Shown here piece after piece: positions 1 through 64,000 of a stretch of 64,000 bases of DNA (its first letter is position 1; each line of letters opens with the position of its first letter). A program made the position numbers and the translations under genes. The stretch comes from Nemertoderma westbladi. Taxonomy: Eukaryota > Animalia > Xenacoelomorpha. The notes below the pieces were generated by a model. It was not told where the DNA came from and did not search any database. It worked only from the letters and a program-made list of their open reading frames with translations. The stretch spans positions 2,310 to 66,309 of the forward strand of contig JAUCBJ010006254.1 in NCBI GenBank assembly GCA_032718475.1, written 5' to 3'.

Positions 1-395
1 TAGAAAATCCCGCCTCTGTAACCTGCTCCTTTCCCTCAATTAGTTAAGTGATCGTTTATTGTTTTGGTTAGAAAATCCCGCCTCTGCAACCTGCTCCTTT
101 CTCTCAATTGGTAATGTTATCGTTTATTGTTTTGGTTAGAAAAGACCATCTATGTAACCTGCTCCTTTCCTTCATTTGGTAAAGTGATTGTTTATTGTTT
201 TGGTTAGAAAATCCCCCCTCTGTAACCTGCTCCTTTCCCTGATTTGGTAAAGTGACCGTTTATTGTTTTGGTTAGAAAGGCTAGCCTCTGTAACCTGCTC
301 CTTTCCTTCATTTGGTAAAGTGACTGTTTATTGTTTTGGTTAGAAAATCCGGCCTTAACCTGCTCCTTTCCATCAATTGGTAATTGTTTTTGGCT
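1..395. repeat. 68-bp tandem repeat, about 5.7 diverged copies, truncated by the window edge
   Basis: The unit tagaaaatcccgcctctgtaacctgctcctttcc...gtttattgttttggt recurs at 1, 69, 137, 205, 273 and 341. The same unit occurs at ~55935-56070. Confidence 0.9.
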
Positions 396-519
396 ATAAA
401 ATGAGTGTTTTGCTACGTCATGTGGTAATCGATTATCGACAACAACCACAAACTATTAAATTTAGAGTCTTTTACCACAGGCGCATATGGAAATCTATCT
501 CATAGTCTATAAATCATGG

Positions 520-640
520 AATTTTGAATGTTTTGGCACAGGCATAGTGAAACCAACTGTCCGACAGACCAGAAATCAACAAATTTTGAATGTTATGGCA
601 TAGGCATGTTGAAATCAACTGTCTGACAGTCCAGAAATCA
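520..640. repeat. Two-copy ~62-bp direct repeat
   Basis: aattttgaatgtt(t/a)tggca(c/t)aggcat...aactgtc(c/t)gacag(a/t)ccagaaatca is present twice. Confidence 0.75.
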
Positions 641-770
641 GCAGTCTCCTGACAGTTTGAAGAAATACATATATAAAAAGTCATTAAAGGACAACAAAAG
701 TCATTATGCACAATTCGTAAAAAAAGGAGGACTTAAAAAGTCAAATAAAAGGACATAAAAAATCACTGCC

Positions 771-1505
771 TATCATATCATACAGTTGTTATAGCAACAG
801 GGTAAATAATACTTATATCTTATCATACAGTTGCTATAGCAACAGGGTAATTAATACTTATATCATATCATGCAGTTGTTATAGCAACAGGGTAATTAAT
901 ACTTATATCATATCATACAGTTGTTATAGCAACAGGGTAATTAATACTTATATCATATCATACAGTTGTTATAGCAACAGGGTAAATAATACTTATATCA
1001 TATCATACAGTTGCTATAGCAACAGGGTAATTAATACTTATATCATATCATGCAGTTGTTATAGCAACAGGGTAATTAATACTTATATCATATCATACAG
1101 TTGTTATAGCAACAGGGTAATTAATACTTATATCATATCATACAGTTGTTATAGCAACAGGGTAATTAATACTTATATCATATCATACAGTTGTTATAGC
1201 AACAGGGTAATTAATACTTATATCATATCATACAGTTGTTATAGCAACAGGGTAATTAATACTTATATCATATCATACAGTTGTTATAGCAACAGGGTAA
1301 TTAATACTTATATCATATCATACAGTTGTTATAGCAACAGGGTAATTAATACTTATATCATATCATACAGTTGTTATAGCAACAGGGTAATTAATACTTA
1401 TATCATATCATACAGTTGTTATAGCAACAGGGTAATTAATACTTATATCATGTTGTTATACTGTAGCAACAGATTAATTAATACTTATATCATATCATAC
1501 AGTTG
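771..1505. repeat. 45-bp minisatellite (~16 copies), each unit containing an X-box-like palindrome GTTG(T/C)TATAGCAAC
   Basis: The unit tatcatatcatacagttgttatagcaacagggtaattaatactta is nearly identical across copies. Confidence 0.95.
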
Positions 1506-2446
1506 TAGTGTGACCGACTACATGTAGCCCGTAGGCTCATTAAACCACCGCACTGCTTCAATTATTGCCGGAATGCATTGCACTTTACGATGGAGTGATA
1601 ATTATTTATTAATTTCATTTTTTTCATTTTTTACTTATATTTTGTTCGATCCGATCAATCTTCCAAAAATACGGAATGGAACAAAATATCCTCGATCTAG
1701 AAGTTTATTCAGTTAATTTCGCATTATTTATTCAAGATCAGTTGGTAATTAATTATTAATAAATTTTGCATTAAAGGTTTTAGTAAAGTAGGCCATGGTA
1801 GAAGGATCTTTTGCTCAAGTAGCTAGTTTAATCAAATTCAAATTTTTGATTTGATTATTTGATTAACGTTCTGGAATATCAACTCACAAAGTATAGCTAG
1901 TACCGGTATTTAGTATAGCTTGAATTATTTAATTAGACAATGGTGCAAAATCTACCTCAAATTTGCTACAGTATAACTTGTTACGTTTAACTTCTAAATC
2001 AAAAGTAAACGGGTGAAGTGGTCGGCATCGAAATCAAAAGTGAATGTTAAAAAGAAAACAACATCATTTACTCATCTATTTAGTTAAATTGAGAGTCATT
2101 TTCGGATAACACGAATCCCCTCAATATTATTATGTCGTCAAATCTTTATCATAGTGACTGCAATTTGAAACACAACCATTCAACTCACCGTCGATGTCCA
2201 CATGGAGCCATTCCTGATATTGTTATCATTAGAAAGCTTGCGTTTCAAGGATTCCAGATTATTTTATGTATAATGTAACTGTAGTATAGGTACATAAATA
2301 TTCAAATATTGCAAGAATTACCGTTCGATGATGGCCATTTATTAATAAGTTTATTATTAATATTATTATTATTATTATTATACAGTAGTTATTTGTATAT
2401 AAAAGCACACTCAAAGTAATATTGATCCCATGTATTTGTTTTGCAG

Positions 2447-2594
2447 GGACATGGTGTGGGTTGAGATAATACCTGGGATCTCTATTCCTGTACCAGCGCG
2501 ATTCGCGGGATCCGTACAGAGGTATCGAACACCGATCGCGGTTTTACTCTGCGTTATGGTCGTCATGTTCCTGTACTGTATATTTTTGAAATAA
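2447..2594 (+). CDS. Possible terminal exon encoding a C-terminal transmembrane (tail-anchor-like) segment; upstream exons not identified
   Basis: Acceptor tttgttttgcag ends at 2446. The open frame DMVWVEIIPGISIPVPARFAGSVQRYRTPIAVLLCVMVVMFLYCIFLK* has higher GC than its flanks, and an AATAAA overlaps the stop codon. Confidence 0.4.
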
Positions 2595-3258
2595 AGTTTA
2601 TTTGATATATAATATTAATTAAGCGTTAAAGAGACTGTTTATCTTGACTTAATTCAGGATACTGAATTAATAATTGTATAACCTATCTCGGTTTACTGTA
2701 ATGTGTACCACATGGGTACCGGTACTGTATAGGAGATATGAGGGAATCTTGACACAATCAAAATGGAAACATTACAAAGTGAATATCGACGCTAATCATC
2801 TCTGATTACGAACTAAAATGAAACTGAAACATGTGATAGGCCTATTGTCTCTCGCTTATTGCTTTGATTAGAATAGCATTCCCAATGTAAATAAATATGT
2901 AAATTGTAGTCTTCGGCTTGTTTAACCTATACAGTATAAATTAAAGTAACCGCCCAACCCCGGGAACGGGGTTGCCATGTATGTGGATGGTGCCTGGGGC
3001 CACACTTCATTTATTTACTTTTTTTAAAATCATTTAAAAATAATATTCGAACAAAGTTAGATAAAATATGCACAAATTATTGTTTATCGGTTATTGTTCA
3101 TTGGAATTTGTTTATTATTATTGTTACAAAAAGTAAAGGCAACAAACTTCCTCCATAACACACCTCGTTTGTTGTTAAACAATGTTTCAATTTTCGATTC
3201 ACAAATAACTTACACCATGGCGAACCAATACAACACGCTATTACGTGAATTGCTACTG

Positions 3259-4525
3259 TCCACGAAGCTAAGGAAAATCAACTACTTTCGCTAAGAAAGA
3301 TTTTCCTTAGCTGAGATGGTCTATTCATAGTGGGCTATTTTACTTGTATGGGGCAGATTTAGTGTTTTTTGGTCGGGGAAAAAACTAGCCTTTAAAAGTA
3401 CCCTGAAATTTTCCATGTATATACTACTCATCAAGGCGCGTCGTGTGGGATGGGTCTCATCTCCAGGAAAAATCTGGTTTCCATGGCAACGGACTTAGAA
3501 AAAAGTCTATGTATTTCAAGTCAATATTTGTAACTCTATTTGTAGGAAAACTATAATACATATAAACTTGGGGTTTCTCAACACAACTATAAGGTCCATA
3601 GCAGAGCCGATTGAGGTTAAATAGAAAATCCAGTTACCTTGGCAACCGGGCTAAACAGATGTTAAAATTTTTAAAATGTTAATTTGAAGCCTAAGGTTAA
3701 GGTGTGATGACTTGGGACCAATCCCTACCCCCACTATATAACTTATTCTGCGTCCGAATTTGATTGTTCTATTTTGCAGTTACCTTGACAACCGCTGAAA
3801 ACAGATGTTTTTATACGAAAATTATTCATTTGTACATAGACTTCACGATAAAATTTTACGAAACTAGGTATGTGTTATCTGGACCACTAGTTGGAACTTT
3901 TAGTGAAACTCAAAACATTCCAGAAATATCTAGTTACCATGGTAACTGTAGTTTTTTTAAAGTTATATATCATTCAAGTCTATAATCATAACTCTATTTG
4001 GAGAAAAACTGTAATATATATAAACTTGGGGTTTTGCAACTCATCTATAAGGTCCATATACAAGCCGTTCGAAGTTAATTAGAAAATCCATTTACCATAG
4101 CAACAAGAGTAAACAGATGTTAAAATTAATAAAATGATAATTTGAAGCACAATTTAATAGTATTATGACTTGGGACCAACACCTACCCCCACTATATGAC
4201 TTATTCTGCATCCGAATTACATTGTTCTATTTTTCAGTTTCCATGACAACCACTGCAAACAGATGCATTTTGATAGAAAATCTGTAATTTGGACATAAAC
4301 TACAATATTTTCTGAAACTCGATGTGTTATCTGAAAAACAATCTGGACTGAATCTTTTTTCAAAGGTAAAACCAACAGTTCCAGAGAACTCTAGTTTCCA
4401 TGGGAATATAAGTTATTTATTGGCAAATGCTACTAAACTAGGCTAAGCAACGAACCAAATTGTGGCCGTTTGTTTAATTTTCCTTAGCTTCGTGGTTGCA
4501 TTTCCTTTAGGAAATGCCTTTCTAG
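3259..4525 (+). mobile_element. Non-autonomous Helitron/Helentron-like element, copy H1 (1267 bp)
   Basis: Begins 5'-TCCACGAAGCTAAGGAAAAT. Has the subterminal inverted copy ATTTTCCTTAGCTTCGTGG, the hairpin GCATTTCCTTTAGGAAATGC and a 3' end CTAG followed by TA. No TSD. Nearly identical to 16519-17789 in inverse orientation. Confidence 0.8.
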
Positions 4526-4584
4526 TATTTTTGTACAAACTTACATTTATTATGAATATACAGAAATAAAAGGCAAAGGTTACT

Positions 4585-4880
4585 GACCTGACCCATTGCT
4601 CAATTATTAACCGGACCCGTTGACAGAACCCATTGACCGGACCCATTACCATTTAAATGAGCAGGTTCGTAAAGGAGCAAGTTATACAGATGGGGTTTGG
4701 GGGCACCAAAACAATAAACGAAAGTTAACACATGTTACAAGAATATGGGTCCGGTCACAAAGTTGAGGTAATAAGGGTCCGGTCAATAATACACAATAAA
4801 ATATAATCAAATATAAAGCTTCATTGCGGTATTTAGAGGGTCGGGGTACAGTCAATGTGTCCGCCCGGTCAGTAGCCACT
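4585..4880. repeat. Degenerate inverted-repeat (MITE-like) remnant
   Basis: Repeated (tga)ccggacccat motifs at ~4585-4650 face their complements atgggtccggtca/gggtccggtcaa at ~4745-4790. Confidence 0.4.
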
Positions 4881-5550
4881 TCCAAAATAAAATCTAGATA
4901 AACTAAAATGCATTGGGTTTATTAATTAATTGCTCAACAGGAATATGACTCGTCTGTTTTAAGAAAATATACAGATTATAAAGATGGAGTCTTATTTAGA
5001 AACAATAAATGTGTAAGATAATAGTTATGCCCAGGACCTACAGTATTAATCCCTGCAACCAATGTCTTATGGTTTATGGTCTGGCTTTTAAGAGGGAAAT
5101 TCAAACAAGTAAACAGGTGGTGTCCAGAAACAGTTAATTGCACAGTCAGCCTGTCTATAGCCGATGCGATAGCCCCTAGTAGTATTTATTTGAAAGTTTC
5201 GGACATTATTGCTGTATTGCACTCAATTACCCAATATAGTTTTATTCAATTCAGTTTAGTGTTTATATTCTACAGTGGTGACTGGTTCCAGTCTGTTATT
5301 AATATAGACGACTGATCTGAATCAGTATTTACCGGTACTGGCATTATTTGTTATTAGTCTGTTAGTTTTGCAATGCAATTAATGATTTTAATATTGTATC
5401 CGTCTTGTTCGCTGTTTGAATGATTCTCCTTGCTGGCTTTCGTAATGCTCCTTAAATTTAGTATTTAAACCTTCCGGAATTCTCCCTACGGCATACGGCT
5501 GTACGGTGTTTATTGTAATACGTAAGCTGCTGGATTGAGTGCTTAGAACA

Positions 5551-6384
5551 ATGGCAACTAACTACGGCTCGTTACTCTCAGCATTTCTCCCCCGCCCCGA
5601 TTTAGCGCCGGTGTTTTCGCCTATTTTTCGCGAACATCAGACGTCGCAACCTAAACACGGCGACATCATCGAACTATCGGGTCTAACTAACTCCGGTAAA
5701 TCCCAACTCACCCTCCATTGGTGCGCCAATATAATCTCGTCACGTGACTTGGCACCTAATAACCACGTGATTGTTGTCGACAGCGACGCGAAATTCCCTA
5801 TTGTTAGACTGGTTGAGATATTGACGTCCCGACTAGAGACTGTTAATCTGACAGACGGCGATAAACGACAATATATCGATGAGTGTCTGAAACGAGTTCT
5901 TGTCGTAAGATGCTTCAACTCTTCGCAATACAACGAGAGTTTAGAGGGAATATTAAAGATACTGAATGATAATGTATCAGTGGCTGCAGTTATTGTGGAC
6001 AGCTTATCTTCTTTTTATTGGGAAGAGCGTGGTTTATCTCAGCAACGGTGTACCTCCTACTGGTCTATCCAACAACAGTACGTAGGTAAACTGATACGAA
6101 TTGCCTCGGACTACAGTGTCACCTTGATCGGGGTCAGACCGTTGTACGAGTCACACAGACCAGACGGTACATCTTTCCTACTGAGAGACCATATGTGCCC
6201 CTTGTGGTCAAACAACATTACACATTCCTTGATTTTGTCACGCATCGACATCGACACAAGTGTTTGTTACAAACTGAAAGTAATTGGTAGTTCCAATCCT
6301 ACTGGAGAAAGTCTTACATTTAGTATAAATAAATTCGGCGTACAATTTCCTGATGTTAATTTTGATAGTGATTTCGTATCGTAA
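5551..6384 (+). CDS. XRCC2: DNA repair protein XRCC2 (RAD51 paralog), single exon
   Basis: Walker A IIELSGLTNSGKSQL, VIVVDSDAKF, and Walker B VIVDSLSSFYWEER (XRCC2-type DSLSxFYW). About 277 aa from the ATG at 5551, with no RAD51 N-terminal domain. Confidence 0.85.
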   Translation: MATNYGSLLSAFLPRPDLAPVFSPIFREHQTSQPKHGDIIELSGLTNSGKSQLTLHWCANIISSRDLAPNNHVIVVDSDAKFPIVRLVEILTSRLETVNLTDGDKRQYIDECLKRVLVVRCFNSSQYNESLEGILKILNDNVSVAAVIVDSLSSFYWEERGLSQQRCTSYWSIQQQYVGKLIRIASDYSVTLIGVRPLYESHRPDGTSFLLRDHMCPLWSNNITHSLILSRIDIDTSVCYKLKVIGSSNPTGESLTFSINKFGVQFPDVNFDSDFVS

Positions 6385-6605
6385 AATACTCCACCTTAAT
6401 TAAATACTGAACCAGACGGCCTTCCAACCACAAGTTATATCGGACCTTGCCTACATTTCTTTAAATGAATTCGCGATTCGGGTAACTTATTATCCATATA
6501 TTCATGTGGATACACGGAAATAACGCTGTCGGAATGCAAGGACTTCATGCAATGTGAATTCCAATCAAATGTTTACGTAAATCTAATAATTAATTATTAA
6601 CACCA

Positions 6606-6725
6606 ACTACCATGGCAACCTTCTCGAGCCGAGTTCCCACAAAATATCTCAGATGATATAAAATTATAAATTATTAAAACCGCATCTAGGAATAGTTGCT
6701 AAGCAACCTGTGAGCCGTAATTGGT
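6606..6725 (+). promoter_or_regulatory. Candidate promoter elements of the EGF/LU gene: two RFX X-box-like sites and an inverted CCAAT box
   Basis: actaccatggcaac (6606-6619), gttgctaagcaac (6695-6707) and attgg (~6720) lie 150-270 bp upstream of the ATG at 6876. Motif match only. Confidence 0.35.
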
Positions 6726-6875
6726 TAGAATAACGACACCTGCGCTGATCAATAAAACTGGAGAGACTTAATGTAACTGGACAAAAAACGCATTGAGGTA
6801 TAATGTAATATCTACAGTTATATTTATTATCGTTCTAATTACACTTATAAATTTCACTCATTAACGCCAATAACC

Positions 6876-8787
6876 ATGCATTGCGTCGCCCTAGCAACCC
6901 TGGGCTTATTGACTATGTTGCCTTGGGTTGCTCGTGGCAACGTTGGTGACCACGGTTTCGGCAACTACGACGGTCTGGATGACCCCAACGCTTTGGACCC
7001 CAACAATAAAAACCCGCTGGAATCCTGCGACATCTTCTACACAAAGTGTCAAGGTAACTCCCACTGCGCGATCACGAGTTACTACCAGCAGTACTTCGGT
7101 AGGTGTCTGTGCGCCGACGGGTTCGTTCTCGACGCTGAGAAACACATCTGTCGCAACTGTACCGACGCGGCCGGGGGTTTCCCTTGCGGGGCTAACGCAG
7201 CCTGCGTTAAGGATGAAGCTTTCGATCCGTACATCACAGAGATTTACCGCTGCCAATGCGACGTGGGGTTCGTCGCGGATATAAACAGTACCGAGGGCGC
7301 CTGCGTTAAGTGCGACCCCTCGCGGTTGGGCGTGGAACAGAGTTGCGGGCCGGTAGGTAACTGCGTGATAACGGACGGGACAGCGCTGGACGACATGGCG
7401 GAAGAGACACCGCGTGGCTGCCAGTGCTACGCCGGGTACATAGAGGACGGGTTCGTACGCTCGTGTCGCGCGTGCAATGAGCGTCTCGTACCGGTGAACA
7501 AGGACGAGTGCGTCGACCTCAATGCGGTCTGCGAGTACTCGCTAGAGGCGCAGCGCTACAAGTGTCTGTGCGAGTTCGGTAACTATACGTGGAACGCGGG
7601 GAATACTTCGTGCGTTCGTTGCACCATCGACGAACCGGTAGCGGAGAACCGCGCCTACTGCCCCCAAGGGCAGACGTGCGTGGCCCCGCTGAACTACGAG
7701 GACGGACGGACGCTCTGCTACAAGCTGTGCAACCCCACCTGGGTGGTGGACCCGTGTAACAACGGACAGACATCCCAGATATGTACCCCCTCCGTCGACG
7801 CTATCTGGCACATGAGCAACAGGAACCGCGTTTGTGAGTGTCAGGAGGGCTACGAACGCTCCAGGGATGGGACCTGCATCCCCACAGGGAACCGTCTCAC
7901 CTGTGAGTATTTCTATTGTATAGGAAGTAATACCTTGTTACTATTCTGTGCCAATATCAAAGGTATGCGAAATAACTATTTAAGCTGTGGCAAAAAAAGT
8001 GTACTTCTTTGTCGAGCGATATTATTTGGCGAGCGTAGCGAGGCAAATAAGACAAAAAATATTACTTTTTACCACCACTTAAATAGTTATTTCGCATGGT
8101 ATTTTTTCCAAAAAATGTTCTAGAAAAAAAATATGTTCTAGAAAACAATATTTATCAAAATTGATAGCTAACACGTGTTCTATAACATTTATAAAAAAAT
8201 AGCAAAAACTAGCCAGTATAAAAAATGGAAATTACTTTGAAATTTAATTTAGTTCTTTTGACAAAAATAATGACTTACTACAAATAAAAGTTATTATTTG
8301 TCTACCAATTATTAAATTTAATGCACCAACACAATCACCCTATTACCATAACAACGTTCTGCGTCTACCTCCAGGTTACACGTGCGAACATGGCGATCAC
8401 AAATGCAACGAGATTCAGGACACCTCCAAGAACTTCTACAAGCTGTGCGAATACGACGAGGTCTGTTACACCGAGATGCTTCACTGGGTCGAGGATGAGG
8501 GGGGCACGGGGGTCGAGGGGTCAACTCTGCGATGGAGTTACCGACGCGACTGTCGCAAGGACCCCTGCGACTGGATCAACCCGATCACCGACTGCGTCGA
8601 CGTCGGGGGTCGTCTCCATTGCGAGTGGTGCATCTGGTTCGGGCCCCAGAAGCAGTGCCTCAGCTGCTGCGAGGATCCACTCTGCAACTGGTACGAACTC
8701 GATCGTGGCGGCTCCCAGCCAATCAGAGGCCATCAGCTAGGGGTTGTTTACCTCGTTGTCATGGTAGCCGTCGTAATCCACTCATAA
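6876..8787 (+). CDS. Secreted/GPI-anchored cysteine-rich protein: signal peptide, EGF/EB-like repeats, Ly6/uPAR (LU) domain and GPI signal; exons 6876-7902 and 8375-8787 (~479 aa)
   Basis: Hydrophobic N-terminus. Repeated CxCxxG(F/Y) EGF-like ends (CLCADGF, CQCDVGF, CQCYAGY, CECQEGY). Donor t|GTGAGT at 7903 and acceptor ctccAG at 8374 join in frame to give LTCYTC...CLSCCEDPLCN (LU hallmarks), followed by the hydrophobic tail LGVVYLVVMVAVVIHS. Confidence 0.8.
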
Positions 8788-9298
8788 TAAATTCGTTACA
8801 GCTTCGAGATAGAACTTTATTTTTGAACATTAATATATTTTGTTCCCTGGAAGCACCTCAGTTTCTATTTATTTCACACCATAAATCATTATTGTATTCA
8901 AAAATTATTGTTTTCAAAATAATTATAATTCATCCGACGAATAGGATTGCACATTGGTTAGACTGGCGGGAGATGTTTATAAGAATTTCAGTTGAAGTAG
9001 AGTATCGGACCCGATATGGCACGCCACGTCAACCTCATCTTAAAATAATTCACGTTTAACGTATCGTTAGTGTTACAACGTGTAATAACACTGCGCTGAA
9101 ATCTAGTCTAATCTAGCTTTTGTACTTTCTATCTAATTTAGTGATGGAAAGTAATAATATTGAGTGATAAAAGTATAGCCATGATAGCACGTGTTACGTG
9201 CTGGCCCGTTACGGCCTATTATGGGGACGGGAGGGGGCTACTTCGGTCTTAAAAGACATGGAATTCAATTTATGTTAGTTTTAGGTTAGCCTGGTGTA

Positions 9299-11028
9299 CT
9301 AGAAAGGAATTTCCTAAAGGAAATGCAACCACGAAGCTAAGGAAAATTAAACAAACGGCCACACTTTGGTTCGTTGCTTAGCCTCGTTAAGTAGCAATTG
9401 TCAATAATTAACTTCTATTCCCATGGAAACTAGAGTTCTCTGGAACTGTTGCTTTAAGCTTTGAAAAAAAATTCAGTACAGATTGTGTTTCAGATAACAC
9501 ATATACTGAGTTTCAGAAAATATTGTAGTTTATGTCCAAATTACCGATTTTCTATCAAAATGCATCTGTTTGCAGTGGTTGTCATGGAAACTGGAAAATA
9601 GAACAATGTAATTCGGATGCAGAATAAGTCATATAGTGGGGGTAGGGGTTAGTCCCAAGTCATAATACTATTAACTTGTGCTTCAAATTATCATTTTATA
9701 AATTTTAACATCTGTTTAGACTTGTTGCTATGGTAACTGTATTTTCTAATTAACCTCAAACGGCTTGGATATGGATCTTATAGATGAGTTGCAAAACCCC
9801 AAGTTTATATATATTACAGTTTTGCTACAAATAGAGTTATCAATATAGATTTGAATGATATAGAGTTTAATAAAACTACAGTTACCATGGTAACTAAATT
9901 TCTGGAATAATTTAAGTTTCACTAAAAGTTCCAACTAGTGGTCCAGATAACACATACCCAGTTTTGTAAAATTTTATCGTGAAGTCTATGTCCAAATGAA
10001 TAAGTTTTGAATAAAAACATCTGTTTTCAGCGGTTGTCACGGTAACTGAAAAATAGAACAATGTAATTCGAATGCAGAATAAGTTATATAGTGGGGGTAG
10101 GGGTTGGTCCCAAGTCATAATACTATTAACTTGTGCTTCAAATTATTATATTTTAAATTTTGACATCTGTTTAGTCTTGTTGCTATGGTAACTAGATTGT
10201 GTAATTATTCTCGAACGGCTTCTATATGGACCTTATAGATGAGTTGCAATACCCCAAATTTATATATATTACATTATTTTGTAACAAATAGAGTATTGAA
10301 TTTAGACTTGAATGATATAGACTTTAATAAACTCCAGTTACCATGGTACCTAGATATTTCTGGAATGTTTTGAGTTTCACTAAAAGTTCCAACTAGTGCT
10401 CCAGTCCTGATAACACATACCCAGTTTCGTAAAATTTTATTGCGAAGTCTATGTCCAAATGAGCTAATTTTCTATAAAAACATCTGTTTTCAGCGGTTGT
10501 CATGGTAACTGCAAAATATAACAATCAAATTCGGACGCAGAATAAGTTATATAGTGGGGGTAGGGGTTGGTCCCAAGTCATCACACATTAACCTTAGGCT
10601 TCAAATTAACATTTTATAAATTTTAACATCTGTTTAGCCCGGTTGCCAAGGTAACTGGATTTTCTATTTAACCTCAATCGGCTATGCTATGGACCTTATA
10701 GTTGAGTTGCGAAACCCCAAGTTTATATCTATTATAGTTTCCCTACAAATAGAGTTACAAATATTGACTTGAAATACATAGACTTTTTTCTATGTCCGTT
10801 GCCATGGAAACCAGATTTTTCCTGGATATGAGACCCATCCCACACGACGCGCCTCGACGAATAGTATATACATGCAAAATTTCAGGGTACTTTTAAAGGC
10901 TAGTTTTTGCTGGACTTAAAAAAAACTAATCTGCCCCATACAAGTAAAATAGCCCACTATGAATAGACCATCTCAGCTAAGGAAAATCTTTCTTAGCGAA
11001 AGTAGTTGATTTTCCTTAGCTTCGTGGA
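9299..11028 (-). mobile_element. Helitron/Helentron-like copy H2 (1730 bp, with one extra ~460-bp internal unit)
   Basis: Same termini as H1 in reverse (ctagaaagg...cttcgtgga). The internal block agtggggg...cccaagtcat occurs three times instead of twice. Confidence 0.8.
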
Positions 11029-11030
11029 TA

Positions 11031-12284
11031 CTAGAAAGGCATTTCCTAAAGGAAATGCAACCACGAAGCTAAGGAAAATTAAACAAAGGGCCACAATTTG
11101 GTTTGTTGCTTAGCCTAGTTTAGTAGCATTTGCCAATAAATAACTTATATTCCTATGGAAACTAGAGTTCTCTGGAACTGTTGGTTTTACCTTTGAAAAA
11201 AGATTCAGTCCAGATTGTGGTTCAGATAACATACCGAGTTTCAGAAAATATTGTAGTTTATGTCCAAATTACCGATTTTCTATCAAAATGCATCTGTTTG
11301 CAGTGGTTGTCATGGAAACTGAAAAATAGAACAATGTAATTCGGATGCAGAATAAGTCATATAGTGGGAGTAGGTCTTGTTGCCAAGTCATTATGCTACT
11401 AACTTGTGCTTCAAATTATCATTTTATAAATTTTAACATCTGTTTAGTCTTGTTACTATGGTAACTGGATTGTGTAATTAACCTCGAATGGCTTGTATAT
11501 GGCCTTATAGATGTGTTGCAAAACCCCAAATTTGTATATATTACATTATTTTGCTACAAATAGAGTATTGAATGATATAGACTTTAATAAACTACAGTTA
11601 CCATGGTAACTAGGTATTTCTGGAATGTTTTGAGTTTCACTAAAAGTTCCAACTAGTGGTCCAGATAACACATACCCAGTTTTGTAAAATTTCATCGCGA
11701 AGTCTATGTCCAAATGAATAATTTTTATATAAAAACATCTGTTTTCAGCGGTTGTCATGGTAACTGCAAAATAGAACAATCAAATTCGGACGCAGAATAA
11801 GTTATATAGTGGGGGTAGGGGTTGGTCCCAAGTCATCACACATTAACCTTAGGCTTCAAATTAACATTTTATAAATATTAACATCTGTTTAGCCCGGTTG
11901 CCAAGGTAACTGGATTTTCTATTTAACCTCAATCGACTCTGATATGAACCTTATAGTCGAGTTGAGAAACCCCAAGTTTATATCTGTTATAGTTTTCCTA
12001 CAAATAGAGTTTTAAATATTGACTTGAAATACATACGACTTTTTTCTAAGTCCGTTGCCATGGAAACCAGATTTTTCCTGGATATGAGACCCATCCCACA
12101 CGACGCGCCTTGATGAGTAGTATATACATGCAAATTTCAGGGTACTTTTAAAGGCTAGTTTTTGCTGGACTTAAAAAACACTAAATCTGCTCCATACAAG
12201 TAAAATAGCCCACTATGAATAGACCATCTCAGCTAAGGAAAATCTTTCTTAGCGAAAGTAGTTGATTTTCCTTAGCTTCGTGGA
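11031..12284 (-). mobile_element. Helitron/Helentron-like copy H3
   Basis: Same termini; separated from H2 only by the dinucleotide TA. Confidence 0.8.
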
Positions 12285-12310
12285 ACTTGTAAATCATAAG
12301 TTACCACCTA

Positions 12311-13577
12311 CGAGAAAGGCATTTCCTAAAGGAAATGCAACCACGAAGCTAAGGAAAATTAAACAAACGGCCACACTTTGGTTCGTTGCTTAGCCTCGTT
12401 TAGTAGCAATTGTCAATAATTAACTTCTATTCCCATGGAAACTAGAGTTCTCTGGAACTGTTGCTTTAACCTTTGAAAAAAAATTCAGTACAGATTGTGG
12501 TTCAGATAACACATATACTGAGTTTCAGAAAATATTGTAGTTTATGTCCAGATTACCGATTTTCTATCAAATTGCATCTGTTTGCAGTGGTTGTCATGGA
12601 AACTGAAAAATAGAACAATGTAATTCGGATGCAGAATAAGTCATATTGTGGGGGTAGGGGTTAGTCCCAAGTCATAATACTATTAACTTGTGCTTCAGAT
12701 TATCATTTTATAAATTTTAACATCTGTTTATACTTGTTGCTATGGTAACTGTATTTTCTAATTAACCTCAAACGGCTTGGATATGGATCCTATAGATGAG
12801 TTGCAAAACCCCAAGTTTATATATATTACAGTTTTGCTACAAATAGAGTTATCAATATAGATTTGAATGATATAGAGTTTAATAAACTACAGTTACCATG
12901 GTAACTAAATTTCTGGAATAATTTAAGTTTCACTAAAAGTTCCAACTAGTGGTCCAGATAACACATACCCAGTTTTGTAAAATTTTATCGTGAAGTCTAT
13001 GTCCAAATGAATAAGTTTTGAATAAAAACATCTGTTTTCAGCGGTTGTCATGGTAACTGAAAAATAGAACAATGTAATTCGGATGCAGAATAAGTTATAT
13101 AGTGGGGGTAGGGGTTGGTCCCAAGTCATAACACCTTGCCCTTAGGCCTCAAATTAACATTTTATAAATTTTAACATCTGTTTATCCCGGTTGCCTAGGT
13201 AACTGGATTTTCTATTTAGCCTCAATCGGATCTGCTATGGACCTTATAGTTGTGTTGCGAAACCCCAAGTTTATATCTATTATAGTTTTCCTACAAATAG
13301 AGTTATAAATATTAACTTGAAATACATAGACTTTTTTTGAAGTCCGTTGCCATGGAAACCAGATTTTTCCTGGATATGAGACCCGGCCCAGAAGATGCGT
13401 CTCGTTGAGTAGTACATACATGCAAAATTTCAGGGTACTTTTAAAGGCTAGTTTTTTCCCCGACCAAAAAAAACCAAATCTGCCCCATACAAGTAAAATA
13501 GCCCACTATGAATAGACCATCTCAGCTAAGGAAAATCTTTCTTAGCGAAAGTAGTTGATTTTCCTTAGCTTCGTGGA
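12311..13577 (-). mobile_element. Helitron/Helentron-like copy H4
   Basis: Same structure; 3' end variant CTCG on the element strand. Confidence 0.8.
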
Positions 13578-13770
13578 TTTCCCATTTTCCCCATGGCATG
13601 CTGAAGGCCCGTGATTGATTTACTTTGGGTAGAAATATGTAGTGAATGTGAGAATCATCTTATATTTTTTAACAAATGATTTTTCACTTATCCGTTACCA
13701 TAGTGGTGCAAGGGCGCTGTAATTATGACATTCTGACTCAAGACAAAATCTGAAAACGACTTATGACTTA

Positions 13771-15037
13771 CGAGAAAGGAATTTCCTAAAGGAAATGCAA
13801 CCACGAAGCTAAGGAAAATTAAACAAACGGCCACACTTTGGTTCGTTGCTTAGCCTCGTTTAGTAGCATTTGTCAATAATTAACTTCTATTCCCATGGAA
13901 ACTAGTGTTCTCTGGAACTGTTGGTTTAACCTTTGAAAAAAAAATCAGTACAGATTGTGGTTCAGATAACACATATACTGAGTTTCAGAAAATATTGTAG
14001 TTTATGTCCAAATTACCGATTTTCTATCAAAATGCATCTGTTTGCAGTGGTTGTCTTGGAAACTGAAAAATAGAACAATGTAATTGGGATGCAGAATAAG
14101 TCATATAGTGGGGGTAGGGGTTAATCCCAAGTCATAATACTATTAACTTGTGCTTCAAATTATCATTTTATAAATTTTAACATCTGTTTAGACTTGTTGC
14201 TATGGTAACTGTATTTTCTAATTAACCTCAAACGGCTTGGATATGGATCTTATAGATGAGTTGCAAAACCCCAAGTTTATATATATTACAGTTTTGCTAC
14301 AAATAGAGTTATCAATATAGACTTGAATGATATAGAGTTTAATAAACTACAGTTACCATGGTAACTAAATTTCTGGAATAATTTAAGTTTCACTAAAAGT
14401 TCCAACTAGTGGTCCAGATAACACGTACCCAGTTTTGTAAAATTTCATCGTGAAGTCTATGTCCAAATGAATAATTTTTGTATAAAAACATCTGTTTTCT
14501 GCGGTTGTCATGGTAACTGAAAAATAGAACAATGTAATTCGGATGCAGAATAAGTTATATAGTGGGGGTAGGGGTTGGTCCCAAGTCATAACACCTTGCC
14601 CTTAGGCCTCAAATTAACATTTTATAAATTTTAACATCTGTTTATCCCGGTTGCCAAGGTAACTGGATTTTCTATTTAGCCTCAATCGGATCTACTATGG
14701 ACCTTATAGTTGTGTTGCGAAACCCCAAGTTTATATCTATTATAGTTTTCCTACAAATAGAGTTATAAATATTGACTTGAAATACATAGACTTTTTTTGA
14801 AGTCCGTTGCCATGGAAACCAGATTTTTCCTGGATATGAGACCCGGCCCAAAAGATGCGCCTCGCCGAGTAGTATATACATGCAAAATTTCAGGGTACTT
14901 TTAAAGGCTTGTTTTTTCCGGAATCAAAAAAAACCAAATCTGCTCCATACAAGTAAAATAGCCCACTATGAATAGACCATCTCAGCTAAGGAAAATCTTT
15001 CTTAGCGAAAGTAGTTGATTTTCCTTAGCTTCGTGGA
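13771..15037 (-). mobile_element. Helitron/Helentron-like copy H5
   Basis: Very similar to H4; 3' end CTCG. Confidence 0.8.
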
Positions 15038-15134
15038 CCAGTGGAGCACGGGCCTAATGCATTTCATAAAATATCTTAAGAATGACAAAAGGTTCAACAT
15101 GTAAATTAAGCCGGTTGTAAATGGTATATTAATA

Positions 15135-16402
15135 CTAGAAAGGCATTTCCTGAAGGAAATGCAACCACGAAGCTAAGGAAAATTAAACAAAGGGCCACAA
15201 TTATGGTTTGTTGCTTAGCCTAGTTTAGTAGCATTTGCCAATAAATAACTTATATTCCTATGGAAACTAGAATTCTCTGGAACTGTTGGTTTTACCTTTG
15301 AAAAAAGATTCAGTCCAGATTGTGGTTCAGATAACACATACCAAGTTTCAGAAAATATTGTAGTTTATGTCCAAATTACCGATTTTCTATCAAAATGCAT
15401 CTGTTTGCAGTGGTTGTCATGGAAACTGAAAAATAGAACAATGTAATTCGGATGCAGAATAAGTCATATAATGGGGGTAGGTCTTGGTCCCAAGTCATAA
15501 TACTATTAACTTGTGCTTCAAATAATCATTTTATAAATTTTAACATTTGTTTAGTCTTGTTGCTATGGTAACTGGATTTTCTAATTAACCTCGAACGGCT
15601 TGGATATGGACCTTATATATTAGTTGCAAAACCCCAAGTTTATATATATTACAGTTTTGCTACAAATAGTGTATTGAATTTAGACTTGAATGATATAGAC
15701 TTTAATAAACTCCAGTTACCATGGTAACAAGATATTTCTGGAATGATTTGAGTTTCACTAAAAGTTCCAACTAGTGGTCCAGATAACACATACCCAGTTT
15801 TGTAAAATTTTATCGCGAATTCTATGTCCAAATGAATAATTTTTGTATAAAAACATCTGTTTTCTGCGGTTGTCATGGTAACTGAAAAATATAACAATGT
15901 AATTCGGATGCAGAATAAGTTATATAGTGGGGGTAGGGGTTGGTCCCAAGTCATAACAACTTGCCCTTAGGCTTCAAATTATCATTTTGTAAATTTTAAC
16001 ATCTGTTTAGCCCGGTTGCCAAGGTAACTGGATTTTCTATTTAGCCTCAATCGGATCTGCTATTGACCTTATAGTTGTGTTGCGAAACCCCAAGTTTATA
16101 TCTATTATAGTTTTCCTACAAATAGAGTTATAAATATTGACTTGAAATACATATACTTTTTTTGAAGTCCGTTGCCATGGAAACCAGATTTTTCCTGGAT
16201 ATGAGACCCGGCCCAAAAGATGCGCCTCGTCGAGTAGTATATACATGGAAAATTTCAGGGTACTTTTAAAGGCTAGTTTTTTCACCGGTCAAAAAAAACC
16301 AAATCTGCCTCATACAAGTAAAATAGCCCACTATGAATAGACCATCTCAGCTAAGGAAAATCTTTCTTAGCGAAAGTAGTTGATTTTCCTTAGCTTCGTG
16401 GA
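15135..16402 (-). mobile_element. Helitron/Helentron-like copy H6
   Basis: Same termini and internal organisation as the other copies. Confidence 0.8.
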
Positions 16403-16518
16403 CTATAGTAGGTGATGTAACAGAATCGCGTCAGCAGATGATAGTGGCAATGGTGGAATTGGTCTATTGATGAATCCAACTGCACATGCAGCATTGGACA
16501 AAATAGACCAAATCTCTA

Positions 16519-17789
16519 CTAGAAAGGCATTTCCTAAAGGAAATGCAACCACGAAGCTAAGGAAAATTAAACAAACGGCCACAATTTGGTTCGTTGCTTA
16601 GCCTAGTTTAGTAGCATTTGCCAATAAATAACTTCTATTCCCATGGAAACTAGAGTTCTCTGGAACTGTTGGTTTTACCTTTGAAAAAAGATTCAGTCCA
16701 GATTGTTTTTCAGATAACACATCGAGTTTCAGAAAATATTGTAGTTTATGTCCAAATTACAGATTTTCTATCAAAATGCATCTGTTTGCAGTGGTTGTCA
16801 TGGAAACTGAAAAATACAACAATGTAATTCGGATGCAGAATAAGTCATTTAGTGGGGGTAGGTGTTGGTCCCAAGTCATAATACTATTAAATTGTGCTTC
16901 AAATTATCATTTTATTAATTTTAACATCTGTTTACTCTTGTTGCTATGGTAAATGGATTTTCTAATTAACTTCGAACGGCTTGTATATGGATGGACCTTA
17001 TAGATGAGTTGCAAAACCCCAAGTTTATATATATTACAGTTTTTCTCCAAATAGAGTTATGATTATAGACTTGAATGATATATAACTTTAAAAAAACTAC
17101 AGTTACCATGGTAACTAGATATTTCTGGAATGTTTTGAGTTTCACTAAAAGTTCCAACTAGTGGTCCAGATAACACATACCTAGTTTCGTAAAATTTTAT
17201 CGTGAAGTCTATGTACAAATGAATAATTTTCGTATAAAAACATCTGTTTTCAGCGGTTGTCAAGGTAACTGCAAAATAGAACAATCAAATTCGGACGCAG
17301 AATAAGTTATATAGTGGGGGTAGGGATTGGTCCCAAGTCATCACACCTTAACCTTAGGCTTCAAATTAACATTTTAAAAATTTTAACATCTGTTTAGCCC
17401 GGTTGCCAAGGTAACTGGATTTTCTATTTAACCTCAATCGGCTCTGCTATGGACCTTATAGTTGTGTTGAGAAACCCCAAGTTTATATGTATTATAGTTT
17501 TCCTACAAATAGAGTTACAAATATTGACTTGAAATACATAGACTTTTTTCTAAGTCCGTTGCCATGGAAACCAGATTTTTCCTGGAGATGAGACCCATCC
17601 CACACGACGCGCCTTGATGAGTTGTATATACATGCAAAATTTCAGGGTACTTTTAAAGGCTAGTTTTTTCCCCGACCAAAAAACACTAAATCTGCCTCAC
17701 ACAAGTAAAATAGCCCACTATGAATAGACCATCTCAGCTAAGGAAAATCTTTCTTAGCGAAAGTAGTTGATTTTCCTTAGCTTCGTGGA
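16519..17789 (-). mobile_element. Helitron/Helentron-like copy H7, inserted in the LINE endonuclease region
   Basis: Removing it restores atc tct a|ac cgc (I-S-N-R) in frame with no duplicated bases. Confidence 0.85.
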
Positions 17790-20470
17790 ACCGCATCATC
17801 CGTTGCCACTTCTCATGTTCTGGAAGACTGGCTAAGAAGTTTCCTAAGGTGGTTCTGATTGTGTGCTACTCTCCAACTAGTGTTGCCCCTGTAGAGGAGG
17901 TGGAAAATTTCTACCACAATCTACAAGCAGCTACTGATGGAGTGGATCAGCATGCATTCTTAACATTCCTGGGAGACTTTAATGCAAGTCTGCATCAATC
18001 ACCGACATCACCCTGGGTCTATAGCAATAGTGTTAACCGAAATTCTGTCCATCTTCAGGATTTTATCTCTGGAAATGGATTGTTTTCGGCTGGAACCCAG
18101 TTCAAGAAGCGAACTGGAAAGCTATGGACTCATAGTGGACCCAGTGGTCACAAGTCCCAGATAGACCATATTCTGTTTCGTAGGAAATACAGGAGCTCTA
18201 TACAAGACTGTAATGCATTTACACTTCGACCCTTCTCCAGTGATCACCGCCTTATTGTGGCCAAGGTAAGACTTAGTCTGCGTGCTAGCAGAACAACGAA
18301 ATCTGCCTTGCCACGGCATGACTGGTCCTCTCTGTTGCAACAGCCAAGTGTGAGATCCAGCTTCACACTACAGCTGAGCAACAGGTATGAGGCTCTTGCC
18401 TCTGAGGCGGCAGATCACTGTGAGGGCTATACTGCCTTTACAGAAGCAGTTAAGTTAGCAGCTGCAGAAACAGTTCCTGTATACCCTCGAAACAGGAAAA
18501 GGGCCCCCTGGACTGACAACAAAATTCAGAAGTGCCGAAATGACCTTCATAAGGCGCAGAAAGAGTCCCGACTCAAACAGACTACAGCGGCCAAGAATGC
18601 AGTTAAAGCTGCATCTAGGTCCCTGAACAGGCAGTACTCTGTTAATCTACAGGAGCTAATAAACCAACAGGTTGATGCCATCAATGATGCTGACGACAGC
18701 AGGCAATCATCCCAGGCATGGAAATCGATCAATCTGCTTACTGGGCGGAAAAGCCAACCAACCACCAAGGTTAAGGCTGAATCACCAGCAATAGCATGCA
18801 TGGATCGCCGCAATGGTTGGAAAGCCCACTTTGAAAAGCTCCTCAATAATGACAGGGTATTGCCTGATAACTTTATAGAAGTAAAAGTGTCTGAGTCTGT
18901 ACTCCCAGATATTCCCATTGGCGATATCTCCTTTGCAGAAGTGAATGCTGCTGCAAAGAGCATTAAGACCAATCGTGCCAGTGGAGTAGATGGTGTTCCC
19001 CCTGAGGTCTTTAAAATACCTGAGTGTTTAAAGCTCATCTATCCCTTCATAGTAGACATGTACCGTACAACAAGAGTCCCACAAGAAATGAAAACAAATA
19101 AGTTGGTGCCAGTTCCCAAGAAAGGCAACCTAACACTCTATGGTTCTTTTCGGGGAATCTCATTGATCTCGATTGCTGCAAAACTATACAATAGAATTCT
19201 ATTAAATCGCATCAGGGATCCCATTGAGAGACTGCTACGTGGAAATCAGAATGGGTTCCGTAAAGGTCGTGGGACCATGGAGCCCATTTTGGCACTTAGA
19301 AGGATAATTGAAGAGTTATCAAAAAAGAAAGACAGGCATCTGGCTGTTATCTTTGTTGACTTCTTCAAGGCCTTTGATTCAGTCTCTCGCTCACGTATGT
19401 TCAGCATACTTTCATTATATGGGATTCCTGATGAAATTATTGCAGCAATCAGATCAGTATACGATGGTTCAACAACATTTGTGTCTACTGTTGACGGTGA
19501 CACAGAACCATTTGAAGTGTTATGGGGCGTCCTCCAAGGAGACACACTTGCACCATTCTTGTTCATTATTGTGGTTGACTATGTTCTACGCATGTCCTTA
19601 GATCATCATAATGATGATGGGGTGATGATAACTCCACCTACTGGCTCCAGAAGTCGAGGAAATCCTGCCAAGTACCTAACTGATCTAGACTTTGCTGATG
19701 ACTTAGGAGTACTCTCAGAATCATTAGAGGGAGCCCAGCGGCTCCTCAGCTCATTAGAACATGCTGCTTCTAGTGTTGGTCTTTTTATTAACTCCAGAAA
19801 GACCAAAATTCTGACTGTTAACTTTGAAAGTCCTCAGCAAGTCTCTGATCGGATGAGCATAAGCTCAAAGGATGGTATGCTTGAGCATGTGGACGACTTC
19901 TGTTACCTGGGATCATGGATCCGGAAGTCAGGTGAGGACCTTCGAATACGTAAGGGAAAGGCATGGGCAGCCTTGAATAGGCTTTCCAGGATTTGGAAGT
20001 CACCTAGAATTAATCGGAAACTTAAGGTCCGATTATTTAGAGCAGCAGTAGTTCCAGTACTCCTCTACGGGAGTCCATGCTGGGCTCTAACTGCTGAGGA
20101 CACCAAATCTCTGGATGGCACATTCACAAGAATGCTACGCCGGGTACATTGTGTCAAGTACAATGCACACATCTCCAACCAGACACTATATAACATTGGA
20201 GGTGTCTCATTGGTTCCCCCAAGCTTGACACTAGAACAAAATCGGCTCCGCTTTGCAGGACATTGCTTTCGCCGTGAGGACCAGCCAGTGCATAATCTTG
20301 TACTTTGGCAGCCTCATGGAGTGAATAAGCATGGTGGACAACCCATGACTTTCTTGAGACGCATCTTAAAGGACACTGGCCTTGAAGATGCGGATGATCT
20401 AGCAAATGTCATGGGTGATAGGGAGTTGTGGCGGTGCGATTTTGTCGATAAGCCGGCACAGCATTCTTAA
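17790..20470 (+). CDS. RTE LINE ORF (endonuclease C-terminal half + reverse transcriptase); 5' part disrupted and truncated
   Basis: APE motifs GDFNA, SQIDHIL and SDHR. RT motifs QNGFRKGR, FVDFFKAFDSV, GVLQGDTLAPFLF, FADD and YLGS. RTE-like C-terminal RLRFAGH. Confidence 0.9.
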
Positions 20471-20639
20471 AAATGCAGCTGCAATGCAGCATGCCGATCC
20501 TAGTAGTAGTAGTAGTAGTAGATGTAACAGAATATGGTGGGACAATTTTTTTGGAAATGTGTTGCTTACCCATCAAGACTGAATTCACTTTAAAAAACGG
20601 GGATGCAATTAATTTTCCCTCGTTACAGGTCAGTTAGGT

Positions 20640-20820
20640 TCCACCTTGGTGAAGTGGTTTCATTGAACCATCGTCATTCAGGAGGTCGTGGGTTCAATCC
20701 CCGCATGGACCGGGGCACTTTTCGTTTCGGCACGAATGCTTTGCAGGGACAAGCCAGGGCGCATCTCTACCTTGCATCCTTAAATGGTAGCTCTAACGGC
20801 CGAAGAAAACTTTAGTTTAG
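20640..20820 (+). mobile_element. tRNA-derived SINE, internally deleted/degenerate
   Basis: B box GGTTCAATCC at ~20690. The body ccttgcatccttaaat and the 3' end taacggccgaag.aaacttta are shared with 60570-60750. Confidence 0.6.
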
Positions 20821-20949
20821 GCCTTCTTCTTTTGTTTTTTTACAAGTCTTGAAATTAAGTATCTTAAACTAATTGGTAAGTATATGTTAAAACAAATATA
20901 AATTTTGATAATAATTTAACAAACTAATTGCAACGATCAAACTATTTAG

Positions 20950-21062
20950 GTACCTGGTAATTCCGGCCGGAATTGACCCCATTCTGGCAATTCCTGTCGG
21001 AACCGCAATCGTGCAAAAATCGCCGCAATTCCGGCCGGAACGGAATTCCGGGACATCCCTAA
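20950..21062. repeat. Fragment of a DNA-transposon/MITE end with repeated palindrome AATTCCGGCCGGAA
   Basis: Two aattccggccggaa palindromes and a terminal gggacatcccta; no matching opposite end seen. Confidence 0.35.
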
Positions 21063-21323
21063 TAGAGACTTCCATCTCTTTGACAGTACTGCAGAAAGTC
21101 TCTGTGGAATAAACAGCTTGAAACACTGCGAAAAATCCCTGTTCGGTCAAAATGGCTCACGTACGTTTATTAATATAATTAGTATAGGGTACTTAACGTA
21201 CTTGTACTCTATGTAATTTTTCTCGCTACTTTAGGGAGAATGAATTAATTTTTCTCGCTATTGTTAGGAAGAATTTATTAATATTTTCTAAATAAATAGA
21301 GTTGAGCTGTTAAGGCAACTGTA

Positions 21324-21637
21324 ATTAAAGATGTAATATTATGGTTTTGTTCAGAAATGGAAAAAATGAGAAATCGCGTCACCGGGGGTTGAACCAGCGC
21401 TCTACGTACGTTTCAGCCTATCAGGACTCATCAGTAGCGCTAACCAGTTCAGCCACTTGTCCCTGACATTCACTATCCCACCTCATCCACTTCTATTGAA
21501 CAGGCAGTCTTAAGTTGCATATCCTATCTCTAACAGCGGACCTACCGGCCTCAAGTATGTATAGCGGTCGTTCAAGCTTGACGCGCTTTTCTCATTTTTT
21601 CCATTTCTGAACAAAACCATAATATTACATCTTTAAT
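21324..21637 (-). mobile_element. Short element with ~58-bp terminal inverted repeats enclosing Pol III A/B boxes and a hammerhead-like motif (Penelope-associated SINE/retrozyme-like)
   Basis: attaaagatgtaatattatggttttgttcagaaatggaaaaaatgagaaatcgcgtca (21324-21381) is the near-perfect reverse complement of 21579-21637. Minus-strand A box TGGCTGAACTGG (21455-21444) and B box GGTTCAACCC (21395-21386). Confidence 0.65.
21396..21441 (-). ncRNA. Minimal type I hammerhead ribozyme-like motif (slightly degenerate)
   Basis: The minus strand reads AGCGCU-A-CUGAUGA-GUCCUGAUAGGCU-GAAA-C-GUAC-GUA-G-AGCGCU. Both core boxes are present, with a 6-bp stem I, a CCU/AGG stem II and a minimal stem III with palindromic GUAC loop. 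Mismatches lie next to the core in stems I and II. Confidence 0.6.
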
Positions 21638-22214
21638 ATTTCTGGTTCTGCAAAACACCTTCCATGTATAAATTTATATCCCATAGATGGATACCTAGTT
21701 TAGGGCAGGAGAGGGAAATTCAAATTATATATTAGGCCTGTTTATTGTACTTCGATAACTGTTGACTACAATTTTGCTTGCTAATGATCAGACCAGAACA
21801 AGATCGCCATTTCTCTCATTTTAAGTCGTATTCTTATTATAATTGGTCCCCGCCTTAAATGGAATAAATTAACAACAGTAAAAAAAACACTAGTATTCGG
21901 ACGTAGCGACCTAGCTGCCTACCGGTACCGCCACAACATTAGTTGAAGGACTGGAGACTGGATCAGTGAACTACCGTGCGTCGTCATAGCAGTGAAATAA
22001 GTATAACTGTTATATGTAAAACTAATCAGTTATATTTATCTAAGCCAAACTACTGTTTTACTGGTACTTGTACTTGCAGTCTGTACCTGGTACACTACAG
22101 TGTGATATTTTATCTAAGTATCTATTTCTTTGAGTCTCTGACTGACAATTCCTCTGCATTACATTATATACCGTACATTGCCATAAACTTATTGTGGAGG
22201 TAAATCAAATATTA

Positions 22215-23252
22215 ATGGAATACGCCACAGACTCCGAGGGTTCGGTTCCAACAGATGATGATTCAATGGAAGGGGATTGTAACTGCAACATTTGCGATTA
22301 TTATGGTAGATCCTCCGAAGACTACGACACTTCCCGCGAGCTCCATTGGGCTGCTGCGGATGGTTATATAGAAAAGTGTCGCGATCTTTTATTGGAAGGA
22401 CGCGATCCGAATAGTAAGGTTGACGTGGGTTTCGGGAAGTTAACACCGCTGCATAACTTTCTTAAACGTATCTTCAATTATAGTGATTCTGAAGAAATTT
22501 ACAAAGGGGTGAAGATGTTCCTTGAACTTGGATCTAGTTCTAGTTCACATATTCTTATAACTGCAGTCGAATGCATAAATCTCGACAGTTTCGAACTGAT
22601 TTTAAAGAATAGCAGTCTCGGTCATATTAACGGCACTGTCCGCGTACATAAACACACACCACTTTCTTGGGCTGTAGAACTCGGTTGCGCAAAACACGTT
22701 GAAATGATCTTAAAATATGGGGCGGAACCGACTAGTAAGCCTTTCGCGTTCGAAACTATCCTTAGCGGGGAATGTTCCGGAACACTGCCTCTTCCGGTGA
22801 TGAAACGGTTGTACCGCCGGAGCATTGCCGAACGCCTAAAAAGCCCCAGTCGTTACCAATACCAAATAGGCGATAAATGGGATGAGCTCGTACTTTACAT
22901 CCAGACAGGTTACACCATCTCTACGCCTCCAATGTTTCTGGATGGGACGGGACCTTACACAGGGATTTTACGAAGTGTAATCCCTTATAAATACTTAAAG
23001 GAACTCATTTACGACCTATGTCCTTCAAGACATAATTACATATGTGAGAACTTTCGCATTCATGAGGAGGTGATTGGTGAGGATTTGGAGTTGCAATTTT
23101 TAAGTCTGCAGCATATGAGTCGAAGGGTGATCCGGGAATGTTTGTTTCGTAGCGGGAAGGAATTTGAAGAAATCAATAAGGCGTTACTTCCACCTGTTCT
23201 ACCTTTAGTATTGCGGAGATACGTGCTTGGCATGTGGGATGATAACTATTAA
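22215..23252 (+). CDS. Ankyrin-repeat and SOCS-box protein (ASB-like E3 substrate adaptor), single exon
   Basis: Ankyrin motifs LHWAAADGYIEKCRDLLLEGRDPN, TPLH and TPLSWAVELGCAKHVEMILKYGAEP. C-terminal SOCS box SLQHMSRRVIRECL...LPLVLRRYVL. First ATG at 22215. Confidence 0.8.
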   Translation: MEYATDSEGSVPTDDDSMEGDCNCNICDYYGRSSEDYDTSRELHWAAADGYIEKCRDLLLEGRDPNSKVDVGFGKLTPLHNFLKRIFNYSDSEEIYKGVKMFLELGSSSSSHILITAVECINLDSFELILKNSSLGHINGTVRVHKHTPLSWAVELGCAKHVEMILKYGAEPTSKPFAFETILSGECSGTLPLPVMKRLYRRSIAERLKSPSRYQYQIGDKWDELVLYIQTGYTISTPPMFLDGTGPYTGILRSVIPYKYLKELIYDLCPSRHNYICENFRIHEEVIGEDLELQFLSLQHMSRRVIRECLFRSGKEFEEINKALLPPVLPLVLRRYVLGMWDDNY

Positions 23253-23803
23253 TGATTACTAAAAGGTAGAACGAACCTTGGCAACGACAACTAAATAGTT
23301 TATCCGTCAATCAAGTGGCAATACTTTATTCCAGTTGTTGCGTTGTTCGTCGTAATTTCTCAATATAAACTCCATAGAGACTGAATATTAATACTGATCA
23401 TTAATCGTCATGTATGGGCAGTCATTGTCTTTAAACAAACTTTGTAAACTCTCCATTATAGTATATATTAGGTAAAAAAAAATTTGAAATGATAATTGGT
23501 GGTATACCAAAATCAGTGATATTGATTTACATTGCCTGTATATCTTTGCAACGTTGTGAAAATTATTTTGTATTTTCGCTTTAAACATTTTATTATTAAC
23601 TGTCATAATACCACCACCCCCCCCCCCCCCCCCCCCCCCAAATCCCCCATCAATTACAATTACACCAGAGGTACATATACTCTTGTAGTGCTTTTATGCA
23701 TGGTCAGACTTCCAAATCTAAAACTTACCAGTGGGCACCACGCTACGATTACTGATAACGATGGGGCGGGTAGACCCATCATTGATAATTATTTAAATTT
23801 CCG

Positions 23804-24697
23804 TAATTTATCTCCCTTTCTACCCGATCAGCTGCGTTTAATTTATCTCCCTTTCTATAATTTATCTCCCTTTCTACCCGATCAGCTGCGTTTAATTTAT
23901 CTCCCTTTCTACCCGATCAGCTGCGTTTAATTTATCTCCCTTTCTATAATTTATCTCCCTTTCTACCCGATCAGCTGCGTTTAATTTATCTCCCTTTCTA
24001 CTCGATCAGCTGCGTTTAATTTATCTCCCTTTCTATAATTTATCTCCCTTTCTACCCGATCAGCTGCGTTTAATTTATCTCCCTTTCTACCCGATCAGCT
24101 GCGTTTAATTTATCTCCCTTTCTACCCGATCAGCTGCGTTTAATTTATCTCCCTTTCTATCCGATCAGCTGCGTTTAATTTATCTCCCTTTCTATAATTT
24201 ATCTCCCTTTCTACCCGATCAGCTGCGTTTAATTTATCTCCCTTTCTATAATTTATCTCCCTTTCTACCCGATCAGCTGCGTTTAATTTATCTCCCTTTC
24301 TACCCGATCAGCTGCGTTTAATTTATCTCCCTTTCTACCCGATCAGCTGGGTTTAATTTATCTCCCTTTCTACCCGATCGGCTGCGTTTAATTTATCTCC
24401 CTTTCTATAATTTATCTCCCTTTCTACCCGATCAGCTGCGTTTAATTTATCTCCCTTTCTACCCGATCAGCTGCGTTTAATTTATCTCCCTTTCTATCCG
24501 ATCAGCTGCGTTTAATTTATCTCCCTTTCTATAATTTATCTCCCTTTCTATCCGATCAGCTGCGTTTAATTTATCTCCCTTTCTACCCGATCAGCTGCGT
24601 TTAATTTATCTCCCTTTCTACCCGATCAGCTGCGTTTAATTTATCTCCCTTTCTATAATTTATCTCCCTTTCTATCCGATCAGCTGCGTTTAATTTA
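23804..24697. repeat. 35-bp satellite, left arm
   Basis: Unit aatttatctccctttctacccgatcagctgcgttt, interspersed with the 19-bp short unit aatttatctccctttctat. Confidence 0.97.
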
Positions 24698-25899
24698 TGT
24701 AAAAGCTTTTGTGGGATAACTGATACGTTTGCCTTTGCTGGCCAGTTCCCCCCCAGTCGCTAGAATACTCTCAAAGGGATTTATAACTAAAATAGTGCAA
24801 GCTACCAGCTTATTGGCTGATGTGCTGTACGGAGATATCTGGGCTCAGTTTAATCGGCCAACTAGCTTAGAGAGGTTGCCTTAGCCTTGCTGTCCGTATC
24901 GGCCAATAGAATTTGAGTGGGCGTTGATTTCGACCTATCCCAGAGCCAGAGCTACTGAACTGAATTTCCTATCTCACTGCTCATCCTCTGTGTTGGACGG
25001 GAGCTTCGGGGAATAAGGGTAGTTGGTATACTCGTATAGTCATTCCAGTCATATGATTTTATATGATTCTGTTGTTGTGTTCCCATTTTCGCCATAACAC
25101 CGGCTTTTTGGGAAGAACTCTAGTAAAACTGCTTAAATTATCGAAAGTATAAACTGTTACCTACTCACTTACTTAACTAACTCACTTAATTTAACTGCAT
25201 TAATCATATTGTTTGTACTGTTATTTTACTGTCAGTTATTAATTGTATCTATTTGTTGATGGAAATATTGCTCTTTGGAGAATACGGATAAATCACCCAA
25301 AATTCCCAATTTTCTTGATACACTACAGGTTAGAGAGACGGGCTATATATAACAATTGCGATTTATATTAATGTGGTGTGTATTGAATCTAATGTTATTT
25401 AGCGGACCCTACATGAGTCAATTGCTGCTCTCTTTATGTGTGATCAAATATACTGACGGTCGGCAGAATAGTGTGCATGATTGTGATTGGTAACAAAGTA
25501 TTTCCTAAAGAATGCGCTTTATACTTTAATCATAAGCAGTATCGTTGCGTTTAGTATAAGTCCTAGTTCTGTTTAAATAGATAGAGCGCCACGTCCTAAA
25601 GGAACTGTTAATATTCCCCGAAAGCCAATAATATCTGTCAGGAATTAATTATTAATGATCTGTCGAATAATACAGTAAGTTTACGCTGCAACCTTACACT
25701 GCAATAATAAAATTTAAGCATCCGAATTCAGCCTCCCGGGTGTAGATCCATCGGGTGAATGATCGCGCATGGGCTGACTTCGGCTAATGTTTTGCGTATT
25801 AGCATAAAATATTGTCGTATGCTAAAGGTGTTTTAATTAACTAAAAGACATATAAATTTTGGCAGGTTAAACTGCTAAAGGTCTTCAAAAGCGCGAACA
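24698..25899 (+). repeat. 5' LTR (1202 bp)
   Basis: tgtaaaagcttttgtggg...aaaagcgcgaaca. By eye it differs from the 3' LTR by a 6-bp duplication (cagagc) and one substitution. AATAAA at 25706. Confidence 0.95.
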
Positions 25900-25912
25900 G
25901 TAACAGTTTATA
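25900..25912 (+). promoter_or_regulatory. Candidate self-priming primer-binding site
   Basis: gtaacagtttata directly after the LTR is the exact reverse complement of tataaactgttac at 25148-25160. No TGG tRNA-type PBS is present. Confidence 0.55.
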
Positions 25913-26204
25913 ATCTTATTGCAGTAGGCAATAAGGTTGCAAAATACCGTAGTGACTGGTAAAACTGAACCGGTACTTCTGTAGGTCAGTAGGCCTAACT
26001 GTCATCACCGGTACCGGTACTGCTGTACAAGTACATTTAGTATTATTCGATTTTGATTATTGTATACCGGTAGGCTGTTTAAGAGATTAGGGACTGTACA
26101 CCCCTTGTTTCTTTTGGAGCTTACTTATTTCTGTCGGTTTTATTTCCTAGTAAGTTAATATTGAGCTGAAGACGTGTAAGTCTGCTCAGATTGTGCAAGT
26201 AATT

Positions 26205-26770
26205 GTAGGCTGAACTGCTGTCTGACTGTGTTGAGTTTGGAGAGATTACGGCGTGTGTAGAGTTTGTCTGATAAAGTGCCGTTAGTAAGTTGGGGCAGCC
26301 ATATGCGGTAAGGTCAATCCCCTCTTAAAGAATAAGTCGTACTACCGTGTTAGAACGCATACTAACTAACAGTTTCAGAGTCTGCATATACTGTAGTTTA
26401 TTTAGGCTTGATCATAGTCTGCCAGTGTTTTAGTCTGTGTTTGTTTGTGTGGTCTGTTCAGGTACCGTAATAGTTATTACTCAAATATTTTGTAGGCTGG
26501 ATTGTTGTCTAGCTATTCTTAGGCCTGAAGGGATTGCTGCGTGTGTAGAGTTGGTCTGATAAAGTGCCGTTAGTAAGTTGGGGCAGCCATATGCGGTAAG
26601 GTCAATCCCCTCTTAAAGAGTAAGTCGTACTACCGTGTTAGAACGCATACTAACTAACAGTTTCAGAATCTGCACATACTGTAGTTTGTTTAGGCTTGAT
26701 AGTAGTCTGCCAGCGTTTAGTTTGTATTTTGTTTGAGTATTCTGTACGGGTAGCGTAATATTTATTATTC
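26205..26770 (+). repeat. Two-copy ~288-bp direct repeat in the 5' leader of the LTR element
   Basis: gcgtgtgtagagtt.gtctgataaagtgccgttagtaagttggggcagccatatgcgg... starts at 26251 and again at 26539. Confidence 0.9.
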
Positions 26771-28095
26771 AGAGTTTATGCGATTATTCGCAACATTCAT
26801 GTCCCCAAGTTTATTCCTACAGTAATTGTGCTTGTTATACATACCGTTATAGTTAAATTAACCCCGGTACTACATCAGGGCTGCTCGGCGTAGGTAAAGA
26901 CTGGAGATTTTGTGCTTCGGTCACTCCAGCAGATGCCGTGGTTCTTTTAACTGTTCAAGTATATTTAACTACTGATTATTTGTTATACCGGTACTTGTAC
27001 CTAATTTAGGGTTTAGTGTACAGTGCTTTCCGAAGTAATTAGTGTAGGCAGTATATTTGTGTTGTAAAGTGGTTGATAGGCACATTCGTTAGCTCTATTA
27101 GCTTCTGGGTAGGCAGGTAGGAACAATCCGTGATACATAACGTAGTACCTATAGCGATACGGTTATAGGTCGTCAGGCGGTGGTATTTTCCTATCTGGAC
27201 AGTACAATATATTTACTACTACTTATTATTTCAAATACCGTAGTACCCTGTCCGTTGTAATAACCAGAATTCTAACCCTTTGTTAGGCTGGTTTGTAGAC
27301 TTCCTGTAAAATTACCCTAAAAATTTCGTACGTAATATTTTGTTGTGTTTAATTAGAGAATTAATCTCACCCGTATCGTAAGTAATTTGTAGTAATTAAG
27401 TAACTTAGGTAAATTAGAATTATCAGTTTTAGTGTCAAATAAATAGCACTTCACTGAGAGGCGTTCAGCTTCTGTGTAGTGACTCCCCCAGAAATAATAA
27501 CATTTATTTCAAATATTGACAAAAACCCATATAAACGGGTATATAAATATTATAAATCAAATCAAACGATTTATAAATAGTAGGCCTGTCATACAACAAC
27601 TAGGTCTCACTACCAGTTGGACTACTGCTTAAATAACGGTAATAAAGTAAGTTAAAGTAACCAAGTAACCTTAAAATATTCAGAAATTCAATTATTCTAA
27701 AAAATAATTGACATACCGGTACTTACAATAGGCTTTTTATATTTATTTCTATAAATTTGAGCTGAAATCATACCGGTACTCTGTAATTAATTCTAGTCCA
27801 GAATTATACTTATATACTATAAGTGTAAGCTGCATACCGGTATTCACGATAGGCCTATTATATATTTATATATATTTGTGCTAAAATTATATACCGGTAC
27901 TCTGTGACAAATCTAGTCTGTAATAATACTTATATATATATTATAAGCATACCGGTATTCTAATATATTGTATATATATCACGTTACACTGAGTAACGGT
28001 GTCGGTAATAAATCGCTAGGCTTGCGGTCATACTGAATTACTAGACTTGCTTTAACTGAAACTATAGTAGTAGACATTCAACTGTATAACTAAAC

Positions 28096-31000
28096 ATGTC
28101 TGACACTCAGCAAAACCTGTCAGACAGTCTGATCGATACAACTATCTGTGATTCAGATAGGAGTGTGGAGCGAATAAGAAAGGAGTTCGGCTCACCTCCT
28201 ACTGTAAAAAAGGTCATCCCTCCAGTAGTATCAGACCCTAGGCTAGTCCACCATAGGTCCATCATAGGCACTCGGGCACAGGTAAAACGGGACCAAGAGG
28301 CAGTTGTCCTCTCGCAGCAACATCTTGGTCAAGAACCTACTTCCCAGCGACCCGATAGCTCCAGCAGTTCGGATACTGTAGAGTTGACTCCCGAACATGG
28401 AGTGCAGATGGCTGATACAGTCTACTCGGACCCCCTTCTTACTCTTCCTGCTGCAGTGCTAACTACTATATTCATTGCGGTGGAGGAACATCAAGCCGAC
28501 TGGGCGAAGAATAAGCGAGCGACCCAAGATAATTACGCGGGATACGCCAGGGAAGAATTGATATCTATTGTTGAATCACAATGGAACTTTCCCGGACTCG
28601 GACTTCCGTTGGATCTGTCCGAGGCTACTTGGGAAGATATACACAGGATGGGAGTGGCTAAAGATACAATGGATCCAGCTGTTTGGAAGAGGTCGGCAGC
28701 AGGATATGTGCAGGGATTCTTCGGATCCTTGGATCGATTGGAAGAACAACTGTTTCGACAACCTCACGGACCTCAAGAGCAGGAAGAGCTGCTATATCAA
28801 ATACGCGAAAGAACCCTACGCATACGACTAATCCTCTCAGCCTTTGAGGAAACTTCCAAAAGAAGACAGGACACGTCGCTGCAGGTTGTTGTCAAAACTT
28901 GGCTACATCGGGTAGATCTCAAAGTACAGGAAACGGCCCAGTGGAAATCCCAGCTGGCTGAGAGATCAACTTATGAAGAACCAACTGATGTCACCCTTTC
29001 TCAAGCGGAAAGCGAAGAGGCCGCCGAGAAACCGCGAACTAGAGACGCTATCGACATTTATTTGTCCGACTATCAGCGATTCCTAGGAGACGAAGAGTTG
29101 AGGAGACGGCTGTCTGGACTTTCCCCTAATAGTGAAGGAACCAAGCTTGTATTGGACTCAATCGATGCCGAAATGTTAGCTGCAAACCAAGCTAAATGTG
29201 ATGAAAAACTCCGTCTCACTAGAGTCCGAGAAGAACAAATAAAGAAAAGAAGGATAGAGGAACAAAAGGCGGCGGCTATGGCAGATGCAGAAGCAGAAAA
29301 AAAAGCAGCAAAGGCGGCGGCTATGGCAGATGCAGAAGCAGAAAGAAAAGCAGCAAAGGCGGCGGCTATGGCAGAAGCAGAAGTAGAAAGAAAGGCAGCG
29401 GCGGCAGATGCAGAAGCAGAAAGAAAGGCAGCGGCGGCAGATGCAGAAGCAGAAAGAAAAGCAGCAAAGGCAGTGGCAGAAGCAGAAAGGAGAGCATCTG
29501 AGCAGACTACCCAACTGGAGTTGGAAAATCTGCAAGAGACACAAGACAGTATAAATAAACAGTTTACTGCTAATCAAATGCAGATGATGAGAAAATCTAC
29601 TCCCAAGCGCCAGGGATACACATCCTCGGAGGAAGGCGATACTACCGATCCTGAAGGCGGAGGAAATAGATCTCATCTAAGTAGGCGTAGAAAAACATAT
29701 TACCGTCGCAAATTGCCTGATTTGCCCCCAGCTGTTAAAAGACAGCTAAATAGCACAGACTTAGGTAGTGCAGAACCCATAGAACAATTTATCCAGGTCA
29801 AAAGACTCCCTACTATAGTCGATGAACCTGAAATAATTAGGCCTGTTGTTCCCAAAGTCACTTCTGTGCTAGAGACCCCTACACTTCCAGAGCTTAACTC
29901 TAAATTCCCTTTACATAGTACTACCCTGCCTGTACCCGGTGGAACAGTCCCTGCAAATACCCCTGTCCAGATAGCAGAGAGAGAAATCAATAATTTGTCT
30001 CCCGTCGTCCCGCGTCAGCCCGCTACTATGTTGGCGACTCCCGCTTCGGCGGTTGAGTGGGTGGAAGAGGGACGGCGGGGGATGAATCTCCTGCTGGGAC
30101 AGATGCAGGAGACTGTCCACCAACTTAAGGGAACAGTGAGGGAAGGTAGAGCAGAGTTGCAAGAGGTGCAGCAAAGTATCGCACTAGAACGCGACAAATT
30201 AGTCAATATCCAAAAGGGCATACCAATACCCCCTGTAACATTGTGTCAACCTGTTAGGTCTGAAGTATTACATGCGCAAGGTGTGGAGCCTACACGCATC
30301 TATACTGCTAGTGAAGTTGAAACTCCTATAGCAAACCCTATTAAGGGTGATTATAGGCCTGTTATTAATGATATTCCCTATAGAACTGATAATGATCCGA
30401 GAAATTTATATACCGATAATTCGATATTAAATAACACGATGGCCCAAGAAAGCTTTACGCGTCAGATGGCTAGAACAGAAGCCCGCCAAGCGGTCAAAGT
30501 GGGAGAGATCGTCAAATTCAATGGAGATGAGATGAAATGGTTACCTTTCAACGAATATTACAAAGATAGCATACAGAACTCTGTACTATCTAACGGAGAG
30601 AAACTTAGATTCCTCATCAAGTGCTTGGAAGGACCTCCCAAGTTAATGGCGTTAAAGTTTATTGGACATCCAGATGGATTAAGACAAGTTTGGGATACAT
30701 TAAACATCAGGTATGGTAACAAGGATAACATAGCTAAGTATTTGTATGCAAAATTAGTAGCCCCCCGACACTTCCTTAGTAGCGGGATTATAGAGTTTTC
30801 CGATGAGATTCAAGAGATCTGTAGACAACTGGACTGGTTAGGTAAGTTGCATGAATATCAGAGTTCCATGGTCATTGGAGCCGTAGTCTCTACTTTACCA
30901 AAAGGTGGAGTATGTACGCGCTGGGACAAGAAAGTGTTGTACATGAATGAACAACAACGACGAAGTCCTACCATGGCTGATCTCATGTCCTTCTTAGATA

Positions 31001-32778
31001 GTGAAGTAAAATTACAACTCATAAGGCAGTCCAGAGAGAAAACATCGGAAAATAAGGTAAGTGAGAAACCCGTTTCTAGGAGAAGGATAATACCAGTGTG
31101 TTATACTGACGACGGCGAAAGCCAAGCTTCTCAAGAAGAGGACAGCGGGAAAGACACAGCAAAATCTTACTATGACAACAAGACCTATAAAGACGTAAGA
31201 AAATACAAGTCTCGAACCAGTGACAGGAGAGAACAGGTAACAACAACTCCTCCTACGTCTCCTAAGAGAATTCACGGAAGAAAGCCCGAAGAAAGAACGA
31301 GAGTGCATAACGTTAACCAAGTTAAGGTGAGTAACATCAAACCAAAATGTGCGCTGTGCGACGGGCCCCACCGTTTGAGTGCGTGTGCTGAATTTCTAAA
31401 GAAATCCCCTGTAGACAGACGTACAGTCCTGTGGAATAAGCGGTTATGCTATAATTGCCTCAGATCAGGACACCAACGGCGAACCTGTTACTCCGACGTA
31501 AAGTGTGCAAAGTGTGGCGCGAAACATCACATCTTGTTACACAGTGAGTTCGAACGAGACAACCCGAGTCAGGTAAGTGAGCCCGAACTACATGTCCAAT
31601 TCAGTGATGTGAACGACACTGACCAAGGTTCTGAGTGGGAAGGATTCTATACAGACGAATTCTCCGATGCCAACGAATCCTGTTATCTAATAAATACCAC
31701 AGTGTATCGAGCACTTACGTATGAAAAGGACACTGACGAGTTTACTCCAACTCCTTTTGACAAACAACCATCTTGGAAAGTTCCAACTTCCAACATAGGA
31801 ATAAGAGAATTTCCTGTAGTGCAAGTGAGAGTTCATGGTCTCAACAAGAGTTACATAGTGAACGCCCTACTTGACTCCGGCAGCACAGGAACATTCATCG
31901 ATCAAGAACTAGCCGAAGATATCTTTGCTGGACAACCCAAGTTCCGGACTAAATTGAATATGTCAGGAATTATGCAGGTTTGGAAATCTACCCTAACGGC
32001 AGATTACTATGTAGGTGTGTTGTCCACCCCCCAGGATAAGTTAGGAACACAAGGTATAAGGTCAGTAAAAATGGTGGCTATAAAGAACTTTGCTACTACT
32101 CAAGCAGAACCTTATAATTGGGACGAGGACGAGTGCATCCAACATCTTGAGATACCTCGATTCCAAACCGATTATCCTGGAGTGCAAATCCTCATCGGCC
32201 AAAACGCGCATGAGGCGCTCGAGACATTGGAGAAACGGCCTGCTCAACCGCAGCCATTACAAACTTATGCGGTAAGAACTAGAGTAGGTTGGTACTTTAC
32301 TGGCCCTTCCCGCAGAACTCTTGAAGAAAGATTGCCACAAGACCGGCTACTTCAAGTAAAGGATTGGGAAGAGGGGAGCAGTGAAGTGGACGAACCCACT
32401 GAGGTAACACCATACTCCTCAGATAATGACGATATTAACTCCAATGTAGATCAATGGAGACATCGCCCCGAGATGATTAATCTAGCCGACATCGCTTCCA
32501 GAGGAGCAACTCCTCAAGAACGGATAGATACTCCCGGCTGGTTAGGTGGACCCTACTCCCTAAGTAAAGAAGAAGATGAATGGCCTCCTCATCTTACCAC
32601 TGCGGAGATTAGACAGGCCAAGGGAGCGGAGGAAGTAACACGACAGCCTAATCGCCCAGCTGGTCGCTTAGGTTTACTGGAAAGAGACCGAAAACTGTCC
32701 GGAAACCATGGAAGGCAAGATACTCTTCCTACGACCACTTCCCTAATTCGACAAAGATCTAGGGACTCCATAACGTAA
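28096..32778 (+). CDS. BEL/Pao Gag-protease polyprotein (1560 aa) with an RNase H C-terminal remnant; no RT or integrase
   Basis: DUF1759-like capsid region KFNGDEMKWLPF...NGEKLRFLIKCLEG. Triple knuckle CALCDGPHRLSAC / CYNCLRSGHQRRTC / CAKCGAKHHILLH. Protease ALLDSGSTGTFI...ILIG...TRVGWYFTGP. Then QWRH...NLADIASRG...WLGGP...EWP. Confidence 0.9.
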   Translation: MSDTQQNLSDSLIDTTICDSDRSVERIRKEFGSPPTVKKVIPPVVSDPRLVHHRSIIGTRAQVKRDQEAVVLSQQHLGQEPTSQRPDSSSSSDTVELTPEHGVQMADTVYSDPLLTLPAAVLTTIFIAVEEHQADWAKNKRATQDNYAGYAREELISIVESQWNFPGLGLPLDLSEATWEDIHRMGVAKDTMDPAVWKRSAAGYVQGFFGSLDRLEEQLFRQPHGPQEQEELLYQIRERTLRIRLILSAFEETSKRRQDTSLQVVVKTWLHRVDLKVQETAQWKSQLAERSTYEEPTDVTLSQAESEEAAEKPRTRDAIDIYLSDYQRFLGDEELRRRLSGLSPNSEGTKLVLDSIDAEMLAANQAKCDEKLRLTRVREEQIKKRRIEEQKAAAMADAEAEKKAAKAAAMADAEAERKAAKAAAMAEAEVERKAAAADAEAERKAAAADAEAERKAAKAVAEAERRASEQTTQLELENLQETQDSINKQFTANQMQMMRKSTPKRQGYTSSEEGDTTDPEGGGNRSHLSRRRKTYYRRKLPDLPPAVKRQLNSTDLGSAEPIEQFIQVKRLPTIVDEPEIIRPVVPKVTSVLETPTLPELNSKFPLHSTTLPVPGGTVPANTPVQIAEREINNLSPVVPRQPATMLATPASAVEWVEEGRRGMNLLLGQMQETVHQLKGTVREGRAELQEVQQSIALERDKLVNIQKGIPIPPVTLCQPVRSEVLHAQGVEPTRIYTASEVETPIANPIKGDYRPVINDIPYRTDNDPRNLYTDNSILNNTMAQESFTRQMARTEARQAVKVGEIVKFNGDEMKWLPFNEYYKDSIQNSVLSNGEKLRFLIKCLEGPPKLMALKFIGHPDGLRQVWDTLNIRYGNKDNIAKYLYAKLVAPRHFLSSGIIEFSDEIQEICRQLDWLGKLHEYQSSMVIGAVVSTLPKGGVCTRWDKKVLYMNEQQRRSPTMADLMSFLDSEVKLQLIRQSREKTSENKVSEKPVSRRRIIPVCYTDDGESQASQEEDSGKDTAKSYYDNKTYKDVRKYKSRTSDRREQVTTTPPTSPKRIHGRKPEERTRVHNVNQVKVSNIKPKCALCDGPHRLSACAEFLKKSPVDRRTVLWNKRLCYNCLRSGHQRRTCYSDVKCAKCGAKHHILLHSEFERDNPSQVSEPELHVQFSDVNDTDQGSEWEGFYTDEFSDANESCYLINTTVYRALTYEKDTDEFTPTPFDKQPSWKVPTSNIGIREFPVVQVRVHGLNKSYIVNALLDSGSTGTFIDQELAEDIFAGQPKFRTKLNMSGIMQVWKSTLTADYYVGVLSTPQDKLGTQGIRSVKMVAIKNFATTQAEPYNWDEDECIQHLEIPRFQTDYPGVQILIGQNAHEALETLEKRPAQPQPLQTYAVRTRVGWYFTGPSRRTLEERLPQDRLLQVKDWEEGSSEVDEPTEVTPYSSDNDDINSNVDQWRHRPEMINLADIASRGATPQERIDTPGWLGGPYSLSKEEDEWPPHLTTAEIRQAKGAEEVTRQPNRPAGRLGLLERDRKLSGNHGRQDTLPTTTSLIRQRSRDSIT

Positions 32779-33321
32779 TTATATATGGAGTGGGTGTATG
32801 TCTATATTATTTTATCTATTTTTATTACATTTTATATGTGAACTTTATTATGTACTTTATTATAATCGTTTTTATTCAATTTTTATTTAGTAGAATGCTA
32901 TTTTAGAATGTTTAGTAGATTAGTGCAATATATTAGTGTTTATTACGTACATAATTACTTATAATATATATTTAGTGCGACGGCAAGAAGTAATTATTTT
33001 CTCTTTCCTTACTGTCCGTATTATATTATAAATGCGAGACTATAGTAAGATGACATGTCAGTACTTCTTAAAGTACAATAAAGCCACTACTATATTTAAG
33101 TATTATTGGTAGGCAGAGTATTAGGAATGCAAAGTTCAGATCCTCGTGTCTCGGCTAAACCAAGCTCTGGGTAGACCTTGGAAACGACTTGCCTCTTCAC
33201 ACTGACATTGCTTCGTGCGATATTGCTCTTCTACCTTATAACAAATAATACATATAGTAGCGTGATGTCCCTCTAACAGTAGCGTAAATCGCAAATAAAT
33301 CTGTTAAACTTTTGACCATCT

Positions 33322-33590
33322 GTAATTCTAGTCGATTAAGATATCGTGGCACCCACCGATATACTTGAAAGACAAATTCTAGAATCAGTGGTTAACGTCC
33401 CCAGACAAGTTCTGGAATAAATCGGTGCCCATCCTAAATATTAATTTAATATTTATTAAAATCTGTAAAATTCAGATCCGTTAACAATTCTAGTCGATTA
33501 AGATATCGTAGCACTTACCGATACTCTTAAAAGACAAATTTCATAGAATTAAGGATCCTATGTCCCCAGACCTGCTCTGGAATCAAATTG
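33322..33590 (+). repeat. Two-copy ~160-bp direct repeat in the 3' internal region of the LTR element
   Basis: aattctagtcgattaagatatcgt.gcac..accgata...aaagacaaatt...tccccagac recurs at ~33324 and ~33486. Confidence 0.75.
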
Positions 33591-34400
33591 TGTCAATTTT
33601 AACATCAAATAATAAAATTCACGGGAATAAATTTAAATTCATATTCGAATGAATTTCATAAATTGTCATTTTGTGCAATTTATAACATTCCCAAAATTCC
33701 AGTAATTAATAGATCATGGGAGCGGAGATTCATATTGAGTGTACTAGAGTGCGAGAATCTCCAATATATAGTCAATAGCCGATAAAATTTGTAAAATCAT
33801 GCATAAAGAGAATATTGACAATTAAAGAATTACTATTAAATAACATCCCAGATCTGTATGCATGAGAAGTACCCTAATTCTACCGCTAGTTTTCCATAAT
33901 GTCACCATGGCAACACCCACGCTAGAATTAGAAGCAAGTTAAAGGAACAATAAAAGGCTTGCCCCATTGCGTAGCATAAGAGTATACATAGCGCACTATT
34001 AGTATCCAAGGATACATAGTAATAACGTGACATTCTGGAAGACACTGACTAACGGACAAATGGCATGCATGTGTGCAGTAATTAATGATTGTATGGAATT
34101 TGTGCGTTTGTAGGTGAATGTTACTACTAAAGTGTGTTTACAGTAGCTAATCGCAATTGTAAAGTAGCCCTAACTCTACCGAGATAACCTCAAGTGGATT
34201 CAAGCCTTTGGGACGGACAGTGGTGGGACTTGTGCCGGTTATCGTTGTCGTGCTGTTGCTACATGTTGGCGTAAACACTGCGACAGCGGTACATCGGCGC
34301 TGAGAAACCCACTGTCCGGGGGCAAAAGCCTAGTAGGCAGCGACGCCCGCTTGCCTAAAATATTAACTTATATTGATATTAATAAACTCAGATAACAGAT

Positions 34401-35849
34401 ATGACGGAATTGATAGAAGATGACCTTGGTATCAGGGAGCGATATACTCTACCTTTACAAGCGTTTGTGGATAGCTTGATACGCGGTGAAGCCGATCCGA
34501 CTATTACGGAGGACGATGGTCGTTATATCGAACCGCCGAGGTCCCAGGAACAACTTACGCGTGAATTGGACTATAGAAAATTCACCGCTCGCTATACGCA
34601 TCGTAATGGTACGTATATGGACTTCTTAACTACCGGCCATCCTATCGATTTACATGATACGGACGATGTAGACACCGAAAGGGAAATGGTTCTATTTAAA
34701 TATCATACCCAGCGGCGTCGTAACGATAAACCGAGAATAGATCACGAAAATTCTATTCGTAACAGACTGGGAAGACGAACCAATATGTCTGGAATCTGAG
34801 GAGATTCAGCCTATCGCGCTCGGAACAGCGACAACGATTACATCCTAGAATGGTACCAAGGTCCACAGTGTCTCACTGCGTACGATTATCGCCATGCCAA
34901 CTATGTTTCTCGGCAACGTTGTCGGTTATGCGCATCGAGAGACCATGTTACGCCCATGGACACAAACGTCCGCTGTTCCTATTTCCACGAACAACCGGCG
35001 ATGGAAATTTATTGCGCGTATTGCAGATTTAATAATTTGCACATTTTTGCGGTTTGCCCTCAATTTACGACTCAATGTCACCATTGTCAACTAAAGGGAC
35101 ATGCCAGTTTCGATTGTCCTTTTAATCACGATTTGGAAAGCGTAGATGAAATGATCACACTACGTTACATCAGAGCTTGGGAAGCGAACACTGATTTACA
35201 TTGTGATTCACGCCATCGCTATTATCCTGGACGCGCTTACGAAGGAGTTTATGCGTTCCATCCTTATTTGTTTGCCTCCGTCGAGCAGAAATCGCGCCTA
35301 TCAAGTTATGAACTATTGAAGCGCGTTGGAGAATGTATTTCAACCAAATATGTACGCAAATTTCTCAGGAGCATTAATCCGAGTGACATCAATTCGTACA
35401 ACTTAATAAACTTTATCCGTCAAGATCCGGCCTATGGAGACTTATTTGTCAACTCACACCCCGAGTTACAAGAAGTATATCGACGGCCTTACGAGTACAG
35501 AGCCCGCGAACGCGAGTTGGAAAGAACCATTAAACCAAGGAAGTTTCTAACTGCCTATGGTTCACCCACGGCCCTCGTTCAGACCACTCGTAAAGGACAC
35601 GTAAGAGCGGCTGTCTTGAAACGAGCTCTCAAAGCCGTTAGACCCCTCTCCCCGGACGTTGATGTCAATCAACCCGGTACTTCGACCGGCGGATATACCG
35701 ATCGCAATCCCATACCTTCTGATGCAATCATATTGCACCCTTCACCCAGGAGTTATAGCCCTCCTCGTAAAGCGGCTCGCCCCAAAGAGAAAAGGACTCT
35801 TGCTAGCTTTAAAAAACTGCGTAAACGCCGTCCGCGCAAGAAAGACTAA
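34401..35849 (+). CDS. Accessory ORF2 of the LTR element: CCHC zinc-knuckle protein with basic C-terminus; one in-frame TGA at 34797-34799
   Basis: ORFs 34401-34799 and 34956-35849 are in the same frame, and 34800-34955 is stop-free. Motifs CRLCASRDH, CAYCRFNNLHIFAVC and CHHCQLKGHASFDC. Tail KKLRKRRPRKKD. Confidence 0.7.
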
Positions 35850-35927
35850 CTGTTTAGAGTATTTTTATATTTTAGAAACTGTGATTTTGTATATTTTATA
35901 GACTTAAATCCCATTTTCTGGGAGCGG

Positions 35928-37123
35928 TGTAAAAGCTTTTGTGGGATAACTGATACGTTTGCCTTTGCTGGCCAGTTCCCCCCCAGTCGCTAGAATACTC
36001 TCAAAGGGATTTATAACTAAAATAGTGCAAGCTACCAGCTTATTGGCTGATGTGCTGTACGGAGATATCTGGGCTCAGTTTAATCGGCCAACTAGCTTAG
36101 AGAGGTTGCCTTAGCCTTGCTGTCCGTATCGGCCAATAGAATTTGAGTGGGCGTTGATTTCGACCTATCCCAGAGCTACTGAACTGAATTTCCTATCTCA
36201 CTGCTCATCCTCTGTGTTGGACGGGAGCTTCGGGGAATAAGGGTAGTTGGTATACTCGTATAGTCATTCCAGTCATATGATTTTATATGATTCTGTTGTT
36301 GTGTTCCCATTTTCGCCATAACACCGGCTTTTTGGGAAGAACTCTAGTAAAACTGCTTAAATTATCGAAAGTATAAACTGTTACCTACTCACTTACTTAA
36401 CTAACTCACTTAATTTAACTGCATTAATCATATTGTTTGTACTGTTATTTTACTGTCAGTTATTAATTGTATCTATTTGTTGATGGAAATATTGCTCTTT
36501 GGAGAATACGGATAAATCACCCAAAATTCCCAATTTTCTTGATACACTACAGGTTAGAGAGACGGGCTATATATAACAATTGCGATTTATATTAATGTGG
36601 TGTGTATTGAATCTAATGTTATTTAGCAGACCCTACATGAGTCAATTGCTGCTCTCTTTATGTGTGATCAAATATACTGACGGTCGGCAGAATAGTGTGC
36701 ATGATTGTGATTGGTAACAAAGTATTTCCTAAAGAATGCGCTTTATACTTTAATCATAAGCAGTATCGTTGCGTTTAGTATAAGTCCTAGTTCTGTTTAA
36801 ATAGATAGAGCGCCACGTCCTAAAGGAACTGTTAATATTCCCCGAAAGCCAATAATATCTGTCAGGAATTAATTATTAATGATCTGTCGAATAATACAGT
36901 AAGTTTACGCTGCAACCTTACACTGCAATAATAAAATTTAAGCATCCGAATTCAGCCTCCCGGGTGTAGATCCATCGGGTGAATGATCGCGCATGGGCTG
37001 ACTTCGGCTAATGTTTTGCGTATTAGCATAAAATATTGTCGTATGCTAAAGGTGTTTTAATTAACTAAAAGACATATAAATTTTGGCAGGTTAAACTGCT
37101 AAAGGTCTTCAAAAGCGCGAACA
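35928..37123 (+). repeat. 3' LTR (1196 bp)
   Basis: Near-identical direct repeat of 24698-25899. Confidence 0.95.
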
Positions 37124-40100
37124 ATTTATCTCCCTTTCTACCCGATCAGCTGCGTTTAATTTATCTACATTTCTACCCGATCAGCTGCGTTTAATTTATC
37201 TCCCTTTCTACCCGATCAGCTGCGTTTAATTTATCCCCCTTTCTACCCGATCAGCTGCGTTTAATTTATCTCCCTTTCTACCCGATCAGCTGCGTTTAAT
37301 TTATCTCCCTTTCTATCCGATCAGCTGCGTTTAATTTATCTCCCTTTCTACCCGATCAGCTGCGTTTAATTTATCTCCCTTTCTACCCGATCAGCTGCGT
37401 TTAATTTATCTCCCTTTCTACCCGATCAGCTGCGTTTAATTTATCTCCCTTTCTACCCGATCAGCTGCGTTTAATTTATCTCCCTTTCTACCCGATCAGC
37501 TGCGTTTAATTTATCTCCCTTTCTATAATTTATCTCCCTTTCTACCCGATCAGCTGCGTTTAATTTATCTCCCTTTCTATAATTTATCTCCCTTTCTACC
37601 CGATCAGCTGCGTTTAATTTATCTCCCTTTCTACCCGATCAGCTGCGTTTAATTTATCTCCCTTTCTATCCGATCAGCTGCGTTTAATTTATCTCCCTTT
37701 CTACCCGATCAGCTGCGTTTAATTTATCTCCCTTTCTACCCGATCAGCTGCGTTTAATTTATCTCCCTTTCTACCCGATCAGCTGCGTTTAATTTATCTC
37801 CCTTTCTACCCGATCAGCTGCGTTTAATTTATCTCCCTTTCTACCCGATCAGCTGCGTTTAATTTATCTCCCTTTCTATAATTTATCTCCCTTTCTACCC
37901 GATCAGCTGCGTTTAATTTATCTCCCTTTCTATAATTTATCTCCCTTTCTACCCGATCAGCTGCGTTTAATTTATCTCCCTTTCTACCCGATCAGCTGCG
38001 TTTAATTTATCTCCCTTTCTACCCGATCAGCTGCGTTTAATTTATCTCCCTTTCTATCCGATCAGCTGCGTTTAATTTATCTCCCTTTCTACCCGATCAG
38101 CTGCGTTTAATTTATCTCCCTTTCTACCCGATCAGCTGCGTTTAATTTATCTCCCTTTCTACCCGATCAGCTGCGTTTAATTTATCTCCCTTTCTACCCG
38201 ATCAGCTGCGTTTAATTTATCTCCCTTTCTACCCGATCAGCTGCGTTTAATTTATCTCCCTTTCTATAATTTATCTCCCTTTCTACCCGATCAGCTGCGT
38301 TTAATTTATCTCCCTTTCTATAATTTATCTCCCTTTCTACCCGATCAGCTGCGTTTAATTTATCTCCCTTTCTACCCGATCAGCTGCGTTTAATTTATCT
38401 CCCTTTCTACCCGATCAGCTGCGTTTAATTTATCTCCCTTTCTACCCGATCAGCTGCGTTTAATTGATCTCCCTTTCTACCCGATTAGCTGCGTTTAATT
38501 TATCTCCCTTTCTACCCGATCAGCTGCGTTTAATTTATCTCCCTTTCTACCCGATCAGCTGCGTTTAATTTATCTCCCTTTCTATAATTTATCTCCCTTT
38601 CTACCCGATCAGCTGCGTTTAATTTATCTCCCTTTCTATAATTTATCTCCCTTTCTACCCGATCAGCTGCGTTTAATTTATCTCCCTTTCTACCCGATCA
38701 GCTGCGTTTAATTTATCTCCCTTTCTACCCGATCAGCTGCGTTTAATTTATCTCCCTTTCTACCCGATCAGCTGCGTTTAATTGATCTCCCTTTCTACCC
38801 GATTAGCTTCGTTTAATTTATCTCCCTTTCTACCCGATCAGCTGCGTTTAATTTATCTCCCTTTCTACCCGATCAGCTGTGTTTAATTTATCTCCCTTTC
38901 TACCCGATCAGCTGCGTTTAATTTATCTCCATTTCTACCCGATCAGCTGCGTTTAATTTATCTCCCTTTCTACCCGATCAGCTGCGTTTAATTTATCTCC
39001 CTTTCTACCCGATTAGCTGCTTTTAATTTATCTCCCTTTCTACCCGATCAGCTGCGTTTAATTTATCTCCCTTTCTACCCGATCAGCTGCGTTTAATTTA
39101 TCTCCATTTCTACCCGATCAGCTGCGTTTAATTTATCTCCCTTTCTACCCGATCAGCTGCGTTTAATTTATCTCCCTTTCTACCCGATTAGCTGCGTTTA
39201 ATTTATCTCCCTTTCTACCCGATCAGCTGCGTTTAATTTATCTCCCTTTCTACCCGATCAGCTGCGTTTAATTTATCTCCCTTTCTACCCGATCAGCTGC
39301 GTTTAATTTATCTCCCTTTCTCTCCGATCAGCTGCGTTTAATTTATCTCCCTTTCTACCCGATCAGCTGCGTTTAATTTATCTCCCTTTCTACCCGATCA
39401 GCTGCGTTTAATTTATCTCCCTTTCTATAATTTATCTCCCTTTCTACCCGATTAGCTGCGTTTAATTTATCTCCCTTTCTACCCGATCAGCTGCGTTTAA
39501 TTTATCTCCCTTTCTACCCGATCAGCTGCGTTTAATTTATCTCCCTTTCTACCCGATCAGCTGCGTTTAATTTATCTCCCTTTCTACCCGATCAGCTGCG
39601 TTTAATTTATCTCCCTTTCTATAATTTATCTCCCTTTCTACCCGATCAGCTGCGTTTAATTTATCTCCCTTTCTCTCCGATCAGCTGCGTTTAATTTATC
39701 TCCCTTTCTACCCGATCAGCTGCGTTTAATTTATCTCCCTTTCTACCCGATCAGCTGCGTTTAATTTATCTCCCTTTCTATAATTTATCTCCCTTTCTAT
39801 AATTTATCTCCCTTTCTATAATTTATCTCCCTTTCTATAATTTATCTCCCTTTCTATCCGATCAGCTGCGTTTAATTTATCTCCCTTTCTACCCGATCAG
39901 CTGCGTTTAATTTATCTCCCTTTCTACCCGATCAGCTGCGTTTAATTTATCTCCCTTTCTACCCGATCAGCTGCGTTTAATTTATCTCCCTTTCTACCCG
40001 ATCAGCTGCGTTTAATTGATCTCCCTTTCTACCCGATCAGCTGCGTTTAATTTATCTCCCTTTCTATAATTTATCTCCCTTTCTACCCGATCAGCTGCGT

Positions 40101-43100
40101 TTAATTGATCTCCCTTTCTACCCGATCAGCTGCGTTTAATTTATCTCCCTTTCTACCCGATCAGCTGCGTTTAATTTATCTCCCTTTCTATAATTTATCT
40201 CCCTTTCTACCCGATCAGCTGCGTTTAATTGATCTCCCTTTCTACCCGATCAGCTGCGTTTAATTTATCTCCCTTTCTACCCGATCGGCTGCGTTTAATT
40301 TATCCCCCTTTCTACCCGATCATCTGCGTTTAATTTATCTCCCTTTCTACCCGATCAGCTGCGTTTAATTGATCTCCCTTTCTACCCGATCAGCTGCGTT
40401 TAATTTATCTCCCTTTCTATAATTTATCTCCCTTTCTATCCGATCAGCTGCGTTTAATTTATCTCCCTTTCTACCCGATCAGCTGCGTTTAATTTATCTC
40501 CCTTTCTACCCGATCAGCTGCGTTTAATTTATCTCCCTTTCTACCCGATCAGCTGCGTTTAATTTATCTCCCTTTCTACCCGATCAGCTGCGTTTAATTT
40601 ATCTCCCTTTCTATAATTTATCTCCCTTTCTACCCGATCAGCTGCGTTTAATTTATCTCCCTTTCTACCCGATCGGCTGCGTTTAATTTATCTCCCTTTC
40701 TATAATTTATCTCCCTTTCTACCCGATCAGCTGCGTTTAATTTATCTCCCTTTCTACCCGATCAGCTGCGTTTAATTTATCTCCCTTTCTATAATTTATC
40801 TCCCTTTCTACCCGATCAGCTGCGTTTAATTTATCTCCCTTTCTACCCGATCGGCTGCGTTTAATTTATCTCCCTTTCTATAATTTATCTCCCTTTCTAC
40901 CCGATCAGCTGCGTTTAATTTATCTCCCTTTCTACCCGATCGGCTGCGTTTAATTTATCCCCCTTTCTACCCGATCATCTGCGTTTAATTTATCTCCCTT
41001 TCTACCCGATCAGCTGCGTTTAATTTATCTCCCTTTCTACCCGATCAGCTGCGTTTAATTTATCTCCCTTTCTATAATTTATCTCCCTTTCTACCCGATC
41101 AGCTGCGTTTAATTTATCTCCCTTTCTATAATTTATCTCCCTTTCTATCCGATCAGCTGCGTTTAATTTATCTCCCTTTCTACCCGATCAGCTGTGTTTA
41201 ATTTATCTCCCTTTCTACCCGATCAGCTGCGTTTAATTTATCTCCCTTTCTACCCGATCAGCTGCGTTTAATTTATCTCCCTTTCTACCCGATCAGCTGC
41301 GTTTAATTTATCTCCCTTTCTACCCGATCAGCTGGGTTTAATTTATCTCCCTTTCTATCCGATCAGCTGTGTTTAATTTATCTCCCTTTCTACCCGATCA
41401 GCTGCGTTTAATTTATCCCCCTTTCTACCCGATCATCTGCGTTTAATTTATCTCCCTTTCTATAATTTATCTCCCTTTCTATCCGATCAGCTGCGTTTAA
41501 TTTATCTCCCTTTCTACCCGATCAGCTGCGTTTAATTTATCTCCCTTTCTACCCGATCAGCTGCGTTTAATTTATCTCCCTTTCTACCCGATCAGCTGCG
41601 TTTAATTTATCTCCCTTTCTACCCGATCAGCTGCGTTTAATTTATCTCCCTTTCTACCCGATCAGCTGCCTTTAATTTATCTCCCTTTCTATCCGATCAG
41701 CTGCGTTTAATTTATCTCCCTTTCTACCCGATCAGCTGCGTTTAATTTATCTCCCTTTCTATCCGATCAGCTGCGTTTAATTTATCTCCCTTTCTACCCG
41801 ATCAGCTGCGTTTAATTTATCTCCCTTTCTACCCGATCAGCTGCGTTTAATTTATCTCCCTTTCTATCCGATCAGCTGCGTTTAATTTATCTCCCTTTCT
41901 ACCCGATCAGCTGCGTTTAATTTATCTCCCTTTCTATCCGATCAGCTGCGTTTAATTTATCTCCCTTTCTACCCGATCAGCTGCGTTTAATTTATCTCCC
42001 TTTCTACCCGATCAGCTGCGTTTAATTTATCTCCCTTTCTACCCGATCAGCTGCGTTTAATTTATCTCCCTTTCTACCCGATCAGCTGCGTTTAATTTAT
42101 CTCCCTTTCTACCCGATCAGCTGCGTTTAATTTATCTCCCTTTCTACCCGATCAGCTGCGTTTAATTTATCTCCCTTTCTACCCGATCAGCTGCGTTTAA
42201 TTTATCTCCCTTTCTACCCGATCATCTGCGTTTAATTTATCTCCCTTTCTATAATTTATCTCCCTTTCTACCCGATCAGCTGCGTTTAATTTATCTCCCT
42301 TTCTATAATTTATCTCCCTTTCTACCCGATCGGCTGCGTTTAATTTATCTCCCTTTCTACCCGATCAGCTGCGTTTAATTTATCTCCCTTTCTACCCGAT
42401 CAGCTGCGTTTAATTTATCTCCCTTTCTATAATTTATCTCCCTTTCTACCCGATCAGCTGCGTTTAATTTATCTCCCTTTCTACCCGATCGGCTGCGTTT
42501 AATTTATCTCCCTTTCTACCCGATCAGCTGCGTTTAATTTATCTCCCTTTCTACCCGATCAGCTGCGTTTAATTTATCTCCCTTTCTACCCGATCAGCTG
42601 CGTTTAATTTATCTCCCTTTCTACCCGATCAGCTGCGTTTAATTTATCTCCCTTTCTACCCGATCAGCTGCGTTTAATTTATCTCCCTTTCTACCCGATC
42701 AGCTGCGTTTAATTTATCTCCCTTTCTATAATTTATCTCCCTTTCTACCCGATCAGCTGCGTTTAATTTATCTCCCTTTCTACCCGATCAGCTGCGTTTA
42801 ATTTATCTCCCTTTCTATAATTTATCTCCCTTTCTACCCGATCAGCTGCGTTTAATTTATCTCCCTTTCTATAATTTATCTCCTTTTCTACCCGATCAGC
42901 TGCGTTTAATTTATCTCCCTTTCTACCCGATCAGCTGCGTTTAATTTATCTCCCTTTCTATAATTTATCTCCCTTTCTACCCGATCAGCTGCGTTTAATT
43001 TATCTCCCTTTCTATAATTTATCTCCCTTTCTACCCGATCAGCTGCGTTTAATTTATCTCCCTTTCTACCCGATCAGCTGCGTTTAATTTATCTCCCTTT

Positions 43101-46100
43101 CTACCCGATCAGCTGCGTTTAATTTATCTCCCTTTCTACCCGATCATCTGCGTTTAATTTATCTCCCTTTCTATAATTTATCTCCCTTTCTATAATTTAT
43201 CTCCCTTTCTACCCGATCAGCTGCGTTTAATTTATCTCCCTTTCTATAATTTATCTCCCTTTCTACCCGATCAGCTGCGTTTAATTTATCTCCCTTTCTA
43301 TAATTTATCTCCTTTTCTACCCGATCAGCTGCGTTTAATTTATCTCCCTTTCTACCCGATCAGCTGCGTTTAATTTATCTCCCTTTCTATAATTTATCTC
43401 CCTTTCTACCCGATCAGCTGCGTTTAATTTATCTCCCTTTCTATAATTTATCTCCCTTTCTACCCGATCAGCTGCGTTTAATTTATCTCCCTTTCTACCC
43501 GATCAGCTGCGTTTAATTTATCTCCCTTTCTACCCGATCAGCTGCGTTTAATTTATCTCCCTTTCTACCCGATCATCTGCGTTTAATTTATCTCCCTTTC
43601 TATAATTTATCTCCCTTTCTATCCGATCAGCTGCGTTTAATTTATCTCCCTTTCTACCCGATCAGCTGCGTTTAATTTATCTCCCTTTCTATAATTTATC
43701 TCCCTTTCTACCCGATCAGCTGCGTTTAATTTATCTCCCTTTCTACCCGATCAGCTGCGTTTAATTTATCTCCCTTTCTACCCGATCAGCTGCGTTTAAT
43801 TTATCTCCCTTTCTACCCGATCAGCTGCGTTTAATTTATCTCCCTTTCTACCCGATCATCTGCGTTTAATTTATCTCCCTTTCTATAATTTATCTCCCTT
43901 TCTATCCGATCAGCTGCGTTTAATTTATCTCCCTTTCTACCCGATCAGCTGCGTTTAATTTATCTCCCTTTCTATAATTTATCTCCCTTTCTACCCGATC
44001 AGCTGCGTTTAATTTATCTCCCTTTCTACCCGATCAGCTGCGTTTAATTTATCTCCCTTTCTACCCGATCAGCTGCGTTTAATTTATCTCCCTTTCTACC
44101 CGATCAGCTGCGTTTAATTTATCTCCCTTTCTACCCGATCATCTGCGTTTAATTTATCTCCCTTTCTATAATTTATCTCCCTTTCTATAATTTATCTCCC
44201 TTTCTACCCGATCAGCTGCGTTTAATTTATCTCCCTTTCTATAATTTATCTCCCTTTCTACCCGATCAGCTGCGTTTAATTTATCTCCCTTTCTATAATT
44301 TATCTCCTTTCTACCCGATCAGCTGCGTTTAATTTATCTCCCTTTCTACCCGATCAGCTGCGTTTAATTTATCTCCCTTTCTATAATTTATCTCCCTTTC
44401 TACCCGATCAGCTGCGTTTAATTTATCTCCCTTTCTATAATTTATCTCCCTTTCTACCCGATCAGCTGCGTTTAATTTATCTCCCTTTCTACCCGATCAG
44501 CTGCGTTTAATTTATCTCCCTTTCTACCCGATCAGCTGCGTTTAATTTATCTCCCTTTCTACCCGATCATCTGCGTTTAATTTATCTCCCTTTCTATAAT
44601 TTATCTCCCTTTCTATCCGATCAGCTGCGTTTAATTTATCTCCCTTTCTACCCGATCAGCTGCGTTTAATTTATCTCCCTTTCTACCCGATCAGTTGCGT
44701 TTAATTTATCTCCCTTTCTATCCGATCAGCTGCGTTTAATTTATCTCCCTTTCTATAATTTATCTCCCTTTCTACCCGATCATCTGCGTTTAATTTATAT
44801 CCCTTTCTATAATTTATCTCCCTTTCTACCCGATCAGCTGCGTTTAATTTATCTCCCTTTCTACCCGATCAGCTGCGTTTAATTTATCTCCCTTTCTACC
44901 CGATCACCTGCGTTTAATTTATCTCCCTTTCTATCCGATCAGCTGCGTTTAATTTATCTCCCTTTCTACCCGATCAGCTGCGTTTAATTTATCTCCCTTT
45001 CTACCCGATCAGCTGCGTTTAATTTATCTCCCTTTCTACCCGATCAGCTGCGTTTAATTTATCTCCCTTTCTACCCGATCGGCTGCGTTTAATTTATCTC
45101 CCTTTCTACCCGATCAGCTGCGTTTAATTTATCTCCCTTTCTATCCGATCAGCTGCGTTTAATTTATCTCCCTTTCTACCCGATCAGCTGCGTTTAATTT
45201 ATCTCCCTTTCTACCCGATCAGCTGCGTTTAATTTATCTCCCTTTCTACCCGATCAGCTGCGTTTAATTTATCTCCCTTTCTACCCGATCAGCTGCGTTT
45301 AATTTATCTCCCTTTCTACCCGATCAGCTGCGTTTAATTTATCTCCCTTTCTACCCGATCAGCTGCGTTTAATTTATCTCCCTTTCTACCCGATCAGCTG
45401 CGTTTAATTTATCTCCCTTTCTACCCGATCAGCTGCGTTTAATTTATCTCCCTTTCTACCCGATCAGCTGCGTTTAATTTATCTCCCTTTCTACCCGATC
45501 AGCTGCGTTTAATTTATCTCCCTTTCTACCCGATCAGCTGCGTTTAATTTATCTCCCTTTCTACCCGATCAGCTGCGTTTAATTTATCTCCCTTTCTACC
45601 CGATCAGCTGCGTTTAATTTATCTCCCTTTCTACCCGATCAGCTGCGTTTAATTTATCTCCCTTTCTACCCGATCAGCTGCGTTTAATTTATCTCCCTTT
45701 CTACCCGATCAGCTGCGTTTAATTTATCTCCCTTTCTACCCGATCAGCTGCGTTTAATTTATCTCCCTTTCTACCCGATCAGCTGCGTTTAATTTATCTC
45801 CCTTTCTACCCGATCAGCTGCGTTTAATTTATCTCCCTTTCTACCCGATCAGCTGCGTTTAATTTATCTCCCTTTCTACCCGATCAGCTGCGTTTAATTT
45901 ATCTCCCTTTCTACCCGATCAGCTGCGTTTAATTTATCTCCCTTTCTACCCGATCAGCTGCGTTTAATTTATCTCCCTTTCTACCCGATCAGCTGCGTTT
46001 AATTTATCTCCCTTTCTACCCGATCAGCTGCGTTTAATTTATCTCCCTTTCTACCCGATCAGCTGCGTTTAATTTATCTCCCTTTCTACCCGATCAGCTG

Positions 46101-49100
46101 CGTTTAATTTATCTCCCTTTCTACCCGATCAGCTGCGTTTAATTTATCTCCCTTTCTACCCGATCAGCTGCGTTTAATTTATCTCCCTTTCTACCCGATC
46201 AGCTGCGTTTAATTTATCTCCCTTTCTACCCGATCAGCTGCGTTTAATTTATCTCCCTTTCTACCCGATCAGCTGCGTTTAATTTATCTCCCTTTCTACC
46301 CGATCAGCTGCGTTTAATTTATCTCCCTTTCTACCCGATCAGCTGCGTTTAATTTATCTCCCTTTCTACCCGATCAGCTGCGTTTAATTTATCTCCCTTT
46401 CTACCCGATCAGCTGCGTTTAATTTATCTCCCTTTCTACCCGATCAGCTGCGTTTAATTTATCTCCCTTTCTACCCGATCAGCTGCGTTTAATTTATCTC
46501 CCTTTCTACCCGATCAGCTGCGTTTAATTTATCTCCCTTTCTACCCGATCAGCTGCGTTTAATTTATCTCCCTTTCTACCCGATCAGCTGCGTTTAATTT
46601 ATCTCCCTTTCTACCCGATCAGCTGCGTTTAATTTATCTCCCTTTCTACCCGATCAGCTGCGTTTAATTTATCTCCCTTTCTACCCGATCAGCTGCGTTT
46701 AATTTATCTCCCTTTCTACCCGATCAGCTGCGTTTAATTTATCTCCCTTTCTACCCGATCAGCTGCGTTTAATTTATCTCCCTTTCTACCCGATCAGCTG
46801 CGTTTAATTTATCTCCCTTTCTACCCGATCAGCTGCGTTTAATTTATCTCCCTTTCTACCCGATCAGCTGCGTTTAATTTATCTCCCTTTCTACCCGATC
46901 AGCTGCGTTTAATTTATCTCCCTTTCTACCCGATCAGCTGCGTTTAATTTATCTCCCTTTCTACCCGATCAGCTGCGTTTAATTTATCTCCCTTTCTACC
47001 CGATCAGCTGCGTTTAATTTATCTCCCTTTCTACCCGATCAGCTGCGTTTAATTTATCTCCCTTTCTACCCGATCAGCTGCGTTTAATTTATCTCCCTTT
47101 CTACCCGATCAGCTGCGTTTAATTTATCTCCCTTTCTACCCGATCAGCTGCGTTTAATTTATCTCCCTTTCTACCCGATCAGCTGCGTTTAATTTATCTC
47201 CCTTTCTACCCGATCAGCTGCGTTTAATTTATCTCCCTTTCTACCCGATCAGCTGCGTTTAATTTATCTCCCTTTCTACCCGATCAGCTGCGTTTAATTT
47301 ATCTCCCTTTCTACCCGATCAGCTGCGTTTAATTTATCTCCCTTTCTACCCGATCAGCTGCGTTTAATTTATCTCCCTTTCTACCCGATCAGCTGCGTTT
47401 AATTTATCTCCCTTTCTACCCGATCAGCTGCGTTTAATTTATCTCCCTTTCTACCCGATCAGCTGCGTTTAATTTATCTCCCTTTCTACCCGATCAGCTG
47501 CGTTTAATTTATCTCCCTTTCTACCCGATCAGCTGCGTTTAATTTATCTCCCTTTCTACCCGATCAGCTGCGTTTAATTTATCTCCCTTTCTACCCGATC
47601 AGCTGCGTTTAATTTATCTCCCTTTCTACCCGATCAGCTGCGTTTAATTTATCTCCCTTTCTACCCGATCAGCTGCGTTTAATTTATCTCCCTTTCTACC
47701 CGATCAGCTGCGTTTAATTTATCTCCCTTTCTACCCGATCAGCTGCGTTTAATTTATCTCCCTTTCTACCCGATCAGCTGCGTTTAATTTATCTCCCTTT
47801 CTACCCGATCAGCTGCGTTTAATTTATCTCCCTTTCTACCCGATCAGCTGCGTTTAATTTATCTCCCTTTCTACCCGATCAGCTGCGTTTAATTTATCTC
47901 CCTTTCTACCCGATCAGCTGCGTTTAATTTATCTCCCTTTCTACCCGATCAGCTGCGTTTAATTTATCTCCCTTTCTACCCGATCAGCTGCGTTTAATTT
48001 ATCTCCCTTTCTACCCGATCAGCTGCGTTTAATTTATCTCCCTTTCTACCCGATCAGCTGCGTTTAATTTATCTCCCTTTCTACCCGATCAGCTGCGTTT
48101 AATTTATCTCCCTTTCTACCCGATCAGCTGCGTTTAATTTATCTCCCTTTCTACCCGATCAGCTGCGTTTAATTTATCTCCCTTTCTACCCGATCAGCTG
48201 CGTTTAATTTATCTCCCTTTCTACCCGATCAGCTGCGTTTAATTTATCTCCCTTTCTACCCGATCAGCTGCGTTTAATTTATCTCCCTTTCTACCCGATC
48301 AGCTGCGTTTAATTTATCTCCCTTTCTACCCGATCAGCTGCGTTTAATTTATCTCCCTTTCTACCCGATCAGCTGCGTTTAATTTATCTCCCTTTCTACC
48401 CGATCAGCTGCGTTTAATTTATCTCCCTTTCTATAATTTATCTCCCTTTCTACCCGATCAGCTGCGTTTAATTTATCTCCCTTTCTACCCGATCAGCTGC
48501 GTTTAATTTATCTCCCTTTCTACCCGATCAGCTGCGTTTAATTTATCTCCCTTTCTACCCGATCAGCTGCGTTTAATTTATCTCCCTTTCTACCCGATCA
48601 GCTGCGTTTAATTTATCTCCCTTTCTACCCGATCAGCTGCGTTTAATTTATCTCCCTTTCTACCCGATCAGCTGCGTTTAATTTATCTCCCTTTCTACCC
48701 GATCAGCTGCGTTTAATTTATCTCCCTTTCTACCCGATCAGCTGCGTTTAATTTATCTCCCTTTCTACCCGATCAGCTGCGTTTAATTTATCTCCCTTTC
48801 TACCCGATCAGCTGCGTTTAATTTATCTCCCTTTCTACCCGATCAGCTGCGTTTAATTTATCTCCCTTTCTACCCGATCAGCTGCGTTTAATTTATCTCC
48901 CTTTCTACCCGATCAGCTGCGTTTAATTTATCTCCCTTTCTACCCGATCAGCTGCGTTTAATTTATCTCCCTTTCTACCCGATCAGCTGCGTTTAATTTA
49001 TCTCCCTTTCTACCCGATCAGCTGCGTTTAATTTATCTCCCTTTCTACCCGATCAGCTGCGTTTAATTTATCTCCCTTTCTACCCGATCAGCTGCGTTTA

Positions 49101-51267
49101 ATTTATCTCCCTTTCTACCCGATCAGCTGCGTTTAATTTATCTCCCTTTCTACCCGATCAGCTGCGTTTAATTTATCTCCCTTTCTACCCGATCAGCTGC
49201 GTTTAATTTATCTCCCTTTCTACCCGATCAGCTGCGTTTAATTTATCTCCCTTTCTACCCGATCAGCTGCGTTTAATTTATCTCCCTTTCTACCCGATCA
49301 GCTGCGTTTAATTTATCTCCCTTTCTACCCGATCAGCTGCGTTTAATTTATCTCCCTTTCTACCCGATCAGCTGCGTTTCATTTATCCCCCTTTCTACCC
49401 GATCAGCTGCGTTTAATTTATCTCCCTTTCTACCCGATCAGCTGCGTTTAATTTATCTCCCTTTCTACCCGATCAGCTGCGTTTAATTTATCTCCCTTTC
49501 TACCCGATCAGCTGCGTTTAATTTATCTCCCTTTCTACCCGATCAGCTGCGTTTAATTTATCTCCCTTTCTACCCGATCAGCTGCGTTTAATTTATCTCC
49601 CTTTCTACCCGATTAGCTGCGTTTAATTTATCTCCCTTTCTACCCGATCAGCTGCGTTTAATTTATCTCCCTTTCTACCCGATCAGCTGCGTTTAATTTA
49701 TCTCCCTTTCTACCCGATCAGCTGCGTTTAATTTATCTCCCTTTCTACCCGATCAGCTGCGTTTAATTTATCTCCCTTTCTACCCGATCAGCTGCGTTTC
49801 ATTTATCCCCCTTTCTACCCGATCAGCTGCGTTTAATTTATCTCCCTTTCTACCCGATCAGCTGCGTTTAATTTATCTCCCTTTCTACCCGATCAGCTGC
49901 GTTTAATTTATCTCCCTTTCTACCCGATTAGCTGCGTTTAATTTATCTCCCTTTCTACCCGATCGGCTGCGTTTAATTTATCTCCCTTTCTACCCGATTA
50001 GCTGCGTTTAATTTATCTCCCTTTCTACCCGATCAGCTGCGTTTAATTTATCTCCCTTTCTACCCGATCAGCTGCGTTTAATTTATCTCCCTTTCTACCC
50101 GATCAGTTGCGTTTAATTTATCTCCCTTTCTACCCGATCAGCTGCGTTTAATTTATCTCCCTTTCTACCCGATCAGCTGCGTTTAATTTATCTCCCTTTC
50201 TACCCGATCAGCTGCGTTTAATTTATCTCCCTTTCTACCCGATCAGCTGCGTTTAATTTATCTCCCTTTCTACCCGATCAGCTGCGTTTAATTTATCTCC
50301 CTTCCTACCCGATCAGCTGCGTTTAATTTATCTCCCTTTCTACCCGATCAGCTGCGTTTAATTTATCTCCCTTTCTACCCGATCAGCTGCGTTTAATTTA
50401 TCTCCCTTTCTATCCGATCAGCTACGTTTAATTTATCTCCCTTTCTACCCGATCAGCTGCGTTTAATTTATCCCCTTTCTACCCGATCAGCTGCGTTTAA
50501 TTTATCTCCCTTTCTATCCGATCAGCTGCGTTTAATTTATCTCCCTTTCTACCCGATCAGCTGCGTTTAATTTATCCCCCTTTCTACCCGATCAGCTGCG
50601 TTTAATTTATCCCCCTTTCTACCCGATCAGCTGCGTTTAATTTATCTCCCTTTCTACCCGATCAGCTGCGTTTAATTTATCTCCCTTTCTACCCGATTAG
50701 CTGCGTTTAATTTATCTCCCTTTCTACCCGATCAGCTGCGTTTAATTTATCTCCCTTTCTACCCGATTAGCTGCGTTTAATTTATCTTCCTTTCTACCCG
50801 ATCAGCTGCGTTTAATTTATCTTCCTTTCTACCCGATCAGCTGCGTTTAATTTATCTCCCTTTCTACCCGATCAGCTGCGTTTAATTTATCTCCCTTTCT
50901 ACCCGATCAGCTGCGTTTAATTTATCTCCCTTTCTACCCGATCAACTGCGTTTAATTTATCTCCCTTTCTATCCGATCAGCTGCGTTTAATTTATCTCCC
51001 TTTCTACCCGATCAGCTGCGTTTAATTTATCTCCCTTTCTACCCGATCAGCTGCGTTTAATTTATCTCCCTTTCTACCCGATCAGCTGCGTTTAATTTAT
51101 CTCCCTTTCTACCCGATCAGCTGCGTTTAATTTATCTCCCTTTCTACCCGATTAGCTGCGTTTAATTTATCTTCCTTTCTACCCGATCAGCTGCGTTTAA
51201 TTTATCTCCCTTTCTACCCGATCAGCTGCGTTTAATTTATCTCCCTTTCTACCCGATCAGCTGCGTT
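37124..51267. repeat. 35-bp satellite, right arm (~14.1 kb, roughly 400 units)
   Basis: Same unit as 23804-24697. Variant-rich edges; essentially invariant core at ~45150-49370. Confidence 0.97.
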
Positions 51268-52476
51268 CTCCCTCGAAACACTACGTGGATCGATCAATCA
51301 CTAACCTCAGGAAAAACTCCATATCTCCGTCGGTGTTTCAAAAGCAAAGATTTCTGGTAAGATATTAGTCACAAATACTTTATTACTAAAATGATAACTT
51401 CTCAAATAAAATATTACTTTCAGGGTAAATTCATAATGACTACATTAAGCACAAACTCAGCACAAACAATAAAATTCGTAATGAAAAAAAAAGGTAATCT
51501 TGCATTAGAATATAAGATAACAAACCTGCACATCCGTGCGACATAGGTATCGCATTATAAGTATAATGCAGAGGCTCAATTGATTTGCATAAAACAATGC
51601 AGACACAATGACTGCAATGATGTCGCATAAACTAGACTAGAATAGTTGGAAATAAGTAGATGAATCCAAGGATTCATCTTTATTAAAATCGTTGTTTTAA
51701 CAGCTATAGTATTAAATTGCACCCACAATTAATTAATTAACACATAAATTACCTATGTATTCGTGGGTAATCCATTACAATTGACACGTAGCTAATTGTT
51801 GAAACTCAAAGCCGAGTTTCCGCAGCGGAAAAATAAAATAAAAATAAATTTAGTATCCAATAAAATAAAAAGTATAATATGGATATATTATGAATACTTA
51901 TTCCAATATTAATAGAAGTATTATAGAGATTTATAGTTCCTAATATTATCAATTAAACTGGGTAATTAACAAATATCTAACCAACTATTTAACATTGCAG
52001 GGCAATTATTTATACCAACAAAATATAAAAGCAATTATATTATAAAATATCAATCGAGTTCGCGAGCTGCAAACCAATTCAGTCAGAAGGAGAGGTGTCT
52101 GAGTTCGAGTTCGAGCATCGCAAATAAATAAAAAAGAACAATAAATATACACCAACCAATTAGTAATAGTTAGAAGCGAAAATCAATATGTCGCAGTGAA
52201 AGTTTATTCGACACGGGAACCAAACTTAGAACTTCTGCTAGAGTAAATCGAAACATCCATCATGTATTTACTCGTTCTTTCGGAATATTATTGTTCAATA
52301 TTTAACTGGTTTCTTTACGCAACGTGTTTGTAAATGTTTGGGTGTGGTGCGGCCCATCAGGCGGTAGAGTAGCTACTGTTGGCGGCTCACGCACCAACAA
52401 ATACAGCACACAATCGGGATAAATATAAAACAACAAGGAGATAATTACTCTAGACAGACAGACAGGAACAGCGGCG

Positions 52477-54545
52477 TCACAGGGTGTGTTCGTCCAATCC
52501 TAGACTGGCTGCACCCCCGACTAGAGCGTTAACAACATCGTCGTCGTCATCGTTACCGGATGAGGGGTTGTCAGACTCGGATTGCGGTTCGTCGAGATCT
52601 TCCAAGGAGAAGTGGAGGATCTCCTTAATGACGACGGGGAGGTTGTGAGACTGTTGTTGTAGCTGGAGGAAGAGGGACTCGGCCTTAACGAGAATCGATT
52701 CCACATCCAGCCTCATCGAGAGCTCGTTAATGTGTTTGAGAATCTCGTTGAAACCATAGTTCTTGGAGATCATGGTGTCCTTCTCCTGCAGGAGTATAGC
52801 CAACGAGAACAAAAGATGGAAGTTCTTACAGGGTAAGTCGGTGAATAAGACTTCCCATAGGAGCATCGTGTCCGGGAAAGAGAACTCCCGCTTAAATAGG
52901 ATGAGGAGCCATCGGAAACAGAAGAAGAGGTTGGAGGACTCCTTGCGTTCCAGGTAGTCGTAGAGGGCGGGGTCGATGTGGTTGATCAGCAGGTTGAGTT
53001 GGTCCAACTGGGTCCGCATTCCGGTCTGGTCGATCTCGAAGTTCCGATGTATCCGCTCCATCAGTCCCACGAAGCACCAGAAGGTGTCCACCTCCTCGCG
53101 TTGCACCACTAGGATCACGCTGAGGAGGTCCGACATGCCCTGCACGTAGCCGAGGTCGAAGTCGTACATACAGTAGGTCATTAGGACGTCGTGGAGGGTG
53201 GCGAGGTTGGGTGAGTTCTCCCCGGAGTAGTGCGAGTGCGTGCGGTCCGTTCGCATCACGTCCTTCTCGATTAGGGACTTGCGCTCCCGAATGTACTGGT
53301 TACGGTATTCCTGTTCTGGGGTCATCGACTTCCACTGCAGTTTCATCGAGTAGTAGAATTCCTGGAAGACGGAGATATAAGTAAAAAATATGTCAAACCG
53401 TAACCAACATTTAGTTGTTTTGCTTAAAGCCTAATTGTTTATTCCTAACCCAATTACCCTGGAATCCGGGAGCTAAGGAATTACAATTATTTTCTAAAGA
53501 AGTTGAATTAAGAAAATAAACACATAATAATTACCTGTCGTTGTTTCACGTGTTCCTCCCGTTCCTTACCGACTACGTTCCAAGGAATGTAACCGAGTAG
53601 GAACTTCCACCCCTCGTTCCTCGCGTCCTCCCGAAGTCCCCCTCGGAACACCGAGTCGAGAACGCGGGAACGATCCAGACCGGTGGCGGGATTCGAGTAC
53701 CTCATCCAGCGATCGAGCGAGATGGTGGGGCCCCGGACCACGTCGATGTCCGGACCCAGATCGAGGTCCGGACGGGAGACCAACTCGAACTCCTTGAGGT
53801 CGGGTGGGTTGGGGGGCGGTTCGAGAGGGAAGGCGGGGTCCCCTGTCTGCGGAGGAGAGCGATGAGTAGGCCCGCGTCCCCACACCAAGTCCTTAACTTT
53901 TGAGAACGAGGCGAGCGTGGCGGGAACGGGATCGTTAAAAAATCGCGTTACGAGGTTAGAGGAAGTATCGACGTCGAATAAACTCAACTCGTTGAAAGAC
54001 TCCGAAAGAGCCTCCCGATTGTGTGGCGCTACGTTGAACAGCCGTCGGTCCTGGAACGATCTCTTCATGCTGACGTACTTCGCCATGCCTCGCATCATCT
54101 CGCGAGAACCGCCGTTGTGAAATGCGAATTCCGGAAGGGAAGATCCGTCTCGGAGGGTGAAGGTTAAACTAGCCCAACCCTGGGTTGGAGAGGATCTCTT
54201 AACACTCTTCAGATTGTTAAACCCGAATCTGACTATATTGTGGTCGTTCACGAGTTTCCTGTTGCTAAGAGGCCCGGGTGACACAGTGTCGCCTAGGTCG
54301 GACTTCTTAAAGGACATCGAGGTTACCATAGTCCAGTCCGCGGACGAAGGGGGTCCCGTAACCGTTACAACGTCACCGTAACCCGGGTCGATCGAGTCAT
54401 CCTCATCCTCGTAATCGGCTGAGAGCCAGACAACCAAAGGGCCGCGCTGGGAAGTCTCCTCGATCCGAATGCGGCCGCCCTGCAGAGAGTACTGCGGCTG
54501 AGATTGGATGAAAACGCCGTCCTTCTCAAATACAACAGACATCAT
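52477..54545 (-). CDS. TBC1D15: TBC1 domain family member 15/17 (Rab7 GAP, Gyp7-like); exons 54545-53535 and 53361-52477 (~631 aa)
   Basis: N-terminal VVFEKDGVFI; LPEFAFHNGG; VFRGGL...WKFLLGY. Phase-0 intron CAG|GTAATT...TTCCAG|GAA. Then YYSMKLQWKS, IEKDVMRTDR (Arg finger), YVQGMSDLLS (Gln finger) and FCFRWLLILFKREF. Confidence 0.9.
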
Positions 54546-55803
54546 TTAAACATTATAACTTTAAATATCGATATTAAACTTTAATTAAACTACTTTTACA
54601 CTTCTTATTTCAGTATTTTTCGAATTATATAATCTGGGAGTCTGGTACCGTAAATTACTGAATTATGAATAATAGCTGTGCCCTACTGATTGGATAATTG
54701 TTTACTGTTGGTTAAGCTGGTAATCTGTACGGTACCGGTACTGATGACGTTGATGTATGAAGTATGTGCGTAGCACTGTCTGACTACTAATGTTTGTACA
54801 ACGATCAGTACACGAGATCAGTTATATCATCACAATGTAATTTTATTACACAAACATGACAGATGATAGGACCATTTAATCCAATATGTAAATAATGCTG
54901 ATATGGTTGCCACTTGCCAGACTTTTGGTTGCAGCACGTTGAGCAGGGCACACACGCAGAAATTAATCATCAGCTAAATTCGTAATTAGCCGAATAAAAT
55001 TTTATAATTGTTATGATTACATTGGTAGTAACTCACTAAACACGAGTGCACATGGCTGTAAAATTGGCAGACTCGAGATGCTGCTATTACGTTGCTTACA
55101 GATTTGTTGAAAAATATTCCCAAAGTAAACACAATTAAATGTAACAAGACATTGATCAAGGTACATAGAGATTCCAAGTCCAACGTTTTGTATTTTGTAT
55201 TTAGAACTGTCTTTCACTAATTTTCAGGTATTTATTTGTTTTTGCTTTGAAAATGATTATTGTTTAATAAATCGAAACGTCAGCTGTTTTTTAGAATCTT
55301 TATTTCTCAAATCATGAAGTTTAAGCTATTTGCGCTGTTTATTGTTGCCTTAATAAGTCCAACGTTCTACCAACTTCGCCACTGCGACTGCGCCGTATGA
55401 AGCATTATAAAACTAAAACCACAACAACAACGGAGTGAATACTAGCGGTCTCCCTATGCGGACCTGAAACATCATAAAGTGGGAGTCAAAATTTAGGAGG
55501 GAAATTTAAATTATTTTGATTTCAATAGGATACTTAATTTGCAATATCGCCGGGATGTTTGGAAGTACTTTATCTGTAGGTGTGTCGAGGCGCTATAAAT
55601 ACTCCGTTCCAGGGGTTGCAAATAACTTAACCTACAATTATTTTTTTTATTTACCTGGTGTCCATTCCCATGGATTCCAGCGTATGGCAAAGTTTTCGAC
55701 TCAAAGACAAACCGTCAATGAGTTTATTTGGAGAGTTTCTTCAGGGCCTATTTTAAAATAATAAATTAGTTTATTCCAATTAAACCAAGACCGTTAGGAC
55801 CAT

Positions 55804-56246
55804 TCCCGGGGTACGCAGCAAACTTCGCCCGCGTCTAATCTTGGCCCGGCCCGGAGCAATCTTCGCCCTCAAAATGGGCGTCTATCGCCCGGCGGAAACA
55901 TTCGCCCGCGAGCAGCCTTCGCCCAATAAACAATTATTGTTTTGGTTAGAAAAAGCCGTCTCTGTAACCTGCTCCTTTCCCGCAATTAGTAACACCATCG
56001 TTTATTGTTTTGGTTAGAAAAAGCCGTCTCTGTAACCTACTACATTCCCTCAATTTGTTACTAAAATGGTTACTAACACAAACTTATTGGGCGAAGGTTG
56101 CTCGCGGGCGAAGATTGCCTTGCGGGCTAAGGTTTTCCCCGAGCGAAGATTGGACCCGGGTGAAGGTTGTAGGCGGGCGAAGATTGCACCCAACCATTCC
56201 TGGGCCAGGTAAGGCATGAAGGTGAGTGTAATTGCGTACCGCGGGA
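55804..56246. mobile_element. MITE-like foldback element carrying two copies of the 68-bp repeat unit
   Basis: Ends tcccggggtacgca / tgcgtaccgcggga. Inner inverted pair cgcccgcgagcagccttcgcccaataa / ttattgggcgaaggttgctcgcgggcg, plus many ttcgccc/gggcgaa subrepeats. The centre matches the unit at 1-395. Confidence 0.75.
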
Positions 56247-56875
56247 TCCCTCAACCTGTACTGAGCGGCACCGATGCTGAAGCTGACCTATCAGTATAAG
56301 AATTCTGTTACCGCCACCGCAATGCAATTAGAGAAAGCAATGTGTGATAATTTATCCCTATCCGCAACCTGGGAAACGGCCACAAAGAACTGTTTACTCT
56401 GCAAAGGGATTGGTCAATTACAGTCAGTAGGTCAATAAGTCTGTCAATCAGGTCATTAATATTTCTAAAAATTAAACAACAAACTGCGAATGAATATAAA
56501 TATGAATAACGAGCATAATCTCCTTACACTTTCCTATTTTTATATTTACAAATAATAATTATACATAGATTATAGATAGATAATAAATTAGTTCTCAAAA
56601 TTAGTGACATAATTAATTACAATTAATAACATCTGACTTCATACAATCACATTTTAAATATATATTATAAATAATTTTAGATTTAAATTCGAAAGTTGAA
56701 ACATTATTTCATTCGGTGGTTTAAACGTGACTCGTAACTTTATAAGATACTGATCACTTTATATTACAACTATATTCACATCATATTAAAATGAATGTAA
56801 ATATTTAAATTTTCACATAACATCGTGGGTATTCTATAGCTACTTAATAGCTTTAGTATAGTTAGGAGACATTAG

Positions 56876-59713
56876 CTATGCTACTATAATATCTTGAATA
56901 TAATAATAAAATCTGGTTAATATTGGCCAATAATCTGTAGCCATCCGAAACACTGAATTATCTTTGTTCAAAAATATTTTGAGCAACAAATTGTACTGCC
57001 CGGGTAACGCAATACCTACAAAGTACACCACAGATTCGGTGGCGATATCTGAGGACGGATCGGGGTGGGATTCATCCGTATGGGATGTCTTGCCTACGAG
57101 GAAACGTCCCAGATGGGTCAGCACATTGGGTTCGCTTACACTCCGTCCGTAGGGAACCACACAGACCGACTCCATAGACTGACCGCCCTCGGTGGCACAC
57201 TGCTCGGAATCCGCCTCGATCCACTGCCACAACTCGTGGAACACCTGCGCGAGACCGCCGCAGGAGGGCTCCGCCAACGGAAGGAAGAGATCCGACAAGG
57301 AAACCGCGACGGGAGGCATCGAGAAGCAGACCGTAGTGCCGCGTCTACTAGTAGCCGTGCACGCGCAGGCTATCTGCACCGGGACGGGGTACGGAAGAAC
57401 CAGAGAGATTCCCAGAGGTACCGGCGACTCGGAGAACCTAACGCTCGAAATAACTCGATCGTCTACTCGGCAATCCTCCCTGGATAAAACGAACTTCAAC
57501 TCGACGCCGAATAATATTTGGAATTCCTCAATTTCCTTAAATACCGGGTTAAAAATCAATTGGCAATTCAATTCAAATTCCATAAATAAATTTGATTCCT
57601 TAACGAATCTAAGATAGGAAGAAAGAATTGGGCTTTTAAACTCGGAATTTTCTTCCATTACGTTTAATCGACTCAAATCATCAACTTTGTTATCAACTTT
57701 ATTTATAAATAACAAAGAATCTTTTAATATTTTAAATTTGTTTTCTATTTCTTTTGCGTCGCTTCCGAGTTCGTAAAGATTCCGGGACACGACGTTTGAG
57801 ATATCCTCGGAATCCGACGAAAATGCTGCGACTTTTGGGCGGGAAAGGAGGAATATCTGTTTGTGGCAGAACTCCGCGCGATCTCTGACGTCATGATCGG
57901 GCCATCGGGTCGCTATCCGGAGGAGGAGTCGGGAGACGTCGTCCATCACCGGAAGCAGCCGGTACAACCGGATGAGTACCCGGAAAACCCGCAGTAACCG
58001 GCAACCGGAAGACCAGTCGGAATCCGAGATGAATTGATCCGTTAAAACGCGACGGAAAAAATCCAAAACTAATTTAGGGGTAACTTGGGAGCTCTCTAAA
58101 GCGACAACAAAAGCATCTATATGAAAGGGGAATCCCAAAGCGAAATCATTAGAATTGAGAGACACAATGTAATTAATATTACTCTTAATTAATTCGTTTG
58201 CGATTTTATGTTTATTGTTTTTCCTGAGACTCTGCATGAGATGTAAAGCAAAGGGCGTAAAGGTACAGTTGAGTCGCGGTAAGTATTTAATTATCGTTAG
58301 AAAATCCTTGACTACATAGCGAGAGTCGGTGGATTCATCGCCACACAGAATGCACAACTCCTCGTACAAACTGCTGCTCATCCAACCGGCAACTCCAGAA
58401 CAAACAGCGGTGAATATAAGCGCCAAACATTTAAGCGTTTGTTTCATATACTCGGCGCTGTTATTCGAGTGCAAAGCGACGAATGTTTCGGCTAAGAACA
58501 AATTATCGTTTAAGCGAATAGTTTTGGGCAGAACGTCCGCATTGGCGACTATCCAGGCCCAGACTAGTCGTCTGTGTGCCGCGGACAGCTCCTGCTGGTT
58601 CGAGTAGGTCTGTAGGAAAGCCCAACTCGATTCCACGTTCAAACTGCTCCACGAGATGTCGATTAAACACAAGTTGATCGCGGTTTTCAGGAAGGCCAAG
58701 TTATCCGAGGTGGACGCCTCGCTCAGCAGAGCGTCGAATCGCGTGCTGGACATGTCCGGGACGAAACGAAGAAGCGAAGTTACGCAATCCATAACGAAAC
58801 ATATTGTCTCCGTGTTGGAACTCACCAAGTTCTCATTTATTACGTGAACGATGTTTCTCAAGGGTTTTAAATTTAGCCCAGAAGGAAGAATTTGGTTTGT
58901 TTTCGATTCTGATTGGAAGTTAATAATATCTTCGGTGAATTTCGAAAGTTTAAAATGTTTCGAGGAATCGGATCCACCTCGACTACTGGTCAATGCATCG
59001 AGGCTTTGTTGGACACGAGACGAGTTCCTAGAGGAATGGAATTCGAGGGAGAATTTTATCACGGAATGATTTAAAACGTCGGCCAATAAAGTAATCAGGT
59101 GTTGCAGAACAATACAGTCTTCCTCCTCAGCTATCAGTCGGCAAATAAATGATACTTGGGGCGTCAGTGTAGACGGGTACGTCTCCTCGAAACGCCGTAA
59201 ACAATGGGCAGCCGAGCGTCGTAACAAAACAATACCTTGTTTGGTGGTGTCAGTCTGTCCCAAAGTGTCCAACAAAATCTGTCCGAATTTCTGAAACACT
59301 TTAGGATTGCAACGTTTGCGACATATAATCACGTTGGTTATACAATAAATAAAACGCGAAATAAACTTAGAGACGGATTCCTGTTTGCCTATACCAACAC
59401 TACTGCTATCGGATCGTTTTGATAGTTGCTCAACGATTACATTAACGAAGTTCTCCAAAATTCGCTCAAAATCATCCCCCCCACGAATAAAAGTATCGTC
59501 CTCTTGAACGATTTCAATCAGTTCCGTTTTAACATCCACACTGACATGCCGAGAAACTATTCCCTGGACAACATCGGGAGCTCTGAGCTTGGTCGCGTCG
59601 GTTATTGGTGTAGCCAACCCCGCGCCAATGTCGCCATTTTGGGACCTCCGATGTGACGCGATCTTAGTCTGCCAACAAACGTCTGAATCTTTGTTTACAA
59701 CGTCCATCAGCAT
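56876..59713 (-). CDS. AP5B1: AP-5 adaptor complex subunit beta-1, single exon (945 aa)
   Basis: Alpha-solenoid-like Leu-rich protein. Motifs resembling AP5B1 from memory: AAHCLRRFEETYP, DHDVRDRA, VSLSDLFLPL, FHELWQ, ALPGQYNLLL and C-terminal TDYWPIL. Confidence 0.7.
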   Translation of the reverse strand: MLMDVVNKDSDVCWQTKIASHRRSQNGDIGAGLATPITDATKLRAPDVVQGIVSRHVSVDVKTELIEIVQEDDTFIRGGDDFERILENFVNVIVEQLSKRSDSSSVGIGKQESVSKFISRFIYCITNVIICRKRCNPKVFQKFGQILLDTLGQTDTTKQGIVLLRRSAAHCLRRFEETYPSTLTPQVSFICRLIAEEEDCIVLQHLITLLADVLNHSVIKFSLEFHSSRNSSRVQQSLDALTSSRGGSDSSKHFKLSKFTEDIINFQSESKTNQILPSGLNLKPLRNIVHVINENLVSSNTETICFVMDCVTSLLRFVPDMSSTRFDALLSEASTSDNLAFLKTAINLCLIDISWSSLNVESSWAFLQTYSNQQELSAAHRRLVWAWIVANADVLPKTIRLNDNLFLAETFVALHSNNSAEYMKQTLKCLALIFTAVCSGVAGWMSSSLYEELCILCGDESTDSRYVVKDFLTIIKYLPRLNCTFTPFALHLMQSLRKNNKHKIANELIKSNINYIVSLNSNDFALGFPFHIDAFVVALESSQVTPKLVLDFFRRVLTDQFISDSDWSSGCRLLRVFRVLIRLYRLLPVMDDVSRLLLRIATRWPDHDVRDRAEFCHKQIFLLSRPKVAAFSSDSEDISNVVSRNLYELGSDAKEIENKFKILKDSLLFINKVDNKVDDLSRLNVMEENSEFKSPILSSYLRFVKESNLFMEFELNCQLIFNPVFKEIEEFQILFGVELKFVLSREDCRVDDRVISSVRFSESPVPLGISLVLPYPVPVQIACACTATSRRGTTVCFSMPPVAVSLSDLFLPLAEPSCGGLAQVFHELWQWIEADSEQCATEGGQSMESVCVVPYGRSVSEPNVLTHLGRFLVGKTSHTDESHPDPSSDIATESVVYFVGIALPGQYNLLLKIFLNKDNSVFRMATDYWPILTRFYYYIQDIIVA

Positions 59714-60366
59714 CGGTTTATAACTAACCGTGTAAATTCAATTATTTAGTTCAGCAGCAAATGGAGGGAACTGTAATCAAAATACATTGCATACCATACC
59801 TGCGTTCATCTATTAGCAGCATACAGAGTAGGCCTACCGTAATCATAGTATAGACTGTGCTGTGCAGAAGGCTGGAAGGCCTAATGCAAACTACAATGAT
59901 AAGAATTATAACTTCCAGTTGTAAATAAGTACAGTAATACCGGTGTATATATTTAATTAATCCGCAACCAATTAAGGTCATTGGAACTATATGATACTAG
60001 TAATGCACCGTACCCAAATAATTCTAATAATTTATTGCATTTTAATTAATTACTAACAATTTTTAATTCGACACAAATTTATATTTCACAAAAATTTTAA
60101 ATCGCGCGTTTTTGGCTTCATTGATATATTGAGACAAATTGATCAGACCTACATTGCTACATTTAGAAGAAACAGTGAGTAATTAACGAAACTTATACAT
60201 AGAGGGAGAACTGTTTTATTGTAAACCTAAAAACTGTGCCCGAATATCAGAATAAGCATCACAACCTCATAAAAAGTGATATTCATCATCTACCTCCTAC
60301 CTAGAACAAAAAACGCAAACGATTATATCTGGAAATGTTGTACCATCTCCCAGATTCAATACTTAG

Positions 60367-60524
60367 CCGTCCGTCCGTCCGTCCGTCCGTCCGTCCGTCC
60401 GTCCGTCCGTCCGTCCGTCCGTCCGTCCGTCCGTCGTCCGTCCGCCGTCCGTCCGTCCGTCCGTCCGTCCGTCCGTCCGTCCGTCCGTCCGTCCGTCCGT
60501 CCGTCCGTCCGTCCGTCCGTCCGT
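60367..60524. repeat. (CCGT)n microsatellite
   Basis: About 39 near-perfect tetramers. Confidence 0.97.
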
Positions 60525-60567
60525 TGCATAAGTTTATTAACATAAGTTTGTTAAGTGTATCTGCTTT

Positions 60568-60750
60568 GGCCCGAATGCTTTAAGGAACTACCCAGGGCAT
60601 CTATGCCTTGCATCCTTAAATACTGTAGTATCTAAATGAGTATTGGAGTTTCCTTTGGGAGTTATAGTTCGGGGGGGACCGCACTGGAAGTCGTCAGACT
60701 TAGTGCGTAATCCCTGGCGTAACGGCCGAAGTAAACTTTACTTTACCTTG
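60568..60750 (+). mobile_element. 3' part of a SINE, same family as 20640-20820, with a (CTTTA)n-like tail
   Basis: Shared cgaatgcttt, ccagggc, ccttgcatccttaaat and taacggccgaag; tail aaactttactttacctt. Confidence 0.6.
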
Positions 60751-61544
60751 AAAAAATCATTGTACTTTTGCTGAAGGGGGGGGGGGGGGGCGTGGGGCAT
60801 CACTTTTTATAGGCCAAATTTGTAGATTTTTTCTGCAGAATTTCATGGTGATTCCGAATATGTCAGTTATTACTTCTTATCATGTTTCGTTTTACAGATA
60901 TGACGATTTTACTATTGTATGTTTTCAAAAAAATTAAAATGAACAATATTTAACTGAAAAAATGTGCGAGGTTCCCCTACCTAGACAAACATCTGCAAAC
61001 GTCTACCTCAATGATTGCGGCAATAGAAAAATCCTTTCTCCGCTCCCTTATCACCGAATTTTGGGCTTCCCTAATTTCGCTTCGCCTACATAACACCTCA
61101 GAGTAGACTCCATTAAAGGCTTGCAGACCAACATACCTCTCGTACTGATCCTCTATATTTGGCGAGAGCTCTCTCCATATAGGCCACCCAGGCGTGTCAG
61201 CCTCAACTCAGGAATTCCATCCCAGACTTAACTGAAACACGGGAAAGGTGATGTTTTAGAGCGTTTTAGAACAGGAAAGGTGAGATTTCGACGCAATCTA
61301 AATTCATCCTCCAGGGGAAAATTGAATTCAAATGACAGAATTCAAGTAACACCTGATTTTTCTTCAGCAACAAGTATCACATCGTGTGGGTAGTCCAGCT
61401 CCAGAAACAAGTTACTCCGTGTGAGGGGAGCCTATAATACTCATATCTCAGGAACTGTAATTAGTGTAATTATGATCCAAATTTTACAAGTTTATAAACA
61501 TATTTCATTTGGAATCCTTGCAACTTATATTCGTCCTGTCGACA

Positions 61545-62160
61545 CCCCTGCCATTTTATATACCTGTCATTTTTTAGTGTTTTTTAGTGCTTTTTTGATA
61601 TTGATGAATGTTCTAGAATATTAGTAGATATGTTTTTTTTATGGTAGCCAGTGTTTTTTTTACTAGCTAGCATTTTTTGGAATTTAAAAAAATACAGTAT
61701 TTTTTTTTATTTTCGTTGGTAAGTATTCTAGAACATTAACTGATAGATATTATTTATTAATATAGCTAGTGTTTTTTTTTACTAGCTAGTATTTTTTTTT
61801 TAGTTATAAAAACATTTGTGAAAACATTGATATTTCAGAATGAGGCCTAAACTGTTGCAGAATATATTAATGACAAAAAATATTGATGACATTATAACAG
61901 TTTAAGCTTATATTAAAAATCTTTTACAATTTTTTGAACATCGTGTGTTGCTGTACAGTTTTCTGAATCTAAATTAAGCAGGGTCCTGAATGAAATCCCG
62001 CTATTATGCTAGGATAATAATAATTGTTAACCAACCAACAAACACGCAACATATTAAAAAAATCATTAAAATTTTTTTATTTTCAAAAAATACTACAGTA
62101 GCTAGTAAAAAAAACACTAGCTACCATAAAAAGAATATCTACTAAGAAAAACATATAACA
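61545..62160. repeat. Degenerate AT-rich repeat family (actagcta/gttctagaa motifs), partly inverted; relatives at 8100-8230 and 63480-63725
   Basis: tatggtagccagtgtttttttttactagcta (~61640) faces tagctagtaaaaaaaacactagctaccata (~62100). There is also a ~171-bp direct duplication at 63481/63652. Confidence 0.5.
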
Positions 62161-62635
62161 TAACATAAAACAGCAAACATAAAAACACTTAAATTTAAAC
62201 ACGAACAAAAAGTAATGGTTAAAAAAATGACAGAGTTTGAAGTTTGAAGAGTAACTGAAGTGCCACTGGTACAATATCGCGAATATCAAGACGATCACCT
62301 TTTGGAAACTCCTAAAGATTGAAAGCGAATTTATAAATTCTGAATCAAAATCCAGGCACTGAATCAAGGCGATACCGGCATATTCCATGCAATGGAGTGC
62401 AGTGCCTCTTACTTATTTAAACGCTTCGGTTACTATAGTGATTTGCTCACCATACGATACTAGAATAAAGTATTGTATGTAATACTGTAATATAATTCAC
62501 TATTTTTTGTTTATTTATTTTGTGCGACCTTTTCAATATTATTCCGTAGCAATGCGCGAGATAGCGCTTAGAGATGCGGTCAGTAAAACAGTCTAAACTA
62601 AAAAACAAACATAAAACGGATTTAATATTAATATT

Positions 62636-63226
62636 ATGGCGTCTTTAACTGGTGGTGACAGCAGTGGTGATACTGTCCCTGAAGACACGGGGGAATATAT
62701 AAAACAGATAGCACAGCTCGAAAGTGTAATTAAGGAGTTAAAAAACGAGTTGTCTTTGAATGAAAGGCGATGTGCCGACGAAGACTTACGAAATGAAATA
62801 CTACAAACTCGATTCAAACAGGTTGAGAGCGATCTTAACCTGGAATGGGCTGTCCATACCCAGCACTTAAGGGTCAGGAATTCCGTTCTTCAGAAGAAGT
62901 TGAAGGAGTATGAGAAAGACGATCGAGAAATCTCAGATACCCGCAGTTTCAAACTACGATACCAGTTCACCTGCGTAAGTAAAAAGCTGCTTTCTGTCTT
63001 TATCTTTGTTCTTTCTCCGTTGTTATTAATAGCAAGTGCTTTATATTCAACAATGCAGCAACTAGCAAGTTGGTTAGAAGCAAGGGAACCCACTGTTACA
63101 GATGATACAGAAGTTCGTTTTACGAAGGAGGTCATTGATGAAAAAGATCGCGAAATCGCTATTCTACAGAATAGAGTTGAGGGATGGAGGCGCTATTGCT
63201 GTCAGCTGAAGGGTCAATCCGATTGA
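62636..63226 (+). CDS. Hypothetical coiled-coil protein; possibly contains a short intron starting at 62975
   Basis: 196-aa ORF with heptad-like E/K/L composition. GTAAGT at 62975 is followed by a pyrimidine tract, and an in-frame AG exists at 63057-63058. No recognised family. Confidence 0.45.
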   Translation: MASLTGGDSSGDTVPEDTGEYIKQIAQLESVIKELKNELSLNERRCADEDLRNEILQTRFKQVESDLNLEWAVHTQHLRVRNSVLQKKLKEYEKDDREISDTRSFKLRYQFTCVSKKLLSVFIFVLSPLLLIASALYSTMQQLASWLEAREPTVTDDTEVRFTKEVIDEKDREIAILQNRVEGWRRYCCQLKGQSD

Positions 63227-64000
63227 GTCAATGAGTTTTAAATCAAAAACATTAATTTTCATAATAAAAAAATTAAACCTAATAAATACTCTACTGTATA
63301 TAGTAGGCCTTAAGTTTTGAATCTGTACTGTGTTTTATCGTCAAACAGTAGAGAATACTTTTTCACTTCAGCAATTTGTTAATTTGATTTGATAAATTTC
63401 AAGAAAATCAAAAGCTAAACGTGATTTTAAATTTCGACAGGAAGAAGTTAAAAACTGAAGCAAAATTTGGAAAGCGAAAATAGCTACCATCTTACTGTCA
63501 GAAGGTCAAATATTTGTTCTAGATAAAAAAAACCTCATAATAAAATGTATTTTTACAAGAAAAAAGTTGGTCAAATTTTTTTTCAATTTTTCAATTATAA
63601 TTTTTTTCACTAGCTAATAAAAAGTACTAGCTAACACAAAATAAAAATTACTAGCTACCATCGTACTGGCAGAAGGTTAAATATTTGTTCTAGAACAAAA
63701 AACCTCATGATAAAAGCCATTTTCATATGAAAAAATTGTTTATAAAGTGGGTACCCATAACATAGTAATGGCTAACAAGTAAGATTAATTAATTAAAGCT
63801 AAAAATAAATAAGATGAAAGGATGCAACTACTCAGGGAACTCGCCCATGTGAAGTATACCAGAATTTCACTTTTCGGTCGACTTTTTATTGGAATTTTAT
63901 ATATGAAGATTTTTTATTTTTTTTATTTATCTTTATTAAGTGTTTTATAGTGCTAATTTCGGTCTTATAACCTGTACATATACAAATTTGTTTATTGTTT

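Follow-up and report, generated by a model that had tools for sequence, protein, structure and literature searches.

A candidate self-priming signature at the LTR boundary of a BEL/Pao element from Nemertoderma westbladi

The BEL/Pao-type LTR element described here probably primes minus-strand DNA synthesis with its own RNA, in the manner of Tf1, instead of with a tRNA, a reading that we draw from the sequence and to which we give a probability of about 0.8. The element lies in a 64-kb stretch of genomic DNA (hereafter the window), the bases that follow its 5' LTR are complementary to a segment of that same LTR, and BEL/Pao relatives keep such complementarity while changing its letters.

Architecture and family identity of the element

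The features on which the argument draws are the following:

24693–24697, plus strand: left target-site duplication (ATTTA), inside a 35-bp satellite
24698–25899, plus strand: 5' LTR, 1202 bp, TG...CA
25148–25160, plus strand: predicted self-primer, TATAAACTGTTAC, with AG just before it and ending in AC followed by C, as in most relatives; its first six bases are also a TATA consensus
25329–25334, plus strand: splice donor GTTAGA; contigs of two runs (X4, X6) join it to the region of the 3' ORF
25706–25711, plus strand: predicted poly(A) signal, the sole AATAAA of the LTR, which would leave an R overlap 3' of the primer
25900–25912, plus strand: predicted primer-binding site (PBS), abutting the LTR end, the exact complement of 25148–25160, without TGG
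25913–25937, plus strand: predicted 10-bp hairpin, beginning at the first base past the PBS, which would delimit the PBS and might stack against the helix formed with the primer
28090–32778, plus strand: Gag-protease ORF of 1562 codons (ATG at 28096) with DUF1759, three Cys-His boxes (31348–31542), a DSG protease (31873) and an RNase H tail
32313–32440, plus strand: internal deletion that removes RT and most of RNase H, about 520 residues by comparison with a full-length relative; the integrase is absent too
34184, plus strand: first base past the splice acceptor of the putative subgenomic junction (AG at 34182–34183, CTAAC upstream)
34401–35849, plus strand: extra 3' ORF of 482 codons, interrupted by an in-frame TGA at 34797; it encodes three Cys-His motifs and resembles zinc knuckles only by weak atlas matches
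35920–35927, plus strand: polypurine tract, abutting the 3' LTR
35928–37123, plus strand: 3' LTR, 1196 bp, TG...CA, with the second copy of the 13-mer at 36372–36384
37124–37128, plus strand: right target-site duplication (ATTTA)

This is a young copy that was inserted recently, as is evident from its near-identical LTRs, which are one substitution and one 6-bp indel apart, and from the intact 5-bp target duplication on both flanks. The element is 12.4 kb long and was inserted into the 35-bp satellite, which occupies 23804–24697 and 37124–51267 (about 400 copies on the right) with a strong strand skew. The rest of the window holds a tandem repeat family of about 463 bp (3238–4528 and 9500–17800), with an inverted copy 5–13 kb away that is up to 99% complementary over 799 nt, a LINE-type endonuclease/RT ORF (17771–20470), an ORF with ankyrin repeats and a SOCS-box (22146–23252) and, on the minus strand at 52477–54545 and 56876–59737, host genes in long uninterrupted ORFs, namely a Rab-binding and TBC RabGAP gene spread over two neighbouring ORFs and a 953-codon AP5B1-like ORF.

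The first-pass annotation of this DNA called the element BEL/Pao-type, and the LTR pair, the DUF1759 domain, the Cys-His boxes, the DSG protease and the homologues all bear this out. TG...CA LTRs, a short target duplication and a polypurine tract accompany a DUF1759/triple Cys-His Gag and a DSG protease, the last two being named as BEL/Pao hallmarks in the accessible part of PMC554778. All 20 homologues found are BEL/Pao-type polyproteins and none is Ty3/gypsy-type, with DUF1759 in 20 of 20 and PF05380 in 19 of 20.

In the pol part, only the RNase H tail aligns with BEL/Pao relatives. Residues 488–651 of a full-length relative align with the ORF up to 32313 and residues 1171–1219 from 32440, and it is this alignment gap that shows RT, most of RNase H and integrase to be missing from the copy, a loss that the first-pass annotation did not mention. 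The junction of the deletion is bridged by a contig from another study (X4; 94 letters, to the contig end at 32405), so the RT-less form is not private to the window's copy and would be a family that needs RT in trans. The downstream part of the 3' ORF has no Pfam family, and its leads in the atlas, to Air2/ZCCHC7-like zinc knuckles, are weak, all scoring under 0.9; one may speculate that its product is a nucleic-acid chaperone.

The ICTV description of Belpaoviridae (Semotivirus) gives an 18-nt PBS for host tRNA-Arg or tRNA-Gly and a size of 4.2–10 kb (PMC8742986). The window's element resembles this description in its LTRs, 5-bp target duplication, triple Cys-His Gag, DSG protease, polypurine tract and the position of its extra 3' ORF, and differs from it in exceeding the stated size and in having no RT, no integrase and no tRNA PBS, its PBS matching its own LTR. 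At least 12 relatives with a BEL/Pao RT likewise have no tRNA PBS of the ICTV type, and the missing site reads as a gap in the description of the family, not as grounds for exclusion from it.

Complementarity at the LTR boundary in the element and its relatives

The bases at 25900–25912 (GTAACAGTTTATA) are the exact reverse complement of LTR bases 25148–25160, beginning at the first post-LTR base (offset 0) and not extending to 14. The 3' C of the 13-mer pairs with that first post-LTR base, which is the orientation required for extension into U5. The first-pass annotation had reported this match, and its coordinates are right; it had also stated that no TGG-type PBS follows the 5' LTR, and the first TGG indeed comes only at 25957, 57 bases beyond the LTR. 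ARAGORN found no tRNA genes across the window, and no Rfam families were found in 24600–37200. Since the two LTRs are nearly identical and there is no TGG site, this copy was primed recently without one.

Elsewhere in the window the LTR 13-mer match recurs once, in the 3' LTR copy at 36372. The boundary match is the longest among 9,998 internal positions, none of 150 downstream pseudo-PBS windows reaches 13, and 3 of 5000 dinucleotide shuffles of the LTR do so with offsets 0–3 allowed. Published predictions of self-priming look for a complement of at least 10 nt in the element's own 5' LTR, located 0–5 nt past the LTR; here the complement is 13 nt at offset 0. In whole-leader folds, which at more than 800 nt are weak evidence either way, the inner pairs of the helix have probabilities of 0.52–1.0 for RNA starts at 25130–25148, and the helix falls to 0–0.16 for starts at or upstream of 25124. 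Folding of nine relatives showed a hairpin flush with the PBS in only a few, so that it is not a general feature.

Within the window's own family, one X4 contig carries five differences in 25164–25172 and none inside the 13-mer (among 40 of 256 rows), and one X6 contig has the 13-mer motif with one A fewer and unrelated bases after it; no compensatory change of the PBS was seen in the X4 and X6 contigs. The stretch immediately after the 13-mer (25160–25185), which is replaced in two relatives in reads, is a run of CCTAC, ACTCAC, ACTTAC, ACTAAC and ACTCAC, each of which reads as a splice-donor hexamer on the opposite strand, and similar ACTTAC runs stand near the LTR start of three relatives (L007, L012, L032). 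This run may represent antisense U1 sites or a pairing partner of the LTR donor.

The comparison with relatives started from an alignment of 16 homologues, which led to 77 metagenome loci in a scan of 12 of the 64 collection parts, many of them without an LTR end. The 19 loci with an assignable LTR end were scored at offsets 0–7, contiguously or across a GT[AG][AG]G...YAG intron, against 150 downstream pseudo-sites each. We can describe the outcome as follows:

(i) Twelve of the 19 BEL/Pao relatives have 10–14 nt of self-complementarity, and none of their 150 null windows is as good. The match is contiguous in four (L001, L007, L012, L036) and in the other eight requires joining of the LTR at a GT-AG splice junction (L008, L013, L020, L026, L030, L031, L032, L038); L026 had been a candidate tRNA-type element, a classification rejected when its splice-junction match was found. 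For L001, L026 and L031 an LTR pair sets the LTR end independently of the match, and L008 and L020 have theirs set by a unique terminal inverted repeat; in L012, L013, L030, L036 and L038 it was picked after the match had been seen, which makes the nulls flattering for these five.

(ii) Five tRNA-type elements, with T-rich TGG-type sites, reach only 4–6 nt, and 47–148 of the 150 null windows do as well.

(iii) Three more loci gave matches. L004 has 9 nt (2/150 null) under the CAG/TAG acceptor rule and 13 nt with AAG allowed, a looser rule added afterwards; L052, which is outside the 19-locus set, has 12 nt with a GTACGA donor, found by eye and likewise added afterwards; L005 has 10 nt (3/150 null), probably by chance, and is uncounted though labelled self-type in the tree.

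(iv) L028 and L060, which lie inside the self-type clade, have no credible match; L006 has only the upstream-exon half. A rescan of sixteen loci over every ACA/ATA end, many of them without an LTR end, gave no credible boundary match except in L004. Matches of 11–12 nt in L060 and L067 were set aside as not credible, being far from any LTR end, and a scan of viral_contigs found no relatives.

(v) Some 15 distinct PBS sequences are each complementary to the LTR of their own element and start 0–6 nt past its end. On average, 4.5 of the first 10 letters agree between them, too few for one tRNA to fit them all. Nearly all begin with GT, and the primers consequently end in AC, with a C often coming next, just as in the window; no relative's primer starts with TATA. 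Primers made across a splice junction can exist only in RNA, which argues against a role of the match in DNA or as a promoter.

The complementarity is thus kept with different letters in distant families and absent from tRNA-type families; this comparison across related families had been proposed as a check by the first-pass annotation, and the sequence covariation that it brought out supports the self-priming that was suggested there. Two self-type LTRs, in L001 (911) and L031 (9478), end in TATA instead of CA, and L028 and L033 have head-to-tail tandem BEL/Pao copies on their contigs, either real arrays or assembly duplicates.

The self-type elements also hold together in an RT tree, which was made by a quick method from 49 rows with L064 left out. 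The self-type label was given to 14 rows, including L005, and 13 of them make up a single clade with an SH-aLRT of 98 and no tRNA-type row, L030 falling outside, and the tree requires 2 changes of state against 7.4 when labels are shuffled (0/500 shuffles). The sister pairs L007/L032 and L036/L038 each show both a contiguous and a spliced state. The window's element, having no RT, could not enter this tree, and a Gag-PR FastTree sets it on a long branch outside the self-type clade, an unreliable placement; the nine best-scoring rows for its Gag-PR are all in the self-type RT clade, to which it likely belongs.

Transcript start, splicing and competing explanations

Contigs of X4 and X6 join 25328 to the 3' ORF region, and one X4 joint lands at the AG at 34182–34183. 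Runs X4 to X6 consist of contigs only and are labelled 'DNA?' by guess; we infer an RNA origin, with which the joint from 25328 to 34184 would represent a spliced subgenomic RNA. The use of the donor at 25329 in this joint means that transcription should begin upstream of about 25300. The first-pass annotation had placed the start near 25148; a start at exactly that base is unnecessary, since in ten relatives the primer forms only after splicing, downstream of a first exon and not at the cap. Candidate promoter motifs include CCAAT, a GC-box and Inr-like motifs at 24812–25045. A TATATAA at 25344–25352 was rejected as the sole promoter, as the donor at 25329, upstream of it, is used.

A splice-extended primer was also considered for the window's element and is unsupported: the best of 24 GT donors tried (24822) adds only 3 bp, a gain equalled by 5 of 380 arbitrary positions, and the extra PBS bases that it would need sit in the hairpin at 25913. 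No joint into 25148 was found among the joints listed (15 of 50 in one listing). Three further features of the LTR were observed. A branch-point-like CTAAC and a pyrimidine-rich acceptor ending at 25235 lie within 25177–25235, with no such joint among those listed; 140 bases (25362–25501), holding a predicted competing partner of the primer at 25490–25495, are skipped by contigs in X4, X5 and X6; and the depth of X6 contigs peaks over 25073–25447, where depth differences were left unused since these are contigs only.

One explanation beside self-priming is that the pairing is a conserved RNA structure, serving packaging, dimerisation or translation control, and that the true primer is a host RNA such as a tRNA half. 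The 13-mer contains CTGTTA, which we take to be the anticodon loop of tRNA-Asn. Priming by the element's RNA is itself a prediction, and tRNA halves are described as primers of some copia lineages in the accessible part of PMC6317226. We nevertheless regard a host primer as very unlikely, in that the bases it needs would be held in a perfect self-helix, which it would have to displace, elements with a tRNA PBS lack the pairing, and the many distinct PBSs that each match their own LTR next to its end, nearly all with a primer ending at AC, do not suit it.

It is very unlikely that the TATAAA at 25148 is simply a TATA box with the RNA starting at about 25179, in which case the 13-mer would be present only in the 3' LTR copy at 36372 and priming would have to proceed by end-to-end pairing or by a cut in a dimer partner RNA, which would still be element-derived without having the Tf1 geometry. 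A TA step 31 nt downstream of TATAAA, among YR/Inr-like bases found about 30 nt downstream, and TCACTT motifs at 25165 and 25182 would suit such a start, and the splice joint bounds the start only to upstream of about 25300. Against it, the relatives' primers do not begin with TATA, their splice-junction primers must lie in transcribed 5' sequence, other promoter-like motifs stand further upstream, and a cut in the 3' LTR would be expected to destroy the template for strand transfer.

A chance match, or the by-product of a local inversion or template switch in the window's family, could draw on the AT-richness of the region and on 11–12-nt matches to the LTR at a few other internal positions, and is largely refuted by the shuffles, the exact boundary position and the recurrence in at least 12 relatives.

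A self-priming route and its place among retrotransposons

Self-priming is established for the Tf1/sushi group; for Tcn1 and the TAR lineage of copia it is a prediction. The accessible parts of PMC7175516 and PMC4600332 describe how the first 11 bases of Tf1 RNA pair with the PBS and how RNase H cuts between bases 11 and 12, in agreement with the background that the first-pass annotation gave (the first ~11 nt as primer, RNase H cleavage). By analogy, the sequence of events in the window's element would comprise these steps:

(i) Transcription would start at or upstream of 25148.

(ii) The 13-mer would fold back onto 25900–25912, beside the hairpin at 25913–25937.

(iii) The RNA would be cut after the conserved AC, past 25160, probably by the RNase H of an RT that an autonomous relative provides in trans, as Tf1 would suggest.

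(iv) From the new 3' end, synthesis would run about 740 nt through U5-R, as far as the cut.

(v) The cDNA would then jump to the 3' LTR, for which a predicted poly(A) site near 25730 would leave ample overlap.

Unlike in Tf1, the primer need not be the capped end of the RNA, given that the spliced relatives have an upstream exon, and it may come from another molecule, for example the putative spliced subgenomic RNA, which would hold the 13-mer without the PBS.

The window's element shares with Tf1/Tf2 of Schizosaccharomyces pombe, with Tj1 and with the Tf1/sushi and Tcn1 groups of Ty3/gypsy an LTR-adjacent PBS complementary to 11–13 nt of its own LTR RNA and the lack of a tRNA site. It differs from the Tf1 group in belonging to the BEL/Pao superfamily, in a loop of about 740 nt, in a primer that ends in AC and in having no chromovirus features, and cleavage is here suggested by analogy; its relatives, unlike Tf1, have an internal primer that splicing often generates. 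In the TAR lineage of plant Ty1/copia elements (Houba, Osr-1), self-priming is predicted in the accessible part of PMC6317226 from a complement of at least 10 bp in the 5' LTR, 0–5 bp past the LTR. The sequence criterion is the same as for the window's element and both cases are predictions only, TAR elements being plant copia.

The BEL-like element Cer7 of C. elegans has reportedly been proposed to encode its own tRNA-like primer RNA, a proposal for which our literature search found nothing. On that proposal, Cer7 would be an earlier case of tRNA-independent BEL/Pao priming, through a separate element-encoded primer and not through fold-back between LTR and PBS; unlike it, the window has no tRNA-like gene by ARAGORN or Rfam.

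We found no report of self-priming in BEL/Pao in the literature searched, most subscription papers, Repbase, GyDB and supplements being outside its coverage. It is not described in the accessible parts of PMC3601003, PMC8220671, PMC554778, PMC2997562, PMC5443660 and PMC3212995, and PBS, primer-binding and tRNA terms are absent from the main text of PMC3118150 and PMC6238403, the latter of which, in its accessible part, names BEL/Pao clades (Sinbad/Sparrow/Surcouf, Suzu and others). What would be new is the signature of self-priming in BEL/Pao, a group thought to be tRNA-primed; the mechanism itself is already known. BEL/Pao is a major group of animal LTR elements whose replication is poorly understood and assumed to be tRNA-primed (PMC8742986).

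On a broader reading, over which we are evenly divided, a whole widespread animal clade of BEL/Pao would have abandoned tRNA priming and would cut its own LTR transcript after a conserved AC, mostly with a primer that the spliceosome assembles across an LTR intron. Contiguous primers would then be derivatives that arose by intron loss or a shifted acceptor, the subgenomic RNA could supply the window's primer in trans, and splicing would gate reverse transcription. As the simplest version, with a contiguous primer, the window's element would suit a first test well. If self-priming is true, the self-primed clade would be a further independent origin of the mechanism besides those in gypsy and copia, it would account for BEL/Pao elements for which PBS finders report no site, and through its splice-built primers the initiation of reverse transcription would be linked directly to host splicing.
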